Below, in pieces: positions 1-64,000 of a DNA stretch of 64,000 nucleotides. The translations under genes were made by a program, and so were the position numbers. The notes under the pieces are model-generated. The model did no database searches, was not told the origin of the DNA, and was given only the letters and a program-made list of their open reading frames with translations. The DNA comes from an uncultured Gemmatimonadales bacterium (lineage in GTDB: Bacteria; Gemmatimonadota; Gemmatimonadetes; Gemmatimonadales; JACORV01), in the NCBI GenBank assembly GCA_963806755.1, contig CAWDZR010000029.1:282780-346779 (forward strand), in the 5' to 3' direction. Position 1 is the first letter of the stretch, and the number at the start of each line of letters is the position of its first letter.

Positions 1-203
1 TAGACCCGGCCTTCCGGAGCGACCAGGTGCACCGCCTCCTCGAGAGCCGCACGCTCCAGTCCCGGCATCCCCTGCCAGGCGGTCCCGTCCTGGAACGGCA
101 CAGCCCGAACCCGGGCGCGGCGGTCCCACCGGCGCACGGCTCCCACCCAACGCCGGCAGAAGCCGCACTGTCCGTCGTAGATGAGTGTCCAGGGATGCAT
201 CAT
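1..203 (-). CDS. DCC1-like thiol-disulfide oxidoreductase (DUF393); 5' part only, gene runs off the left edge
   Basis: Own minus-strand translation from ATG at 203: MMHPWTLIYDGQCGFCRRWVGAVRRWDRRARVRAVPFQDG..., with the YDGxCxxC motif of the DCC family. Confidence 0.6.
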   Translation of the reverse strand, partial: MMHPWTLIYDGQCGFCRRWVGAVRRWDRRARVRAVPFQDGTAWQGMPGLERAALEEAVHLVAPEGRV

Positions 204-234
204 GCGAACCGGGCGGGGACGACCGCCAACGGCC

Positions 235-1344
235 CTACGCCCAGACGCCGGGAATCCTGGCACCGCAGGAGGGGCAGAGTCCCGCGGCCGTCACGCGCTG
301 CCGGATGATCTGGTATCCGGAGCGCTCGATCAGGAGGTCGTCGCAATCCGGGCACCAGGTGTGCTCCCAGCGCCCCACCCGCCCCGGCAGGTTGCCGGCG
401 TAGACGAACTGCAGTCCTGCTTCGTGGCCGATCTCGCAGGCGCGCACCAGGTCCGCTGCCGTCGTGTTGCGCGGATCGGTCATCTTGTAGTCCTGGTGGA
501 ACGCGGTGACGTGCCACGGAATCGTCGGAGCGATCGCCGCGATCACGTCCGCCATGCGCCGCAGGTCGTCCGGCGCGTCGTTGAAGCCGGGCACGAGCAG
601 CGTGACGACCTCCACCCAGAAGCCGCGCTCGGCCGTCATCGCCATCGTATCCAGCACGCGTCGCAGTGTCCCGCCGAGCGACCGGTAGGCGCGATCCTGC
701 ATCGCCTTGAAGTCGATCTTGTAGCAGTCCGTCCACGGTCGCACGTAGTCGAGCGCTTCGGGCGTGGCGTTGCCGTTGGAGACGAACGCGGTCTTGAGGC
801 CGGCCTGCCGTGCCTCGCGAAAGACCTGCATCGCCCACTCGGCGGTGATGAGCGGTTCGTTGTACGACGACGCCACCACGCGCGCGCCGTGCCGGGCGCC
901 CAGGCCCGCGAGTGCCTCGGCGGTGACGTCGGCGATCGGGGCGACCGCGTCGTCGTCGCGCAGCGCCTGCGAGGTCAGCCAGTTCTGGCAGTAGCCGCAG
1001 TGGAAGTCGCATCCCAGCATGCCGAAGGTGAGGCAATCCGATCCCGGCAGCACGTGGAAGAACGGCTTCTTCTCGATCGGATCCGACTGCACGCCGGCCG
1101 CGTAGCCGAAGGGCACCATCAGGGTGCCGCCACGATTGAAGCGCACTTTGCAGATGCCGCGGCGTCCCTCGCGGATCAGGCACAGGTGCCCGCACGCCGT
1201 GCAGCGGACCGAGCCGTCGCCGCCCTCCGGATGCCACAATTCGCCCGGGTGGGCTCGCGCGTCCAGCAGGTCTTGGAGGGTCGTGGTCCTGGAGGTGTGG
1301 CCCTGCAGCACCGGAACGGCCCGGCGGGATGATGCCGCTGCCAT
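235..1344 (-). CDS. amrS: AmmeMemoRadiSam-system radical SAM enzyme
   Basis: C-terminal 369 aa of track ORF 235..2502; CDFHCGYCQNW radical-SAM cluster motif, SSYNEPLI, C-terminal CPDC...CPSC. Start set at ATG 1344 (MAAASSRR) because the upstream part of the ORF is antisense to the M28 gene. Confidence 0.8.
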   Translation of the reverse strand: MAAASSRRAVPVLQGHTSRTTTLQDLLDARAHPGELWHPEGGDGSVRCTACGHLCLIREGRRGICKVRFNRGGTLMVPFGYAAGVQSDPIEKKPFFHVLPGSDCLTFGMLGCDFHCGYCQNWLTSQALRDDDAVAPIADVTAEALAGLGARHGARVVASSYNEPLITAEWAMQVFREARQAGLKTAFVSNGNATPEALDYVRPWTDCYKIDFKAMQDRAYRSLGGTLRRVLDTMAMTAERGFWVEVVTLLVPGFNDAPDDLRRMADVIAAIAPTIPWHVTAFHQDYKMTDPRNTTAADLVRACEIGHEAGLQFVYAGNLPGRVGRWEHTWCPDCDDLLIERSGYQIIRQRVTAAGLCPSCGARIPGVWA

Positions 1345-1401
1345 ATGCGAATAGTGGCAGGCCGCTTGCCGCGGCGCCAGGGGGACGGATAGGATGGACG
1401 C

Positions 1402-2958
1402 ATGACATGGAAACTCGTTGCGACACTTGCGATTGCCGCCGCGTCGCCGCTGGCGGCCCAGACCGGTCACGGTTCCGCCCGCCAAAGCGATCGGCCGGTC
1501 GTGGACTCGATGGTGCTGCGGGCGGTCACCTGGTTTCTCTCCAGCGACCAGCTCGAGGGACGAGGGACGGGCCGCCGCGGCAACGACGTTGCCGCGCTCT
1601 ACATCGCCGCCGAGGCCCAGGCGCTCGGCTTGATGGGGGCGGGCACGGACGGGAGCTACTTCCAGGTCGTGCCGCTCGTCGAGGCCGTGGTGGACACCGC
1701 CGCCACCAAGGTGGCGCTCACGGCCGGGCCGCCCGGAGGCGCTGCGCGCGAAGTGTTCTCCACGCCGGACGCTTTCGTCCCCAACGTCGGCACGGACGCC
1801 ACCCTGGTGCCGTTCTCCGGAGGCCTGGCCTACGTCGGCTCGGCGCGCGACGTTCTCGCGCATCCCGAGGCGCTGCCGGACCTGGCGGGCCGCGTCGCGC
1901 TCGTGCGCGGCCCGTTCGGTTCCGACGCCGCCGCCGCGGACACGCTGCGCGCGCGGGGAGTGGCCGGTGTCGTGCAGCTGACGCCAGATTCCGCCACGTA
2001 CGCCCTCTACGTCCGCAGCCGCGGTCCGTCGCGCCTGTTCATCGCCGACTCCGCTCACGCGGTCTCGTCGTTCATCCCCGGCATTCCCGACGTGATCGCC
2101 AGTCCCGCGTTCGGGCAAGCTCTCGCGCCCGGTCTCGCGGCCGCCGGCTCCGCAGGGGACCGCCCGGTACTCCTGCCGGGCCGCGTGGACGTGCAGATCG
2201 CGGTGCACCCCCGGCCCCTGGTATCGCGGAACGTCGCCGCGATCCTGCCCGGCGCCGACCCGGCACTGCGCGGGGAGTTCGTCGCCTACACCGCGCACCT
2301 CGACCATCTCGGCATCTCGACGCCCGATGCGCGCGGCGATTCCATCTACAACGGCTTCTCGGACAACGCCGCGGGCTGCGCGATGCTCCTCGCCATCGCG
2401 CACGCGATGGTGGCGGGGCCGCGGCCGGCGCGCTCGGTGCTGTTCCTCTGGCCGACGGGCGAGGAGCGCGGCCTGCTCGGCTCCGACTATTTCGCCGCCC
2501 ATCCGCTCGTGAGCCCCGACAGCATCGCCGCCGAGATCAACCTCGACGCGGGCGCCCCTCCGGCGCCCCCGGTGAGCTGGGAGATCCCCGGAGGCGACCG
2601 CTCCACGCTCGGGAGCCTGGCGGTGCAGGTGGCGCGGCGCGCCGGCTGGACCGCGAAGGTGGGACCGGCGAGCCCGAACTCCGATTACTTCCCGCTGCTC
2701 AGGATCGGCGTGCCTGCCGTCTTCCTGGTGCCGGGGTCCGCGCCGTTCGAGGGGCTGTCCGCCGATTCATCGAAGGCGCTCGGCCGGAAATGGGATCACT
2801 ACCACCAGCCTTCGGACGAGTGGAAGGCGGACTTTCCCTTCTCGGGTCTGGTGCGGTACGCCGAATTCGGCTATCGCGTCGGCATGGCCGCGGCCGCGGG
2901 CCCGCGGCCCGTGCTGGTGCCGGCGGCGCCCGGCGGCCGGCGCCCGGCGGCGCCATGA
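1402..2958 (+). CDS. M28 family metallopeptidase (secreted aminopeptidase-like)
   Basis: Track ORF 518 aa; N-terminal signal MTWKLVATLAIAAASPLAAQ; HLDHLG, DNAAGCAMLLAIAHAM and GEERGLLGSDYF motifs typical of M28. Confidence 0.85.
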   Translation: MTWKLVATLAIAAASPLAAQTGHGSARQSDRPVVDSMVLRAVTWFLSSDQLEGRGTGRRGNDVAALYIAAEAQALGLMGAGTDGSYFQVVPLVEAVVDTAATKVALTAGPPGGAAREVFSTPDAFVPNVGTDATLVPFSGGLAYVGSARDVLAHPEALPDLAGRVALVRGPFGSDAAAADTLRARGVAGVVQLTPDSATYALYVRSRGPSRLFIADSAHAVSSFIPGIPDVIASPAFGQALAPGLAAAGSAGDRPVLLPGRVDVQIAVHPRPLVSRNVAAILPGADPALRGEFVAYTAHLDHLGISTPDARGDSIYNGFSDNAAGCAMLLAIAHAMVAGPRPARSVLFLWPTGEERGLLGSDYFAAHPLVSPDSIAAEINLDAGAPPAPPVSWEIPGGDRSTLGSLAVQVARRAGWTAKVGPASPNSDYFPLLRIGVPAVFLVPGSAPFEGLSADSSKALGRKWDHYHQPSDEWKADFPFSGLVRYAEFGYRVGMAAAAGPRPVLVPAAPGGRRPAAP

Positions 2959-2961
2959 GGA

Positions 2962-3765
2962 CTACTTGAGGTCGCCCGGAGGCAGGGAGTAGAGCAGCAG
3001 CGCAGTCCGGCGGTCGCGGAGCGTCAGGTCGGTCGCCGACGTCTCGGGGTACATGACGTCGCCGCGATCCGGGGAGTGGTCGAGACCGACGGCATGCCCC
3101 AGCTCGTGCAGGGCCAGGGCCACCATCTGCACCGGCAGGACCAGCTGGCCGCCGGGAACGTGCGTGGCGAGCGTGATCGCGGCATGCACGATCGGCCCCC
3201 GGCTTTGCCAGGTGAGGTCGGTGCGGCCCGTGCGGTTGCCGTCCAGTCGCTCAGACCACGTCACGACGATGTCGGCTTCGCCGGTATCCGGCGCCTCCTC
3301 CAGCCTGACCGGAAGACCCACCTCGTTCCAGCGCGCCAGCGCGGTGGAAACCGCGACGGTGAAGGCGGGGGTGAACCCGGGGACGGTGTCCCGCCGCACC
3401 TGCACGCGCAGCGGGCGCCCGGCGCGCTCGTCGCCCCAGCGATGCAGCACGGAATCGCCTTCGGCCAGCATCGCGGCGATGTACGTGTCGCCTTCGCCAA
3501 GGGCGATCCGCTGCAGCGCCGCCGTTCGGGTGGCGAGATCGAGCCGGCCCGCGCCCCCGGCCGCGGGACCGGGCGCCGGGGCCGCGAGCGCGGTCGTCGT
3601 CGTGGTCACGTCCGGCCCGCGGCCGCTCGGGACGGCGCCCGCGGCGGCTCGCCGCGGCGGCTCGGGATGTCCCAGGGCGCGCCGCGCGAGATCCACCGCC
3701 ACGGTCGCCAGCAGTGCCAGCGCCACCGCCGGCACCACCACGCGCGCCGCCCCTGACTTGGCCAT
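2962..3765 (-). CDS. matrixin-like zinc metalloprotease (metzincin)
   Basis: HELGHAVGLDHS (HExxHxxGxxH) followed by VMYP Met-turn; start chosen at MAKSGAARVVVPAVALALL (TM/signal), internal to track ORF 2962..3837. Confidence 0.8.
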   Translation of the reverse strand: MAKSGAARVVVPAVALALLATVAVDLARRALGHPEPPRRAAAGAVPSGRGPDVTTTTTALAAPAPGPAAGGAGRLDLATRTAALQRIALGEGDTYIAAMLAEGDSVLHRWGDERAGRPLRVQVRRDTVPGFTPAFTVAVSTALARWNEVGLPVRLEEAPDTGEADIVVTWSERLDGNRTGRTDLTWQSRGPIVHAAITLATHVPGGQLVLPVQMVALALHELGHAVGLDHSPDRGDVMYPETSATDLTLRDRRTALLLYSLPPGDLK

Positions 3766-3902
3766 GAGCCCGCAATCTGTGTCCGGTTGCGCGGTGCGGC
3801 AAACGTGCCGATTGCGCATCGGCTCACGAACGCGCAATATGCCCGCCTCTGCAGGCGTCCGACCGACCTGACGCCTTCCGCTGCGACGACGGGGATCCCT
3901 GC

Positions 3903-6200
3903 GTGTTCAGACTGCCGGCCAAGAGCATCGTGCGATGGCGCTGGCCGATCGTGGGGGCCTGGATCGTCATCACCGTGCTGATGGCTCCGCTCGGTCGCGA
4001 TCTCCACCAGCGGCTGCGCGTGGGCGGGCAGAACCTGACGCACTCCGAGTCCACCGAAGCCGAAGACGCCATCCGCACCGGATTCGATTCGCCCTACGCT
4101 TCCTTCGCCGCCGTCGCCATCCAGCATCCCACGCTGACGTTGGACAACCATCGCTACGCCGCCTACGTGGATTCGATCACGGCCGCGCTGCGCCGCCTGC
4201 CCTTCGTGCTCGAAACGCTGAACTGGCGGAATTCCGGCGACGCTTCGCTCCGCAGCCACGACGGGCGGATCGCCCTCGTGCTGATCGGGCTTTCCGCCGA
4301 CAGCTCCGCGACCGCCGACACCCCGCTGTTGCGCAGCACCGTGGCGCAGGTCCAGCATCGTTTCGGCAGCGACTTCCAGACCTACGTCACGGGTGACCCT
4401 GCCTTCGACTACGACCTCCGCACCACCGCGGCCGACGACTCGCGCCGGATGGAACAACGCCTGATTCCGGCCACGCTCATCCTGTTGCTGATCACCTTCA
4501 GCGCCCTGGTGGCGGCGCTGCTGCCGATCAGCGTCGGCGTCATCGCGATCACCGTGAGCCTGGGTCTCGTGTCCGTGGCCGCGGCGCTCGTGCCGATGTC
4601 CATCTTCGTGCTGAACCTCACGACGATGATCGGCCTCGGCGTGGGGATCGACTACTCCCTGCTGGTCGTCACCCGCTTCCGCGAAGAGCTGGAGTACGCG
4701 CCCAGCCGGCTCGAGGCCGCCGAGGAGACGATCCGCACCGCCTCGCGCACGGTGATCACCTCGGGCGTGGCGGTGATCGTGGGGTTCGTCGCGCTGATGT
4801 TCGTGCCGCTCCAGGAGACGCGGTCCGTCGGCCTGGCGGGGGTGTTCGTCGTGGCGACGTCCATCGTGCTGGCGGTGACGTTCCTGCCCGCCGTGTTGGC
4901 CATCCTGGGCCACCACGTGGACCAGCCGCGCATCCTCGCGCGGCTGCTGCGGCGCCTGCACTCCGGCCGCGGGTGGAACCGGTACGCCCGGGCCATCGCG
5001 CGCCATCCACTGCGCGCCGTCTCCCTGTCCGGCGCCCTCGCGCTGGGGCTCGCGCTGCCGGCGCTGTGGCTGCGGATGGGCCTGCCCGTGGTGGGCTTCT
5101 TTCCGGCCGATACCGACTCGGCGCGCGGCCTGGCGGTGCTCGAGAACATGGGACACGGCGGAGCGCTGCGCCCGCTCAAGATCGTGCTCGAGACGTCGGA
5201 CGGCAGCCAGATGCTGGACGTGGACCGCCTGCGGGGCCTGCGGGCCCTCTCCGACTCGCTCCGTGCCAACCCCCGCGTCGCCCAGGTCCGCGGCCTCCTG
5301 GACCTGCGCCCCGGCATCCCGTTGTGGCAGTACATCGAGCTGTACGGCGATACCGCCGCGGCACGGCGGCGCATGCCGGCCGTGTTCAAGGCCTTCCTGA
5401 GCCACGACGGCACCGCCACGACGTTCGACGTGGAGCTGCGCGACTCCGTTTCCCTCGACGGCTCGATGGAAGCGGTGCAGGAGGTGCGGCGCCTCAACGT
5501 CCGGGCGCTGCCGATGCTGCGGGACGTGCGCATGCTGGTCGGCGGGTTCTCCGCCTCGAACCTCGACTTCCAGGACAAGGTGCGGGCCCTCTTCCCGCTG
5601 CTGGCGATCCTGATTCTCGGCGTCACCGGCGTGATGCTGGCGATCGTGTTCCGGTCGGTGCTGGTGCCCATCAAGGCCGTGGTGATGAACTCGCTCTCCG
5701 TGTCGGCGGCCTTCGGCATCACGGTGCTCGTCTTCCAGTGGGGGCTCGGCGGCTCGCTGTTCGGCCTCGCCGGTCCCACGCAGGCGGTGTTCGCGATCAC
5801 CCCGGTCCTGGTGTTCGCGATCGTGTTCGGTCTATCCATGGACTACGAGGTGTTCCTGCTGTCGCGCATCAAGGAGGAATTCGACGCCACCCACGACAAC
5901 GACGAGGCGACGGTCAGCGGCCTGACGGCGACGGGGGCGACCATCACCAACGCCGCGTTGATCATGATCGTGGTGTTCGGCGCGTTCGCCTTCGCCCGTG
6001 TGATGGCCGTCCAGATGATCAGCTTCGGGCTCGCGGTCGCGGTGCTGCTCGACGCGTCGCTCATCCGGGTGGCCATGGTCCCGGGGGTCATGCACCTGGC
6101 CGGTCACCTCAACTGGTGGCCCGGCTACCGGCGGCGCGGCGGCGGCAGCCACCGTCGGGCCAGCGGCGAGGTCGGGCCGGCCCCGGGCCCCGGCGCCTGA
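3903..6200 (+). CDS. MMPL family (RND superfamily) transporter
   Basis: 765-aa track ORF with two blocks of multiple TM helices; GVGIDYSLLVVTRFREEL and LSMDYEVFLLSRIKEE motifs typical of MMPL proteins. Confidence 0.85.
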   Translation: MFRLPAKSIVRWRWPIVGAWIVITVLMAPLGRDLHQRLRVGGQNLTHSESTEAEDAIRTGFDSPYASFAAVAIQHPTLTLDNHRYAAYVDSITAALRRLPFVLETLNWRNSGDASLRSHDGRIALVLIGLSADSSATADTPLLRSTVAQVQHRFGSDFQTYVTGDPAFDYDLRTTAADDSRRMEQRLIPATLILLLITFSALVAALLPISVGVIAITVSLGLVSVAAALVPMSIFVLNLTTMIGLGVGIDYSLLVVTRFREELEYAPSRLEAAEETIRTASRTVITSGVAVIVGFVALMFVPLQETRSVGLAGVFVVATSIVLAVTFLPAVLAILGHHVDQPRILARLLRRLHSGRGWNRYARAIARHPLRAVSLSGALALGLALPALWLRMGLPVVGFFPADTDSARGLAVLENMGHGGALRPLKIVLETSDGSQMLDVDRLRGLRALSDSLRANPRVAQVRGLLDLRPGIPLWQYIELYGDTAAARRRMPAVFKAFLSHDGTATTFDVELRDSVSLDGSMEAVQEVRRLNVRALPMLRDVRMLVGGFSASNLDFQDKVRALFPLLAILILGVTGVMLAIVFRSVLVPIKAVVMNSLSVSAAFGITVLVFQWGLGGSLFGLAGPTQAVFAITPVLVFAIVFGLSMDYEVFLLSRIKEEFDATHDNDEATVSGLTATGATITNAALIMIVVFGAFAFARVMAVQMISFGLAVAVLLDASLIRVAMVPGVMHLAGHLNWWPGYRRRGGGSHRRASGEVGPAPGPGA

Positions 6201-6221
6201 CGCCCGGCCGCCGCGGCGCCG

Positions 6222-6533
6222 TCAGGGCGGCGCGGCGGTCCCGGATCCCGCGCCCCCCGACGGGCGCGGCGGCAGCAGGTCTCCCCACAGATCCCAGTGC
6301 CACGCGGCCACCCGCGTCCCGGACCGCGGGTCGCGGAGCGGCTTGTACTGCAGCCAGCGCGGATCGAGACCGACCCTCCGCCCCCAGGCCTCCAGCCGAC
6401 CGCGGTCGCTGCTCACCAGGTGGGCCATCGGCCGCCCGTCGAGCGCGAAGCGGTGCAGCCACAGGCCGCCGTCCAGCGCGTACACCAGGCCGTCGCGGCG
6501 CCGCGGAAACTCCCGCCACCCCGGGTCCGGCAC
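6222..6533 (-). CDS. DUF4031-like small protein
   Basis: 103-aa track ORF; MAHLVSSDRGRLEAWGRRVGLDPRW...HWDL resembles the DUF4031 pattern (xHLxSD...ELHxFAxxLG...HYD); from memory only. Confidence 0.5.
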   Translation of the reverse strand: MPDPGWREFPRRRDGLVYALDGGLWLHRFALDGRPMAHLVSSDRGRLEAWGRRVGLDPRWLQYKPLRDPRSGTRVAAWHWDLWGDLLPPRPSGGAGSGTAAPP

Positions 6534-6534
6534 G

Positions 6535-9300
6535 CTAGCCCGCCTTGGCGTCGAGCCAGTTCTCGCCGCTGCCCACGTCGGCCACGAGGGGCACCTGCAG
6601 CGTGGTGGCTCCCTCCATGCACGCCTTCACCATCGGCGCCACGCGCCCGACCTCGTCGAGCGGCGCCTCGACCACCAGCTCGTCGTGCACCTGCAACAGC
6701 AGCCGCGCCCGGTACCCACCGCGCAGCGCCGCGTGGACCCGCAGCATGGCCACCTTGATGAGGTCCGCCGCCGACCCCTGCAGGGGCGAGTTCTTCGCGG
6801 TGCGCTCGCCGAACATCCGGGTGTTGTGGTTCTTGTCCTTCAACTCCGGGATGTAGCGGCGCCGGCCGAAGATCGTCTCCACGTAGCCGCGCTCGCGCGC
6901 CTCGGCGACCGTGCGGTCGAGAAAGGCCCGCACCCCGGCGAAGCGCTCGAAGTACTCGTCGATGAAGCGTTGCGCCACGTCGTAGCCGATCCCGAGCTGG
7001 CGTCCCAGCGCGCGGGCGCCCTGGCCGTAGATGGTGGCGAAGTTGATCGTCTTGGCGCGGGAGCGCTGCTCGGCCGTCACGTCGGCCGGGGCGACGCCGA
7101 AGATGAGCGCCGCGGTCTGGCGGTGGATGTCGCCTCCCGCCCGGAACGCCTCCACGAAGGCCGGGTCGCCGGAGAGATGGGCGAGCAAGCGCAGCTCGAT
7201 CTGCGAGTAGTCGGCGACGACGAACCGGTTCCCGGCGCGCGGCACGAAGCCGCGACGGATCGCCTCGCCGCGGGGCGAGCGCACGGGAATGTTCTGGAGA
7301 TTCGGGTCGTTCGAGCTGAGCCTTCCGGTCGCGGCGCCGATCTGGTTGAAGGACGTGTGGATCCGCCCGGTGGCCGGGTTGATCTCGGCCGGCAGCGTCT
7401 CCAGGTAGGTCGAGAGCAGCTTCGCGATCTCCCGGTACTTGAGCAGCAGCTTCGGCACGGCGTGGCCCGCCGCGGCCAGCTCCTCGAGCACCTCCGCGTC
7501 GGTGGAGGGTCCGGTCTGGCCCTTCCGCACCACCGGGAGCTGGAGCTTCTCGAACAGGACGTGGCGCAGCTGGGGGGTGGAGTTGACGTTGAACGACCCG
7601 CCCGCCTCGCGGTGGATCTCGCTCTCGAGCTGCGCCAGCTCCTCCCGCATCTGGGCGGTCAGCCGCGCGAAGTGCGCGACGTCGATGGCGATGCCCTCCC
7701 ACTCCATGTCCACCAGCACGCCGATGAGCGGGATCTCCACGTCGCCGAACAGGGGCGCGAGGCCGTGGTCGGCAATCGTGGGCTCGAGGCGCGCCGCGAG
7801 CTGCAAGGCCCAATCGCTGCCCGCGCAGACGAAGTCCGCGGCCTCGCGGACGGCGACCTCGGCGAAGCTCCGCTCGGCGCGCCCCTTGCCGACGACTTCC
7901 GGGTAGGTCCGCATCCGCACGCTGAACTGCTCCAGCACGAGGGCGTCGAGCGCGTGCGACCGCTTGCCCGGGTCGATCATGAAGCTCGCGATCATCGTGT
8001 CGAACGTGACCCCGCGCAGCTCCACCCCCGCGCGGCGCAGCACCACCCAGTCGTCCTTGATGTCGTGTCCGATCTTGCCCACCGCCGGATCGCCGAGCAG
8101 GGCCGCCAGGGGCGCGAGCGCCGGATCCTGGAGCGGGGGGAGGTTCCGGACCTCCGCGCGCTCCAGCATGTCGCCCGAGGGCTGGTGCCCGAAGGGCAGG
8201 TACCAGGCTTCGCCGGGCCCCACCGCGATGGCGAGGCCGACCAAGTCGGCGCGCATCGGATCGGGGGACGTCGTCCCAGTGTCGAGCGCGAACCGGCCCG
8301 CCGCGCGGGCGCGTCGCACGACCTCGGCGACCGTGTCCACGTCGTCCGCGATGCCGTACGCGGGCGCGGACGCGTCGCGCACCGCCGGGGCCTCGGTTGC
8401 CGGCGCCTCCGCCAGCGTGCGGACGAGGGAGTGGAACTCGAGGTCCGCGAGCAGCGGCAGCAGCGCCGCCCGGTCCGGGGCCCGCACCGCGAGCGCCGCG
8501 AGGTCCAACTCGACCGGCACGTCACGGTGGAGCGTCACGAGCTCGCGCGACAGGCGGGCACGCTCGGCGTCCTGCGCCAGCGCTTCACGCACCCGCTTGG
8601 CACCCACCTGCGCCGCGTGCGCGAGGATCGCTTCGAGATCGCCGTACTCCTGAAGGAGCTTCTGGGCGGTCTTCTCGCCGACGCCCCGCACTCCGGGCAC
8701 GTTGTCGGCGGTGTCGCCGACCAGGGCCAGGAAGTCCACGGTCTGCTCCGGCGGAACGCCGAGCCGCTCGGCGGCGTTGGCGGCCGTCACGAAGCGCTCC
8801 TCCACCGCCGCGGGCCCGCCGCGACCGGGGTTCAACAGGCTGACGCGCGGACCGATGAGCTGGTAGAAGTCCTTGTCGCCCGAGACGATGACCACGTCCA
8901 CCCCACGGGCGGCCGCCTGCCCCGCGAGCGTGGCGATGACGTCGTCGGCCTCGTAGCCGGGGACGGCGAGCAACGGAACCCGGAAGGCCGCGAGCAGCGC
9001 CTCGACCCGCGTAATCGAGTGGTCGAAGTCCTGTTGCAGCTCCTCATCGAGCTTCTGGCGCGTCGCCTTGTAGTCGGGGAACCGTTCGTGGCGGAAGCTG
9101 GTACCGGCGTCGTGGACCCAGGCCACGTACTCGGGCCGGTGCCGGTCCGCCAGTCGCAGCAGGAAGTTGGCGATGCCCCATGCCACCGACGTGTTCTCGC
9201 CGCGGCTCGTGGTGAGCGGCCGCGCCAGCATGGCGAAGAACGCCCGGTAGATGAGCGCGTAGCCGTCGATGAGGAACAGGCGACCGCCGTCGGCCATCAC
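6535..9300 (-). CDS. polA: DNA polymerase I
   Basis: 921-aa track ORF; 5' nuclease N-terminus (LFLIDGYALIYRAFFA), polymerase motifs DYSQIELRLLAHLSGD and QVHDELVVEAP. Confidence 0.97.
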   Translation of the reverse strand: MMADGGRLFLIDGYALIYRAFFAMLARPLTTSRGENTSVAWGIANFLLRLADRHRPEYVAWVHDAGTSFRHERFPDYKATRQKLDEELQQDFDHSITRVEALLAAFRVPLLAVPGYEADDVIATLAGQAAARGVDVVIVSGDKDFYQLIGPRVSLLNPGRGGPAAVEERFVTAANAAERLGVPPEQTVDFLALVGDTADNVPGVRGVGEKTAQKLLQEYGDLEAILAHAAQVGAKRVREALAQDAERARLSRELVTLHRDVPVELDLAALAVRAPDRAALLPLLADLEFHSLVRTLAEAPATEAPAVRDASAPAYGIADDVDTVAEVVRRARAAGRFALDTGTTSPDPMRADLVGLAIAVGPGEAWYLPFGHQPSGDMLERAEVRNLPPLQDPALAPLAALLGDPAVGKIGHDIKDDWVVLRRAGVELRGVTFDTMIASFMIDPGKRSHALDALVLEQFSVRMRTYPEVVGKGRAERSFAEVAVREAADFVCAGSDWALQLAARLEPTIADHGLAPLFGDVEIPLIGVLVDMEWEGIAIDVAHFARLTAQMREELAQLESEIHREAGGSFNVNSTPQLRHVLFEKLQLPVVRKGQTGPSTDAEVLEELAAAGHAVPKLLLKYREIAKLLSTYLETLPAEINPATGRIHTSFNQIGAATGRLSSNDPNLQNIPVRSPRGEAIRRGFVPRAGNRFVVADYSQIELRLLAHLSGDPAFVEAFRAGGDIHRQTAALIFGVAPADVTAEQRSRAKTINFATIYGQGARALGRQLGIGYDVAQRFIDEYFERFAGVRAFLDRTVAEARERGYVETIFGRRRYIPELKDKNHNTRMFGERTAKNSPLQGSAADLIKVAMLRVHAALRGGYRARLLLQVHDELVVEAPLDEVGRVAPMVKACMEGATTLQVPLVADVGSGENWLDAKAG

Positions 9301-9316
9301 CGCTCCGACCGACGGC

Positions 9317-9913
9317 TCACGCCAGGAGGCGCAGCACCGCCGCGACGACCACGGGAATGGCGATGTTGTCGGCGCCCTTCCAGGCCACCCGCTCCGCCAC
9401 GGCCGCGCCCGCGCCGGCCGCCGCCGCCACGGGAAGCGGGATTTGGGTCAGCAGCAGCACCAGCGCGGCCGTGACCGCGCACGCGGCCGAGCCCGCCCAC
9501 GTCTTGCCCGGTCCGGCGCCGAAACGCGTGCCGACCATGGCGGCCATGGGATCGGCGAGCGCCGTCACGAGAATCGCGCGCTCTGCCGCGCCGACCGGAA
9601 ACAGCCACCAGGCGAGGGCGTACCCCAGCACCAGCGTCGTCGCGCCGCTGATGCCGGCGCGCTCGGCGGGCCGGAAGAGCGGGCCGACGAGGCGGTCGAA
9701 CCAGGCCTGCACCCCGGGCGACGCGAGGCGCGCGGTCTCGGCGCCGCCCGCGACAGCAACCAGGCCCCCGAAGACGAGGGCCGCCACCGTCGGCGGCAGG
9801 TGCGTGGCGAGCGGACCAACCCCTCCCGAGAGGACGTGGATGGAGCGCCGCCACGTCGCGCTGGCCGACGGGGAACCGGCGCCTGGCGGCCCGGGTGCCC
9901 GGCTCCCGGTCAT
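9317..9913 (-). CDS. CdsA/dolichol-kinase-family integral membrane protein
   Basis: C-terminal part of track ORF 9317..10138; polytopic, GTRFGAGPGKTWAGSAACAV motif; start at ATG 9913 overlaps the stop of the upstream gene (ATGA). Confidence 0.55.
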   Translation of the reverse strand: MTGSRAPGPPGAGSPSASATWRRSIHVLSGGVGPLATHLPPTVAALVFGGLVAVAGGAETARLASPGVQAWFDRLVGPLFRPAERAGISGATTLVLGYALAWWLFPVGAAERAILVTALADPMAAMVGTRFGAGPGKTWAGSAACAVTAALVLLLTQIPLPVAAAAGAGAAVAERVAWKGADNIAIPVVVAAVLRLLA

Positions 9914-11199
9914 GTGTGGCGCCGCAGGCGGTTGACGGTCTGGTGGAACAGGAGCAGCGATTCCGAATCCATCCGCAGCCGGCCGAACCCGGCGTCGTCC
10001 ACGAAGTACAGCGTGAGATTGTACTGGTCGTACTCCCACATGATCGTCCGACCGCGGCCGCGCTGGTCCGGGTGTTGTTCGATGTCCTGGTCCGGCGGTC
10101 CGAGGGTGATGTAAACCTCGCCGCGATCGGTGAGCCATCCCTCCGTGCCCTCGTCGCGGAACAGCTCGTTGGCCGCCGCCAGCCTCGCGAAGTACTGGTC
10201 GAGCGCCTCGTTCTCCGGGGTCGCCAGGTTAGGGTCGGTCTCGTGCCAGAAGCGGCGCCACGCCTCCGCCCGCTCCGCCGGCGCCGTGTGGGCGAGGGCC
10301 TTGAGCGTGTCGTCGGAGGTGAAGTAGCGCAGCAGCGACACCATCTCGTCGAAGTTCGCCACGATCCACTGGCCGGAGAACGACACCAGGAAGGGTGCCA
10401 TCGCGACGACGTCCCCTCCCGCCAGGCTCACGCGCATCTCCTGCCGGCCCAGGGAGAGGTGGGCCGGGGAAACGGCGAACACGATCGGCTTCAGCGCCCG
10501 CGCCGAATCCACGCGCAGCGAATCCGCCCATCCGACCTCCCCCGCGCTGTCGAGCACCGAGGCCACGACCGCGCTCCCCGCCGGCAGGCCGTACGTCTCC
10601 ACGTAGAAGCGCAGCGAGTCGGTTCCGAAGCCCACCGTGGAGCGCGGGTTGGCCACCAGGTCGGGCGGCGTGCCGAAGTCCGTGCGCGGGCTGGCGCTGT
10701 AGACCGCGATCGGCGTCGAGATGGCCGGCGGCTCGAGCTTCGGCACCGCGAAGACGCCCTCGTAGCGGCCGACGTTCGGGCCGTTGCGATCCCGGACGAC
10801 GATGGAGAGCTCGTAGGTCCCGGCCGGCATGGGAAGGAAGTCCTGGTAGATCACGCTCTCTTCCGCCCGCTGCGTCTCGGCGAACGTGCCGACCACCACC
10901 CGCTCGTCCTTCACGACCTGGCGCACCAGCAGCGTTCCCTGGCGGAACATCAGCTCCACGCGGTAGGCGGCGGCGAACCCGTTGGTGTCGCGCTGGAAGG
11001 CGAAGTAGCGGTTCTCCATGGACAGGGCGACCAACGCCAGCGCCGTGTCCGCCGTCCGGCCGGCGAGCAGCCGCGCATTGCCCACGAACGGGATGTTGCC
11101 CGCGCCCGTGATGAACCCCAGCGCCCGGTACACGACGGTGGGGTTGAACATCGCGGCGAGCTGCTGCGACGCCTGCGGCTGGACCTCGGGCGTCCCCAC
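9910..11199 (-). CDS. GWxTD domain-containing protein (probable lipoprotein; true start probably upstream, see findings)
   Basis: 429-aa track ORF; EGWLTDRGEVYITLGPPD = GWxTD signature; lipoprotein signal peptide encoded in frame upstream of the first canonical start. Confidence 0.8.
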   Translation of the reverse strand: MGTPEVQPQASQQLAAMFNPTVVYRALGFITGAGNIPFVGNARLLAGRTADTALALVALSMENRYFAFQRDTNGFAAAYRVELMFRQGTLLVRQVVKDERVVVGTFAETQRAEESVIYQDFLPMPAGTYELSIVVRDRNGPNVGRYEGVFAVPKLEPPAISTPIAVYSASPRTDFGTPPDLVANPRSTVGFGTDSLRFYVETYGLPAGSAVVASVLDSAGEVGWADSLRVDSARALKPIVFAVSPAHLSLGRQEMRVSLAGGDVVAMAPFLVSFSGQWIVANFDEMVSLLRYFTSDDTLKALAHTAPAERAEAWRRFWHETDPNLATPENEALDQYFARLAAANELFRDEGTEGWLTDRGEVYITLGPPDQDIEQHPDQRGRGRTIMWEYDQYNLTLYFVDDAGFGRLRMDSESLLLFHQTVNRLRRHT

Positions 11200-11405
11200 G
11201 CGCTGCCACGGACCGCACGCGCTGAGCGCCAGGAGCGTGGCGAGGGGGACGGGAACGAGACGGCGCGCGCTGGTGGACGTGGGAACCTCGGCGGGGAGGG
11301 AACGGGACTCTGGGCCAAGCTACGAGTAGCCGCCACGCGGAGTCAAGGCGGCACCGCGCTTCGACTTGCCGCCCCGCGGAGGGCCGGGTACATTGGCGCA
11401 TTCCG

Positions 11406-12317
11406 ATGCAACCCGAGGACCTCACCGGCACGACGGTCGCCAGCTATCAGCTGCTCGAACGCGTCGGCGAAGGGGGCACGGCGACGGTGTACCGCGCCCA
11501 GCACCCCTCGCGAGGCGTGTGCGCGGTGAAGATTTTGCGCGCCAAGCTGCGCGGCGACCGCACGGCGGTGCAGCGATTCCTGCGCGAGGCCGAGTACGGC
11601 GCCCGCGTCAGCCACGCCGGCGTCGTACAGACCTATGAGTTCGGCGAGGCGCCAGGCGGACTCCACTATCTCGCGCTCGAGTGGGCCGACGGCGAGATCC
11701 TGGCCAAGTTCGTGCGCCGCTCCGGCCCGGTGGCGATCCCCCTCGCCGCGAGCATCGTGCACCAGATCGCGGAGGCGCTCGGCGCGGCCCACGCGGCCGG
11801 CATCATCCATCGCGATCTCAAGCCCGAGAACATCATCTACGATCCGCGGACCCAGCGGGCACGGCTGCTCGATTTCGGCATCGCGCGCGACGCCGACCTC
11901 GCCCCGGCGGAGCGGCTGACCCGTACCGGCTTCTTCGTAGGCACGCTGCAGTACGTGGCCCCGGAAGCGCTTTCGGGCGAGCTCGTGGGGGAGGCCGCCG
12001 ACATCTACTCCCTCGCGACGATCGCCTATTTCCTGCTCACCACGCAGCTCCCCTACGTCGCGAAATCGCCGCGCGAGCTCTTCCATCAACTGCTGACTCA
12101 GCCCCCGGTCCCCCTGGGGCAGGCCCGCCGCGATCTCGTCTTTCCCCGCCCCGTCGAGGAGGCGGTCATGCACGGCCTGCATCGCGAGCCGCGCCGCCGG
12201 CCGCCGACCGTGATCGCGTTCGCCGACGAGCTGGCCGGCGCAGCCACGCAGCCGCTGGACGTGCCACGCGCCGGTCTGCTCGGATCCCTCAAGGGGCTGT
12301 TCGGGTCCCGCGGCTGA
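11406..12317 (+). CDS. serine/threonine protein kinase (catalytic domain only)
   Basis: 303-aa track ORF; GEGGTATVYRA (P-loop), AVK, HRDLKPENI, DFGIA, APE motifs. Confidence 0.85.
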   Translation: MQPEDLTGTTVASYQLLERVGEGGTATVYRAQHPSRGVCAVKILRAKLRGDRTAVQRFLREAEYGARVSHAGVVQTYEFGEAPGGLHYLALEWADGEILAKFVRRSGPVAIPLAASIVHQIAEALGAAHAAGIIHRDLKPENIIYDPRTQRARLLDFGIARDADLAPAERLTRTGFFVGTLQYVAPEALSGELVGEAADIYSLATIAYFLLTTQLPYVAKSPRELFHQLLTQPPVPLGQARRDLVFPRPVEEAVMHGLHREPRRRPPTVIAFADELAGAATQPLDVPRAGLLGSLKGLFGSRG

Positions 12318-12347
12318 GACCGTGACCTGGTCGGCGCGGCGCCGCCG

Positions 12348-12914
12348 GTGAGCCGGGACCTTGAGGATGCCCGGCGGCGGCTCGTCGTACTGCTGCGCTC
12401 CCGCTCCGTTCTGCACGGGGACTTCCTGCTGGCGTCCGGGCGCCGCTCACCCTACTACGTCGACTGCCGCCGTACTACCATGCACGCCCAGGGCCTGGTC
12501 CTTATCGGCGAGCTCGGCCTCGCGGCCATCCGCGCGGCGGGATGGAGCGCCCGGACGGTGGGCGGCCTGACGCTTGGCGCGGACCCGGTGGCCTATGCCA
12601 TCGCGCGAGCTTCGGCGGGCGACCCCGCGCCGCTGGACGCGTTCACCGTGCGCAAGTCGGCCAAGGCCCACGGGGCGCAACGGCGCATTGAGGGTTGCTT
12701 CGAGGCCGGCGTGGCCGCCGTGGTTGCCGAGGACGTCATCACGACCGGGGCGTCGGCGCTCGAGGCCGTCGCGCAGGTGCGCACGGCTGGCGGTACGGTC
12801 ACCGGCGTGCTGGCCGTGGTGGACCGCGAAGAAGGCGGCCGCGAGGCCCTCGAACGCGAAGGCCTCGCCGTGCGCACCCTGGTCACGATGCGCGAGCTGC
12901 TCGGCAACTCCTGA
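12348..12914 (+). CDS. pyrE: orotate phosphoribosyltransferase
   Basis: 188-aa track ORF; GDFLLASGRRSPYYVD and VVAEDVITTGAS PRPP-binding motif. Confidence 0.85.
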   Translation: MSRDLEDARRRLVVLLRSRSVLHGDFLLASGRRSPYYVDCRRTTMHAQGLVLIGELGLAAIRAAGWSARTVGGLTLGADPVAYAIARASAGDPAPLDAFTVRKSAKAHGAQRRIEGCFEAGVAAVVAEDVITTGASALEAVAQVRTAGGTVTGVLAVVDREEGGREALEREGLAVRTLVTMRELLGNS

Positions 12915-12917
12915 CCC

Positions 12918-12935
12918 GGCGCGCGGACGCGCGCC
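12918..12935. terminator. GC hairpin between convergent pyrE and AraC-type gene
   Basis: GGCGCGC-GGAC-GCGCGCC, 7-bp stem with 4-nt loop, read directly; no clear U-tract. Confidence 0.3.
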
Positions 12936-12974
12936 TCCCTGATCCAATCGACGCTTCACTCCAGGGCCGGCCGC

Positions 12975-13877
12975 TCACACCGTGGCCTGTCCGTGGTCCC
13001 CGGGCCGCGTTCCCAAAGGATGGAACGCGAGCAACCGGCCCCGATAGGGAGTGACGAATCGTTCCCGGAAGCGGGCCACCGCCGCCTCGAACGGGAGGCG
13101 GCGGCGGAATTCACCCGCCGTGACCCCGAGCAGCGCCCTGAGGTGCCGGCCGAAGCTCTGCGGCGACGAGTAGTCGAGACGGTTGGCGATGTCGGCGATC
13201 GAGAGCCCGCCGTTGCGGAACAGGTAGGCCGCGTGCAGCAGGCGCGCGTGCGCCAGGTACGTCTTGGGCGAAGGCAGATTGGTGCGGTAGAAGCGGGACA
13301 TCAGCGAGCTGGGCACCACCCGCAGGACGCGCGCGAGGCGCCGGACCGTCCGCAGCTCAGGCGCGCGCCGGACCACCACTTCGAAGAACAGCCGGCAATC
13401 CGGCGGCGCTCCGACGAGGTCGCGGTCGAGCTGTCCCATCACGCACGCGGAAACCGGCGAGCCGGGCTCGCGCAGCAGCTCGCGCAGGCGTCCCCACCCC
13501 GACGGCACCGACACGTCCACCACCGCGTGGACGCCCGAGGCCCCGAGGCTCAGCACCCGACGGGGTGCTTCGTGGTCCGGACGCGAGATGAGCGCGACGG
13601 CCGGCACCTGCGGGAACTCCCGGACGAACTGCGCGACGCGGGGAACCGCCGCGTCGTCGCACTGGTGCACCGACAGGAAGACGGCATCGACGGCGCGTCG
13701 CCGCACGTGGCGGATGGCCTCGTCGAGCGAATCCGCGTGGAGGGTGACGAAGCAGTCCTGCCCCGCCGCCTCCACGCGGGCGCGCTCGTCGGGCAGCAGC
13801 ACGGTGGCGACTGTGGCGGCTACGCTCATCCGAAGCTCCAGCTCGCGTCCGCGGGACACAGTACGAGCCAGGGTCAC
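12975..13877 (-). CDS. AraC-family transcriptional regulator with receiver-like N-terminal domain
   Basis: 300-aa track ORF; C-terminal HTH LSIADIANRLDYSSPQSFGRHLRALLGVTAGEFRR; an alternative start is ATG 13829. Confidence 0.75.
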   Translation of the reverse strand: MTLARTVSRGRELELRMSVAATVATVLLPDERARVEAAGQDCFVTLHADSLDEAIRHVRRRAVDAVFLSVHQCDDAAVPRVAQFVREFPQVPAVALISRPDHEAPRRVLSLGASGVHAVVDVSVPSGWGRLRELLREPGSPVSACVMGQLDRDLVGAPPDCRLFFEVVVRRAPELRTVRRLARVLRVVPSSLMSRFYRTNLPSPKTYLAHARLLHAAYLFRNGGLSIADIANRLDYSSPQSFGRHLRALLGVTAGEFRRRLPFEAAVARFRERFVTPYRGRLLAFHPLGTRPGDHGQATV

Positions 13878-13944
13878 CGTGCCGTCACCCGGACGCCTCC
13901 ACCGGCGCGGGGCGTTTGTCTGGCTCCGGCAACACGGGTATCTT

Positions 13945-14315
13945 GCAGTGCGGAGTGCGACGGTCGCAGGCCCTTGCGGGCCTGAGGAAAGTCCGAGCTC
14001 CTAGGGCAGGCTGCCAGGTAACGCCTGGGCGCCGCGAGGCGACGGAAGGGCAACAGAAAACACACCGCCTCGCCTGTGAGCGAGGTAAGGGTGAAATGGT
14101 GGGGTAAGAGCCCACCGCGCGTCTGGCAACAGACGCGGCACGGCAACCCCCAGCCGGAGCAAGGCCAAATAGGCGGCGAGGTCCGGCCCGGACCGACAAC
14201 GCCGGCAACGGCGAGCCGCGGGTAGGCCGCGCGAGGTGGCGGGCGACCGCCATCCCAGAGAGATGACCGTCCGACCTTCGGGTCGAACAGAACTCGGCTT
14301 ACGGCTCCGCCGACG
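13945..14315 (+). ncRNA. rnpB: RNase P RNA, bacterial type A
   Basis: Conserved blocks GAGGAAAGTCCGAGCTCC, GCCAGGTAACGCCTGGG, GGTAAGGGTGAAA, GGTAAGAGCCCACC, AGCAAGGCCAAATAGG, ACAGAACTCGGCTTA; P1 pairing GCGGAG (13950-13955) with CTCCGC (14305-14310). Ends approximate. Confidence 0.85.
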
Positions 14316-14424
14316 GCGCCGCGAGCGCCCCACGGGGAGGCTTGCGGCGCCGTCGTACGTCGAACCCGGCCGCATCCACGCGCGCCGGGACCACGCAGCA
14401 CCGATCGCCGAGGAGACGCCGCTC

Positions 14425-15291
14425 ATGACTCGCTTCCCCTGCATGCTCGCCGCATGCCTCACGGCCGCCGCCTGCGCCGGCCACGCGGCATCGCCCGCGG
14501 CGACCGCGCCCTCGCCTGCCGTGGCCCCGCGCCCCGCGACGCCGCCGGCACCGGTCCCGCTGCGCTACGCGCCGAACACGGGACACTACCGGTACGCTTC
14601 GCAATCGCACGTGGAGCAGGAGATGATGGGCCAGGTCAACGGCGCCGATCTCTCAACCGGCGTCTCCGTGACCGTGGCCATCGCCCCGACGGCGGGGAAC
14701 CTCGGCGTGGCCATCACCATCGATTCCCTGGCCATCAAGCTGCCTCCGGGCGTGCCTGCGCCTGATTCGGCCGAGCTGGCCTCCGCCCGCGGCGCCACGG
14801 TGCACCTCGTCACCTCGCCGACGGGCGAGCCCATCTCGCTCACGCCGCCGGAAAGCGTCAGCGCCACCATCCAGCAGATCGCGACGGGGTTCCGCGAGTT
14901 CCTCCCGATCCTGCCGCCCGGCGCCCCCGACTCCGGAAGCACCTGGTCTGACTCGTCCTCGACGACGGTGAGCTCCCAGGGCATCCCTCTCACCGTCCAC
15001 ACGACGCGCCAGCATCGCGTGGTCGGATGGGAAGACCACGCCGGCACCCGGGCGCTGCACCTGGCGACGACGTCGACCTACACCCTGTCGGGCTCGGGTG
15101 AGGCGCAGGGCCAGCAGATCGATCTCTCCGGCGGCGGGCAGCGCATGGCCGACGCCTTCGTGTCGGCGGCGGGCATCTACCTCGGAGGGACGCTCACGGA
15201 CAGCTCGCTCGTGAACGCCAACGTGGTGAGCGCCGGCATGGTCGTTCCGGTGCGGAGCAAGACCAGCATCACGTTCACCCGGCTGCCGTGA
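14425..15291 (+). CDS. hypothetical lipoprotein
   Basis: Internal ATG of track ORF 14236..15291 (whose upstream part overlaps rnpB); MTRFPCMLAACLTAAACAG signal with lipobox-like Cys; no family recognised. Confidence 0.55.
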   Translation: MTRFPCMLAACLTAAACAGHAASPAATAPSPAVAPRPATPPAPVPLRYAPNTGHYRYASQSHVEQEMMGQVNGADLSTGVSVTVAIAPTAGNLGVAITIDSLAIKLPPGVPAPDSAELASARGATVHLVTSPTGEPISLTPPESVSATIQQIATGFREFLPILPPGAPDSGSTWSDSSSTTVSSQGIPLTVHTTRQHRVVGWEDHAGTRALHLATTSTYTLSGSGEAQGQQIDLSGGGQRMADAFVSAAGIYLGGTLTDSSLVNANVVSAGMVVPVRSKTSITFTRLP

Positions 15292-16154
15292 GCCGGTCGA
15301 GGGTGCTGGCGCTGGCCGCCGCCTCGCTGCTGGTCGCGCGGGCGGCGGCGGCCCAGGTACCCCCGCCTCTGCCGGGGGCGAGCACGGGCGTCCCCGTGCC
15401 GATCCCGCCGGCACAGGCGGCGCGCTATCTCCTCACGACGGACGCGAGCGACGCCCGCGCCCTGTGGGTGGATCCCGCCGGCCTGGCGCGCCAGATGGAA
15501 GCGAGCCTCGGCGTGGAGATGGCGGCCGACCGGTTCGATTCGGGCGGCATGCAGCTGAGGCAATGGGGAGGGACCATCGCGAGCCACGGCGCCGCTGCGG
15601 GCTGGGTGCACGATCGCTACCCCAATGGCGCGTCGCTCAACATCTACGACATCGGTGTCGGGCTCGGCGACGAGCAGTTCTCCGCCGGCGCGGCGCATCG
15701 CTGGTATCGCGGCATCGTCACGGGCTCGGCGTGGGACGTGGGCTTTCGGTCCACCGTCTGGGAGGGCGCGGACGTCTCGCTGCTCGCCCGGAACATCGGA
15801 TCGCCGCGGTTGGGGGACACGACCTACTGGGCCACGCTGGTGCCCGGAGCGCTTGTCCGACTGTTCGGGGGTCGTCTCCAGGCAGGCGGCGAATGGGAGG
15901 TCGCCCCCCATGGCTGGCACTCGGTCGAGCTGCGCGCCGGCGGGGCCGTCGCCCTCGGCTGGGGACTCGGGCTCCTCGTGCGCGCGGATCTGGCGCCGGA
16001 CCTGAAGCGGCGCGGGTTCGCCATCGCGCTCGACTTTGAAGGCTCGCGCAGTCGGGCGACCGCCTTCGGCCTGCTGCCCGGCGGCGCCGGAGAATTCGAC
16101 GCGTTCGGCGGCTCGGCGGCGCTGGTCACGCGTTCCTCTTCGGGCGGCCGCTAA
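15288..16154 (+). CDS. hypothetical secreted protein, possible outer-membrane beta-barrel
   Basis: 288-aa track ORF; signal MSRSRVLALAAASLLVARAAAAQ; VDPAGLA motif and alternating Gly/aromatic pattern; GTGA overlap with the upstream gene. Confidence 0.5.
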   Translation: MSRSRVLALAAASLLVARAAAAQVPPPLPGASTGVPVPIPPAQAARYLLTTDASDARALWVDPAGLARQMEASLGVEMAADRFDSGGMQLRQWGGTIASHGAAAGWVHDRYPNGASLNIYDIGVGLGDEQFSAGAAHRWYRGIVTGSAWDVGFRSTVWEGADVSLLARNIGSPRLGDTTYWATLVPGALVRLFGGRLQAGGEWEVAPHGWHSVELRAGGAVALGWGLGLLVRADLAPDLKRRGFAIALDFEGSRSRATAFGLLPGGAGEFDAFGGSAALVTRSSSGGR

Positions 16155-16170
16155 GGCCGCGATTCCCGCC

Positions 16171-17184
16171 GTGCGCGCGCTTCGCCGCCTCGGCCTCGGC
16201 GCCGCGGTCCTCGTCGGCGCGGGCGTTCTGTGGCTGGGCTTCGTGTGGCCGCCGCCCTCGTGGTGGGCCACGCACTGGCCGGCCAACACTGCCTTCATGG
16301 CCCTGCGCGCGTCGCAATTCCGGTCGGCGCGGCGCGTCCCCCCCTTGGCGTACGACCCCGTGCCGTCCGACTCGATCAGCCCCTGGCTCCGGCGCGCCGC
16401 CGTCGCCAGCGAAGACGACGCGTTCTACCTCCATCACGGCCTGGACTATCGCGCCTTGCGGGAAGCACTGGGCTACCGGCTCGCCACGTTCTCGTGGAAC
16501 GACGGGAGAGACCGTGCCGAGCTCTGGCGGGCGATCCGCAACGCGTGGAGCCGCCGCAACAAGCTGCGCGGTGCCAGCACCATCACCCAGCAGCTCGCCA
16601 AGAATCTGTACCTCTCCCCGTCGCGCAATCCGTTGCGCAAGCTCAAGGAGGCCGCCATCGCGTACCGCCTCGAGTGGGCGCTGGACAAGGCGCGCATCCT
16701 CGACCTGTACCTCAACGTCGCGGAGTTCGGGCCCAATCTCTGGGGCGTGCAGGCCGCCAGCGAGCGGTACTACCACCAGGGCGCCCGGCGGCTCTCCCTC
16801 GAGCAGGCTGCGCTCCTGGTGGCGACGCTGCCCCATCCGCTCACGTCCAACCCCGTGTTTCGCCCGGGCCGCACGCGCTGGCGGCAGCAACTGATCCTGT
16901 TGAAGCTGGGCGGCGCACCCGTGACGATCCCGGCGGAGGCCCCGGAGGACACCGTGCCGGCAGCCCTCCCCCCGGGGGCCGATACCCTCCAGGCTCCCCC
17001 CCTGCCGGTGGAACCGGTCCTGCCAGCTAATTCGATGCCGGCGGATTCGACGCGCGCCGACACCCTGCGACCGCCGGGAACGGGGCCCGGAAGCGATTCG
17101 GCCGCCGCGCCCGGGAGGAACCCGGACCCGGCGGCCGCGCCGCCAGCACCGCCCCCGCCTTCGGGAGCGAGGCGTTCGCCCTAG
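16171..17184 (+). CDS. mtgA: monofunctional biosynthetic peptidoglycan transglycosylase
   Basis: EDDAFYLHHGLD, GASTITQQLAKNLYL, RILDLYLNVAEFG glycosyltransferase-51 motifs; GTG 16171 precedes the N-terminal TM anchor; Pro-rich C-terminal tail. Confidence 0.85.
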   Translation: MRALRRLGLGAAVLVGAGVLWLGFVWPPPSWWATHWPANTAFMALRASQFRSARRVPPLAYDPVPSDSISPWLRRAAVASEDDAFYLHHGLDYRALREALGYRLATFSWNDGRDRAELWRAIRNAWSRRNKLRGASTITQQLAKNLYLSPSRNPLRKLKEAAIAYRLEWALDKARILDLYLNVAEFGPNLWGVQAASERYYHQGARRLSLEQAALLVATLPHPLTSNPVFRPGRTRWRQQLILLKLGGAPVTIPAEAPEDTVPAALPPGADTLQAPPLPVEPVLPANSMPADSTRADTLRPPGTGPGSDSAAAPGRNPDPAAAPPAPPPPSGARRSP

Positions 17185-18293
17185 TCGATCAGCCGCAGGG
17201 GCATGACGAGGCAGACGAAGGCGGCGGGATCGTCCCAGCCCACCGGCTCCGCGGTCGCCGCCCGTTCCGGGGCCTTGAGGGTGAAGCGCACTTCGTCGGT
17301 CGGCATGTACTTCAGCAGCTCCAGCAGGTACGCCGCGTTGAAGCCGATCTCGAGCGCGTCGCCCTCGTACGTGACGGCCATCTCGTCCTGCGCTTCCCCG
17401 AGGTCCGGGGTCTGCACGCTGAACTTCAGCATCCCGCCGCCGAACGAGAGCCGAATCCGGTGCGTCTGATCGCTCGCGACGATGCTCATCCGTCGCAGCG
17501 CCGACGCCATCGCCACCCTGTCCACCGTGGCGAACTTGTCGTTCTCGCGGGGAATCACCTGCTCGTAGTTGGGATACGGCCCCTCGATCAGTCGCGTGTA
17601 CACCTGCGTGCCGATCCCGCGGAAGCCCAGGTGGTTCTCGCTCTTGCCGATCTCGACCTCGCCGTCCTCCGGGAACAGCCGCCGGATCTGCTCAAGCGCC
17701 TTGGGAGGTACGATCAGGTCGGCCTGGGAGGCGCTCGGGGCGGACAGCGGCACCTCCATCCGGGCCAGGCGGTGCCCGTTGGTGGCGACCATCCGCATCC
17801 GGTCCTTCCGCAGCTCCCACAGCACCCCGTTGAGGATCGGCCGGCTCTCCTCCGTCGAGACGGCGAAGGCGACGTGCCCGATGAGTTTGTGCAGGTCCTT
17901 GGCGGGCGCCTTCCAGGCGCCATCGAACTTCACCGACGGGAAGGACGGAAACTCGTCGCGCGGCAGGCCCAGGAGACGGAACTTGCTCTTGCCGCACTCG
18001 ACCTGGGCACGCTGTTCGCCGGCTGACGTAATCCGCACCGGCGAGCTCGGCAGCTCGCGGGCGATCTCCGAGAGCTTCTTGGCCGGCAGCGTCAGCGCCC
18101 CCTCTTCGTCCACCTCGGCGGGCACCGTCGTCGAGACCGCGATGTCGAGATCCGTTCCCGATAGGCGGATGCCGTCCTTCGTCGCCTCGATGAGGATGTT
18201 GGACAGCACCGGCAGGGTCGTCTTGGTCGGTATGCTCGACACGACGGCCAGAAGGCCTTCCTGAAGCTTCTCTCGTGTGATGGTGAACTTCAT
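17181..18293 (-). CDS. dnaN: DNA polymerase III beta sliding clamp
   Basis: 370-aa track ORF MKFTITREKLQEGLLAVVSSIPTKTTLPVLSNILIEA; located directly downstream of dnaA. Confidence 0.95.
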   Translation of the reverse strand: MKFTITREKLQEGLLAVVSSIPTKTTLPVLSNILIEATKDGIRLSGTDLDIAVSTTVPAEVDEEGALTLPAKKLSEIARELPSSPVRITSAGEQRAQVECGKSKFRLLGLPRDEFPSFPSVKFDGAWKAPAKDLHKLIGHVAFAVSTEESRPILNGVLWELRKDRMRMVATNGHRLARMEVPLSAPSASQADLIVPPKALEQIRRLFPEDGEVEIGKSENHLGFRGIGTQVYTRLIEGPYPNYEQVIPRENDKFATVDRVAMASALRRMSIVASDQTHRIRLSFGGGMLKFSVQTPDLGEAQDEMAVTYEGDALEIGFNAAYLLELLKYMPTDEVRFTLKAPERAATAEPVGWDDPAAFVCLVMPLRLID

Positions 18294-18530
18294 CCAATCC
18301 TCATTGGATGCGAGTCGTAAAGCCTACTGCCGTTCTATATAAGAAATACTAGTAGCAGTCGTAGAGCATGTGGAACTGTTTGTTTCGGCGCTAGGCCACG
18401 CCGCTGCATCGTGTTGACGCGTCGCGGCGGTGCGGGTGGATGTGGACGGAGCTCTGGCGCGTCGATAAACGGCGACAGTCGTCCACAGTTGCAAACACCA
18501 CCCCACAGACTCTCCCGGGGTTACCAACGT
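18294..18530. other. candidate oriC segment (dnaA-dnaN intergenic)
   Basis: AT-rich patch TTCTATATAAGAAATACTAGTAG (18333-18355), unusual in this GC-rich context. DnaA-box-like 9-mers TCGTCCACA (18479-18487), rc CCGTCCACA (18441-18449), rc AGTTCCACA (18369-18377). A further TTTTCCACA (rc of 19986-19994) lies upstream of dnaA. Confidence 0.5.
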
Positions 18531-19931
18531 CTAGACGGCGGACAACTCCCCGCGCGCCTGCGTGACCCGATCCCGGAAGCTGTGATCGCGGGCGAGCTGT
18601 CGCGAGACCTTGTCGAGACTGTGAATCACTGTCGAGTGATCCCGCCCGCCGAACGCCTGCCCGATTTCCACCAGTTGCATACCCAAGAGATCGCGCGCCA
18701 GGTACATCGCCACCTGGCGGGGCACGGTCAGCCGCTTCGTGCGCGCCTTGGAGCGCAGCCCTTCCGGCGTCACGCCCCAACGCCGCGCGACGACTTCCTG
18801 GACGCGATCGATCGACGGCCCGCCGTGGCGGCCGAGCGCTTCCGCGCCCGCCTCCTCCGCGGGCTTGATCTTGTCCGACAGCGCGTCGCGCGCCAGCTCG
18901 ATCGTGATCTCCCGGTGCTTCAGCGAAGCGAAGAGGAGCAGCTTGATGATGCACCCCTCCAGCTCGCGGACCGAGCTGCGGACGTGCTCCGCGATGAACT
19001 GCAGGACGTCGTCGGGGATCGTGAGCTCGAGATGGTCCTGCTCCGCCTTCTTGCGCAGGATCGCCGTCCGGTGCTCGAGGTCCGGCTGGCCGATATCGGC
19101 GACCATGCCCCAGTCGAAGCGCGACACGAGCCGCACCTCGAGGCCGGGCAGCTCCTTGGGTGAGCGGTCGCTGGTGAGGACGATCTGCTTGCCCGCCTCG
19201 TAGAGCGCGTTGAACGTGTGGAAGAACTCTTCCTGCGTGGACTCCTTGCGCTCGAGGAAGTGCACGTCGTCGAGCAGGAGCAGATCGAGGTCGTTGCGGT
19301 AGCGGCGGCGGAACTCGGCCATCTTCTGGCCGTGGATGTGCTCGATCACCTCGTTGGTGAACTGCTCGCCGCTCATGTACACCGCCCTGGTCTGCGGTGA
19401 GCGCTCGAGCACGGCGTGCGCGATGGCCTGCATCAGGTGCGTCTTCCCCAGGCCGGTGGCGCCGTAGATGAACAGCGGGTTGTAGGCCTTGCCGGGGGCC
19501 TCGGCCACCGCGTGGGCGGCCGCGGCGGCGAGCTCGTTCGACTTGCCGATCACGAACGTGCCGAAGGTGTACCGCTCGTTGAGCGGCATGGACCAGGCCG
19601 GGGCCTTCGCGGGCACGGTGCCGGCCGACGACGCCGGGGTCGCTACGAAGAAGTCCATCTGCGGGCGGCGGGAGCGTTCCTCCATCACGCGGAACGACAT
19701 CTCGAGCCGGCGTCCAGCGACCTGCGTCGAGAGGTCCGACAGCAGGGTCGCGTAGTTGGACTTGTTCCAGTCGGCGGCGAACTCGTCCGGGGCCGCGAGA
19801 ACGAGGGTACCGTTCTCGAGGCCTATCGGCTCAACCGGCTCCAGCCAGGATCGAATCGTGGGCTCGGGTAAACGTCCACGTGCCTGGTCGAGGAGGCGGT
19901 TCCAGGTTTCCTTTACCGAAAGCTCCATCAA
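18531..19931 (-). CDS. dnaA: chromosomal replication initiator protein DnaA
   Basis: 466-aa track ORF; Walker A GATGLGKTHL, LLLDDVHFL, C-terminal DNA-binding domain HSTVIHS. Confidence 0.97.
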   Translation of the reverse strand: MMELSVKETWNRLLDQARGRLPEPTIRSWLEPVEPIGLENGTLVLAAPDEFAADWNKSNYATLLSDLSTQVAGRRLEMSFRVMEERSRRPQMDFFVATPASSAGTVPAKAPAWSMPLNERYTFGTFVIGKSNELAAAAAHAVAEAPGKAYNPLFIYGATGLGKTHLMQAIAHAVLERSPQTRAVYMSGEQFTNEVIEHIHGQKMAEFRRRYRNDLDLLLLDDVHFLERKESTQEEFFHTFNALYEAGKQIVLTSDRSPKELPGLEVRLVSRFDWGMVADIGQPDLEHRTAILRKKAEQDHLELTIPDDVLQFIAEHVRSSVRELEGCIIKLLLFASLKHREITIELARDALSDKIKPAEEAGAEALGRHGGPSIDRVQEVVARRWGVTPEGLRSKARTKRLTVPRQVAMYLARDLLGMQLVEIGQAFGGRDHSTVIHSLDKVSRQLARDHSFRDRVTQARGELSAV

Positions 19932-20056
19932 CGCGGGTCGGAGTTAGGCGGTAGGACTCAAGGGCAGCCGAACGTACGCCTCGTATGTGGAAAAGTCAAC
20001 CTTGACCGGCGACGCCGAGTCCGTGTACGTTTCGCGGCTTTCTGGAGGCAGGGACT

Positions 20057-20218
20057 GTGGGACCGACGTATCGTCCGCGGAACAAAAAGCGACTGAACAA
20101 GCACGGTTTCCGGCACCGGATGAAGACGCGCTGGGGCCGCGCCGTGCTGTCACGCCGCCGCAAGAAGGGGCGGAAGCGTCTCACTGTCCGGATACCGTCC
20201 AAGCACCGGGGCGGTTGA
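20057..20218 (+). CDS. rpmH: 50S ribosomal protein L34
   Basis: Own translation from GTG 20057: [53 protein letters not shown]; below the ORF-track size cutoff; canonical position beside rnpA. Confidence 0.9.
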
Positions 20219-20574
20219 CGCCCGAACGGCTGCCGAAGTCGTCGAGGATCGCGCGCGCGGCCGAGATCCGCGCGCTCATGACCGAGGGGAAGCGCCGCAG
20301 AACGGATCATCTCGATCTGTTCACCCGGCCTTCCCCTTTCGCGCATTCGCGCCTCGCGGTGATCGTGCCGCGGCACCGGCACACCGCACCGCAGCGCAAT
20401 CTGCTGCGGCGCCGGCTCCGGGAGATCTGCCGGCGCCTGGTGCTGCCGGCGCTGGCCGGCCCCACCGACGTGGGGGTGCGGGCGCGGGAGGCGGCGTATG
20501 GCGAGAGCTTCGACCGTTTGCGCGCGGAGATCGTAGGGATCCTGTGTCCATCGCCGCCCGCATCGCCGTGCTGA
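20215..20574 (+). CDS. rnpA: ribonuclease P protein component
   Basis: C-terminal part of track ORF 19987..20574 ([31 protein letters not shown]...[11 protein letters not shown]); TTG 20215 overlaps the rpmH stop; start uncertain. Confidence 0.8.
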
Positions 20575-20762
20575 TGATCCGAGGTTACCAGGTGACGGTG
20601 TCGCCGCTGCTGCCGGCGGCGTGCCGCTATCAACCCACCTGTTCGGCATATGCCATCGAAGCGGTCGAGCGCTACGGTGCGCTCCGCGGCGCGTGGATGG
20701 GGGCGCGGCGCATCCTGCGCTGCCATCCGTTCGCGCGCGGCGGCTACGACCCGGTGCCCTGA
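20544..20762 (+). CDS. yidD: membrane protein insertion efficiency factor YidD
   Basis: 72-aa track ORF; [33 protein letters not shown]...CHPF signature. Confidence 0.9.
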
Positions 20763-20765
20763 GCC

Positions 20766-22436
20766 ATGGAACGCCGCCTCGTCGTCGCCATTCTCCTCAT
20801 GATCGTGATCGCGGTGCTGCCGTCGCTGTTCTTCAAGCCGGTGCATCGCCCGGCCGTGCCCGGCGCCGATACGACCCGGGCGGCCGCCGCGCGCGCCGAC
20901 ACGGCCGCGGGACGCGCCGCCGTCTCCGCGCTGCCTGCGGCGCCCGCGCGCGGAGCGGCCGTTGCGCCGTCGCGGCGGAGCGCGGCCCCCGCCCCGGCCG
21001 TGGCCGCCGAGACGGTGACGGTCGCCGACCCGCTGGCGCGCTACACCTTCACCACCGTCGGCGCGGCGCTCGAGGGGGCAGAGCTTCCAGGATACCGCTC
21101 CTTCGGCGGCCCGACGCGCGGCCAGCCGGTGGAGCTGTTGCGGCCGGGCGACCGCATGCTGGTCCATCGGCTGGTGGTGGGCCGGGACACGGTCGCGCTC
21201 GACAGCGTCCCGTTCGCCGTGGAGCGGACGGCGCAAGGCGCCACCTTCCGTGGCCAGGTGAACGGCCTCACCGTGATCCTCTCCTTCGCGCGGCGCACCG
21301 GGCAGAGCTACCTGCTCGACGTCGGCGGCGAGGTGGACGGCCTCGGCGGGCAGGGCGCGCTGCTCCTGGTGGGGCTCGGCTCCGGGTTCGCCAACGTCGA
21401 GGCCGACAGCATCCTCAACTACCGCAGCTACGCGGTGGTCGGGAAGCGCACGGAGCCGGTGAGCATTCCGTTCTCCAAGCTCAAGCCAGGCGAAACGAGC
21501 ACTCTCGACGGGCCTTTCGACTGGGTCGCGGTCAAGTCCAAGTACTTCATCGGCGCCCTGCTGTCGCCCGATAGCACGAAGCCGGCGTTCGGCGGCGCGC
21601 TCGCCACCGGCGGGCCGCCGTCCGGGCGGTTCGAGGTCACGGCGCCGACCTGGGCCACGATGCCCGTGGGACCGGACGGGCGGTTCCATTACAGCCTGTA
21701 CCTGGGGCCGCAGGAATACCGCCAGGTGCGCCTGGTGGGCCGCGGGCTCGACAAGGCCTCGCCCTACGGCTGGATCTTCAAGCCGATCGTGATGCCGGTG
21801 GCGATCTGGATCACCCAGCTGCTGCTGTGGATGCACCAGACCCTGTCGCTCGCCTACGGGTGGGTGCTGATCCTGTTCGGCATCGCGATCCGGCTCGCGC
21901 TCTGGCCCCTGAACCAGAAGGCCATGAAGAGCTCGGTGGCGATGCAGGCCGTGCAGCCGCTGATGAAGGAGATCCAGACGCGGCACAAGGACGATCCGCA
22001 GAAGCTGCAGCAGGAGATGATGAAGCTGTACCGCGAGCACAAGGTGAACCCGTTCGGCAGTTGCCTGCCGATGCTGCTGCCGTTCCCGATCCTGCTGGCA
22101 CTGTTCTTCGTCTTCGCCAACACGATCGCGTTCCGCGGCGTGTCGTTCCTGTGGCTCCCGGACCTGTCGCTCAAGGACCCGACGTACGTGATCCCGGTCG
22201 TGATGGGCGCGTCGATGTGGGCCCTGTCGAAGCTGGGCCAGATGGGGATGCCGCCGAACCCGCAGGCCAAGATGATGACGACCGTCATGCCGATCATGAT
22301 GACGGTCCTGTTCCTGAACTTCGCGTCGGGCTTGAATCTATACTACGCGGTCTCGAACCTGGTGAGCCTGCCGCAGCAGTACATGATCAACAAGGCGCGC
22401 GCACAGGAAATGGCACGGCGGAAGGGAACGACCTAG
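20766..22436 (+). CDS. yidC: membrane protein insertase YidC
   Basis: 556-aa track ORF; N-terminal TM, periplasmic domain, C-terminal 60-kDa IMP core (MQAVQPLMKEIQTRHKDDPQKLQQEMMKLYREHKVNPFGSCLPMLLPFPIL). Confidence 0.93.
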   Translation: MERRLVVAILLMIVIAVLPSLFFKPVHRPAVPGADTTRAAAARADTAAGRAAVSALPAAPARGAAVAPSRRSAAPAPAVAAETVTVADPLARYTFTTVGAALEGAELPGYRSFGGPTRGQPVELLRPGDRMLVHRLVVGRDTVALDSVPFAVERTAQGATFRGQVNGLTVILSFARRTGQSYLLDVGGEVDGLGGQGALLLVGLGSGFANVEADSILNYRSYAVVGKRTEPVSIPFSKLKPGETSTLDGPFDWVAVKSKYFIGALLSPDSTKPAFGGALATGGPPSGRFEVTAPTWATMPVGPDGRFHYSLYLGPQEYRQVRLVGRGLDKASPYGWIFKPIVMPVAIWITQLLLWMHQTLSLAYGWVLILFGIAIRLALWPLNQKAMKSSVAMQAVQPLMKEIQTRHKDDPQKLQQEMMKLYREHKVNPFGSCLPMLLPFPILLALFFVFANTIAFRGVSFLWLPDLSLKDPTYVIPVVMGASMWALSKLGQMGMPPNPQAKMMTTVMPIMMTVLFLNFASGLNLYYAVSNLVSLPQQYMINKARAQEMARRKGTT

Positions 22437-22443
22437 CAGCGCT

Positions 22444-22902
22444 TCACCGGCTGGATCGGCTCAAGTCCTCGTCGAGCAGTCCCTGCGCCACTCGCCGCTC
22501 GCGCAGCTCTCCCAGTCGCAGCACGTCCACCAGGGCCAGCACCCGGTAGAGGTACTCGTCCGCCAGCGCCGCCCGCGGCGCCTGGCCGTAGAGGGGCAGC
22601 AGCCCCCGGCCCCGCCCTGCCGCCTCCGCGTTCGGCCACACCACCGCCGGGGCCGCCGCGAACTTGCCCGCGAGCGCCGGCGCCGAGGCGGCGGTGAGCA
22701 CTCCCTGGGTTTCGGCCCCGAGCACGGCGGGAAAGACGTAGCGCACGCCGTGCACGAGGCACTCCAGCAGCGCCTGCCGGTTCACCCGCCGCTCGCCCGC
22801 GACCACCAGCCCGGCGCCCTCGAGCCGCCGCACCCCCCGGTGCACCTCGGCCAGACCCAGGCGTAGCCCGAGGGCCAGAGCCTGGTAGGGCGCGTGCGGC
22901 AT
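22444..22902 (-). CDS. hypothetical protein with winged-helix-like N-terminus (start may lie upstream, up to 22971)
   Basis: 152-aa track ORF; YQALALGLRLGLAEVHRGVRRLEGAGLVV looks like a wHTH recognition helix plus wing; the frame is open upstream to TAG 22975-22977 and encodes a plausible helix 1 (PSDIAVALWLAR). Confidence 0.5.
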   Translation of the reverse strand: MPHAPYQALALGLRLGLAEVHRGVRRLEGAGLVVAGERRVNRQALLECLVHGVRYVFPAVLGAETQGVLTAASAPALAGKFAAAPAVVWPNAEAAGRGRGLLPLYGQAPRAALADEYLYRVLALVDVLRLGELRERRVAQGLLDEDLSRSSR

Positions 22903-22980
22903 GCGGGCGAGCCACAGCGCGACGGCGATGTCGCTCGGCCGAAGGGTGGGCTGCTTGGCGTAAGGTGCCGTTGCCTAGAA

Positions 22981-23002
22981 TTCCTGTTTCCGGAAATAGG
23001 AA
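22981..23002. promoter_or_regulatory. 22-bp near-perfect palindrome in an AT-rich promoter island
   Basis: TTCCTGTTTCC/GGAAATAGGAA (one mismatch), read directly; lies between possible -35/-10 elements on the minus strand (TTGCAT-N17-TATGTT) and the start of the 22444..22902 gene. Confidence 0.4.
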
Positions 23003-23051
23003 CATATTGATTGACAACGTCATATGCAATGCCAACTGCACCGTTTGCGGC

Positions 23052-23252
23052 CTAGCGCTTGGAGTCCTGGATGTCGGTAGCGGCCCGCCAAACCTCGTCG
23101 GCGAGCCACTCGAGGCGTTCTTCGGCGTATTCGAGGTCCTGCTTGCTCATCGTCTGCACGTTGCGGGCGACGTAGCGGACGTGCTCGACCAGCTCGTCGA
23201 GGACCTCGCGCAATCCGCGGTTGACGCGCCGCTCGCCGGCGGGGGAGGTCAC
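23052..23252 (-). CDS. small hypothetical acidic helical protein
   Basis: Tail of track ORF 23052..23840: VTSPAGERRVNRGLREVLDELVEHVRYVARNVQTMSKQDLEYAEERLEWLADEVWRAATDIQDSKR; its GTG overlaps the upstream gene's stop (GTGA at 23249-23252); no family recognised. Confidence 0.3.
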   Translation of the reverse strand: MTSPAGERRVNRGLREVLDELVEHVRYVARNVQTMSKQDLEYAEERLEWLADEVWRAATDIQDSKR

Positions 23253-24199
23253 GCGCCCACCGCGCGGCCGGCGGCCTGGCGGGCCGCGGCCGCCTCGAAT
23301 TCGGCGGTGGTGGCGCGGGCGGCGGAGGCGACGCCCCGTTCGGCGACGAGGGCCTCGACCATGCGGGCGCCGAGGTAGTAGCCGCAGCGCTCGGGCAGGA
23401 CGCGGCCCTGGACGAGACGGGCGGCCGGGCTCATGCCGCCGCTCAGGTAGCGCAGCCGCAGGCCGAGGCCGGTGTGATCGAGGTCGGGCTCGACGGCGCG
23501 GAAGAGGAACGACTCCAACTCCCGCATGCGGCGATACTGACGCCGGGTGAAGCCGAAGTACTCCTCTTCCGCAAAACCGGGAGCGGCGGCTCGCGCGGCG
23601 TGCACCGCGACGCCCTCGTTGACGAGGAGCTCGCGCAGCGGTGCCCGGCTCCCCGTCTCCCAGTAGTCGTAGGCGCCCCCCGCTTCGGCGACCAGGCGCT
23701 TGAGCTCGGAGCGGCTGGTGGGCGACGTGTAGCGCACCGTGTGGGCGACCTCGTGCGCGATCCACAGCGGGAGCAGCTGCGGCGAGAGCCCGAGCCCGTA
23801 CGTGTCGGGGTTCGGCTCGCCGGTGAAGTGCTCGACGCACACGATGACGATGCCACGGCCGCCCACCACCAGCTCGGCCGCGTTCGCCGCCCCCACACCG
23901 ACCGTGAGATAGACGTCCACCTCCTGGTCGAGCTCGAGGATGGTGGTGGCGCGGTCGAGCACCTCGACGGTGAGCCGCTCGAGGTCCACCTCCGCCATCA
24001 GGCGGCGCAGGTCGTTCCGGCTGGCGGCGAGCGCGCGCGCGATCACCTCGACGCGGTGCGGCGAGTCGAGATCGAGCACGTAATTGTGCCAGTAGCTGCC
24101 GAGCACCTGCTGGTGACGATCGAGGTAGGCCTGGTAGGCCGCGTCCGGAGTGGACGATGCGCGTGCGGCGAGAAACTCGGGGATGAGGTTGATGATCAT
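23249..24199 (-). CDS. DUF2268-like putative zinc-dependent protease
   Basis: C-terminal 316 aa of track ORF 23249..24508, from MIINLIPEFLAARAS; HEVAH zinc motif in WIAHEVAHTVRY; family assignment from memory. Confidence 0.7.
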   Translation of the reverse strand: MIINLIPEFLAARASSTPDAAYQAYLDRHQQVLGSYWHNYVLDLDSPHRVEVIARALAASRNDLRRLMAEVDLERLTVEVLDRATTILELDQEVDVYLTVGVGAANAAELVVGGRGIVIVCVEHFTGEPNPDTYGLGLSPQLLPLWIAHEVAHTVRYTSPTSRSELKRLVAEAGGAYDYWETGSRAPLRELLVNEGVAVHAARAAAPGFAEEEYFGFTRRQYRRMRELESFLFRAVEPDLDHTGLGLRLRYLSGGMSPAARLVQGRVLPERCGYYLGARMVEALVAERGVASAARATTAEFEAAAARQAAGRAVGA

Positions 24200-24248
24200 C
24201 GTATCGGCCGCCCCAATTTGGAGCGTGGGACGGCGGCGGACAAGAGCG

Positions 24249-26228
24249 CTAGCGCAGATCGAAATCGAGCGTCCCGCTGGCGGCGTGCACGCCGCGGACC
24301 GCGTCGCTGATTTCGAGCACGAGGCGGTAGTGCCCCGGAGGCAATCGCCCCGGATCGATGACGAGGGATTCGAGCGCGGGGTCCGCGGCGGGAATCGTGC
24401 GGCGGAACGTGATCGTGACCACCCGGCGCCGCGCCAGCGCGCCGAGCCATCCACGCGAGGCTCGCTCGAACCGGTACACGGCGTCGTAGCGGGCGATGCC
24501 CTCGTCACTGGCGAGGCCGTACAACTCCGCGTACACGCGCAGCGGCCGGCCCGCCGGCAGCCGCAACGCAGGGGGCGCGCCCGCCTCGAGCGCGGAGCGC
24601 GCGGGCGCGACGGTGCCGCTCGCGATCAGCAGGCTCGAGATGGTCAGGGAGTCGGGAGGGAACCACGGGACGGTCATCGGGCCGCGGTAGCGGCCGCTCT
24701 CCCCGCCGCGCGCCGCATCCACCGCCAGCAGGTACGAGCCTGGCGCGACGACGAGATGGACCGGCCGTCCGGCCGGCGCGGAGTCGCGCGCCGCGGGAGA
24801 GCCGGCGGAGTTGAACAGCACGGCGAGCGCGGACACGCTGTCGGGGAAGAGCGTGACCTCGGTGCTGTCGCCGCCCGCGGCGCGGAAGGCGGCGGGCCAG
24901 AAGAACGACGTCAGCGTCGCCGGGGCATCGGGGCGATCCGTGTCGAGCAGGTAGCGCGCGGCCTGCGCCTCCCCCGCCACGACGGGCGTGACGACCTCGT
25001 CGCCCCCGCCGTCGGAGGTGCGGCGCACGAACGTGACCTGGAACTGCCCCTCGGGAAGGTCGTACCACCACGTCTCGGCGTCCGTGCTCCAGACCTCACG
25101 CCGCTGCGGCTCGCCGTAGCGGACGAGGATGCGCCCGCGATCGTCGAGGCCGTCCTCGAGGTTGACGGTCTCCTGCGTGGTGTCGTCGAGGCGGGCGACG
25201 ATGCCCGCGGCGACCGCCGCGTCGGCCACGCGCGGCTGCCGCGACTCGCCGATGCCGGCGCGGACCGACGTGAGCTCGGACGCTTCGTCCGGCGGCAGCC
25301 CCAGGCCGCCCATGATCGTGCGCCACAGCCGCGAGTGGTTCCAGCGGGACTGGGGATGCAGCAGCGCGTAGGCGCGGCGCGCCGCGACGAGGCGCCGGAA
25401 GTGCTCGCCGATCCGCGCGTTGACCCCGTCGCGCAGGTCGGGGTTGCGACCGTCCCAGAACAGGCGCAGGAACGCCGGCCGTTCGTCGGGGCGGAGGGCG
25501 GCCCAACGGGCGTGCTCCAGCGGCGAAGCGATGCTGCGCACCTGCCGCCACAGGAGGCCGCCGCTGTCGGCGGCGGCGCGCCGGATCGCCGCGTCGTAGA
25601 TCGGGACGGCCGCGCTGTCGCGGTCTTGCTCGAACAGCGCGCGCGCCAGCCAGGCTCGGGGCGCGGGGTCGCCTGGCGCCGCCGCGGCGAGGGAATCCAG
25701 CAGGGGATCAGCGTCGCGGTAGCGGCGCAACTCGACGAGCAGCCCGGCGCGGTGGAGGTCCGCGGCGTAGTCTCCGGCGTGGCGATCGAGCGTCTCGACC
25801 ATCTCCGCCCGATCGCCGTCGTCACGGTAGAGCGTCAGCCACAGCGCCCAGGCGTCCCGGTAGCCGGGGTCGAGCGCCAGGACCTTCACCAGGGCCCGGC
25901 GGGCGAGCGCCTCGCCGTCGTCGCCGGCCAGGCGCAGGCCGACCAGGCTGCGGTAGTACGAAGGCGCGGGGTCCTCGGAATCGAGCGCCTGGGCGCGGGC
26001 CAGGATCGAATCCGCCTTGAAGCGGCCGAAGACGGGCCAGGCAAGCCAGATGCGGCCGAGCACGATCAGCGGCGCCGGGTCGTCGGGATGGTCCCGCGCC
26101 AGGCGCTCGGCGATCTCGCGCGCCGGCTGGAGACGGTCGGCCGCGAGGAGCGACTCCGCCTGGCGCAGCTCGGAGACGAGGGGCGCCTGCTGCAGCGCGA
26201 CGAGCGCGACGGTCAGGAGGGAGAGCGT
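24249..26228 (-). CDS. TPR-containing GWxTD-related secreted protein (start uncertain: ACG 26228 or GTG 26063)
   Basis: Part of track ORF 24249..26573; FLRLFWDGRNPDL...EHFRRLVAARRAY...DDRGRILVRYGEP resembles GWxTD-family core motifs. The upstream 115 codons of the track ORF are Arg-rich out-of-frame overlap with the macro-domain gene. Confidence 0.65.
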   Translation of the reverse strand, partial: TLSLLTVALVALQQAPLVSELRQAESLLAADRLQPAREIAERLARDHPDDPAPLIVLGRIWLAWPVFGRFKADSILARAQALDSEDPAPSYYRSLVGLRLAGDDGEALARRALVKVLALDPGYRDAWALWLTLYRDDGDRAEMVETLDRHAGDYAADLHRAGLLVELRRYRDADPLLDSLAAAAPGDPAPRAWLARALFEQDRDSAAVPIYDAAIRRAAADSGGLLWRQVRSIASPLEHARWAALRPDERPAFLRLFWDGRNPDLRDGVNARIGEHFRRLVAARRAYALLHPQSRWNHSRLWRTIMGGLGLPPDEASELTSVRAGIGESRQPRVADAAVAAGIVARLDDTTQETVNLEDGLDDRGRILVRYGEPQRREVWSTDAETWWYDLPEGQFQVTFVRRTSDGGGDEVVTPVVAGEAQAARYLLDTDRPDAPATLTSFFWPAAFRAAGGDSTEVTLFPDSVSALAVLFNSAGSPAARDSAPAGRPVHLVVAPGSYLLAVDAARGGESGRYRGPMTVPWFPPDSLTISSLLIASGTVAPARSALEAGAPPALRLPAGRPLRVYAELYGLASDEGIARYDAVYRFERASRGWLGALARRRVVTITFRRTIPAADPALESLVIDPGRLPPGHYRLVLEISDAVRGVHAASGTLDFDLR

Positions 26229-26710
26229 GCGAGCACCTCCGCGATCACCGCGGCGTCCTCGGCCGTGTAGCCGTAGATCGTCACGTCGTGGGGCCCGCCG
26301 CCAGCGTCGGCCTCGCGGATCGCCGCCGCCATGATCTCGACCGCGCGCCGGAACGGGAAGCCGCCGATCCCCGCGCCGAGGACCGGAAAGGCGAGATCGG
26401 CGACCTCGCGCTCGGCGGCCAGGCGCAGGGCGTCGCGCGTGGCGCCCAGGATGCTGTGCTCGCTCGCCGGCTCGTCGCCCATCGCGGCGGCGTGGATGAC
26501 GTAGCGGAAGGGAAGGGCGCCGGCGCCGGTCACGGCGGCCTCGCCGACGCGGATCGGGCCGTGGCGGACGCACTCGGCCTGGATGGCGGGCCCGCCGCGG
26601 CGGGCGATGGCGCCCGCGACGCCGGCACCGAGGATGAGATGGTTGTTGGCCGCGTTGACGATCGCGGTGCCGGCATAGGCGGTGATGTCGCCCCGCGCGG
26701 CCCGGATCAC
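26213..26710 (-). CDS. macro domain protein (O-acetyl-ADP-ribose deacetylase-like)
   Basis: 165-aa track ORF; GDITAYAGTAIVNAANNHLILGAGVAGAI and FPVLGAGIGGFP motifs. Confidence 0.85.
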   Translation of the reverse strand: MIRAARGDITAYAGTAIVNAANNHLILGAGVAGAIARRGGPAIQAECVRHGPIRVGEAAVTGAGALPFRYVIHAAAMGDEPASEHSILGATRDALRLAAEREVADLAFPVLGAGIGGFPFRRAVEIMAAAIREADAGGGPHDVTIYGYTAEDAAVIAEVLARSPS

Positions 26711-26711
26711 C

Positions 26712-27542
26712 TCACTGTCCCTGTTGGAACCGCTTGCTCATCTCGTCGAGGAACCGCCGCTCCTCCGGCGTCAGGCTCTCGAGGCCGCCGGCCGAGATCT
26801 TGTCGAGGACCCGGTCCACCTCGTCGAGCACCTTGGGATCCGCACGGCGCCCGGCCGCGAACGGCCCCGCGCCGCGGCCGGTCTGCGCCGCCGCCGGGTG
26901 GACGAGCACGGCGGTATCGTGCGCGGCCGGACGTTCGCGGCGCAGGCCGTGCGCCAGCGCGCCCCCGCGGAGGTAAAGGAACGCGGCCGCGAACCCGCCC
27001 ACGTGCGCCAGGTGCGCGACGCCGTCGTGCATCTGGAAGGCGACCGGCAGCACGTTGGCGACCGCGAAGAAGATCAGCAGCCACTTCGCCTTCACCGGCA
27101 CGGGCAGCGGAAAGACGTAGATCGGCGCATCGGGCCACTCGAGCACGAACGCGAGCATGACGCCGAAGATCGCCGCCGACGCACCGATGATCAGGCTGTC
27201 GCCGGCCAACGGGAGCAGCGCCGCCGACAGCGCCGCGCCGCCCAGGGCCGAGATCACGTAGAGGCGGATGAACCGGCGGCCGCCCATGTGGCTCTCGACC
27301 ATCGGGCCGAACATGAACAGCGCCAGCATGTTGAAGAAGATGTGCAGAAAATTGCCGTGCAGGAGCGCGTAGCTGAGCAGCGTCCAGGGGCGCTCCAGGG
27401 CAAGGGACGGCCGGAACCCGAACGTCTCCACCAGCCACGGGCTCGTGAAGACGGTCACCTGCAGCAGGTACACGATGCCCGTGGCGACCAGCAGCCGCCG
27501 CACCCACGGGGTCAGAGCGAAGGGAGAGCCGTCGTATTCCAT
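26712..27542 (-). CDS. rhomboid family intramembrane serine protease
   Basis: 276-aa track ORF; LLHGNFLHIFFNMLALFMFG, GASAAIFG (catalytic Ser), HLAHVGGF (catalytic His). Confidence 0.85.
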   Translation of the reverse strand: MEYDGSPFALTPWVRRLLVATGIVYLLQVTVFTSPWLVETFGFRPSLALERPWTLLSYALLHGNFLHIFFNMLALFMFGPMVESHMGGRRFIRLYVISALGGAALSAALLPLAGDSLIIGASAAIFGVMLAFVLEWPDAPIYVFPLPVPVKAKWLLIFFAVANVLPVAFQMHDGVAHLAHVGGFAAAFLYLRGGALAHGLRRERPAAHDTAVLVHPAAAQTGRGAGPFAAGRRADPKVLDEVDRVLDKISAGGLESLTPEERRFLDEMSKRFQQGQ

Positions 27543-27569
27543 AGGGTCGACCGAGAGGTATCCCCCGGT

Positions 27570-28582
27570 TTACGGCTTTGTTCCGTGACGCGCCAGCGCC
27601 AGGCGGCAGATGGCCTCGGCGAAGGCGGGGAAGTCCATACCGGCGGCGCGGGCGGCCTTGGGAATGAGGCTGGCGGCGGTCATGCCTGGGCCGGTGTTGG
27701 CCTCGAGGAAATACAGCGCCCCATCGGCGTCGACCCGGAAGTCGATCCGGCTGTACCCCGCGAGCTTGAGGGCGCGGTGCGCCCGGAGCGCCGCGTCCTG
27801 GACCCGTGAGGCGAGCGCGGGCTCGATGGGGGCCGGACAGATCTCCTCGCTCATCCCGGGCTGGTACTTGCACTCGTAGTCGAACATCTCGTGCTGCGGG
27901 CGGATCTCGATCACCGGGAGCGCCGCGTCGCCGAGAATGCCCACGGTGAGCTCGGGCCCGGGGATGAACTGCTCGATCATGACCTCGTCGTCGTAGCGCG
28001 CCGCGAGGTCGAGGGCCGCCGCGAGATCCGGCGCGCGCTTGACCAGTGTGAGCCCGACGGACGATCCCTGTTTGGACGGCTTGACGACGCAGGGGTAGCC
28101 GACGTCACGCTGCACCTCATCCGCGTCGGTCGGCGTCATCACCCAGGCCGGCACGGCCAGGCCGCCGTCGCGCGCGACGCGCTTGGAGAGGTCCTTGTCC
28201 ATCGCGAGGGCGGAGGCGAGGTGCCCGCTGCCGGTATAGGGCACGCCGATGACGTCGAGCACCGCCTGGACGGTGCCGTCCTCGCCCACGCCGCCGTGGA
28301 GGGCGATGAAGACGACGTCCGCCTCGCGGATGGCGGGGACCTCTCCGAGTCCCGCCGAGAGCATGCCCCGCTCCAGCTCGCGGAGCCGCGCCGCCGGCGG
28401 CGGCTCGCGGCCGACCCCCGCCGGCAGGAGCGCCGCCTCTTGTTCGGGGGGCACGAACCCGGTGGCGAGATCCACCACGTGCACCGCGTGGCCGTGGGCG
28501 CGCAGCGCCGCGGTGATCTGCAGGCCCGTCGCGAGCGCGACGTCCCGCTCCATCGACGTCCCGCCCGTCAGCACGGCGACTT

Positions 28583-28586
<4 letters not shown>
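27570..28586 (-). CDS. ddl: D-alanine--D-alanine ligase
   Basis: C-terminal 338 aa of track ORF 27570..29690, from MKVAVLTGGTSMERDVAL; ALHGGVGEDGTVQAVLD, VVKPSKQGSSVGL, FLEANTGPGMT. Confidence 0.93.
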
Positions 28587-29964
<1,378 letters not shown>

Positions 29965-29968
<4 letters not shown>

Positions 29969-30441
29969 TCGGGCGTAGCCTTGGGGCCCTCGATGCGCCG
30001 GAAGATCACCGGCTGGTAGAACGCCATGCCGACCGGCTGACCGTCGCGGTGGGCTGGTGCGAACTGCAGCTGCGCCGCCCCGCGCACCGCGGCCGAGTCG
30101 AGGCCGGGCGTTCCGGACGTCGTCGCCACGACCGTGGATTCGGGATGGACGCGCCCCGTGGAGTCCACGAACAGACGGAGCCGGACCTCGCCTTCCACCC
30201 CCTGATCGTACAGGTCGGGCGGATACTGGAACGGCGACTCGCTGTTGACCGCCACCGGCACATCGTTCTCGCGGACGGGCGCCGCGGGCGCGCGGTCGCT
30301 GCCGCCGCGACAGGCGACGGCCAAGACCAAGCAGGTACAGAAGCACGGCAGCCGGAGGGCACGGGAGGCTTGGCGCCCGCGAGCCTCTGTCCCCCGGTGT
30401 CCCGGTGCCCCGGTGCCCTCCGGCATTCGCGGCTCCATCAT
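29965..30441 (-). CDS. TonB C-terminal-domain lipoprotein-like protein
   Basis: Tail of track ORF 29965..30885; LVLAVAC lipobox-like signal, PFQYPPDLYDQGVEGEVRLRLFVDSTGRV TonB_C fold motif; start overlaps the mutS stop. Confidence 0.65.
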
Positions 30442-32999
30442 GCCTCCCGTCCCTTCTGCGCCCGGCGCTGCAGGTCGGCCAGCATGGCGAGCGCCTCGCG
30501 CGGCGTGAGGCCGTCCAGGTCGAGCGCCCGCAGCTCGGCCACGACGGGATCCTCCGCAGGCGCGAACAGCGCGAGCTGGTCGGCCGGCGAGGGCACGGTC
30601 GCCACGCGGTGCCCCGCTTCGAGTGCGCGCAGCACCTCGCCGGCGACGCTCAGCACCTCGGCAGGGAGTCCCGCCAGCCGCCCGACGTGGATGCCGTAGG
30701 AGCGATCCGCCCCGCCCGGGCGCAGGCGGTGCAGGAAGATGACGTCGTCGCCCGATTCGTGGACGGCGACGTTGTAGTTGGCGATGCGCGGGAACCGGTC
30801 GGCGAGCTGCGTCAGCTCGTGGTAGTGGGTGGCGAAGACGGCCTTGCACCCGAGGCGCTCGTGGAGGAACTCGGCCACCGCCCATGCGATGGCGACGCCG
30901 TCGTAGGTGGACGTGCCGCGGCCGATCTCGTCGAGCAGGACGAGGCTGCGACGGGTCGCGTTGTGCAGGATCGCCGCGGTCTCGGCCATCTCCACCATGA
31001 ACGTGCTCTGTCCGCGGGCGAGATCGTCGCTCGCCCCCACCCGGGTGAACAGGCGATCCACCACGCCCACGCGCGCCGCGCGGGCCGGCACGAAGGAGCC
31101 CGCCTGGGCCATCAGCACCAGCAGGGCGACCTGGCGCAGCACCGTGCTCTTGCCCGCCATGTTGGGGCCCGTGACGATCATGATCTGCTGCTCGGCGTCG
31201 AGGCGCACGTCGTTGGGGATGAAGGCCTCGCGCGGCATCACGCGCTCGACGACGGGGTGCCGACCCCCCTCGATGGCCAGCGTGAAGTCGGCCGAGATCT
31301 CGGGTCGCACGTACTGGTGGTGCGCCGCCACGTCCGCCAGCGACGCCAGGGTGTCGGCGGCCGCCACCCGGGAGGCGGTCTCCTGGACGCGCGCGATCGC
31401 CGCGCCGACGCCCTCGCGGGCTTCCGCGAACAGGCGCTCCTCAAGTCGGGCGATCTCTTCCTCGGCCCCGAGCACCTTGGCCTCGTGCGCCTTCAGCTCC
31501 GGGGTGACGTAGCGCTCCGCGCCGGTGAGCGTCTGGCGGCGCTCGTAGTCCGCGGGGACCGAAGCCTGGTTGGCGCGGGTGACCTCGATGAAGTACCCGA
31601 AGACCTTGTTGTAGCCGACCTTCAGCGACGCGATGCCGGTGCGTGCGCGCTCGCGGGCCTGGAGCGACGCGATGTACGAGCGTCCGCCGTCCCGCAGCGC
31701 GCGCAGCTCGTCGAGGGCCGGCGCGAACCCCGGCCGGATCACGTCGCCGTCGCCCAGCGCTGCGGGCGGCCGGTCCACGAGCGCGGCGGCGAGAGAGGCC
31801 GCCAGATCGGCGAGCGGGTCGAATCCCCGGTCGAGGCTGTAGAGGCCCTCCAGCCGCTCGGCGAGCCGCGGCAGCCGGGCGAAGGAATCGCGCAGGGCCC
31901 CGAGATCCCGCGGGGTGGCGCGCCGGGCCGCGGCCTTGGCGCCGAGCCGCTCGAGGTCGCGCACCCCGTCCAGGGCCTCGCGCAGCGCGGTGCGGCACGG
32001 CTCGTCGGCGACCAGCGCGCCCACCGCGTCGTGGCGCGCGGCGATGGCCGCGGGGTCGGTCAGGGGCGCGAGCAGCCACTGGCGGAGCAGCCGCGCACCC
32101 ATCGGCGTCATCGTGCGGTCGAGGACGGCGAGGAGCGTGGACGCCTCGCCCCCGGGGCGGAGCGGCTCGACCAGCTCAAGGTTGCGCCGCGTCATCGCGT
32201 CGAGATACAGGCGCCCCTCGGCGCGCCGGGCGACCGGGCGGCGCAGCTGCGGCACGCCTCCCGGCTGCAGCTCGCCGAGGTAGCGGAGCAGGGCGCCGGC
32301 CGCTCCCACCGCCAGGGTGTCGTCGGCCGCGATGCCGAGACCGTCGAGCGAGGCGAGCGCGAAGCGGCGCGCCAGCTCCTCCGCGGCGAGGGCGGGATCG
32401 AACTCCCAGCCCTCGCGCCGGGTCACCAGCACGCCCGAGGGCGCGAGCGCGGCCGCCCCCTCCGCCACGATCACCTCCGAGGGGTTGTAGCGCTGTAGCG
32501 CGGCCTCGAGTGCCGGCGTGGCCACGCTCTCGAGGACCAACTCGCCGGTCGAGAGATCGGCCGCCGCGAAGCCGGCGCGCGCGCCGTCGGTCGCGACCGC
32601 GGCGAGGAAGGTGTTGCGCCGCTCTTCGAGCAGGTCGTCCGCCATGACGGCGCCGGGCGTCACGACCTCGATCACTTCCCGCCGCACGATTCCCTTGGCG
32701 AGCTTCGGGTCCTCGACCTGGTCGCAGATGGCGACCCGGAAGCCGCGCTCCACGAGCCGCTTCACGTACCCGGCGACCGCCTTGGCGGGCACGCCGGCCA
32801 GTGGCGTCTCCGCCGCCGCGCCGTTGTTGCGCGAGGTGAGGGTGAGGCCAAGCGTGCGGGCCCCCACCTCCGCGTCGTCCTCGAACATCTCGTAGAAGTC
32901 GCCCATCCGGAACAGCAGGATGGCGTCGCGGTGCCGCGCCTTGATCTCGCGGTACTGCTGCATCAGCGGCGTCGAAACGTCGAGGCCGGGCAGCGTCAC
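30438..32999 (-). CDS. mutS: DNA mismatch repair protein MutS
   Basis: 853-aa track ORF; TPLMQQYREIKARHRDAILLFRMGDFYEMF, Walker A GPNMAGKST, DEIGRGTSTYDG. Confidence 0.97.
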   Translation of the reverse strand: MTLPGLDVSTPLMQQYREIKARHRDAILLFRMGDFYEMFEDDAEVGARTLGLTLTSRNNGAAAETPLAGVPAKAVAGYVKRLVERGFRVAICDQVEDPKLAKGIVRREVIEVVTPGAVMADDLLEERRNTFLAAVATDGARAGFAAADLSTGELVLESVATPALEAALQRYNPSEVIVAEGAAALAPSGVLVTRREGWEFDPALAAEELARRFALASLDGLGIAADDTLAVGAAGALLRYLGELQPGGVPQLRRPVARRAEGRLYLDAMTRRNLELVEPLRPGGEASTLLAVLDRTMTPMGARLLRQWLLAPLTDPAAIAARHDAVGALVADEPCRTALREALDGVRDLERLGAKAAARRATPRDLGALRDSFARLPRLAERLEGLYSLDRGFDPLADLAASLAAALVDRPPAALGDGDVIRPGFAPALDELRALRDGGRSYIASLQARERARTGIASLKVGYNKVFGYFIEVTRANQASVPADYERRQTLTGAERYVTPELKAHEAKVLGAEEEIARLEERLFAEAREGVGAAIARVQETASRVAAADTLASLADVAAHHQYVRPEISADFTLAIEGGRHPVVERVMPREAFIPNDVRLDAEQQIMIVTGPNMAGKSTVLRQVALLVLMAQAGSFVPARAARVGVVDRLFTRVGASDDLARGQSTFMVEMAETAAILHNATRRSLVLLDEIGRGTSTYDGVAIAWAVAEFLHERLGCKAVFATHYHELTQLADRFPRIANYNVAVHESGDDVIFLHRLRPGGADRSYGIHVGRLAGLPAEVLSVAGEVLRALEAGHRVATVPSPADQLALFAPAEDPVVAELRALDLDGLTPREALAMLADLQRRAQKGREA

Positions 33000-33961
33000 G
33001 ACGGAGACACGACGAAGGGGTGCCCGCCGAGCAGCCGGCGCAGCCGCTCCGCGGCCTGCGTCGCCTCGCGCTCACCGGCGAACGGACCGGCCCGCACCCG
33101 GAAGATCCCGTCGTCGCTCGTATCGACGTGGGCGTGCAGCCCCGCGCGGGCGACGCGCGTCACCATTTCCCGCGCGGTCCGGCTCGAGCGCGTAGCGCGC
33201 ACCTGCACCTCGTAGCGGGGTGCCGGTGTGGGTGCGGCCGGCGCAGCGGCCGCAGGGGGCTTCGTCGCGGGGCGCGCCGCGGCCGGCGCGGGATGCGCGG
33301 TGTCGGTGGGGGCGGCGCCGGGCGCCGGCCGGGGCCGCGCGGAGTCGGCGCGCTGCAGGCTCTCGACCACCGCGCAGCGGCTGTGGTAGAAGCCCACCTG
33401 ATTCTGGAACTCGACGTCGTCCGGAGTTTCGGTCCGCGCCGAGTCGAGCAGGGCGCAGGCGGTGGCGGGGTCGCCGACCTCGAACGCGGCGCGCCCCGCC
33501 CACAGCGCCGCCTGAGAGCGCAGGGGGCTGCCGGGATAGTCGTTGCGGAGCCGCTCCGCGAGCTGCAGGGCCCCGGCGCCGTTACCGGCGGCCATGGCGA
33601 GCTGGGTCAACTGCAGCAGCGCCTCGTCGGCCCATGGCGAATTGGAGTACTCGATCGCCACGCGGCGCAGGTCGCTCTCGGCGCTGTCGCCGGACGCGGC
33701 CAGCCGGCCGCTCCAGTACAGCGCCTCCACGTAGGCGGGGTCGCCGGGCTTGGCCTTCGCCAACTCGGTGGCCACGAGCCGACGCGCCGAGTCGCCCCGG
33801 CCGCCGGCCGCGAGCTGGATCGCCGCCTTGATGGCGGGATTGTTCTGGGCCTGCAAGACGGGCACAGGGGCACAAGCGCACAGGGGCACGGCAAAGACCA
33901 GCGCCCTTGACACGATACCCCGTGCCGCCGTGCCGTCGTGCCCCCGTGCCCGTTTCTTCAT
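32996..33961 (-). CDS. TPR-like / SPOR domain protein
   Basis: From MKKRARGHDG within track ORF 32996..34102; signal peptide, Pro/Ala linker, C-terminal SPOR (YEVQVRATRSSRTAREMV...FRVRAGPFAGEREA). Confidence 0.75.
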   Translation of the reverse strand: MKKRARGHDGTAARGIVSRALVFAVPLCACAPVPVLQAQNNPAIKAAIQLAAGGRGDSARRLVATELAKAKPGDPAYVEALYWSGRLAASGDSAESDLRRVAIEYSNSPWADEALLQLTQLAMAAGNGAGALQLAERLRNDYPGSPLRSQAALWAGRAAFEVGDPATACALLDSARTETPDDVEFQNQVGFYHSRCAVVESLQRADSARPRPAPGAAPTDTAHPAPAAARPATKPPAAAAPAAPTPAPRYEVQVRATRSSRTAREMVTRVARAGLHAHVDTSDDGIFRVRAGPFAGEREATQAAERLRRLLGGHPFVVSPS

Positions 33962-35034
33962 GCCGCGCTCCGCTCCGGCACGCCCAGCGACAGCACCACT
34001 TCGATCACGATCTCGGCCTCTCCCGACACCTTCGTGTCCTTGAGCCTGGCGTCGGCACGCAACGCCGCGGCGAGCCCTGCGTCTACCTCGCCGGCCGTCC
34101 ACTGGGCGGCGTCGGCGACCCAGCGGGCCGCCTCGTCGCGCCAGTTCCGCAGGCCCGCGGGCCGGGCGGCCTCGAGCGCCTGGTACACGCGATCCGCTGC
34201 GGCCGCGGGGGACGTCCCGGCGTCAAGATGCGTTCGCGCCAGCCCGAGACCCACCAGCGCGGTTCCCAACGCTCCCATGAGGCGCACCCCGGTGTTGCCC
34301 GGGCTCAGCATGATGGTGGGAACCATCGCCGCGGCCGCGCTGAACCGCCGCGCCGTCACCGCGTCGAGGAAGTCCCCGACCGTCTCGCCCTCGCGCACGC
34401 CCACCAGGTCGGTGATGTCCGTCGCCGTGACGGCACGCCCCTGCGTCGCCGCGGCGAGCTTCGCGATCTCCGCCGCGATCTGCGGGAGGTCGTCTCCGAC
34501 CGCCCGCTGGAGCAGCTGCGCCGCGTCTTCTTCGAGCGTCAGCGCATGCTCCTTCTTCGCGTAGTGATGGATCCACCGCACCACGCGCGCCGGCTCCAGC
34601 ACCTCGAAATCCACGCCGTGACCCGCGCGCTGCAGCTCGGGATCCGGCTTCGTGCCCCCGGACTGGACCAGCACGAGCACCGTGTCGGGCGCCGGGCGGG
34701 CCAGGTACCCGAGCAGGGCCGAACGCAGCGCCTGCTGCTTCGCGCGCTTCAGCTGCAGACACTCCACTTCGGTCAGGACGACGCCGCGGCGCGCCGCCAG
34801 CATCGGCGGCGTCTCGACCAGGGCGCGGAACTCCTCGGCCGACAGCTCCGGCGCCCGCCGGCGGTCGAGGTTGAAATCCCGTGTCGGCGCTTCGACGGCG
34901 CGCTCCAGGACGTCGCGCACCGCGTCGTCCTTGAGCAGGTCTTCGTCCCCGAAAAAGTAGTAAACGGGCCGGATTTCACCCTTGGCGAGGGAGCGCTGAA
35001 ATGCATCGAATGACCGGCCGGGCATCGGGCCCAA
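33958..35034 (-). CDS. holA: DNA polymerase III delta subunit
   Basis: 358-aa track ORF; FDAFQRSLAKGEIRPVYYFFGDEDLLKDDAV N-terminus typical of HolA. Confidence 0.8.
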   Translation of the reverse strand: MGPMPGRSFDAFQRSLAKGEIRPVYYFFGDEDLLKDDAVRDVLERAVEAPTRDFNLDRRRAPELSAEEFRALVETPPMLAARRGVVLTEVECLQLKRAKQQALRSALLGYLARPAPDTVLVLVQSGGTKPDPELQRAGHGVDFEVLEPARVVRWIHHYAKKEHALTLEEDAAQLLQRAVGDDLPQIAAEIAKLAAATQGRAVTATDITDLVGVREGETVGDFLDAVTARRFSAAAAMVPTIMLSPGNTGVRLMGALGTALVGLGLARTHLDAGTSPAAAADRVYQALEAARPAGLRNWRDEAARWVADAAQWTAGEVDAGLAAALRADARLKDTKVSGEAEIVIEVVLSLGVPERSAA

Positions 35035-35073
35035 CTTAGCCCGAAAGGTGGTGCGGCAAAAGCCTCGCCGGCG

Positions 35074-35661
35074 CTACGGCCCCCCCCACACGACCGAGAG
35101 GTCGTAGCGTGGGCGGTCCCCGCCCGCCGTGGCGACCTGGCCGGTCGTCGCCGCCAGGGCGGACTGGACCAGAGCGGACTGCAGAGGGTGGAAGGCGTCG
35201 GGGGAAATGACGATGCTGTCGAAGGGTTCAACCAGGACCACCGGGGCCTGCGCCGGCACCGCGACCGACGCGCTCGGCCAGGTCAGCGCCGTGCGCCCCA
35301 CGGGGAGTGTATCGTGCCGCGCCGTGCGGGAAGTGAGCAGGTCCCATCCGACCGCGCCCACCGTCGCCACCAGCAGGAGCGTGCCCATGGCGCCCGACCA
35401 GGTGGCCATCACGGGCACCCTGACGGTGAACTCCCGCCGCAGCCTCGCCCGCAGCCGGGAGCCGAAACCTCTGGACATCCCGACCGCCGGAAGGGTGCGC
35501 AGCGCATCGATGCCGGCGCGGAATGCCGCGTCGAAGCGGCGGCACTCTCCGCACGCGCCCATGTGGAGACGCGCTTCGGAGGCCTCCACGGCAGTCAGGA
35601 GGCCGTCGGCGTAGTCAGAGTATTTTTCTCGGAATTCGCAGCAATTCATGCGGGCCCGCAA
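35074..35661 (-). CDS. anti-sigma factor (zf-HC2 type), single TM
   Basis: 195-aa track ORF; CCEFREKYSDYADGLL...HMGACGECRRF zinc-finger motif; lies directly downstream of the ECF sigma gene. Confidence 0.65.
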   Translation of the reverse strand: MRARMNCCEFREKYSDYADGLLTAVEASEARLHMGACGECRRFDAAFRAGIDALRTLPAVGMSRGFGSRLRARLRREFTVRVPVMATWSGAMGTLLLVATVGAVGWDLLTSRTARHDTLPVGRTALTWPSASVAVPAQAPVVLVEPFDSIVISPDAFHPLQSALVQSALAATTGQVATAGGDRPRYDLSVVWGGP

Positions 35662-35717
35662 ACAGGGACCCTCATACTACCTCGAAGCGCCGCGGCTGTT
35701 CCGCCGGGCTCGCCGGC

Positions 35718-36353
35718 CTAGTCCAGGTGGGGCGCGATGATCGCCGCGAAGTTGTTGCGCGCCCGGTTGAGGCGGCTCTTCACGGTGCCGAGGTTGCATC
35801 CGGTGATGTCGGCGATCTCCTCGTAGGTCTTGCCCTCCAGCTCGCGCAGGACGAAGACCACCCGGTGATGCTCGGGGAGCTGGGACACCGACTGCTCCAC
35901 CAGCTCCCGCAGGTGGCGCTTGTAGAACAGGTCGTCCGGGCGCGAGCTGGAGTCCTCGAACTGCAGCGGGCGGTGGTCGGCCTCCCAGTTGCGCTTGATG
36001 GTCTGGAAGAGCACGAGGGGATTGCGACTGCGGTTCCTCAGCTCGTTCTTGGCGAGGTTCGAGGCGATGGTGTACGCCCAGGTCGAGAACTTCTTGGTCT
36101 GGTCGAAGCGGTGCAGGTGCCGGTAGATCCGGATGAACACCTCCTGCACGAGATCCTCGGCGCGCTCGCGGTCGCCGACGGTGCGATAGACGAAGTTGAG
36201 GAGGCGAACCTGATAGCGGGCAACCAGCTCGTCGAAGGCGCGCTCGCGGCCGTCGAGAAAAGCCTGGACCACCTGGGCGTCGTCGAGATCCGCAAGGTCA
36301 CTCGCCGGAGAGTGCCGGAGTTCGCGGACACCGCCATGCGCCACCAAGGTCAC
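35718..36353 (-). CDS. ECF-type RNA polymerase sigma-70 factor
   Basis: 211-aa track ORF; region 2 (RAEDLVQEVFIRIYRHL...FSTWAYTIASN) and region 4 (YEEIADITGCNLGTVKSRLNRAR). Confidence 0.9.
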   Translation of the reverse strand: MTLVAHGGVRELRHSPASDLADLDDAQVVQAFLDGRERAFDELVARYQVRLLNFVYRTVGDRERAEDLVQEVFIRIYRHLHRFDQTKKFSTWAYTIASNLAKNELRNRSRNPLVLFQTIKRNWEADHRPLQFEDSSSRPDDLFYKRHLRELVEQSVSQLPEHHRVVFVLRELEGKTYEEIADITGCNLGTVKSRLNRARNNFAAIIAPHLD

Positions 36354-36519
36354 GTCGCACCCGCTTGAAAGAGGAGTCCCATTCTCCCCTACGAGCAGGA
36401 ACTATACCGGATTTCCATGCCCAACTGGCATATCGTCCAACGCATTGTCGGGAAGAGACTTGACGTGATCAGGAGCACAGAATCGCTGGAACGTGTGTCG
36501 GCGAACCGTCCTCCAAAAG

Positions 36520-37083
36520 CTACAGTTCGAGCCGAAAGCCTGCAAAAAAGAGAACAGCTACGATCGTCTTCGCATCCGTGACCTCCCCCCGCCGGATCAT
36601 CTCCAGCACCTGGCTCACTGGCAGAGCCTTCACCTCCATGAACTCGTCGGCTTCCCGCCGCGTGGCGTCCTGATTGACGATCAGGTCGCGGGCGACGAAG
36701 AAATGGATGCGCTCGTCAGTGAAGCCCGGCGTCGTGTAGACGGTCGTCAGCCGGTCCCAGCGGCCGGCCGTGGCGCCGGTTTCCTCCAGCAGCTCGCGGC
36801 GGGCGCACGCCTCGGGCTGCTCGCCGTCTTCCAGCTTGCCGGCCGGCACCTCCCAGATGGGGCCGCCGGCGGCATAGCGATACTGCCGGATCAGCAGCAG
36901 CTGGGGATCCTCGGCGTCGTCCGCCGAGAGCACCGGGAGGACGGCGGAAGCGCCGGGATGGCGGATCATCTCCAACTCGCCGCTCGAGCCGTTCGGGAAG
37001 CGCACGGTGTCCACGTCGAGGTTCAGCACGCGGCCGGTGTAGATGCGGCGCGAGCCGAGGCGGTCGCGCGACGGTTCGCTCAC
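36520..37083 (-). CDS. NUDIX hydrolase (ADP-ribose pyrophosphatase-like)
   Basis: Tail of track ORF 36520..37623; Nudix box GKLEDGEQPEACARRELLEETG; GTG 37083 overlaps the upstream stop (GTGA). Confidence 0.8.
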   Translation of the reverse strand: MSEPSRDRLGSRRIYTGRVLNLDVDTVRFPNGSSGELEMIRHPGASAVLPVLSADDAEDPQLLLIRQYRYAAGGPIWEVPAGKLEDGEQPEACARRELLEETGATAGRWDRLTTVYTTPGFTDERIHFFVARDLIVNQDATRREADEFMEVKALPVSQVLEMIRRGEVTDAKTIVAVLFFAGFRLEL

Positions 37084-37667
37084 AGGACGTTCCGGGTCAC
37101 GAGGTAGGCGATGGGGGCCTTGAACGACTCGGCGAACAGGTAGCCCAGCTCGAGGCGGCGGTTGGCGGCGATCGGGCTGTGGCGGGCCGGGGAGCCGAGG
37201 GGCGCGAGGCCCAGCCGGCGTGCAGTGATCGAGAGGCGCAGCATGTGGAAGTCGTCGCTCACGAGGATGGTGCGGCGTCCCCCGTGGGCGTGGATCCAGT
37301 TGGCGGCGGCCTGGAGCGAGGGCTCGGTCGAGCGTCCGGCGGCGATGGCGACGACCGCCGCGGAGTCGACTCCGCCGGCGATCAGGTAGCGGCGGCCGAC
37401 GGCGGCTTCGCTGACGGTGTCCCCGAAGCCCACCCCGCCCGTCACCAGCAGGTGCGGCGCGAGGCCGCGGCGGAACAGAGCGGCCGCGTGGTCGAGCCGG
37501 GCCCGGAACACGGGCGAGGGGTGCCCGTTGTACTGGGCGGCGCCCAGGACGACGATGGCGTCGGCCGGAGCGGCGTCGTCCCGCCGCGCCGCCCGGACGA
37601 CTTCCACGGCCGAAAAGACCCACGCCGCCACGAGCAGCGCCACGGCGGCTGCAACGAGCCGGCGCAT
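37080..37667 (-). CDS. YdcF/DUF218 family protein
   Basis: 195-aa track ORF; N-terminal TM, IVVLGAAQYNG...LLVTGG...ILVSDDFHMLR pattern. Confidence 0.8.
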   Translation of the reverse strand: MRRLVAAAVALLVAAWVFSAVEVVRAARRDDAAPADAIVVLGAAQYNGHPSPVFRARLDHAAALFRRGLAPHLLVTGGVGFGDTVSEAAVGRRYLIAGGVDSAAVVAIAAGRSTEPSLQAAANWIHAHGGRRTILVSDDFHMLRLSITARRLGLAPLGSPARHSPIAANRRLELGYLFAESFKAPIAYLVTRNVL

Positions 37668-37680
37668 GGCTGCAACCTAG

Positions 37681-39063
37681 CTAGATCTCGAACGCCTCGC
37701 CCAGCTTCGGGATGTCGGTCTGCTTGACTCCCAGGCCCCGGAGCAGCTCGGCCATGGCCTGGAGCTGCTCGGTCTCGCCGTGCACCGTGAAGGCGCGCTT
37801 GGGCACGTCGCCCAGCCCCTGCACCCACTGCCGCAGCTCGTTGCGGTCCGCGTGGCCCGAGTAGCCGCCGATCGTGGCGACCTCGGCGCGAACGGGTACC
37901 ATCTCGCCGTAGATCCGGACCTCCTTGTCACCCTCCTGGATCTTGTGACCGAGGGTGTAGCTCGCCTGGAAGCCGACGATGAGGACGAGATTGCGATGGT
38001 CGCCTAGGCCGTTGCGCAGGTGATGGAGAATCCGCCCAGCCTCCATCATCCCCGACGCCGCGATGATGATGAGCGGGCCGTGGAGCGCGTTCAACGCTTT
38101 CGACTCCTCCACGCTCCGCACGTACTTCACCATCGGGAAGCGGAACAGGTCGTCGGTCTCGTGCACCAGCCGCTCCGAATGGTCGAACGCCTCCGGGTGG
38201 AGACGGAAGACGTCGGTGGCGTTCACCGCGAGCGGCGAATCCACGTAGATCGGGATCTTCGGAATCGCGCCGTCGCGCACGAGACCGTGCAGCTCGTAAA
38301 TCAGCTCCTGCGCGCGCTCGATGGCGAACGCGGGGATGAAGATCTTGCCGCCGCGCTTCGCCACCTTGTTGACGTAGTCCGCCAGCTTGCTCTGCGCCTC
38401 CACCACCGACTCGTGGACCGTGTTGGCGTAGGTGCTCTCGACGATCAGGACGTCGGCCGGGCCCACGGGCGGCTTCGGGTCGCGGATGATGGGCAGTCCC
38501 CAGCGACCGACGTCGCCGGAAAAGACCACGCGGCGCTTCGCGCCCGCCGCCTCGATATCGAGCACGACGGAGGCGGAGCCGAGCATATGGCCGGCGTCGG
38601 TATAGGTCAGCTTGATGCCCGGCGTGATCTCGAGCGCGCGGTCGTAGGGCAGGCTCACCATCGAATCCACGACCCGCGTCGCGTCGGCCGCGGTGTAGAG
38701 CGGCTCGGCGAGACCGGCGTGGCCGCGCTTCTTCAGGAACTCGAAGTCCTTCTCCTGGATGAACCCCGAGTCGGGCAGCATCACGCTGGCGAGGTCTCGC
38801 GTGGCGGAGGTGCAGAAGATCGGCCCCGCGTACCCCTTCTTGATCAGGATGGGCAGGCGGCCCGTGTGATCCATGTGGGCATGGCTCACGACGACGGCGT
38901 CGATGCCGCCGACGTCGAGCGGGAAGGCCTCGTTCTTCTTGCGAGCTTCCTCGCGGCGCCCCTGGAAGAGCCCGCAGTCGAGCAGCAGGCGCTTGGGGCC
39001 GATCTCGAGGAGATGCATCGAGCCGGTCACCTCGCCGGCCGCGCCCCAGCAGGTGAGCCGCAT
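37681..39063 (-). CDS. MBL-fold beta-CASP RNA-metabolising metallo-hydrolase
   Basis: 460-aa track ORF; HAHMDHTG metal motif, beta-CASP region, C-terminal RNA-specificity region (GYSGHADRNEL). Confidence 0.85.
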   Translation of the reverse strand: MRLTCWGAAGEVTGSMHLLEIGPKRLLLDCGLFQGRREEARKKNEAFPLDVGGIDAVVVSHAHMDHTGRLPILIKKGYAGPIFCTSATRDLASVMLPDSGFIQEKDFEFLKKRGHAGLAEPLYTAADATRVVDSMVSLPYDRALEITPGIKLTYTDAGHMLGSASVVLDIEAAGAKRRVVFSGDVGRWGLPIIRDPKPPVGPADVLIVESTYANTVHESVVEAQSKLADYVNKVAKRGGKIFIPAFAIERAQELIYELHGLVRDGAIPKIPIYVDSPLAVNATDVFRLHPEAFDHSERLVHETDDLFRFPMVKYVRSVEESKALNALHGPLIIIAASGMMEAGRILHHLRNGLGDHRNLVLIVGFQASYTLGHKIQEGDKEVRIYGEMVPVRAEVATIGGYSGHADRNELRQWVQGLGDVPKRAFTVHGETEQLQAMAELLRGLGVKQTDIPKLGEAFEI

Positions 39064-39701
39064 CAGCGGGTCCCGAACAGCCGGTCGCCGGCGTCGCCGA
39101 GTCCCGGGAGGATGTAGCCGTTCTCATTCAGCTGGCGGTCGAGTGCGGCGGCGTAGACCGGCACGTCGGGGTGCTCCTCGAACATCTTCTGGACGCCCTC
39201 GGGGGCCGCGACGATGCACAGCAGCCGGATGGAGCGGGCGCCGGACTTGCGCAGGGTGGAGCAGGCCGCCGCCGCCGAGCCGCCGGTCGCGAGCATGGGG
39301 TCGAGGAGAAAGAAGTCCCGCTGCTCCCGCGCGCTCGGCACCTTGTAGTAGTAGTCCACCGGCTGCAGCGTCTCGTGGTCGCGATACAGTCCGATGTGGC
39401 CGACCCGGGCCGCGGGCACGAGGTGGAGGATGCCGTCCACCATGCCGAGGCCCGCGCGCAGCACGGGCACCAGCGCCAGCTTCTTGCCGGCGACTTTCTC
39501 CCCGGTCATGTGCTCGAGGGGCGTATCGAGCTCGACCGGCTCGGTGGGCAGGTCCTTGGTGACCTCGTAGGCCATGAGCATCGCGATTTCGCCGACGAGG
39601 TCGCGGAAGTCCTTGACCGGAGTCCGCTTGTCCCGCAGGACGTGCAGCTTGTGCTTGATGAGCGGGTGGTCGAGGATGGTCAGGTTCGGGAAGGTGTGCA
39701 T
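39063..39701 (-). CDS. upp: uracil phosphoribosyltransferase
   Basis: From [27 protein letters not shown] within track ORF 39063..39839; [16 protein letters not shown] motif, [16 protein letters not shown]. Confidence 0.92.
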
Positions 39702-39795
39702 GGGCTGATAAACTGCGCGCCCGGCCCGGGTTGCGAAAGTCGCCGCGTCCCGGGCGCCGCCGCGCGCAGGCCGAGCAGGATTCCTTGCACGCTGC

Positions 39796-40332
39796 TTACT
39801 CGCCCTCGAACGCCACGAGGGCGTGGACGGAGTAGCCAAGCGCCTCGAGCCTGCGGCGACCGCCGAGCGCGGGGAGGTCGATCACGAATGCGGCGCCGAG
39901 TATCTTCGCGCCGGCCTGCTCGAGGAGTTTGACCGACGCGGCGGCTGTGCCGCCGGTCGCGATCAGGTCGTCCACCAGCAGTACCGCCTCACCTTTCTCC
40001 ACTGCATCCACGTGCATCTCGACCCGGTCGGTGCCGTACTCGAGCGCGTAGTCGCAGCCGATGACCCTGGAGGGCAGCTTGCCGGCCTTGCGGATGGGCA
40101 CGAACCCGACGCCGAGGTGGTGGGCAACCGCCGCGCCGACGATGAAGCCGCGCGCCTCGATGCCCGCGACCTTCCGCACGCCGGCGCCCTCAAAGCGGCC
40201 CGCGAGCTGGCGCACCGCCTCCTGGAAACCCGCGGCGTCGCGCAAGAGCGTCGTGATGTCGCGAAACTGGACGCCCGGCTTCGGCCAGTCCGGGACCGTT
40301 CGGATCAGGCTGCGCAGATCGGGCATGGGCAT
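39796..40332 (-). CDS. apt: adenine phosphoribosyltransferase
   Basis: 178-aa track ORF; [22 protein letters not shown]. Confidence 0.92.
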
Positions 40333-40528
40333 GGCCGGGGCAGGAGAGCCAAAAGAGGGAATGTCATTGGAGTCGAGCGAATGTTGCCGGGCACCACGGG
40401 AGGGTCAAGGGACGGTATTCGGCCGCGGGTCGTGCCCGGAGGTTCTTCGGCAACAAGCGACTGGCGGCGGGCTTCCCACCACTCCCACGCCGCCCGAAAG
40501 GCCGCTAAGTTCTTGTGCCGCATCGTCC

Positions 40529-40601
<73 letters not shown>

Positions 40602-40616
40602 CTCCCTCAACAACAC

Positions 40617-41588
40617 TCAGCGGCCCAGCCGGTCCTGCTCCACGACAATGCGGTCGAGGAGCGCATCGAGTGCGGGGTCGAATTCCTCCGCCGCCGGCGG
40701 ATACCGCTCGGCGACCATCCGCATCCCCTGCCAGGGATCGATCGGACAGTCGAACTCGCCTACGACCGCCTTTACCTTGCGGTTGTCGAAGGTCACCGAC
40801 GGGCTCTTGTCGCCGAGGAGCGGACCCGCCCACGCGGGGTTGTAGCGCACCAGCGTCTCGCTCGCCACGTGCACCAGCGGGCACTTCGCCATGCCGAGCG
40901 CGGACGCGATGGCCTCGAAGATCTCGTTCCACGACCAGGCGCGATCGCCCGTGATGTGGAAGGCCTCGCCGAGAGCGCGCGGCTCGCCGAGCAGCTTGGC
41001 GAAGGGCCGGGCGAAATCCTCGGCGTGGGTCACCGTCCACAGGGACTCGCCGTCGCCGTGCAGCACCGCCGGCTTGCCGCGCAGCAGCCGGGAGACCTCG
41101 ATCGTGCCGCTCATCGGGGTCGGCATCCTGGTCCGATAGGTGTGGCTCGGGCGCACGATCGTGAACGGGAGGCGGCCCTGCGACCGCAGGCACGCCTCGA
41201 TCTCGGCCTTGGCCCGGGAGTACGCCCAGAACGGATTCTCGAGCGGCGTCGCCTCGGTGATCGGCAGCCGCCGGACCGGCTTGCGGTACGCCGACGCCGA
41301 GCTGATGAACACATACTGGCCGCAGCGGCCGGCGAACGTCTCCAGGTCCCGCGCCAGCGCTGCGGGGTCGAAGAGGCGGAACTGGCACACGACGTCGTAG
41401 CCGGGGGCGGCGAGGCGCCGGTACGCCGCGTCGTCCTCCAGGTCGCCGAGGACGAACCGGCACTCGCGCGGCAGCCCGGCGTTGTGGTGGCCGCGGTTGA
41501 AGACCGTTACCTCGTGGCCGCGGCGCACGGACTCGTGGATGCAGTCGAAGCTGATCTCGCCGGTCCCGCCGATATAGAGCACGCGCAT
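40617..41588 (-). CDS. NAD-dependent epimerase/dehydratase family protein
   Basis: From MRVLYIGGTGEISFDC (Rossmann GxxGxxG) within track ORF 40617..41624. Confidence 0.8.
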   Translation of the reverse strand: MRVLYIGGTGEISFDCIHESVRRGHEVTVFNRGHHNAGLPRECRFVLGDLEDDAAYRRLAAPGYDVVCQFRLFDPAALARDLETFAGRCGQYVFISSASAYRKPVRRLPITEATPLENPFWAYSRAKAEIEACLRSQGRLPFTIVRPSHTYRTRMPTPMSGTIEVSRLLRGKPAVLHGDGESLWTVTHAEDFARPFAKLLGEPRALGEAFHITGDRAWSWNEIFEAIASALGMAKCPLVHVASETLVRYNPAWAGPLLGDKSPSVTFDNRKVKAVVGEFDCPIDPWQGMRMVAERYPPAAEEFDPALDALLDRIVVEQDRLGR

Positions 41589-41726
41589 CGGACCCTCGTC
41601 GCGACGGTCGGACCCAGGAACCACCGCTGGGAAGGTAGCAACCTGTCATCGTGTTCCGGCGGGCGGTAGAGTATGGGGGCCGGGTTGGTGGCGGAAGTTC
41701 AATGGCGCGGGACAAGGAGCGTCGGC

Positions 41727-42857
41727 GTGAGCAAGATCGTCGTCCTCGGGGGTGGGCTGGTCGGCCGCGTGATCGGGCGTGAGCTCGCCGGCGACAAGGA
41801 CCTTCGCGTCACCGTCGCCGACGCGGCCGAGGCGACGCGGGTCCGCCTGGCCGGCGAGGGCCTGGCCACGGTCGCGCTCGACCTCACCGACGACGCGGCG
41901 GTGCGCCGCGCGATCGCGGGCGCCGACGTCGTCGTGGGTGCGGCCCCCGGCCACATGGGCTACCGGCTCCTGCGCCTCGTCATCGAAGCCGGCAAGCCCT
42001 ACGCCGACATCGCCTTCATGCCCGAGGACGCCCTCGAGCTCGACAGCCTGGCCCGCGAGCGGGGCGTGACGGCGGTGGTGGACTGCGGGGTCGCGCCCGG
42101 CCTCTCGAACCTCCTGTGCGGCCGCGCGGAGCACGAGTTCGACAGCGTTGAGCAGATGCTCATCCTGGTCGGCGGGCTTCCCAAGCACCGCGTCTGGCCG
42201 TTCGAGTACCGGGTCGTCTTCTCGGCCGTGGACGTCATCGAGGAGTACACGCGTCCGGCGCGCTGGGTCGAGCACGGGCGGCTGGTGACCAAGCCCGCCC
42301 TCACCGACGTCGAGCTGGTGGACCTGCCGCGGGTCGGCACCGTCGAGGCGTTCAACACCGACGGGCTCCGCAGTCTCGCCACGACGCTCCACGCACCGTT
42401 CATGAAGGAGAAGACGCTCCGCTGGCCGGGCCACGTCGAGAAAATGCGGATGCTCCGCGAGACGGGATTCCTGTCGCTCGACCCCATCGAGGCGGGCGGC
42501 GTGCGGGTCCGTCCCTACGATGTGACGACCAGGCTGCTGTTCGACGCCTGGCGGCTGCCGGAGGGCGAGGCGGATCTCACGGTGATGCGCGTGGAGGCGG
42601 TCGGTGTGGTCGGCGGCACGCGGCGGACCTGGACGTGGGACCTGTACGACGAAGCCGACCCCGCGACCGGCTTCCACTCCATGGCGCGCACCACCGGCTT
42701 TCCGTGCGCGATCGCGGCGAGAATGCTCGCCCGCGGCGAGCTGTCGCGCCCGGGCGTGCAGCCGCCGGAGCGCCTGGCCGGCGACGACCGCTTCTTTGAT
42801 GGCGTGATGAAAGGGCTGCGCGAGCGCGGCGTCACGATCACCAAGGGCGTCGCGTAG
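41727..42857 (+). CDS. saccharopine dehydrogenase family oxidoreductase
   Basis: GTG 41727 (VSKIVVLGGGLVGRVIG), 7 nt after AAGGAG, within track ORF 41673..42857. Confidence 0.8.
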   Translation: MSKIVVLGGGLVGRVIGRELAGDKDLRVTVADAAEATRVRLAGEGLATVALDLTDDAAVRRAIAGADVVVGAAPGHMGYRLLRLVIEAGKPYADIAFMPEDALELDSLARERGVTAVVDCGVAPGLSNLLCGRAEHEFDSVEQMLILVGGLPKHRVWPFEYRVVFSAVDVIEEYTRPARWVEHGRLVTKPALTDVELVDLPRVGTVEAFNTDGLRSLATTLHAPFMKEKTLRWPGHVEKMRMLRETGFLSLDPIEAGGVRVRPYDVTTRLLFDAWRLPEGEADLTVMRVEAVGVVGGTRRTWTWDLYDEADPATGFHSMARTTGFPCAIAARMLARGELSRPGVQPPERLAGDDRFFDGVMKGLRERGVTITKGVA

Positions 42858-43334
42858 ATGCGCCGGCGCCTGCGGGCCTTCGTGCCGGTGCTCCTGCTGG
42901 CTTTGTGGCCGGCCGCAGTTTCGGCGCAGCGCGCCGGGGGATCGCCGGCGGACGTCGCGCACGCCTTCTACCGGTACCACTTCGTGCACGACATGGCGTT
43001 CACCAGGGCGGCGGTCCGCCACCGGGCGCGGTGGCTCTCGCCGGACCTCCTCGTACTGTGCCGCGCCTACTTCGCCCGTCCGTCGCCGGTCGACGAGCCG
43101 CCGGAGATCGAGGGCGATCCCTTCACGGACTCGCAGGAATACCCGTCGGCGTTCCGCGTCGGCGCAGCGACGGTTGCGGGCGATACCGCCCTCGTGCCCG
43201 TCACGTTCTCCTGGCCGGCGGGCGACCGGCGCGAGGTCACCGTGGTGCTCGTCGGCGCCGGAGCCTGGAAGATCGCAGACGTGCGCTACGCGTCCGGCTC
43301 GTCGCTCAGCCGCGAGCTCGCGGCCACGCCGTGA
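42858..43334 (+). CDS. hypothetical secreted protein
   Basis: 158-aa track ORF; signal MRRRLRAFVPVLLLALWPAAVSAQ; no family confidently recognised. Confidence 0.5.
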   Translation: MRRRLRAFVPVLLLALWPAAVSAQRAGGSPADVAHAFYRYHFVHDMAFTRAAVRHRARWLSPDLLVLCRAYFARPSPVDEPPEIEGDPFTDSQEYPSAFRVGAATVAGDTALVPVTFSWPAGDRREVTVVLVGAGAWKIADVRYASGSSLSRELAATP

Positions 43335-43708
43335 CCCTCGGTGGCTTCCCGCCCCGAACGCTCGCGGCGTTGCGGACCGGCCGGAGCCTGCGGATCCGGG
43401 CCGGCACGTCGCGGCACCGGTTCATTGGCATCTGGGTCGTGGTGGTGCAGGGCCGCGTATTCGTGCGGTCGTGGAGCCGCCAGCCCCGGAGCTGGTGGCG
43501 GACGCTGCTCGAAGAGCCGCAGGGAGCCATTCGGATCGCGAGCCGCACTGTCCCCTTCCGCGCGGTGCGCACCCGCAGCGACCGGCTCAAGAAGGCCGTC
43601 GACGCGGCCTACATCGAGAAGTACGGCAGCGGGGCCCAGCGACGCTACGCACTGGATCTGATCAAGCCGGCCTGCCGGGCGACGACCACGGAGCTGGTGG
43701 CATCCTGA
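43331..43708 (+). CDS. DUF2255-like protein
   Basis: Tail of track ORF 42905..43708 from GTG 43331 (GTGA overlap); IGIWVVVVQGRVFVRSW...AYIEKYG pattern, family from memory. Confidence 0.6.
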   Translation: MTLGGFPPRTLAALRTGRSLRIRAGTSRHRFIGIWVVVVQGRVFVRSWSRQPRSWWRTLLEEPQGAIRIASRTVPFRAVRTRSDRLKKAVDAAYIEKYGSGAQRRYALDLIKPACRATTTELVAS

Positions 43709-45066
43709 AGCGCGGCGGGTCGTCGCTCCTGACCCTCGGTCCGCTGGTCGCCGTGATGTTCTTCAACGTCTCCGGCGGCCCGTTCGGCGTCGAGGGGCTC
43801 GTCGGCAGCGTGGGCCCCGGCGTCGCGGTGCTGCTGCTCGTCCTGACCCCGCTGCTCTACAGCGTGCCCGAAACGCTCCTCATCGGCGAGCTGGCCTCGA
43901 TGCTGCCTGCCGAGGGCGGCTACTACGTCTGGGTGAAGCGCGCCTTCGGCCGCTTCTGGGGCTTCACCAACGGCTGGTGGAGCTGGATGTACTCGCTGAT
44001 CGACATGGCCATCTACCCGGTGCTGTTCCTCCAGTACCTCCGCTTCTTCGCCGGCGACATCGGGCGGTTGCCCGCGTGGCTGCTGGCGCTGGCGCTGATC
44101 TGGGGCGCCACGTGGCTCAACCTGCGCGGGACGAGGGTCGTGGGCGCCGCGTCGGGGTGGTTCACCGCGGCGGTGCTGGCGCCGTTTGCGGTGCTCGCGG
44201 CGGTGGCCGTGGCCCACTGGGTCGCGGCCGGGCACGCGGCGGCGTTCGCCCACGATCCGTTCCGCGCGACGGGCGCGTCCTTCCTGGGCGCGCTCGGCCT
44301 CGGGATCTCGCAGAGCGTGTGGAACTACAGCGGGTGGGATAACGCCTCGACGATCGGCGGCGAGATCGAGAACGCGGCCGCGACGTACCCGCGCGCGCTG
44401 CTGCGGGCGCTGCCGCTCGTGACGGCGGCCTACTTGCTCGCGGTCGTCCCCGTCCTCGCGGTCACCGAGTGGCGGACGTGGACGGACGGTGCGTGGCCGG
44501 CGATCGCCAGTGCGGTGGCCGGGACCTGGCTGGCCGCTTGGATCGCGGTGGCCGGCATGGTCAGCGCGTTCGCGCTGTTCAACGCCCTGCTCCTCGTCTA
44601 TTCGCGCATCCCGCTGGTGCTGGCGCGCGACGGCCTGCTGCCGGCGGCGCTCGGCGTGACCGATGCGCGCGGCACGCCGCGCCGGGCGGTGCTCGCGTCG
44701 GCGGTCGGGTACTCGGTGTTCGCGCTGCTGTCCTTCGAAGGGCTGCTCGCGGCCGACGTGCTCCTCTACACCGCGGCGCTGGTGCTCGAGTTCGCGACGC
44801 TCATCGCGCTGCGGCGCCGGGAGCCAGGCCTGGTCGGTCCGTTCCGGGTGCCGCTGCCGACGCCGGCGCTGGTCGTGCTGGCCGCGCTCCCGGCGCTGGT
44901 GCTCGCCCTCGCGGTCGCGCTCGAAGTGCGCAGCCGCGCCATCGGCCTTGTGGGCGTTGCGGTCGCCGCGGCCAGCGGCCTCGCGGGGCCGGCGGTCTAC
45001 CGCCCGCTCTCGCGCAGCGCCTCGGCCAGCGATCGCACGGCCGCGCGCAACGCCGCGGGCGGGTAG
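43705..45066 (+). CDS. APC-superfamily amino acid permease (start uncertain: CTG 43705, GTG 43753 or ATG 43756)
   Basis: Tail of track ORF 43174..45066; 12-TM pattern; N-terminal LKRGGSSLLTLGPLVAVMFFNVSGGPFGVEG matches the usual LKR...TM1 GG-P-G motif. Confidence 0.8.
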   Translation: MKRGGSSLLTLGPLVAVMFFNVSGGPFGVEGLVGSVGPGVAVLLLVLTPLLYSVPETLLIGELASMLPAEGGYYVWVKRAFGRFWGFTNGWWSWMYSLIDMAIYPVLFLQYLRFFAGDIGRLPAWLLALALIWGATWLNLRGTRVVGAASGWFTAAVLAPFAVLAAVAVAHWVAAGHAAAFAHDPFRATGASFLGALGLGISQSVWNYSGWDNASTIGGEIENAAATYPRALLRALPLVTAAYLLAVVPVLAVTEWRTWTDGAWPAIASAVAGTWLAAWIAVAGMVSAFALFNALLLVYSRIPLVLARDGLLPAALGVTDARGTPRRAVLASAVGYSVFALLSFEGLLAADVLLYTAALVLEFATLIALRRREPGLVGPFRVPLPTPALVVLAALPALVLALAVALEVRSRAIGLVGVAVAAASGLAGPAVYRPLSRSASASDRTAARNAAGG

Positions 45067-46514
45067 CCCGCGTAGCCGAGCAGCAGGCCGCCGCAGCGGA
45101 TGGGGCGGATGGCGTAGGGCGAGAGCGGCGGCGCCTCGACGCCCCTGGCGAGGGCGCGGCGCGCGACGTCGCGATCGCTCACCCCGGCGGGGAGCCAGGC
45201 GAGTGCGAGCATGCCGGCGGCCGTATCGCCGAAGGTGATTCCTTCCAGCATCTCCGCGGCCGCGGCGAGCAGGGCGTCGCGGCGCTCCTCGTAGAGGGCA
45301 CGCATCCGGCGGATGTGGCGGGCGAAGTGTCCCTGGACGATGAAGTCGGCGAGCACCGCCTGCTCGAGGCCCGGGGGCTGGCGGTCGGCGATGGCGCGCG
45401 CCTCGCCGAACGCCTCCACGAGGTCGGGAGGTAGCACGAGGTAGCCGAGGCGCAGTCCCGGGAAGACCGTCTTGCTGAAGGTACCGACGTAGATCACGCG
45501 CCCGGCCTCGTCGAGCCCCTGGAGACAGTTGAGCGGGCGGCTCGCGTAGCGGAACTCGCTGTCATAGTCGTCCTCGACCAGCCACGTGGACGTGGTGGCC
45601 GCCCAGCGCAGCAGCTCCAGCCGGCGCGCCGCGCTCATGGTCACGCCCGTCGGGTACTGCCTGGACGGCGTGACGTACACGACGCGCGGTGACGCGGCGC
45701 CCGGCGCCGCCGGGAGGCGCAGCCCCTCGCGGTCCAGCCCGACCGCCACGGCGCGAGCGCCGGCGGCGGCGAACACGCCGCGCGCCGCCGGGTAGCCGGG
45801 GTCTTCAAGCCACACCTCGTCGCCGCGATCCACCAGCACCCGCGCCACGAGATCGAGGCCCTGCTGCGCGCCCGCCGTGACCAGGACCTGATCGGCCACG
45901 CAGCGGGCCCCGCGGGCAGCGGAAACGTGAACGGCGATGGCCTCGCGCAGCGGCCGGTAGCCGAACACGGATCCGTAGCCCGAGAGCGCCGCGCCGGAGC
46001 GGCGGGTGCGCTGGCCGGCGAGACGCGCCCACAGCGCCCACGGAAACGCATCGAGCGCGGGCACGCCGGTCTGGAACGGGCGTGCCGGCTCGACGAGGCT
46101 GCGGCCCGCGGCCAGCGGAAGCCGCTCCAAGGCCTCGGCGAGCGCCGAGTGCAGCCGCGGCGCGCGCGGGCTCCCGGCGCACGGACGATCGCCGGATCGG
46201 GGACCCGTGCCGCGGCGCGGCACGGCCAGCAACGCGTCGGGAAGGCGCGCGTGAACGAACGTCCCCGCGCGGGGCCGCGCGAGCAGGTAGCCCTCGGCCG
46301 TCAGCTGCGAGAGGGCGCCATTGACCGTGTTGCGCGAGACACCGAGGTCGCTCGCGAGCAAGCGCGTGCCGGGGATCCGCGCCCCCGGCGCGAGGCGGCC
46401 GGACACGATCGCGTCGCGGAGCGAGTCGCAGATCTGGCGGTAGGCCGGAGCGGCGCCGCCCGGCTCGACACGCACCAGGGTGGTGGGGGCGCTCGACGCG
46501 GTCCGGGGGCTCAC
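44997..46514 (-). CDS. MocR/PdxR-type GntR-family regulator with aminotransferase-like domain
   Basis: 505-aa track ORF; N-terminal GntR wHTH (YRQICDSLRDAIVSGRLAPGARIPGTRLLASDLGVSRNTV), then a fold-type I PLP domain (YVGTFSKTVFPGLRLGY). Confidence 0.88.
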   Translation of the reverse strand: MSPRTASSAPTTLVRVEPGGAAPAYRQICDSLRDAIVSGRLAPGARIPGTRLLASDLGVSRNTVNGALSQLTAEGYLLARPRAGTFVHARLPDALLAVPRRGTGPRSGDRPCAGSPRAPRLHSALAEALERLPLAAGRSLVEPARPFQTGVPALDAFPWALWARLAGQRTRRSGAALSGYGSVFGYRPLREAIAVHVSAARGARCVADQVLVTAGAQQGLDLVARVLVDRGDEVWLEDPGYPAARGVFAAAGARAVAVGLDREGLRLPAAPGAASPRVVYVTPSRQYPTGVTMSAARRLELLRWAATTSTWLVEDDYDSEFRYASRPLNCLQGLDEAGRVIYVGTFSKTVFPGLRLGYLVLPPDLVEAFGEARAIADRQPPGLEQAVLADFIVQGHFARHIRRMRALYEERRDALLAAAAEMLEGITFGDTAAGMLALAWLPAGVSDRDVARRALARGVEAPPLSPYAIRPIRCGGLLLGYAGYPPAALRAAVRSLAEALRESGR

Positions 46515-46530
46515 CGCACAGGCTCCATTC

Positions 46531-46573
46531 TGGTACTATCTATATCGCGAATCTGGAGCTTTTGGTGGTACCA
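46531..46573. promoter_or_regulatory. possible MocR operator: inverted GTACCA hexamers
   Basis: TGGTAC (46531-46536) and GTACCA (46568-46573) flank an AT-rich core in the 126-bp divergent intergenic region; reminiscent of ATACCA boxes bound by GabR-type MocR regulators. Confidence 0.25.
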
Positions 46574-46640
46574 CATGCGCCGTAAGATATCCAGGCCAAG
46601 CGTGACCACCAGTGCCCAACCGACCCGGAGAGCCGTACCG

Positions 46641-47354
46641 ATGGCCGAGACCCGTGAGGCCGCCGTTTCCCGTTCGCCGCTCGCCTCCGTCATTCGCGCC
46701 CACCCCGAGCGTGCGCGAACGGACGAAGCGCCGCGCATCCTCGCCGCGGGGTTGGTCGCGCACGTCGGGTTCGTGGACGGCGGCCGCCCGGTGGTGATTC
46801 CGATGACGTACCACTACTCGGCGTCGGAGCCGTTCCGCCTGTACCTGCACGGCGGCGTCCGGGGCCGCCTGATGTCGCACCTCGCGGCCGGAGCCACGGT
46901 CGCGGTCACCGTCACCGAGCTCGACGGTCTCGTCTACTCGCGGACGGCGCTCAACCACTCGGTGAACTACCGCTCCGTGGTCGTGTCCGCGCGCGCGGCC
47001 GCGGCGCAGCCGGAACCCGCCGAACGTGGGCCGATTTTGGAGGCGATGATCGCCCGCTACTTCCCGGGGCGCAGGGCGGGCACGGACTACGAAGCCGCCA
47101 CCGCGGCGCAGCTCGCCGCCACGGCGCTCGTCGCGCTGGACATCGAGGAGTGGAGCGCCAAGGTGCGCGAGGGTGGTCCGAACGGCCCCGGCGACGACGA
47201 TCCCGCGCGCGGCGGCACGGCGGGGGTCGTCCCCCTCGGGCGGGGAGCCCGGCCGGCCACGCCGGCCGCCCGGGCGCACCCGGGCCCGCGCGAGGAGCGG
47301 GCGCACGACGGCGCCGGGTCGCCGAGCGCCGCGTGGTTCGGCGTGCGGTGGTAA
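46641..47354 (+). CDS. pyridoxamine 5'-phosphate oxidase-family (FMN-binding split-barrel) protein
   Basis: From MAETREAAVSRSPLASVIRAHPERA within track ORF 45927..47354; GRPVVIPMTYHY...LYLHG; divergent from a MocR regulator, a common pairing; C-terminal ~50 aa are low complexity. Confidence 0.75.
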   Translation: MAETREAAVSRSPLASVIRAHPERARTDEAPRILAAGLVAHVGFVDGGRPVVIPMTYHYSASEPFRLYLHGGVRGRLMSHLAAGATVAVTVTELDGLVYSRTALNHSVNYRSVVVSARAAAAQPEPAERGPILEAMIARYFPGRRAGTDYEAATAAQLAATALVALDIEEWSAKVREGGPNGPGDDDPARGGTAGVVPLGRGARPATPAARAHPGPREERAHDGAGSPSAAWFGVRW

Positions 47355-47420
47355 GCGGAGCCCTCCGATCCCCGCGGTTATCATTCAGTCGAACATCCGC
47401 TCCCCGACGCCGAGGTTCCC

Positions 47421-47945
47421 ATGACCGATCTGCAGTATCCGGTGGGCCGCCATACCAGGGTGACCACCCTCACGCCGGCGCAGCGCGAGGAACACATCCA
47501 GCAGATCGCTGCCGCTCCCGAGCGCCTGCGCCGCGCGGTGGCCGGGCTCGACGACGGCAAGCTCGACACGGCCTACCGGCCGGGCGGCTGGAGCGTGCGG
47601 CAGGTGGCGCACCACGTGCCCGAAAGCCACATGAACGCGTACATCCGCTTCAAGCTCGCGCTCACCGAGGACGTGCCGACCATCAAGCCCTACGAGCAGG
47701 CTCGCTGGGCCGAGACGCCCGACGTGCGGGGGCCGATCGCTCCGTCGCTCTCGCTCCTCGAGTCCCTGCACGAGCGCTGGGTGCTCCTCCTGCGGGGCAT
47801 GGGTCCGGCGGATTTCGAGCGCAAGCTCAACCATCCGGAGTCCGGCATCCTCACGCTGGACGGCATGCTCGCCATGTACGCCTGGCACGGGCGGCACCAC
47901 ACCGCCCACATCACCTCGCTCCGCGAGCGGATGGGGTGGCGGTGA
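47421..47945 (+). CDS. DinB/YfiT-family metal-dependent protein
   Basis: 174-aa track ORF; WSVRQVAHHVPESHMN and AWHGRHHTAHI His motifs. Confidence 0.8.
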   Translation: MTDLQYPVGRHTRVTTLTPAQREEHIQQIAAAPERLRRAVAGLDDGKLDTAYRPGGWSVRQVAHHVPESHMNAYIRFKLALTEDVPTIKPYEQARWAETPDVRGPIAPSLSLLESLHERWVLLLRGMGPADFERKLNHPESGILTLDGMLAMYAWHGRHHTAHITSLRERMGWR

Positions 47946-49312
47946 CCGCCGCCGGCCCGCGGTCCGCGTGGGCCGCACCGGCGCTGGCCGTGGCGCTCCT
48001 TGCGGCGGGCCCGCGGCGCGCCGCGGCCCAGGCGCCGCCGGCCCGCGAGGCGGCCGCGGTCCGCCGTGCCCTTCTCCACGCGTGGGACGGGTACGTGCGG
48101 TACGCCTGGGGGCACGACGAGCTGCGGCCGCTGGCGCGGGGGTATCGCGACTGGTATCCGGCCACCCTGCTGATGACGCCGGTGGACGGATACGACACGA
48201 TGGTGCTGATGGGGCTCACCGCGCAGGCCGACAGCGCCAAGCGGCTGATCCTCGACTCGCTGCACTTCGACCGCGACTTCCCCGTGCAGGTCTTCGAGAT
48301 CACCATCCGCGAGCTGGGCGGGCTGCTGAGCGCCTACCAGCTGAATGGCGATCCGCGCTTCCTCGCCCTGGCCCGCGACCTCGGCACCCGGCTGCTGCCC
48401 GCGTTCGTGTCTCCGACGGGCATGCCGTACCGCTTCGTCAATCTCCACACCGGCGCGGTGAGCGGCCCCGTGAGCAACCCGGCCGAGATCGGGACGCTGA
48501 TGCTCGAGTTCGGGACCCTCTCCAAGCTGACCGGCGACCCGCGCTACTACGACGCCGCGAAGCGGGCCGTGGTCGCCCTGTTCGGCCGGCGCTCCGTCAT
48601 CGGGCTGGTGGGCAGCGCGATCGACGTGCGCACCGGCGCCTGGACGGATCCCGACAGCCACGTCAGCGGCGGCATCGACTCGTACTACGAGTACCTGCTC
48701 AAATCGTGGCTGCTGTTCCGCGACCAGGACTTTCGGCGGATGTGGGACAGCAGCATCGCGGCGGTGAACCGCTACCTGGCGGACGACCGGCCCACGGGCT
48801 TCTGGTACGGGCACGCCGACATGAACACGGGGGCGCGGACGCTTCCCCACTTCGGCGCGCTCGACGCCTATTTCGCCGCTGAGCTGGCCAAGAGCGGAGA
48901 CACGCTCCGAGGCGGACGGCTGATGCAGTCGATCTACCGGATGTGGACGACGTGGGGCATCGAGCCGGAGGAGCTGGACTACGCGACCATGCAGGTGACG
49001 TCGCCGGGCTACGAGCTGCGACCTGAGGCGCTCGAGTCGGCGTACTATCTCTACCGGATCACGGGCGACGAGCGGTACCTCGCCATGGCGACGGTGATGG
49101 TGGACAGCCTGTTCCACTACACCCGCACGGCGGACGGGTTCACGGCCCTCGCGAGCGTGGTGACGAAGGAGCGCCGCGACCGGATGGAGAGCTACTTCCT
49201 GGCCGAAACGCTGAAGTACGCCTACCTGATCTTCGCGCCGCCAGCGGCGCTCGATTTCGACGCGGTCATCTTCAACACGGAAGCGCACCCGCTGCGGCGC
49301 ACCTGGCGCTAG
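47942..49312 (+). CDS. glycoside hydrolase family 47 (class I alpha-mannosidase-like), secreted
   Basis: From GTG 47942 (GTGA overlap) within track ORF 47150..49312; signal peptide; AWDGYVRYAWGHDELRP, SYYEYLLKSW, ESYFLAETLKYAYLIF. Confidence 0.85.
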   Translation: MTAAGPRSAWAAPALAVALLAAGPRRAAAQAPPAREAAAVRRALLHAWDGYVRYAWGHDELRPLARGYRDWYPATLLMTPVDGYDTMVLMGLTAQADSAKRLILDSLHFDRDFPVQVFEITIRELGGLLSAYQLNGDPRFLALARDLGTRLLPAFVSPTGMPYRFVNLHTGAVSGPVSNPAEIGTLMLEFGTLSKLTGDPRYYDAAKRAVVALFGRRSVIGLVGSAIDVRTGAWTDPDSHVSGGIDSYYEYLLKSWLLFRDQDFRRMWDSSIAAVNRYLADDRPTGFWYGHADMNTGARTLPHFGALDAYFAAELAKSGDTLRGGRLMQSIYRMWTTWGIEPEELDYATMQVTSPGYELRPEALESAYYLYRITGDERYLAMATVMVDSLFHYTRTADGFTALASVVTKERRDRMESYFLAETLKYAYLIFAPPAALDFDAVIFNTEAHPLRRTWR

Positions 49313-49328
49313 GGGCGGGTCCGCGCGG

Positions 49329-50603
49329 TCAGGTCGCGGCGGGATTCATGAGCCTGCCGAGGAACAGGATCGTCCCCGAGAACCGTTCCCGGATCGCGAA
49401 CAGGAACGGCCGGTCGATGGCGATGGGAGGCCGGGCGGCGGTGGCGCCGATCCCGACCGAGGTCGCCGCCGCCGCTTCGGTCCCCTCCTCGTCCACGTCC
49501 ACGTACGTCTTGTGCCTCACCTCGCTGATGTACAGGTCCCGAACGCTGCGCATCCGCGTGAAGTCGGCGCAGTCCGCCGCCCCGCCGCCGCACGGCTCGA
49601 ACGCCACGCCCATCCCGAGTGCCGAGAGCGCGTCGTTCAAGCGGAGCCCGTATGCCAGCCTGAACTTGGGCATGTGGACCTCCGCCTCGGTGGAATCGAG
49701 GCCGGCGATCCAGGTGTCCCACCGCGCCGGCGTGAGGCCGGCGAGGAGCGAGTCCATTCCCCCGGCGTCGCGGGGCATCACGATCGTCATGCTGTAGGCG
49801 CCGCCGCCGTAGCGAAGATCCAGCACCTGCACGTCGGCGTCGCCGCCGGCCAGGACCCAAGCCTGACCCGCGAAGGACATCGTGGGCACCGGCGTGCTCG
49901 ACCCGTCGGCCAGGGTGAACGGCGCCGGAGCCGTGCGGCTCGTGTCGAATTGCGTGACCCAGGCGCCCTTGAAGTACACGGCGTTGATCAGGTACATGAC
50001 GACGGCCGATGGGATCGGGTCGGGCACGATGGACGGGATCCTCCCGCCGGTCTGGTCGCTCACCCAGGCGTTGATGACCGGCGCCGCGTCCGGCGAGGCG
50101 AAGTCGAGGCCGCGCACGGCCGCGTCGAAATAGGCTTCGCAGGTATCGAGGAACGCCTGCTCGAACGCGAGGTCCTGGCGGTACCAGATCGAGTTCGCGA
50201 GCGTGAAGTCCACGCGCGGATCGAGGCCGCGCAGCAGGTCGATCACGCCCCGATAGGACTGATCCACCTCCGGTAGGCTCATCCCGCCGAGGCCGAGCGC
50301 GTCCTGCATCGCCGCCTGCGTCGTTCCGGCCGCCCCGTTGTAGGTCATGCCGAGCGCCATCCCGACGCTGAGCGGTGAGATGAAGAGGTTGGAGCCGGGA
50401 CCCGCCTGGCGGGCGATCGCCCCGAACAGCCGGAACGCGAAGTCGTTGTCGGCGGCGACCAGGTGCGTTTCGGAGGGCGTCAGGGCCCGGGGAAGGCCGG
50501 TGATGGGATTGGTCGTGGGGTTGGTGATCCTGCCGCCGTCGCTGCAGGCCGCCGCGAGCGCGACGGCCGCTGCGGCGATCCACACCCGGGACGCTTGTCT
50601 CAT
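49329..50603 (-). CDS. serpin family protein (lipoprotein-type signal)
   Basis: From MRQASRVWIAAAAVALAAACSDG within track ORF 49329..50645; NAVYFKGAW, EEGTEAAAAT hinge, PFLFAIRERFSGTILFLGRLMNP. Confidence 0.88.
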   Translation of the reverse strand: MRQASRVWIAAAAVALAAACSDGGRITNPTTNPITGLPRALTPSETHLVAADNDFAFRLFGAIARQAGPGSNLFISPLSVGMALGMTYNGAAGTTQAAMQDALGLGGMSLPEVDQSYRGVIDLLRGLDPRVDFTLANSIWYRQDLAFEQAFLDTCEAYFDAAVRGLDFASPDAAPVINAWVSDQTGGRIPSIVPDPIPSAVVMYLINAVYFKGAWVTQFDTSRTAPAPFTLADGSSTPVPTMSFAGQAWVLAGGDADVQVLDLRYGGGAYSMTIVMPRDAGGMDSLLAGLTPARWDTWIAGLDSTEAEVHMPKFRLAYGLRLNDALSALGMGVAFEPCGGGAADCADFTRMRSVRDLYISEVRHKTYVDVDEEGTEAAAATSVGIGATAARPPIAIDRPFLFAIRERFSGTILFLGRLMNPAAT

Positions 50604-50717
50604 GGACTCCCCCGCTCCTGGGTGATCCGTGCGGCGCGCGGGCACGCGACGCAGGGTCCTGGAGGGAAAGACCCCGGCGCCGCGGCGCGAGTCACTCGTC
50701 GGTCGGGTGCGGCGCCG

Positions 50718-52283
50718 CTACGGCTCCCGCCAGCGGGCGCCGTCGCGCGCGATGAACGCGTCGGCGATGCCCGGGCCCCAGGAGCCCGACACGTAGTTCG
50801 GGAAGTCGCGCGGCGGGTCGGCGCTCCAGGCCTTCACGATCGGATCCACGATGCCCCACGCCGCCTCCACCTGGTCGCTGCGGGCGTACAGGGTGCCGTC
50901 GCCGACCATGGCGTCGAGGAGCAGCGTCTCGTACGCCGAGTGGTCGGTGGCGCCGAAGGCCGTGGCGTAGCTGAAGTCCATCTGCACGGTCGTCATCTTC
51001 ACGTCCACGCCCGGCACCTTGATCTCGAAGCACAGCGATACGCCCTCGTTCGGCTGAATGCGGATCACGAGGACGTTGGACGCGAACGACCGGCCGCCGT
51101 TCTGGAACATCAGATGGGGCGGGCGGCGGAACTGGATCGCGATCTCGGTGGCCCGGCGGGCGAGGCGCTTGCCGCTGCGGACGTAGAACGGCACGCCCTG
51201 CCACCGCCAGTTGTCCACCAGGAAGCGGACCGCGGCGTAGGTCGGCGTGGCGGAGCCGGGGGCGACCCGCTCTTCCTGCCGGTAGCCGGGAAGGGCCGCG
51301 CCGCCGATGGCCCCCGGGCCGTACTGGCCGCGCACGGCGAAGTCGTCGATGGTGGCCGCGGTGATGGGCCGGATGGCGCGCAGCACCTTGACCTTCTCGT
51401 CACGCACCTCCTCGGCGCGAAACGCGACCGGGGGCTCCATCGCGGTCAGCGCCAGCAGCTGGAGCAGGTGGTTCTGGAACATGTCGCGCACCACGCCGGC
51501 CTGCTCGTAGTAGCCCGCCCGGTGCTCGACGCCCACGGTCTCGGCCGCGGTGATCTGCACGTGGTGGATGTGCTGCCGGTTCCAGATCGGCTCGAAGATC
51601 GAGTTGGCGAATCGCAGCACCAGGAGGTTCTGCACCGTCTCTTTGCCGAGGTAGTGGTCGATGCGGTAGACCTGGTGCTCGGCGAGGCGCTTCAGGACCG
51701 TCTGGTTCAGGGCCCGCGCGGTCTCGAGGCTGGAGCCGAACGGCTTCTCGATGATGACCCGGGCCCACGGCCGCTGCGCAGGGTCGTCGATGCGCGGCAC
51801 GAGGCCGGTCGCCGACAGGTGCTCGACCGCGGTGCCGTAGACCGAGGGCGGCAGGGCGAGGTAGAACAGCCTGCCGCGCGGGCTCCCGCTCTCCTTCTCG
51901 AATTCGGCGACGCGCGCGCTCACCGCCGCGAAGAACGCCGGGTCCGTCATGTCGCCCTGGACGTAGTGGATGCGCTTGGCGAAGTGGTCCCACGTCGCGT
52001 CCGGCACGTGGCCGATCTCCTCGGACTCGAGGATGGCCTGCTTCATCCGGTCGCGGAAATCCTGGTCGGTGAGACTCTCGCGCGCGGCGCCGACCACGGA
52101 GAAGTCGTCGTGCAGCAGCCCGTCGTGCAGCAGGTGGTACAGCGCGGGCATCAGCTTGCGGCGGGTGAGGTCGCCGCCGGCGCCGAGGATGACGGCGGTG
52201 CACGGGTCGCCCTTCTTGAAGGGCTCGGGCACGGACATGTGCTCCGAAAGCCGGAGCGGGACGGCGACGGACGGCTCGCTCAC
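50718..52283 (-). CDS. zwf: glucose-6-phosphate dehydrogenase
   Basis: Tail of track ORF 50718..52793; ILGAGGDLTRRKLMPALY, RIDHYLGKE; start GTG 52283 (GTGA overlap) or ATG 52238. Confidence 0.93.
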   Translation of the reverse strand: MSEPSVAVPLRLSEHMSVPEPFKKGDPCTAVILGAGGDLTRRKLMPALYHLLHDGLLHDDFSVVGAARESLTDQDFRDRMKQAILESEEIGHVPDATWDHFAKRIHYVQGDMTDPAFFAAVSARVAEFEKESGSPRGRLFYLALPPSVYGTAVEHLSATGLVPRIDDPAQRPWARVIIEKPFGSSLETARALNQTVLKRLAEHQVYRIDHYLGKETVQNLLVLRFANSIFEPIWNRQHIHHVQITAAETVGVEHRAGYYEQAGVVRDMFQNHLLQLLALTAMEPPVAFRAEEVRDEKVKVLRAIRPITAATIDDFAVRGQYGPGAIGGAALPGYRQEERVAPGSATPTYAAVRFLVDNWRWQGVPFYVRSGKRLARRATEIAIQFRRPPHLMFQNGGRSFASNVLVIRIQPNEGVSLCFEIKVPGVDVKMTTVQMDFSYATAFGATDHSAYETLLLDAMVGDGTLYARSDQVEAAWGIVDPIVKAWSADPPRDFPNYVSGSWGPGIADAFIARDGARWREP

Positions 52284-52933
52284 GCGGTCTCCAGTCGGCG
52301 GGTCGGGGTTTCGGGCATGGGGGCTCCTTCGGGGGCGACGCCGAGCGCGGCGAGATCGCGGCGCAGGGCGTCGGCGGTGGTGAACCGGATCGCGTGCATG
52401 CCGAGCGCGCGGGCCGGGGAGAGGTTCTGCTCGCGGTCGTCGATCAGCACCGAGGCGTCGGCCTCGGCCTGCGCCATCGCCAGCGCCAGCTCGTAGATGC
52501 GGCGCGACGGCTTGGCGACGCCGAGCCAGCAGGAGGTGAAGAAGGCGCTGAACAGCGGCGCCAGGCCGAAATGCCGTACCCGCCACGCGTTCAGCTCGGC
52601 CGACTCGTTGTTGATGGTCATGAGGCGCCAGCGGCCGGCCGCGGCCAGCGCGTGGGCGAGGGCGACGGTCTCGGGGTAGGGCGCGCTCTGGGCCCGCATG
52701 AACGCGGTGAACTCCTCGCGCGCGAACGGCCGCGGCACGTCGAACACCGTGCAGTCGAGGTACTCGTCGAGCGTGAGCCGCCCTTCTTCCCACTGCCCGA
52801 CGACCTCGCGGTGACGGCGGTCGAAATCAGTCGCGTCGAGCCGGAAGCGCTCCACCGCGCGGGCGCGCGACTCGGCGCCCCAGCCGCTGGTGCCGAGCAC
52901 GCCGCCGACGTCGAAGAACAGGTGCGTGATCAC
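52280..52933 (-). CDS. HAD-family hydrolase
   Basis: 217-aa track ORF; motif I FFDVGGVL, later LIDDREQN. Confidence 0.8.
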   Translation of the reverse strand: MITHLFFDVGGVLGTSGWGAESRARAVERFRLDATDFDRRHREVVGQWEEGRLTLDEYLDCTVFDVPRPFAREEFTAFMRAQSAPYPETVALAHALAAAGRWRLMTINNESAELNAWRVRHFGLAPLFSAFFTSCWLGVAKPSRRIYELALAMAQAEADASVLIDDREQNLSPARALGMHAIRFTTADALRRDLAALGVAPEGAPMPETPTRRLETA

Positions 52934-53376
52934 TGGGCGGCGCGGACCGCGGCGCCGAGCAGGCCGACCAGCGGACTCACGATGACGTGCACCGGCAGGC
53001 GGGAGGCGAGGTCCGACAGGCGCCCCTGGCTGCGGAACGCGGAGACGAACGCGCCGTCCTGGAGCTTCGCGATGATCCGGGGCGCGATGCCACCCGCGAC
53101 GTAGACGCCCCCGGTGGCGAGGACGGTGAGGGCGAACTGGCCGGCCTGGGCGCCGTACACGGACACGAACAGCTCCAGCGCCCGGGTGGACAGCGCGTCG
53201 TCCTTCGCGAGCCCGTGGCGCGTGATCACAGCGGCCTGGTCCTCGCGCTCCATCTCGTGGCGCAGCTCGGGGCGCTCGGTGGCGAAGCCGGTCGTGGCCA
53301 GGTAGCGATACACGCGCTCCAGGCCGGGACCGGAGAGGATGCGCTCGTAGGACACGTGGCCAAACGGCGGATCTTT
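52930..53376 (-). pseudogene. glk: glucokinase, C-terminal ~145 aa only (5'-truncated at the breakpoint)
   Basis: Track ORF 52930..53355 plus in-frame upstream codons give KDPPFGHVSYERILSGPGLERVYRYL...GGVYVAGGIAPRI, matching only the C-terminal half of glucokinases. In-frame TAA at 53377-53379, with no N-terminal ATP-binding half. Confidence 0.75.
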
Positions 53377-53402
53377 TTATAAAGCAATACTTCTTCGTTT
53401 CA

Positions 53403-53576
53403 CTACGGCGTCATCGCGCTGATGACGCTGTTGATCGTGCCCCTAATTCCGGAAGACAGTGCGATGAACACTGCAACCGTAAGGACGGTGATTACAGCCA
53501 GAACGACGCCGTACTCGGCCATCGTCTGCCCCTCCTCACGCATCAGGAACAAATGCAAACGCGCGATCATGCGCAT
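53403..53576 (-). CDS. flp: Flp-family type IVb pilin (prepilin)
   Basis: Own translation (57 aa, below the track cutoff): MRMIARLHLFLMREEGQTMAEYGVVLAVITVLTVAVFIALSSGIRGTINSVISAMTP; G-xxxx-EY processing motif followed by a hydrophobic helix. Confidence 0.75.
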   Translation of the reverse strand: MRMIARLHLFLMREEGQTMAEYGVVLAVITVLTVAVFIALSSGIRGTINSVISAMTP

Positions 53577-53988
53577 GTGAACTGCACCCCCCTTTTCGTC
53601 TACACGGCAGGCAGAGGCTTCAGCGCAGAACGAGAGACGGGAAGTAGCCCCCAGATCCGTCTCTTTCGCTCAACACGTGCGGTGCGCTTGAATACATCAC
53701 GCCGCAAAACCTCCCCCTAGTGGTTTCGTGGCGTGGCCGCGCCGCCGTGTTTGGTTGCGAGGTCAGAATCGAGAAACCAACGCCAACCTAAAATCCCTCA
53801 TCGCAGGTGATTTCGCGACGATTCTTCACTCTTTCTAGCGATCGACCGGCGGTAATTCACCTCATTGGGGGAACCGCTAATGGCTTTGCTGATTGCATAG
53901 TGTGAGAACGTCCCATCGCGGCTGGGAGCAGATAGCTATCCGGGCCGAGCGTGATCTCGGCGCCGATTTGAATGAGGGGGAGCCGTAG

Positions 53989-55611
53989 ATGAGGAAGAGA
54001 CGAGAGCCCGCGCGCAGGCGGGAGGACGAACGCCGGTCCGCGCGCGCCGCGCAGACCAGGCGCGACCGGCATCGAGACCGAGACAGGAGGCCGGGCTCGA
54101 GGACGACGGGTTCGTCTTCTGGCCCACCAGCCTGGGCGAGCCCGAAGGACCGCGCCTCGTTCAGGTCGAGCGCCGCCGGCGCGCGGGAACCGGAGAAGAA
54201 GCGCGTCCACCGCGCCGCCGCCTGGCAACCACCGTCCTCTTCGCCTTTCTCTTCTTCGCCGGAGCCGCCCTGACGGCGGCGGCCGGAAACGAGGTCGCCA
54301 CGATGGTCTCCTCCGTCCGTCCGAGCGCCGGCGGCAGAGCACGCAGACGACCGACACGAGCGCTACCGACACCGCGACCGACGACCACGACCGCGACCAC
54401 GCCGCGACCGACACGACCGCGACCGACGGAGCCGACGACAACCGCCACGACCACCATCGAGCGAGCCGACCCGGCTACGCACGACTACCGACGACGGCCA
54501 GCCCGCCGGCCCGGGCGATCAGCCGGCGCCGCCCAACGGCGCGCGCGACACCGCAGGTCACGACCACGACCACCGCCGCAGCCACGCCGAGCCGTCTCGC
54601 GCCGGCGCCCGGCATCCGACCGCGAGCACGGTCGCGAGCGGCTCGCAGAGCGCTCCCGCCGCGGGCGCGGCCGCGCAGCCCGAGAGCCACTCCGCAGCCG
54701 GTTCTGGCGCCACAGCCGGCGCACAAGTCGTCGGGGCATACGCACACGCAAGCAGGCCAAGGCCAGCTACGCCTCGCTGCACAAGGCGCCGAAACCGTAC
54801 GAGGTCGAGCCCGAGGCCGGCTCGAGCGGAACCACGGGCAACGTGCACTGGATCAACCGAGCCGCTGCCCGACCCGACGCCGGCATCGCTTCGGCTGACG
54901 CCCGCAGTTCGCGCAGCAACTTCGCGAGGCCAGCTCGGCCCGAGGGGCTCGACTGGGCCTTCCTGCTCGCCGTTCTTCGCGCCGAGCGACTCGAACAGCT
55001 CGGGCCAGGTCTCGCACTCCGCTGCTGCAACGCAAGGCCGCCGTCCTCGGCCCGCTTCACGTCTGGCCAGGCGATCGCAAGGCGGTGCTGCGCCTACAAG
55101 CACGAATGGCCTTTCACCCGACGCGTGCTGGTGCTCGAGCACTACTACGAGGCGCTGGGGCTGAAGGCGCTCGTGAACGGCCTCGCTGCCAGTCGCGACA
55201 GACCTCGCGGCCAAGATGCTGGCCGATCAGCGGATCGAGATCTACCCGGGCGGCCGCGACGACATCTCCTCCGGGACGCGTGGACGTGCGCGTGCTGGCG
55301 ATGATCGACTTCCTGGCCGAGTCCTTCGGCGACGTCCGCGTCTCCTGCCTGATCACGGGTCACCGCCTGTACGCGCGGCCCGGAGTGATCTCGGCGCACA
55401 TCTACGGACGCGCCGTCGACATCGCCGCCCTCGACGGACGTCTCGATCTACGGGCACCAGCAGCAGTCGAGCGTGACCGCGCGGGCCGTCAAGCAGATCC
55501 TGCTGCTGCCGGCCGAGGTGCTGCCGACGCCAGGTGATCTCGCTGCTCGGATTCGGCGGCCCGTCCTTCCCACTTGCCGACCACTACGACCACATTCACA
55601 TTGGCTACTGA
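53989..55611 (+). pseudogene. membrane-anchored M15-like (SxHxxGxAxD / HxH) peptidase, multiply frameshifted
   Basis: Coding signal hops between all three plus frames (track ORFs 53989, 54303, 55085, 55216 and others). These encode a TM helix LATTVLFAFLFFAGAALTAAAG, a Pro/Thr-rich linker, VDVRVLAMIDFLAESFGDVRVSCLITGHRLYARPGVISAHIYGRAVDIAALDG and a terminal SLLGFGGPSFPLADHYDHIHIGY*. Confidence 0.55.
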
Positions 55612-55612
55612 G

Positions 55613-56009
55613 TCCACGACACCCGAGAAAGGCCGCGTCCTGCTCGTCTGCGACGCGGCCGGTCGTATGCTCTGCGACCGCTGCCGCGTCGCCGACCGGC
55701 CGCTCAGCCGCATGCGCGGGCTGCTCGGGCGACGCTACCTCCGCGCCGGCGAGGCGCTGCTGCTGCGCCCGGCCGCGCGATTCACACCGCCTTCATGCGC
55801 TTCTCGATCGACGCCGTCTTCCTCGATCGCGGCGGCGTCGTGCTGCACATTGCGCACGATCTGCGCACCCTGGCGAACGGCATCGAAGCGCGGCGCCAGG
55901 GCGGTGCTGGAGCTTCCCGCCGGAGCGCCGCGCTGCGCGCGGGATCGAGCTCGGCGACAGGTTGAGGTTCATCTCTCCGCGCGACGCATCGCACGGAGAG
56001 CGAGCTTGA
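55613..56009 (+). pseudogene. DUF192-family protein, frameshifted
   Basis: CRVADRPLSRMRGLLGRRYLRAGEALLLRPA in one frame, RIHTAFMRFSIDAVFLDRGGVVLHIAHDL in a second, AVLELPAG and GIELGDRLRFIS in others; together these give the DUF192 pattern. Confidence 0.55.
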
Positions 56010-56123
56010 TTTGCCCCCTCGAAACGAAAGCCAGACGGAGCCGACGGGCTCCGCCGACTCCGGAACTCGAATCGGCGTGGCGCGACTCGCCTTCGATTCG
56101 AGTTCCCGAAAGGAGGTAACGAG

Positions 56124-57362
56124 ATGCACTTGCACACTCGCCTCCGACACCGATCGCGCGAGGACGGGCAAACGATAGTGCTCGCGGTGATCGCGATGGT
56201 GGCGCTACTTGCCCTTTCCGCGTTCGCGATCGACGTCGGATACGCCTACTACGCCCATCGCTCGCTACAGGCTTCGGCCGACGCCGCGGCGCTGGCGGGG
56301 GCACAGAAATTGCCCGACGCGGCGCTGCCACAGCCACGGCCCGCGAGTACGGGACGAGCTAGGCTGGCAAGAACAAGCTGACGAATATCGGCGACGTCAC
56401 CGAGACGATCACCACCAAGTGCCTGTCGAGCCTGCCCGGATGCGAACCGGCTAACGCCGTCGTCGCCGAGGAGATCGGCTCACGTGCCGACTTTCTTCGC
56501 ACGCGTGCTCGGGATCGACTCGCTCAACATCAAGGCCAAGGCGACCGCCTGCTCGTACTGCGGCGTCAAGCCGCTGGACATCATGCTGGTCGTCGACCGC
56601 ACGGGCTCGATGTGCATGGATCACTGGGGCGCCAACGATCCGGCCTGCACCGACATGAACAACGAGAAGACCGCGCTCAAGGAGTTCCTCAACTTCCTCG
56701 AGCCGGCCAGGCAGCGGGTCGGACTGGCCGTCTTCCCGCCGGCGACGAGCATTGCCGGTCGCTGTAACACGCCCAGCGACTCGAACTACAACTCGACCTC
56801 GAGCCCGTACGTGGTCGTTCCGCTTTCGAACGACTACTGCGCTCAAGGCCGGCTCACTGAACACGTCGTCGGCGCTCGTCTCGACGATCAACTGCCTCAA
56901 GGCGGCGGGCAACACCTCTTACGCTCTCGCCATCGAGAAAGCCCAGGCAGAGCTCAACGCACACGGGCGGGCGGAGTGCCGCACGTGATCGTCTTCTTCT
57001 CAGACGGCGCGGCCAACATCGGGCCGACCTACTTCCCGTCGACCTCGCCCTACCGCAAGCAGCCCTGCCACCAGGGTGTGAATTCGGCCGCGGGCGTGAA
57101 GGCCGGCGGAACGATCGTCTACTCGATCGGCTACGACCTGAATGCTCTGGACGGCGGCGCCAACGCCTGCCGTTACAACGGCTACACAGGACCGCTCGAG
57201 CAGCCCTCGATCACCGCCTACTCGGCGCTGCAACAGATCGCCAGCTCGACCAGTCACTTCTACGTGCAGCCGAGCGCAGGCGACCTGAGCCACGTCTACC
57301 TCGAGATCGCCGCCGACTTCTCGCGCGGCGCCTCGGGCCTGATCGACAACGACACCAACTAA
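56124..57362 (+). pseudogene. TadG-like pilus-assembly protein with vWA domain, frameshifted
   Basis: N-terminal Tad-like TM segment (track ORF 56124..56381: GQTIVLAVIAMVALLALSAFAIDVGYAYYAHRSLQASADAAALAGA). There is an in-frame TAG and frame changes near 56330-56480, then the vWA part (ORF 56484..57362, MIDAS DRTGSM, FFSDGAAN). The vWA motif GNTSYALAIEKAQAEL sits in another frame (ORF 56752..56988), implying two further compensating shifts. Confidence 0.65.
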
Positions 57363-57370
57363 AAGACGGC

Positions 57371-57406
57371 GGAGCGGGAGCGCCGGCCCGCCGGCTCTCC
57401 CGCTCC
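57371..57406. terminator. bidirectional GC hairpin between convergent genes
   Basis: GGAGCGGGAGCGCCGG-CCC-GCCGGCTCTCCCGCTCC, read directly; a degraded copy lies in the right arm near 63011-63050. Confidence 0.4.
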
Positions 57407-57444
57407 ACAGCTCGGTCGCTCTCGGCCGAGCTCGGGATGCTGCG

Positions 57445-57765
57445 TTAGGCGGCCGACCGGACTTCGATCAGCTCGAGCGCCGCACGCGGCAGTTTCTCGA
57501 TTCCACCCTCGCTTAGGCTGACGACGACGTTCTCGGGCTCGTTGGCATACCAACCGAGGATCACGCCTTCCGATCCGAGCGGCGCTGCGTCCAAATCTCT
57601 TTTCAGGCGTACGGCGTCGCGCGCCCTGAACAGCGCCTCGCCATAGACGAAGCCCGCCGGCATGGCGAGTGCCGGATCGGATCGCTGTGCTTTTAGCTGG
57701 GCTAATGCGGCCTGAAGGCTGCCGGGGCGACTACCGGTTGCGGTCTGGCTCTCGATATGGGACAC
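57445..57765 (-). CDS. hypothetical protein (106 aa)
   Basis: Intact track ORF; no family confidently recognised. Confidence 0.5.
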   Translation of the reverse strand: MSHIESQTATGSRPGSLQAALAQLKAQRSDPALAMPAGFVYGEALFRARDAVRLKRDLDAAPLGSEGVILGWYANEPENVVVSLSEGGIEKLPRAALELIEVRSAA

Positions 57766-57915
57766 GGCATCCCTCCTTGAGAATTCACACGGCTACTTAC
57801 TCCCACGGCTTGCGTTCAGCGGGCCGGACTACCTACTGATGAACTGCGGCGGCCGCGAGGGGTAAGCCATTGATCGGCTGGGAGAGGTTCCGATATATCC
57901 CTCAGTCAAGGTAAT

Positions 57916-58413
57916 GTGACAAATGGTCACGGTCCGGCGCTCGAGACGTGCGCCCGCCCTGCGATCATCCAGGGAATGGAGTCCAGAAAGCCAGACGAGC
58001 GAGAAGCGGCCGAGGAAATGCTCCGGCGGGCGCTGGAGACGGCCCGCGCCGAGGCCGGCTACCGTGCCTCGCGCTCGAGCGGGCCCGGTGGCCAGCACGC
58101 CCAGAAAAACGAGACGCGCATCGAGGCCTACCTCGAGCTTGACTCCTGCTCGCTCGACGAGGCGGCGAAGGAGCGCCTGCGCGAACGCTTCGGCCGCACG
58201 GTGCGCGCCGTCTCGCAGGACGAGCGCAGTCAGCTACGCAACCGCGAGCTCGCGCTCGAGCGACTGCTGGAAAAGATCCGGCTCGCGCTCGAGCCCGTGG
58301 CCGAGCGAACCGCCACCAAGCCCTCGCGCTCGGCCATTCTGAGGCGCCTGACCAGCAAGCGACACCGCTCTCGCACCAAGCACCTGCGCCGCCCACCGGG
58401 CGACGACGAGTAA
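57916..58413 (+). CDS. GGQ-motif class I release-factor-domain protein (ArfB-like peptidyl-tRNA hydrolase)
   Basis: Track ORF 165 aa; SSGPGGQHAQKNETRIE GGQ motif and a basic C-terminal tail KPSRSAILRRLTSKRHRSRTKHLRR; the true start is probably downstream of 57916. Confidence 0.7.
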   Translation: MTNGHGPALETCARPAIIQGMESRKPDEREAAEEMLRRALETARAEAGYRASRSSGPGGQHAQKNETRIEAYLELDSCSLDEAAKERLRERFGRTVRAVSQDERSQLRNRELALERLLEKIRLALEPVAERTATKPSRSAILRRLTSKRHRSRTKHLRRPPGDDE

Positions 58414-58580
58414 GAACCTCGAGCGGAATGAAGACCGATCGACTGGGTGCGATCGGTGAGTGCGAGGCTAGGACGCAGCGTCGCGTTCGTAGCCGGAGGC
58501 TACGGGCGAGACCGAGGACAACGCATCGTGCCGCCGAGCGCGGCCAGGCTATGGAGTGCTTCGTTTCGCTCGAGGTTCCG

Positions 58581-59168
58581 TTAGAGATCGATCCCCTTCT
58601 CCAGCTGCTCGAGACCGGCGTCGATGATCGCAACCTGATCTCGCGGCGACTCATGAGGCTCGGTCAGCGCGAGGGCGAACACGACTCCCATCATCGCGCC
58701 GGCAAGCACGCGCAACTCGAACTCGTCCGAACTTCTACCGCTGCGCTCCGCGACGATCTCGGTAACAAGGTTGACCATGCCAGCGATCTCGCCCAGCATG
58801 CGGGCCTGCAGCTCGGGGTTGGCGAAGATCAGCTCCTCGCGCTGGCGAACGACCTCGAACTCTTCCTCCGGAAGCTGGTCGAAGACGCTGCGCACCGCGT
58901 TCCGCAGCGCCTGGATCGCGCTCAGCTCGGGCGGCTGCGCCTCGAAGGCGTCGAACATCAGCGGGTCGGTCGGGTCGAAGAGCACGACGTCTTCCTTGGT
59001 CGGGAAGTAGCGGAAGAAGGTGCTCGGCGAGACCTCGGCCGCCTCGGCGATCTGCTCGACGGTGGTGGCGTCGTAGCCCTGCTCGTGGAAGAGCCGCAGG
59101 GCGTGCTCCTGGATGGCGGCGCGCGTCTTGGCCTTCTTGCGCTCGCGCAGCCCCAGGAGGTAGGTCAT
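58581..59168 (-). CDS. TetR/AcrR-family transcriptional regulator
   Basis: Intact 195-aa track ORF; HTH RAAIQEHALRLFHEQGYDATTVEQIAEAAEVSPSTFFRYFPTKEDV. Confidence 0.88.
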   Translation of the reverse strand: MTYLLGLRERKKAKTRAAIQEHALRLFHEQGYDATTVEQIAEAAEVSPSTFFRYFPTKEDVVLFDPTDPLMFDAFEAQPPELSAIQALRNAVRSVFDQLPEEEFEVVRQREELIFANPELQARMLGEIAGMVNLVTEIVAERSGRSSDEFELRVLAGAMMGVVFALALTEPHESPRDQVAIIDAGLEQLEKGIDL

Positions 59169-59171
59169 CTG

Positions 59172-60318
59172 TCAGGCGATGAGCTCATGACTCGATTCTA
59201 CTCGTTGCGACGACGCTTCGCGCCGCGCCGGCTCGCCGCGCGGCAGGAAGACGAGCGCCAGCAAGACCCGACGACGGCCGACGCCGCACAGACCAGCGAG
59301 CATCACGTCCATGCCGTGCACGAAGGCGCTGCGCACCGAGCTGAGCAGCGACGCCGAGCCGAGCTTGTGCGCGACGGCGAGGCCGGCGAAGACGCTCTGT
59401 CGCGCGCTGCGCGCCGCCGAGGCGGGCAGACCGGCCAGGTCGAGCCCGCTGCGGTAGGCGGAGTTCATGATCGAGCCCAGGATCGCCGACGCCGAAGGTG
59501 CCGCCGACCATGCGCACCGCCTGCATCAGTGCCGAGCCGACGCCGCTGCGCTCGGGCGAGAGCGCGCCGAGCGCCGCGTCCATCGCCGTCGGCATGGCGA
59601 AGCCGACGCCGGCGCCGCAGATGGTGATCCAGGCGGCCGCGAAGCCCTCGCCGCTGGTGACGCTCGTGGTCGCGCCGATCGACCAGGGCCGCGGCCGAAG
59701 ATCGCGAAGCCCGAGCGCCACCGTGACCTTGGCGCCGGCCGCGCGCGCCAGCCGCGGCCGAGCACCGCCCCGACGATCAGGCCGCCGATCATCGGCAGCA
59801 GGCGCAGGCCGCTGCCCAGGGCGTTCGTGCCGAGGATCGCCTGGAAGTACTGCGGCACGGCGAACATCAGCCCGAACATGGCGAACGACACCAGTGGCGA
59901 AGGTCGTGCCCCAGGTGAAGCCGGGCGAGCGGAAGAGGGTGAGGTCGACGAGCGGTTCGCGGACGCGCCGCTCCCAGAGCACGAACAGGCCGAGCACGAG
60001 ACGCCGGCGATCATCTCGACCGAGTGCGCCGGTTGCCCCAGCCCTTCTGGCCGGCTTCGATCACGCCGTAGACGAGCACCGCGAGGCCCGGCTCGAAGTG
60101 GCGATACCGAGCGGATCGAAGCGCCGCGCCCTCTCGCTGCGAGACTCCGGCAACAGGAGGCGACCACGCGATGAGGGCGATCACGACGACCGGGACGTTG
60201 ATCAGGAAGACCGAGCCCCACCAGTAGGTGGTCAGCAGCCAGCCGCCGAGGATCGGGCCGATCGGGTAGCCGAGCACAGTGGCGGCCATGATCGTCGCGA
60301 TCGCCTTGGGCCGCTCCT
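59172..60318 (-). pseudogene. MFS (DHA2/EmrB-like) transporter, N-terminally truncated by the fold-back and frameshifted
   Basis: Fragments in several minus frames: ERPKAIATIMAATVLGYPIGPILGGWLLTTYWWGSVFLINVPVVVIALIAW, LPESRSERARRFDPLGIA, VYGVIEAGQKGWGN, LGLFVLWERRVREPLVDLTLFRSPGF, ITICGAGVGFAMPTAMDAALGALSPERSGVGSALMQAVRMVGGTFGV, C-terminus ...HGMDVMLAGL. The first ~4 TM helices are missing. Confidence 0.7.
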
Positions 60319-60323
60319 CGTCG

Positions 60324-61298
60324 CTGTGGTCGCCTTCTTGCCGGAATCTCGCAGCGAGAGGGCTCGGCGCTTCGATCCGCTCGGTATCGCCAGCTGCGCG
60401 GCGGGCCTCGCCGTTCTCACCTACGGCATGATCGAAGCCGGGCAGAAGGGCTGGGGTAATACGGCGCACTGATCGAGATGGTTGCCGGACTTCTCGTGCT
60501 CGGACTGTTCGCGCTCGTTGAGCGGCGCGTGCGCGAACCGCTCGTCGACCTCGGCCCCAACTCGCCCGGCCTACGTCTGGGGCACGACCTCCGCCGTCTT
60601 GCTCTCGTTAGTTCGGGCTGCTCTTTTCGTGCCCGCCTTCTTCAGGAAATCTTCGGAACGAACGCCATGGGCAGCGGCGAGCGCCTGCTGTCCGATGATC
60701 GGAGGGTTGATTGTCGCGGCGGCGCCTCGGTACGCGGCTGGCCGCGCGGCTCGGGGCCGGATCACGGTGGCGCTGGGGCTCGCGATCTTCGGCTTCGCCA
60801 TGGTCATGGGCGCAACCGCGCCAGCAGCGAGCTCTTCATGATCACGCTCTGCGGCGCCGGTATCGGCCTGGCGATGCCGACGGCGATGGACGCCGCGCTG
60901 GCCGGCTCTTCTCGCCCGACAGCGCGGGCGCCGGCTCGGGGATGGTCCGGCGCTGCGCCATGGTCGGCGGCACCTTCGGCTCGGCGGTGCTCGGTTCGAT
61001 CCTGAATTCGATCTACCGCGGCGGGCTCGGACCTGGCCGGTCTTCCCGCCTCGGCGGCGCGGAGCGCGCGTCAGAGCGTCGTCGCCGGCGTCGCCGTCGC
61101 AAACAAGCTCGGCTCGGCGTCGCTGCTGCGAGTTCGGTACAGCACTCTTTCGTGCGCGGCATGGACGTGATGCTCGTAATCTGCGGGATCGTCACAGCAT
61201 TCGGAGTCTTGCTGGCGCTTCTATATGCCCGGAAAGACCGCGCGGCTTCGAAGCGTCCCTCGCAACGGTCAGAATTGAGTCATGAGCTCGACGGCTGA
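60324..61298 (+). pseudogene. degraded mirror copy of the MFS transporter C-terminal part
   Basis: LPESRSERARRFDPLGIASCAAGLAVLTYGMIEAGQKGWGN, then VAGLLVLGLFALVERRVREPLVDL..., ITLCGAGIGLAMPTAMDAAL, ...VRGMDVMLVICGIV in shifting plus frames. Confidence 0.7.
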
Positions 61299-61315
61299 CA
61301 GCGAGACCTGTAGGC

Positions 61316-61867
61316 TTGGGGCTACGCGAGCGGAAGAAGGCGGAGCACTGCTCGCCGCGATCCAGGCGGCGGCGCTACGCCTCTTCCACGCGCAGGGCTA
61401 CGACGCGACCACGAATCGAGCAGATAGCCGCCGCGGCCGAAGGGCCCCGAGCACCTTCTTCCGCTACTTTCCGACCAAGGAAGACGTCGTTCTGCTCGAC
61501 CTAGACGATCCGCTGGTGATCGACGCCTTCAGGCGCGGCCGGCCGAGCTGAGCGCGATCCAGGCGCTTCGAACGCGTACGCAGCGTCTTCGACCAGCTTC
61601 CGGAGGAAGAGTTCGAGGTCGTTCGCCAGCGCGAGGAGCTGATCTTCGCCAACCCCGAGCTGCAGGCCCGCATGCTGGGCGAGATCGCTGGCATGGTCAA
61701 CCTTGTTACCGCTGAGATCGTCGCGGAGCGCAGCGGTAGAAGTTCGGACGAGTTCGAGTTGCGCGTGCTTGGGAGTCGTGTTCGCCTGCGCAAGAGCCTC
61801 ATGAGTCGCCGCGAGATCAGGTTGCGATCATCGACGCCAGCAGCTGGAGAAGGGGATCGATCTCTAA
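61316..61867 (+). pseudogene. degraded mirror copy of the TetR regulator
   Basis: LGLRERKKAE..., YFPTKEDVVLLDLDDPLVIDAF, MLGEIAGMVNLVT in different frames; several indels (for example a 14-nt deletion relative to the left arm). Confidence 0.75.
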
Positions 61868-62035
61868 TGGAACCTCGAGCGAAACGAAGCACTCCACCGC
61901 CTGGCCGCGCTCGGCGGCGCGATGCGTCGTCCTCGGTCTCGCCCGTAGCCTCCGGCTACGAACGAGACGCTGCGTCCTAGCCTCGCACTCACCGATCGCA
62001 CCCAGTCGACGGGTCTTCATTCCGTCTCGAGGTTC

Positions 62036-62566
62036 TTACTCGTCGTCGCCGGTGGGCGGCGCGGTCTTCGTCGAGGGCGTCACTTGCTGGTCAGGCGCCT
62101 CAGAATGGCCGAGCGCGAGGGCTTGGTGGCGGTTCGCCTCGGCCACGGGCTCGAGCGCGACCAGATCTTCCAGCAGTCGCTTCGAGCGCGAGCTCGCGGT
62201 TGCGTAGCTGACTGCGCTCGTCCTGCGAGACGGCGCGCACCGTGCGGCCGAAGCGTTCGCGCAGCCGCTTGTTTCCGCACCTCGTCGAGCGAGCAGCAGA
62301 GCTCGAGGTAGGCCTCGATGCGCGTCTCGTTTTTCTGGGCGTGCTGGCCACCGGGCCCGCTCGAGCGCGAGGCACGTCTCCGCCTCGGCGCCGGGCCGCT
62401 CCAGCGCCCGCCGGAGCGTCCTCGGCCGCTCTCGCTGCGTCTGGCTTTCTGCGACTCCATTCCTGGATGATCGCAGGGCGGGCGCACGTCTCTGAGCACC
62501 CCGACGTGACCATTTGTAGCATCTCCTTGACTGAGGGATATATCGGAACCTCTCCCAGCCGATCAA
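62036..62566 (-). pseudogene. degraded mirror copy of the ArfB-like gene
   Basis: SSGPGGQHAQKNETRIEAYLEL is present only in the frame of track ORF 62080..62499; the rest is spread over other minus frames. Confidence 0.7.
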
Positions 62567-62667
62567 TGGCTTACCCCTCGCGGCCGCCGCGGCCTATAAG
62601 TAGGTAGTCCGCGCTGAACGCAAGCCGTGGGAGTAAGTAGCCGTGTGAATTCTCAAGGAGGGATGCC

Positions 62668-62974
62668 GTGTCCCATATGAGAAGCCAGACCGCAACCGGT
62701 AGTCGCCCCGGCTCGGCCTCACCGCAGCTAAAAGCACAGCGATCCGATCCGGCACTCGCCATGCCGGCGGGCTTCGTCTATGGCGAGGCGCTGCAGGGCG
62801 CGCGACGCCGTACGCCTGAAAAGAGATTTGGACGCAGCGCCGCTCGGATCCGGAAGGCGTGATCCTCGGTTGGTATGCCAACGAGCCCGACGTCGTCGTC
62901 AGCCTAAGCGAGGGTGGAATCGAGAAACTGCCGCGTGCGGCGCTCGAGCTGATCGAAGTCCGGTCGGCCGCCTA
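62668..62974 (+). pseudogene. degraded mirror copy of the 106-aa hypothetical gene
   Basis: MSHMRSQTATGSRPGS...LKAQRSDPALAMPAGFVYGEAL, then a frameshift (2-nt deletion), later a 1-nt insertion and a 3-nt deletion relative to 57445..57765. Confidence 0.7.
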
Positions 62975-63056
62975 ACGCCACATGCGAGCTGGCCGAGAGG
63001 CGACCAAGTGGAGCGGGAGAGCTCCGCGGGCCGGCGCTCCCCGCGTCCGCCGTCTT

Positions 63057-64000
63057 TTAGTGTGCCATATCGTCCGATCGGTCCGAGGCGCCGCGCGAGA
63101 AGTCGCGGCAATCACGAGGATGAGACCTTGCTCAGATCGCCCGAGCTGGGCTCCGACGTAGAACTGAGTCGCTCGAAGGTGGCGATCGGATTGCAATAGC
63201 CGGGTGGGCGGTAGGAATGGACGGCGTCCTCCATCGGCCCCGCTTCGCGCGTTATAGCGACAGGTGTTGGCACCGCCGTCCACAGCGTTCGGGCGTAGCC
63301 GATCGAGTAGATGATCGTTCCTCCGGACTTGACGGTCTTGGCCGAGGTCACGCCCTGGTGGACGGGCTGTTTCTCGGTACGGGGAGCTCGACGCGTAGTA
63401 GGTCGGGCCGAAGATATCACGCCCACATCCGAGAAGAAGATGATCACGCGGTCGACTCCGGCTCTTCCGTGGAGGTTCAGCTCGGCCTGCGCCTTCTCGA
63501 TCGCCGTTGCATAAGCCGGTGTCGCCCGCCGCCTTGATGGTCAGGAGATCGTCGGAGACCAGTTTCGACGAGGTGTTGAGCTGGCCGGTCTTGGGTCGGG
63601 CATAGTCGTTCGAGAGCGGAACGACCACATACGGGTTCGAGGCCGTGTTGTAATTCGTGTCGCTAGGCGTGTTACAGCTGCCCGAGGTACTCGTCGGCGG
63701 CGGGCAGCTGGCCAGCCCCACCCGCTGCCTGGCGGGCTCGAGGAGGCCGAACTCCTTCCGCGCGGCCTTCTCGTTGTTCCAGGTCAGTGCAGGCCGGATC
63801 GCTCTTCCCATAGTGGTCCTTGGCACATCGAGCCCCGTGCGGTCGACGACGAGCATGATGTCCAGCGGCTTGACACCGCAATACGAGCAGGCGGTCGCTT
63901 GGCGCCTGCTGAAGGACTTGATCCCGAGCACCCGGGCGAAGAACGTCGGCACCTTGGCCGTTCCTCGGCCACGACGGCATTCGCCGGATCGCTCGCGGGC
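63057..64000 (-). pseudogene. degraded mirror copy of the TadG/vWA gene (runs off the window edge)
   Basis: MPTFFARVLGI..ATACSYCGVKPLDIMLVVDRTG, CNTPSDTNYNTASNPYVVVPLSNDY, then scrambled frames. Confidence 0.7.

Follow-up and report, generated by a model that had tools for sequence, protein, structure and literature searches.

Around 53 kb in the window (the whole 64,000-nt stretch of DNA that was analysed), a minus-strand string of three genes, zwf, a HAD-family hydrolase gene and glk, comes to a sudden end. The zwf gene for glucose-6-phosphate dehydrogenase (50,718–52,283) is intact, contains the Pfam domains G6PD_N and G6PD_C, and encodes a protein with 95% amino acid identity to that of L092, a sibling metagenome contig that we found by scanning metagenome contigs with the zwf of the window. 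The hydrolase gene (52,280–52,933; Pfam Hydrolase/HAD_2) is also intact and overlaps both zwf and glk by 4 nt; at 52,280–52,283 and 52,930–52,933 these start/stop overlaps read GTGA, exactly where the preliminary description had placed them. The third gene, glk, is present only as a 3′ fragment (52,930–53,364), which encodes the C-terminal stretch of approximately 144 residues from FGHVSYERILSGPGL and is of high sequence quality as far as the point at which it is cut. The minus-strand frame from 52,930 to 53,376 corresponds only to positions 179–313/314 of the Pfam Glucokinase profile (E = 2.6e-44), in agreement with the earlier view that the N-terminal half is missing, and the in-frame TAA reported for this frame is indeed located at 53,377–53,379. 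The alignment of the fragment to the C-terminal portion of the L092 glk ORF (352 aa) is free of frameshifts.

These genes appear to belong to a Gemmatimonadales-like genome with a GC content of about 72% on this side of the window. The best named relative of the glk fragment is a Gemmatimonadales MAG (61%), and because the phylum assignment of the left flank draws on this single named match at 61%, we hold it with moderate confidence. Conservation of glk synteny in a named Gemmatimonadales MAG (L172) was considered as taxonomic support and rejected, as the synteny is not conserved.

To the right of glk lie genes of a second, Actinomycetota-like genome. First comes a minus-strand flp pilin gene (53,403–53,576; Pfam Flp_Fap), which, together with 38 nt downstream of it and non-coding DNA upstream, occupies 53,365–53,988. 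Three plus-strand genes follow: the ortholog of a 524-aa hypothetical gene of the metagenome contig L087 (53,989–55,610), with approximately 20 single-base insertions and tblastn matches in all three frames; a frameshifted DUF192 gene ortholog (55,660–56,119), with tblastn matches in two frames and a weak Pfam DUF192 match; and a Tad/vWA (TadG-like) ortholog (56,124–57,362; Pfam Tad and VWA), matched by tblastn over residues 1–412, which contains one stop and paired compensating frameshifts, with indels at 56,320/56,473 and 56,838/56,972. A clean island (57,431–59,170) holds three intact genes, namely a 106-aa gene (57,445–57,765, minus strand), an RF-1 domain gene (57,916–58,413, plus strand) and a TetR regulator with an MftR-type C-terminal domain (58,581–59,168, minus strand), and the ORFs of the island have 79–89% amino acid identity to those of L087. 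An element of approximately 165 nt (58,410–58,585) with a predicted hairpin (z = -7.0) forms an intergenic 161-nt insertion relative to L087. Finally, there is the 3′ two-thirds of a gene for an MFS (EmrB/QacA-type) transporter (59,181–60,325, minus strand; residues ~137–520), which is frameshifted and matched by tblastn in three frames; its 5′ third and the S8 peptidase gene that lies upstream in the relatives (context seen in L001 and L087) are absent from the window.

The contigs used for comparison on this side, L087–L091 and L001–L004, were reached through homologs of the window's TetR. From 53,365 to 60,323 the order of genes, from flp to the MFS gene, is that of L087 and L090, gene for gene. 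Of a Tad/Flp pilus locus, which would comprise flp together with tadE/F, rcpC, tadZ, cpaF/tadA and tadB/C, only flp and the TadG-like gene are present here, the remainder of the operon found in L087 and L090 being cut off at the join.

The point at which the two parts meet

In a three-way alignment of the window, L092 and L087, the inter-genome join falls at 53,364|53,365 (±1 nt). On the left, L092 aligns to positions 50,712–53,365 at 88% nucleotide identity and then runs on into the remaining part of glk; it carries a full-length glk ORF of 352 aa (Pfam Glucokinase positions 1–312) in the order glk-HAD-zwf, and its native continuation, the 5′ half of glk (positions 4293–4915 of L092), is not in the window. 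On the right, L087 aligns to 53,365–58,418 at 87.6%, and the leftward limit of homology of both L087 and L090 is exactly 53,365, 38 nt downstream of the flp stop. Beyond that point L087 and L090 carry a native 40-aa ORF, tadE, rcpC, tadZ and cpaF, all of which are absent from the window. Read across the join, the window matches L087 through ...AAAAAGATCCGCCG and then L092 through TT(T/C)GGCCA(C/T)GTGTCC..., with an ambiguity of 1 nt. A 35-mer that spans the join had no match in genome_contigs or metagenome_contigs, and look-ups of the HAD and TetR proteins by exact sequence gave no record. As the relatives of each flank stop at the same nucleotide, and as both native contexts are truncated, two unrelated genomes meet there. 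The preliminary description was therefore right to place an abrupt breakpoint inside glk, but the break lies at 53,364|53,365 and not at the TAA. It had also seen an AT-richer stretch of approximately 600 bp beyond the break; this stretch exists, and it is the native flp gene and upstream DNA of the second organism, with 94–96% nucleotide identity to L087 in the flp region.

The composition of the DNA changes at the same place. The GC fraction is about 0.72 on the left, as against 0.64–0.70 (about 0.65) on the right. Tetranucleotide profiles correlate at r = 0.99–1.00 within the left side and with L092 (GC 73.6%; correlation with the left side 0.99) and at 0.98–0.99 between the right side and L087, but only at 0.92–0.95 across the junction. 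The tetranucleotide profile of L087 itself (GC 65%) correlates at 0.99 with that of the right side and at 0.94–0.95 with that of the left. The best named matches of the L087 CpaF are from Gaiellaceae (81%) and Actinomycetota (77%), and the right side is accordingly described here as like a Gaiellaceae-type actinobacterium. We also tried to obtain the taxonomy of the right side from TetR, using GTDB genomes, and rejected this approach: the best match reached only 63%, and the matches were spread over Actinomycetota, Ktedonobacterales, Paenibacillus and one Gemmatimonadota. As the MFS–TetR pair is a widespread cassette, TetR is uninformative for taxonomy, and the CpaF of L087 was used instead. 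In this two-sided comparison of GC, tetranucleotides and closest relatives, which the preliminary description had proposed as a check, the signals switch at the join. As expected of an inter-genome chimera, the relatives of the two flanks differ, each of them stops at the break, and both the compositional and the taxonomic signal change there.

The absence of mobile-element hallmarks that had been noted from the letters alone was borne out by searches of several kinds. Pfam scans of the ORFs flanking the junction detected neither a transposase nor an integrase domain; the sole tRNA of the window, a tRNA-Phe at 40,529–40,602, lies 12.8 kb away from the junction; an Rfam scan of 52–64 kb returned zero matches; and no direct repeats flanking the junction, and no repeat or mobile-element signature at the join itself, were found. 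A genomic island would resemble this locus in that composition and genes of foreign appearance start abruptly and interrupt a housekeeping gene. It would differ in that here there is no integrase, tRNA target, direct repeat or second boundary, the foreign stretch is palindromic and full of errors, and the cut in the donor operon falls just after flp.

On a rival explanation, the junction would be a product of real biology, in which an actinobacterial tad/flp fragment entered the glk gene of a Gemmatimonadales bacterium by illegitimate recombination and then underwent inverted duplication and pseudogene decay. The junction is clean, as an illegitimate one may be. However, the finding of an unbroken glk at the corresponding position in a sibling assembly had been set beforehand as a test of a real rearrangement, and L092 has just such a gene. 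This argues against the rearrangement but falls short of strict refutation, because L092 is a different species-level lineage (88% nucleotide identity). The right-hand part has, in addition, undergone no compositional amelioration and bears no mobile-element signature, while an insert in the chromosome would have the coverage of the chromosome and hence its consensus quality. Taken with the evidence on sequence quality and palindromy given below, we consider such an event to be very unlikely.

Sequence quality to the right of the join

Frame continuity was measured without a reference, as the number of switches of the GC3-rich codon phase per kb. The rate is 0.9 per kb for positions 1–53,370, but 4.4 for 53,371–57,430, 0.57 for the clean island at 57,431–59,170, 3.5 for 59,171–60,312 and 3.0 for 60,313–64,000. 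Thus, the earlier claim that frames are disrupted to the right of the break holds for the greater part of that DNA, where the rates are 3.0–4.4, but not for flp or for the island, which are intact. Good quality extends over the first ~600 nt beyond the join as well, and the Flp protein is identical to that of L087 at 57/57 residues. Similarly, the clean island has zero frame-disrupting indels relative to L087; its gaps are a 4-nt and a 1-nt intergenic insertion (57,829–57,858) and the hairpin insertion.

Relative to L087, 53 short indels occur in 53,365–60,323, the majority of them insertions of one base. The stretch from 53.6 to 55.6 kb has 27 insertion events and 4 deletions. Only 16 of the 53 short indels adjoin an identical base, which means that the indels are not associated with homopolymers, and a homopolymer-driven error model was rejected on these grounds.

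To compare proteins across the broken frames, indels alone were deleted or filled and the resulting amino acid sequences were aligned to those of L087. After this repair the 524-aa gene is a single open frame with 0 stops and 82.8% amino acid identity, the DUF192 gene is open at 88.7%, and the Tad/vWA gene retains one stop at 83.7%; the RF-1 gene, which was never broken, is open at 87.3%. As the removal of indels restores open frames at 83–89% amino acid identity, it follows that the genes were functional and that only their representation is corrupt. Breakage by indels alone, combined with the substitutions of a functional ortholog, is the pattern to be expected of sequencing or consensus error and not of long-term pseudogene decay.

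These results bear directly on the possibility of real insertion and decay. A decaying horizontally acquired segment would carry neutral nonsense and non-synonymous substitutions beside its indels. Here the disruption consists almost purely of indels, the substitutions are conservative, and frames with 83–89% identity return upon repair, as they would not after neutral decay. The Flp protein is, moreover, 100% identical to that of a free-living relative, and the indels are biased towards insertion or towards deletion according to region, unlike natural spectra.

The quality data also bear on the suggestion that two separate contigs, a clean Gemmatimonadales one that ends within glk and a noisy actinobacterial one of low coverage that bears the fold-back, were set end to end without an N spacer, by concatenation, binning or scaffolding after assembly. 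In accordance with this suggestion, the join is blunt to ±1 nt and offers no common k-mer or repeat for an assembly graph to follow, and the left part is clean as far as the join while the right part belongs to a wholly different quality regime. However, the glk fragment (P0121, 141 aa) and TetR (P0001, 195 aa) are recorded on one NCBI/ENA contig, and public WGS records normally keep contigs apart or insert Ns. Furthermore, the good first 600 nt, with their perfectly conserved Flp, are easier to reconcile with a continuous read than with a low-coverage contig, whose end would be ragged. Taken by itself, the window is compatible with a chimeric read or graph join as well as with the concatenation of contigs; weighing these points together, we regard concatenation as improbable.

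The fold-back inverted repeat

The last 3.7 kb of the window is an inverted repeat of the DNA that precedes it, a feature overlooked in the preliminary description. Self-BLAST and a repeat search place the first arm at 56,434–60,179 (plus strand), its visible start being set only by the end of the window, and the second arm, its reverse complement, at 60,312–64,000 (minus strand), where it is cut by the window end. The arms share 84.5% identity, with 352 mismatches and 183 gap openings in the self-BLAST alignment, and the second arm is noisier and, overall, 57 nt shorter than the first. Alignment to both strands of L001 locates the strand switch inside the MFS gene at 60,317–60,323, on a 7-nt microhomology, CTCGTCG. 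The minus-strand copy of the MFS gene ends at residue ~137 (60,325), its plus-strand counterpart begins again at residue ~187 (60,317), and between the arms there is a unique centre, or loop, of ~132–140 nt that consists of MFS coding sequence. In the relatives the MFS gene is single and intact (520 aa), and there is no such repeat.

The comparison of the two arms with L087 differs from zone to zone. In 57,434–58,834 the first arm has ~0 unique changes, whereas the second has approximately 5% substitutions, 4.4% deletions and 0.6% insertions. Within RF-1, for example, 45 differences from L087 are common to both arms and enriched at third codon positions (10, 8 and 27 at the three positions), while the unique substitutions number 2 in the first arm and 46 in the second, the latter spread evenly over the codon positions (14, 19 and 13). 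In the Tad/vWA zone, by contrast, 102 differences are unique to the first arm and third-position enriched (26, 19 and 57), and the second arm lies nearer to L087 than to the first arm. Changes unique to one arm are distributed evenly over codon positions in the MFS zone. The idea that the arms are two passes of one molecule was tried on this basis and rejected in its simple form: the data agree with it in 57.4–58.8 kb, contradict it in the Tad/vWA zone and can be read either way in the MFS zone. Of the features of a fold-back read, inverted arms with a short spacer and a shorter, poorer second arm are therefore both seen here, but the arms are not of a single genotype. The simplest reconciliation of the discrepancy between the arms would be a consensus, or polishing, from few reads of co-occurring related strains.

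An inverted repeat of this kind could also be held to favour a biological origin of the whole arrangement. A 7-nt microhomology at the fold-back is found in template-switch events, and part of the difference between the arms, that in Tad/vWA with its third-position enrichment, resembles true divergence. However, the ratio of indels to substitutions between the arms is ~1:1 overall and 9:1 in the 106-aa gene (9 indels and 1 substitution), and this argues against real duplication and decay in the Gemmatimonadales genome. Given palindrome intolerance of the SbcCD type, a palindrome with arms of more than 3.7 kb and a spacer of ~140 nt ought also to be unstable in bacteria. A variant of the biological reading, according to which ~7 kb of Gaiellales-like DNA from flp to the MFS gene was really captured in glk and then underwent a microhomology-mediated inverted duplication, the noise arising only from misreading of the palindrome, seems to us scarcely credible.

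There is a further intermediate case, in which the join is artefactual and the fold-back is a true inverted duplication, of template-switch or TID-like type, in the actinobacterial population, which was then poorly read. The microhomology and the unique loop of ~140 nt have the anatomy of replication template switching (cf. PMC10766183), and in nanopore data the second arm of genuine inverted duplicates is degraded as well (PMC7229812). However, snap-back priming and ligation-library artefacts give an identical anatomy in vitro, in 0.18–7.3% of reads (PMC13141652). In addition, the MFS gene is truncated, the neighbouring S8 peptidase context, which is kept in 5 of 5 relatives, is discarded, and the relatives are single-copy at this locus. 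We therefore think a true duplication very improbable.

Origin of the chimera and its relation to known artefacts

The join is very probably an artefact, that is, a technical chimera, and not a biological rearrangement. The preliminary description had listed a chimeric join, a concatenation and a real rearrangement as candidates, and the cut contexts, the change in composition, the fall in quality and the fold-back all favour the artefactual ones. On this interpretation glk appears cut because the contig switches at one nucleotide to unrelated, error-ridden actinobacterial sequence. A well-covered Gemmatimonadales-like chromosome (1–53,364) would have been joined to at least 10.6 kb of DNA from a low-abundance Gaiellaceae-like member of the Actinomycetota (53,365–64,000). 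The second part would be of barely corrected long-read quality, and the last 3.7 kb of the window repeats the preceding genes in reverse complement.

As to the route, we favour, with moderate confidence, a long read that was both chimeric and folded back, in a region of low coverage. One or a few chimeric long reads, which would comprise a ‘cross’ chimera of two DNA fragments and an ‘inverted-repeat’ or snap-back chimera, may have extended the Gemmatimonadales contig; this extension would have been covered by few other reads, hence the survival of indel errors through polishing; and the second arm of the fold-back would have been base-called worst. The collapse in quality and the fold-back coincide with the break, which points to read-level chimeras and not to a shared repeat in the graph. 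The sequencing technology, the low coverage and an origin of the chimera in library preparation or read handling, as opposed to the assembly graph, are likewise what we infer from these patterns.

Several observations fit this account poorly. First, the insertion bias between 53.6 and 55.6 kb differs from the usual nanopore bias. Second, a search for SMRTbell sequences and the ONT ligation adapter (allowing up to 3 mismatches) gave no match, and thus no adapter remnant, at either join. Third, it would be unusual for a single read to contain a cross-chimera together with a fold-back. Finally, the arms are not one genotype, and the account needs the extra assumption of strain-mixed polishing or consensus.

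Chimerism and contamination in metagenome-assembled genomes are the target of tools such as GUNC, and the present contig shares with other inter-genome chimeric contigs of this class an abrupt switch in lineage and composition, the truncation of both flanks and the lack of mobile-element hallmarks. It is unlike them in that the break could be placed to ±1 nt by means of close relatives of both sides, and in that a quality collapse and a fold-back coincide with it. Lasken and Stockwell are said to have described, in 2007, inverted chimeras that arise from strand-displacing polymerases and snap-back priming (MDA-type). The fold-back here resembles these in its inverted join, its short (7-nt) microhomology and its offset, by which ~140 nt are left as a unique loop; it differs in that nothing indicates amplification of the sample, and the 7 nt of overlap may be there by chance.

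The closest parallels come from nanopore sequencing. In ligation libraries, false chimeras are most often of the inverted-repeat and cross types, which make up 0.18–7.33% of reads (PMC13141652). As in those reads, there is here one cross join and one inverted-repeat join, both of them direct and adapter-free; unlike them, the present case is known from a contig and not from reads, and its arms are partly of different genotypes. Similarly, where inverted duplicates are read by nanopore, bases beyond the inversion junction are called with low confidence, called wrongly or missed altogether, and this stretch is read as shorter than the one before it (Spealman et al., 2020; PMC7229812). The second arm in the window agrees with this, with approximately 10% extra error, mostly missed bases, and a reduced length. 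However, the inverted duplications of that study were real ones, in yeast and human DNA, whereas the one described here is likely to be an artefact, and it has undergone some polishing.

The biological importance of the junction is low, since glk appears to have been destroyed in no organism, but its practical importance as a quality flag is moderate. A public contig of 347,844 bp bears at least 10.6 kb of foreign, error-ridden and palindromic sequence, and the false calls to be expected from it include a truncated glucokinase, pseudogenes, gene transfer between phyla, and a Tad/Flp system in a Gemmatimonadales genome. Contig ends of this type can be recognized without a reference by a jump in GC3-phase switches together with a self-inverted repeat whose second arm is noisier and shorter, and a further sign is that the relatives of both flanks stop at one nucleotide. 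Two related contigs of long-read type were checked for similar fold-backs; L086 contains just a direct repeat of 405 nt, and in L085 there is a weak palindrome of 130 nt, while both of these contigs contain split genes.

Genotypes of the two fold-back arms

The two arms of the fold-back carry different genotypes in the Tad/vWA zone (56434-57434 on the first arm, 63000-64000 on the second). Here 102 differences are unique to the first arm, with an excess at third codon positions; the second arm is the closer of the two to L087, a metagenome contig related to the actinobacterial genome on the right-hand side. In the 57.4-58.8 kb interval, a single genotype is common to both arms. This pattern suggests that the consensus was mixed from related strains.

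Sequence around the breakpoint

The Flp pilin encoded on the minus strand at 53403-53576 is identical to its counterpart at 15391-15564 of L087 (57/57 amino acids), whereas the genes neighbouring flp share only 79-89% identity with that contig. The pilin appears to be unusually strongly conserved, or to have been recently exchanged, among these Gaiellales-like populations. Within the gene for the 524-amino acid hypothetical protein lies an imperfect, A+C-rich repeat of ACGACC-type units (54340-54600; AT skew +0.34), which codes for a Thr/Pro-rich low-complexity linker, and this linker region is the part of the gene least conserved relative to L087, at 70% identity and including an insertion of 25 nt. 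L087 also contains a G8 homopolymer at 15603-15610 (CCGGGGGGGG), which begins one base past the equivalent of the window breakpoint. If the window's own actinobacterial genome shares this run, the break would adjoin a homopolymer, which may have had a bearing on the formation of the chimera, or none at all.

A hairpin element and a serpin gene

The RF-1 and TetR genes are convergent, and the region that separates them contains a near-perfect hairpin element of ~165 nt (58410-58585, with a second copy at 61863-62039), for which the minimum free energy is -98.1 kcal/mol (z = -7.0 against shuffled sequences). As this element is absent at the same RF-1/TetR intergenic position in L087 and in two further related contigs, L090 and L001, it is a lineage-specific insertion, either MITE-like or terminator-like.

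In the left-hand genome, a gene on the minus strand at 49329-50645 encodes a serpin of 438 amino acids (Pfam Serpin, E 1e-102), and has a GH47 glycosidase gene on one side and zwf on the other. This stretch of ~1.4 kb is missing from the sibling contig L092, where positions 7,587 and 7,576 correspond to window positions 49,318 and 50,712. The serpin gene is a real presence/absence difference between the left-hand genome and L092.

Split genes in related assemblies

The nearest glk homologues in long public MAG contigs are found in L085 (GCA_963738395.1, CAVTWN010000031.1) and L086 (ERZ25039469 contig_62578, bases 1-13113), and frameshift-type errors may be common in assemblies of this type. 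Split genes are present in these contigs too: the gene for an ABC permease is divided into three pieces and that for transketolase into two, with glk no longer than 204-231 amino acids. In L086, the gene splitting is located at the contig end.
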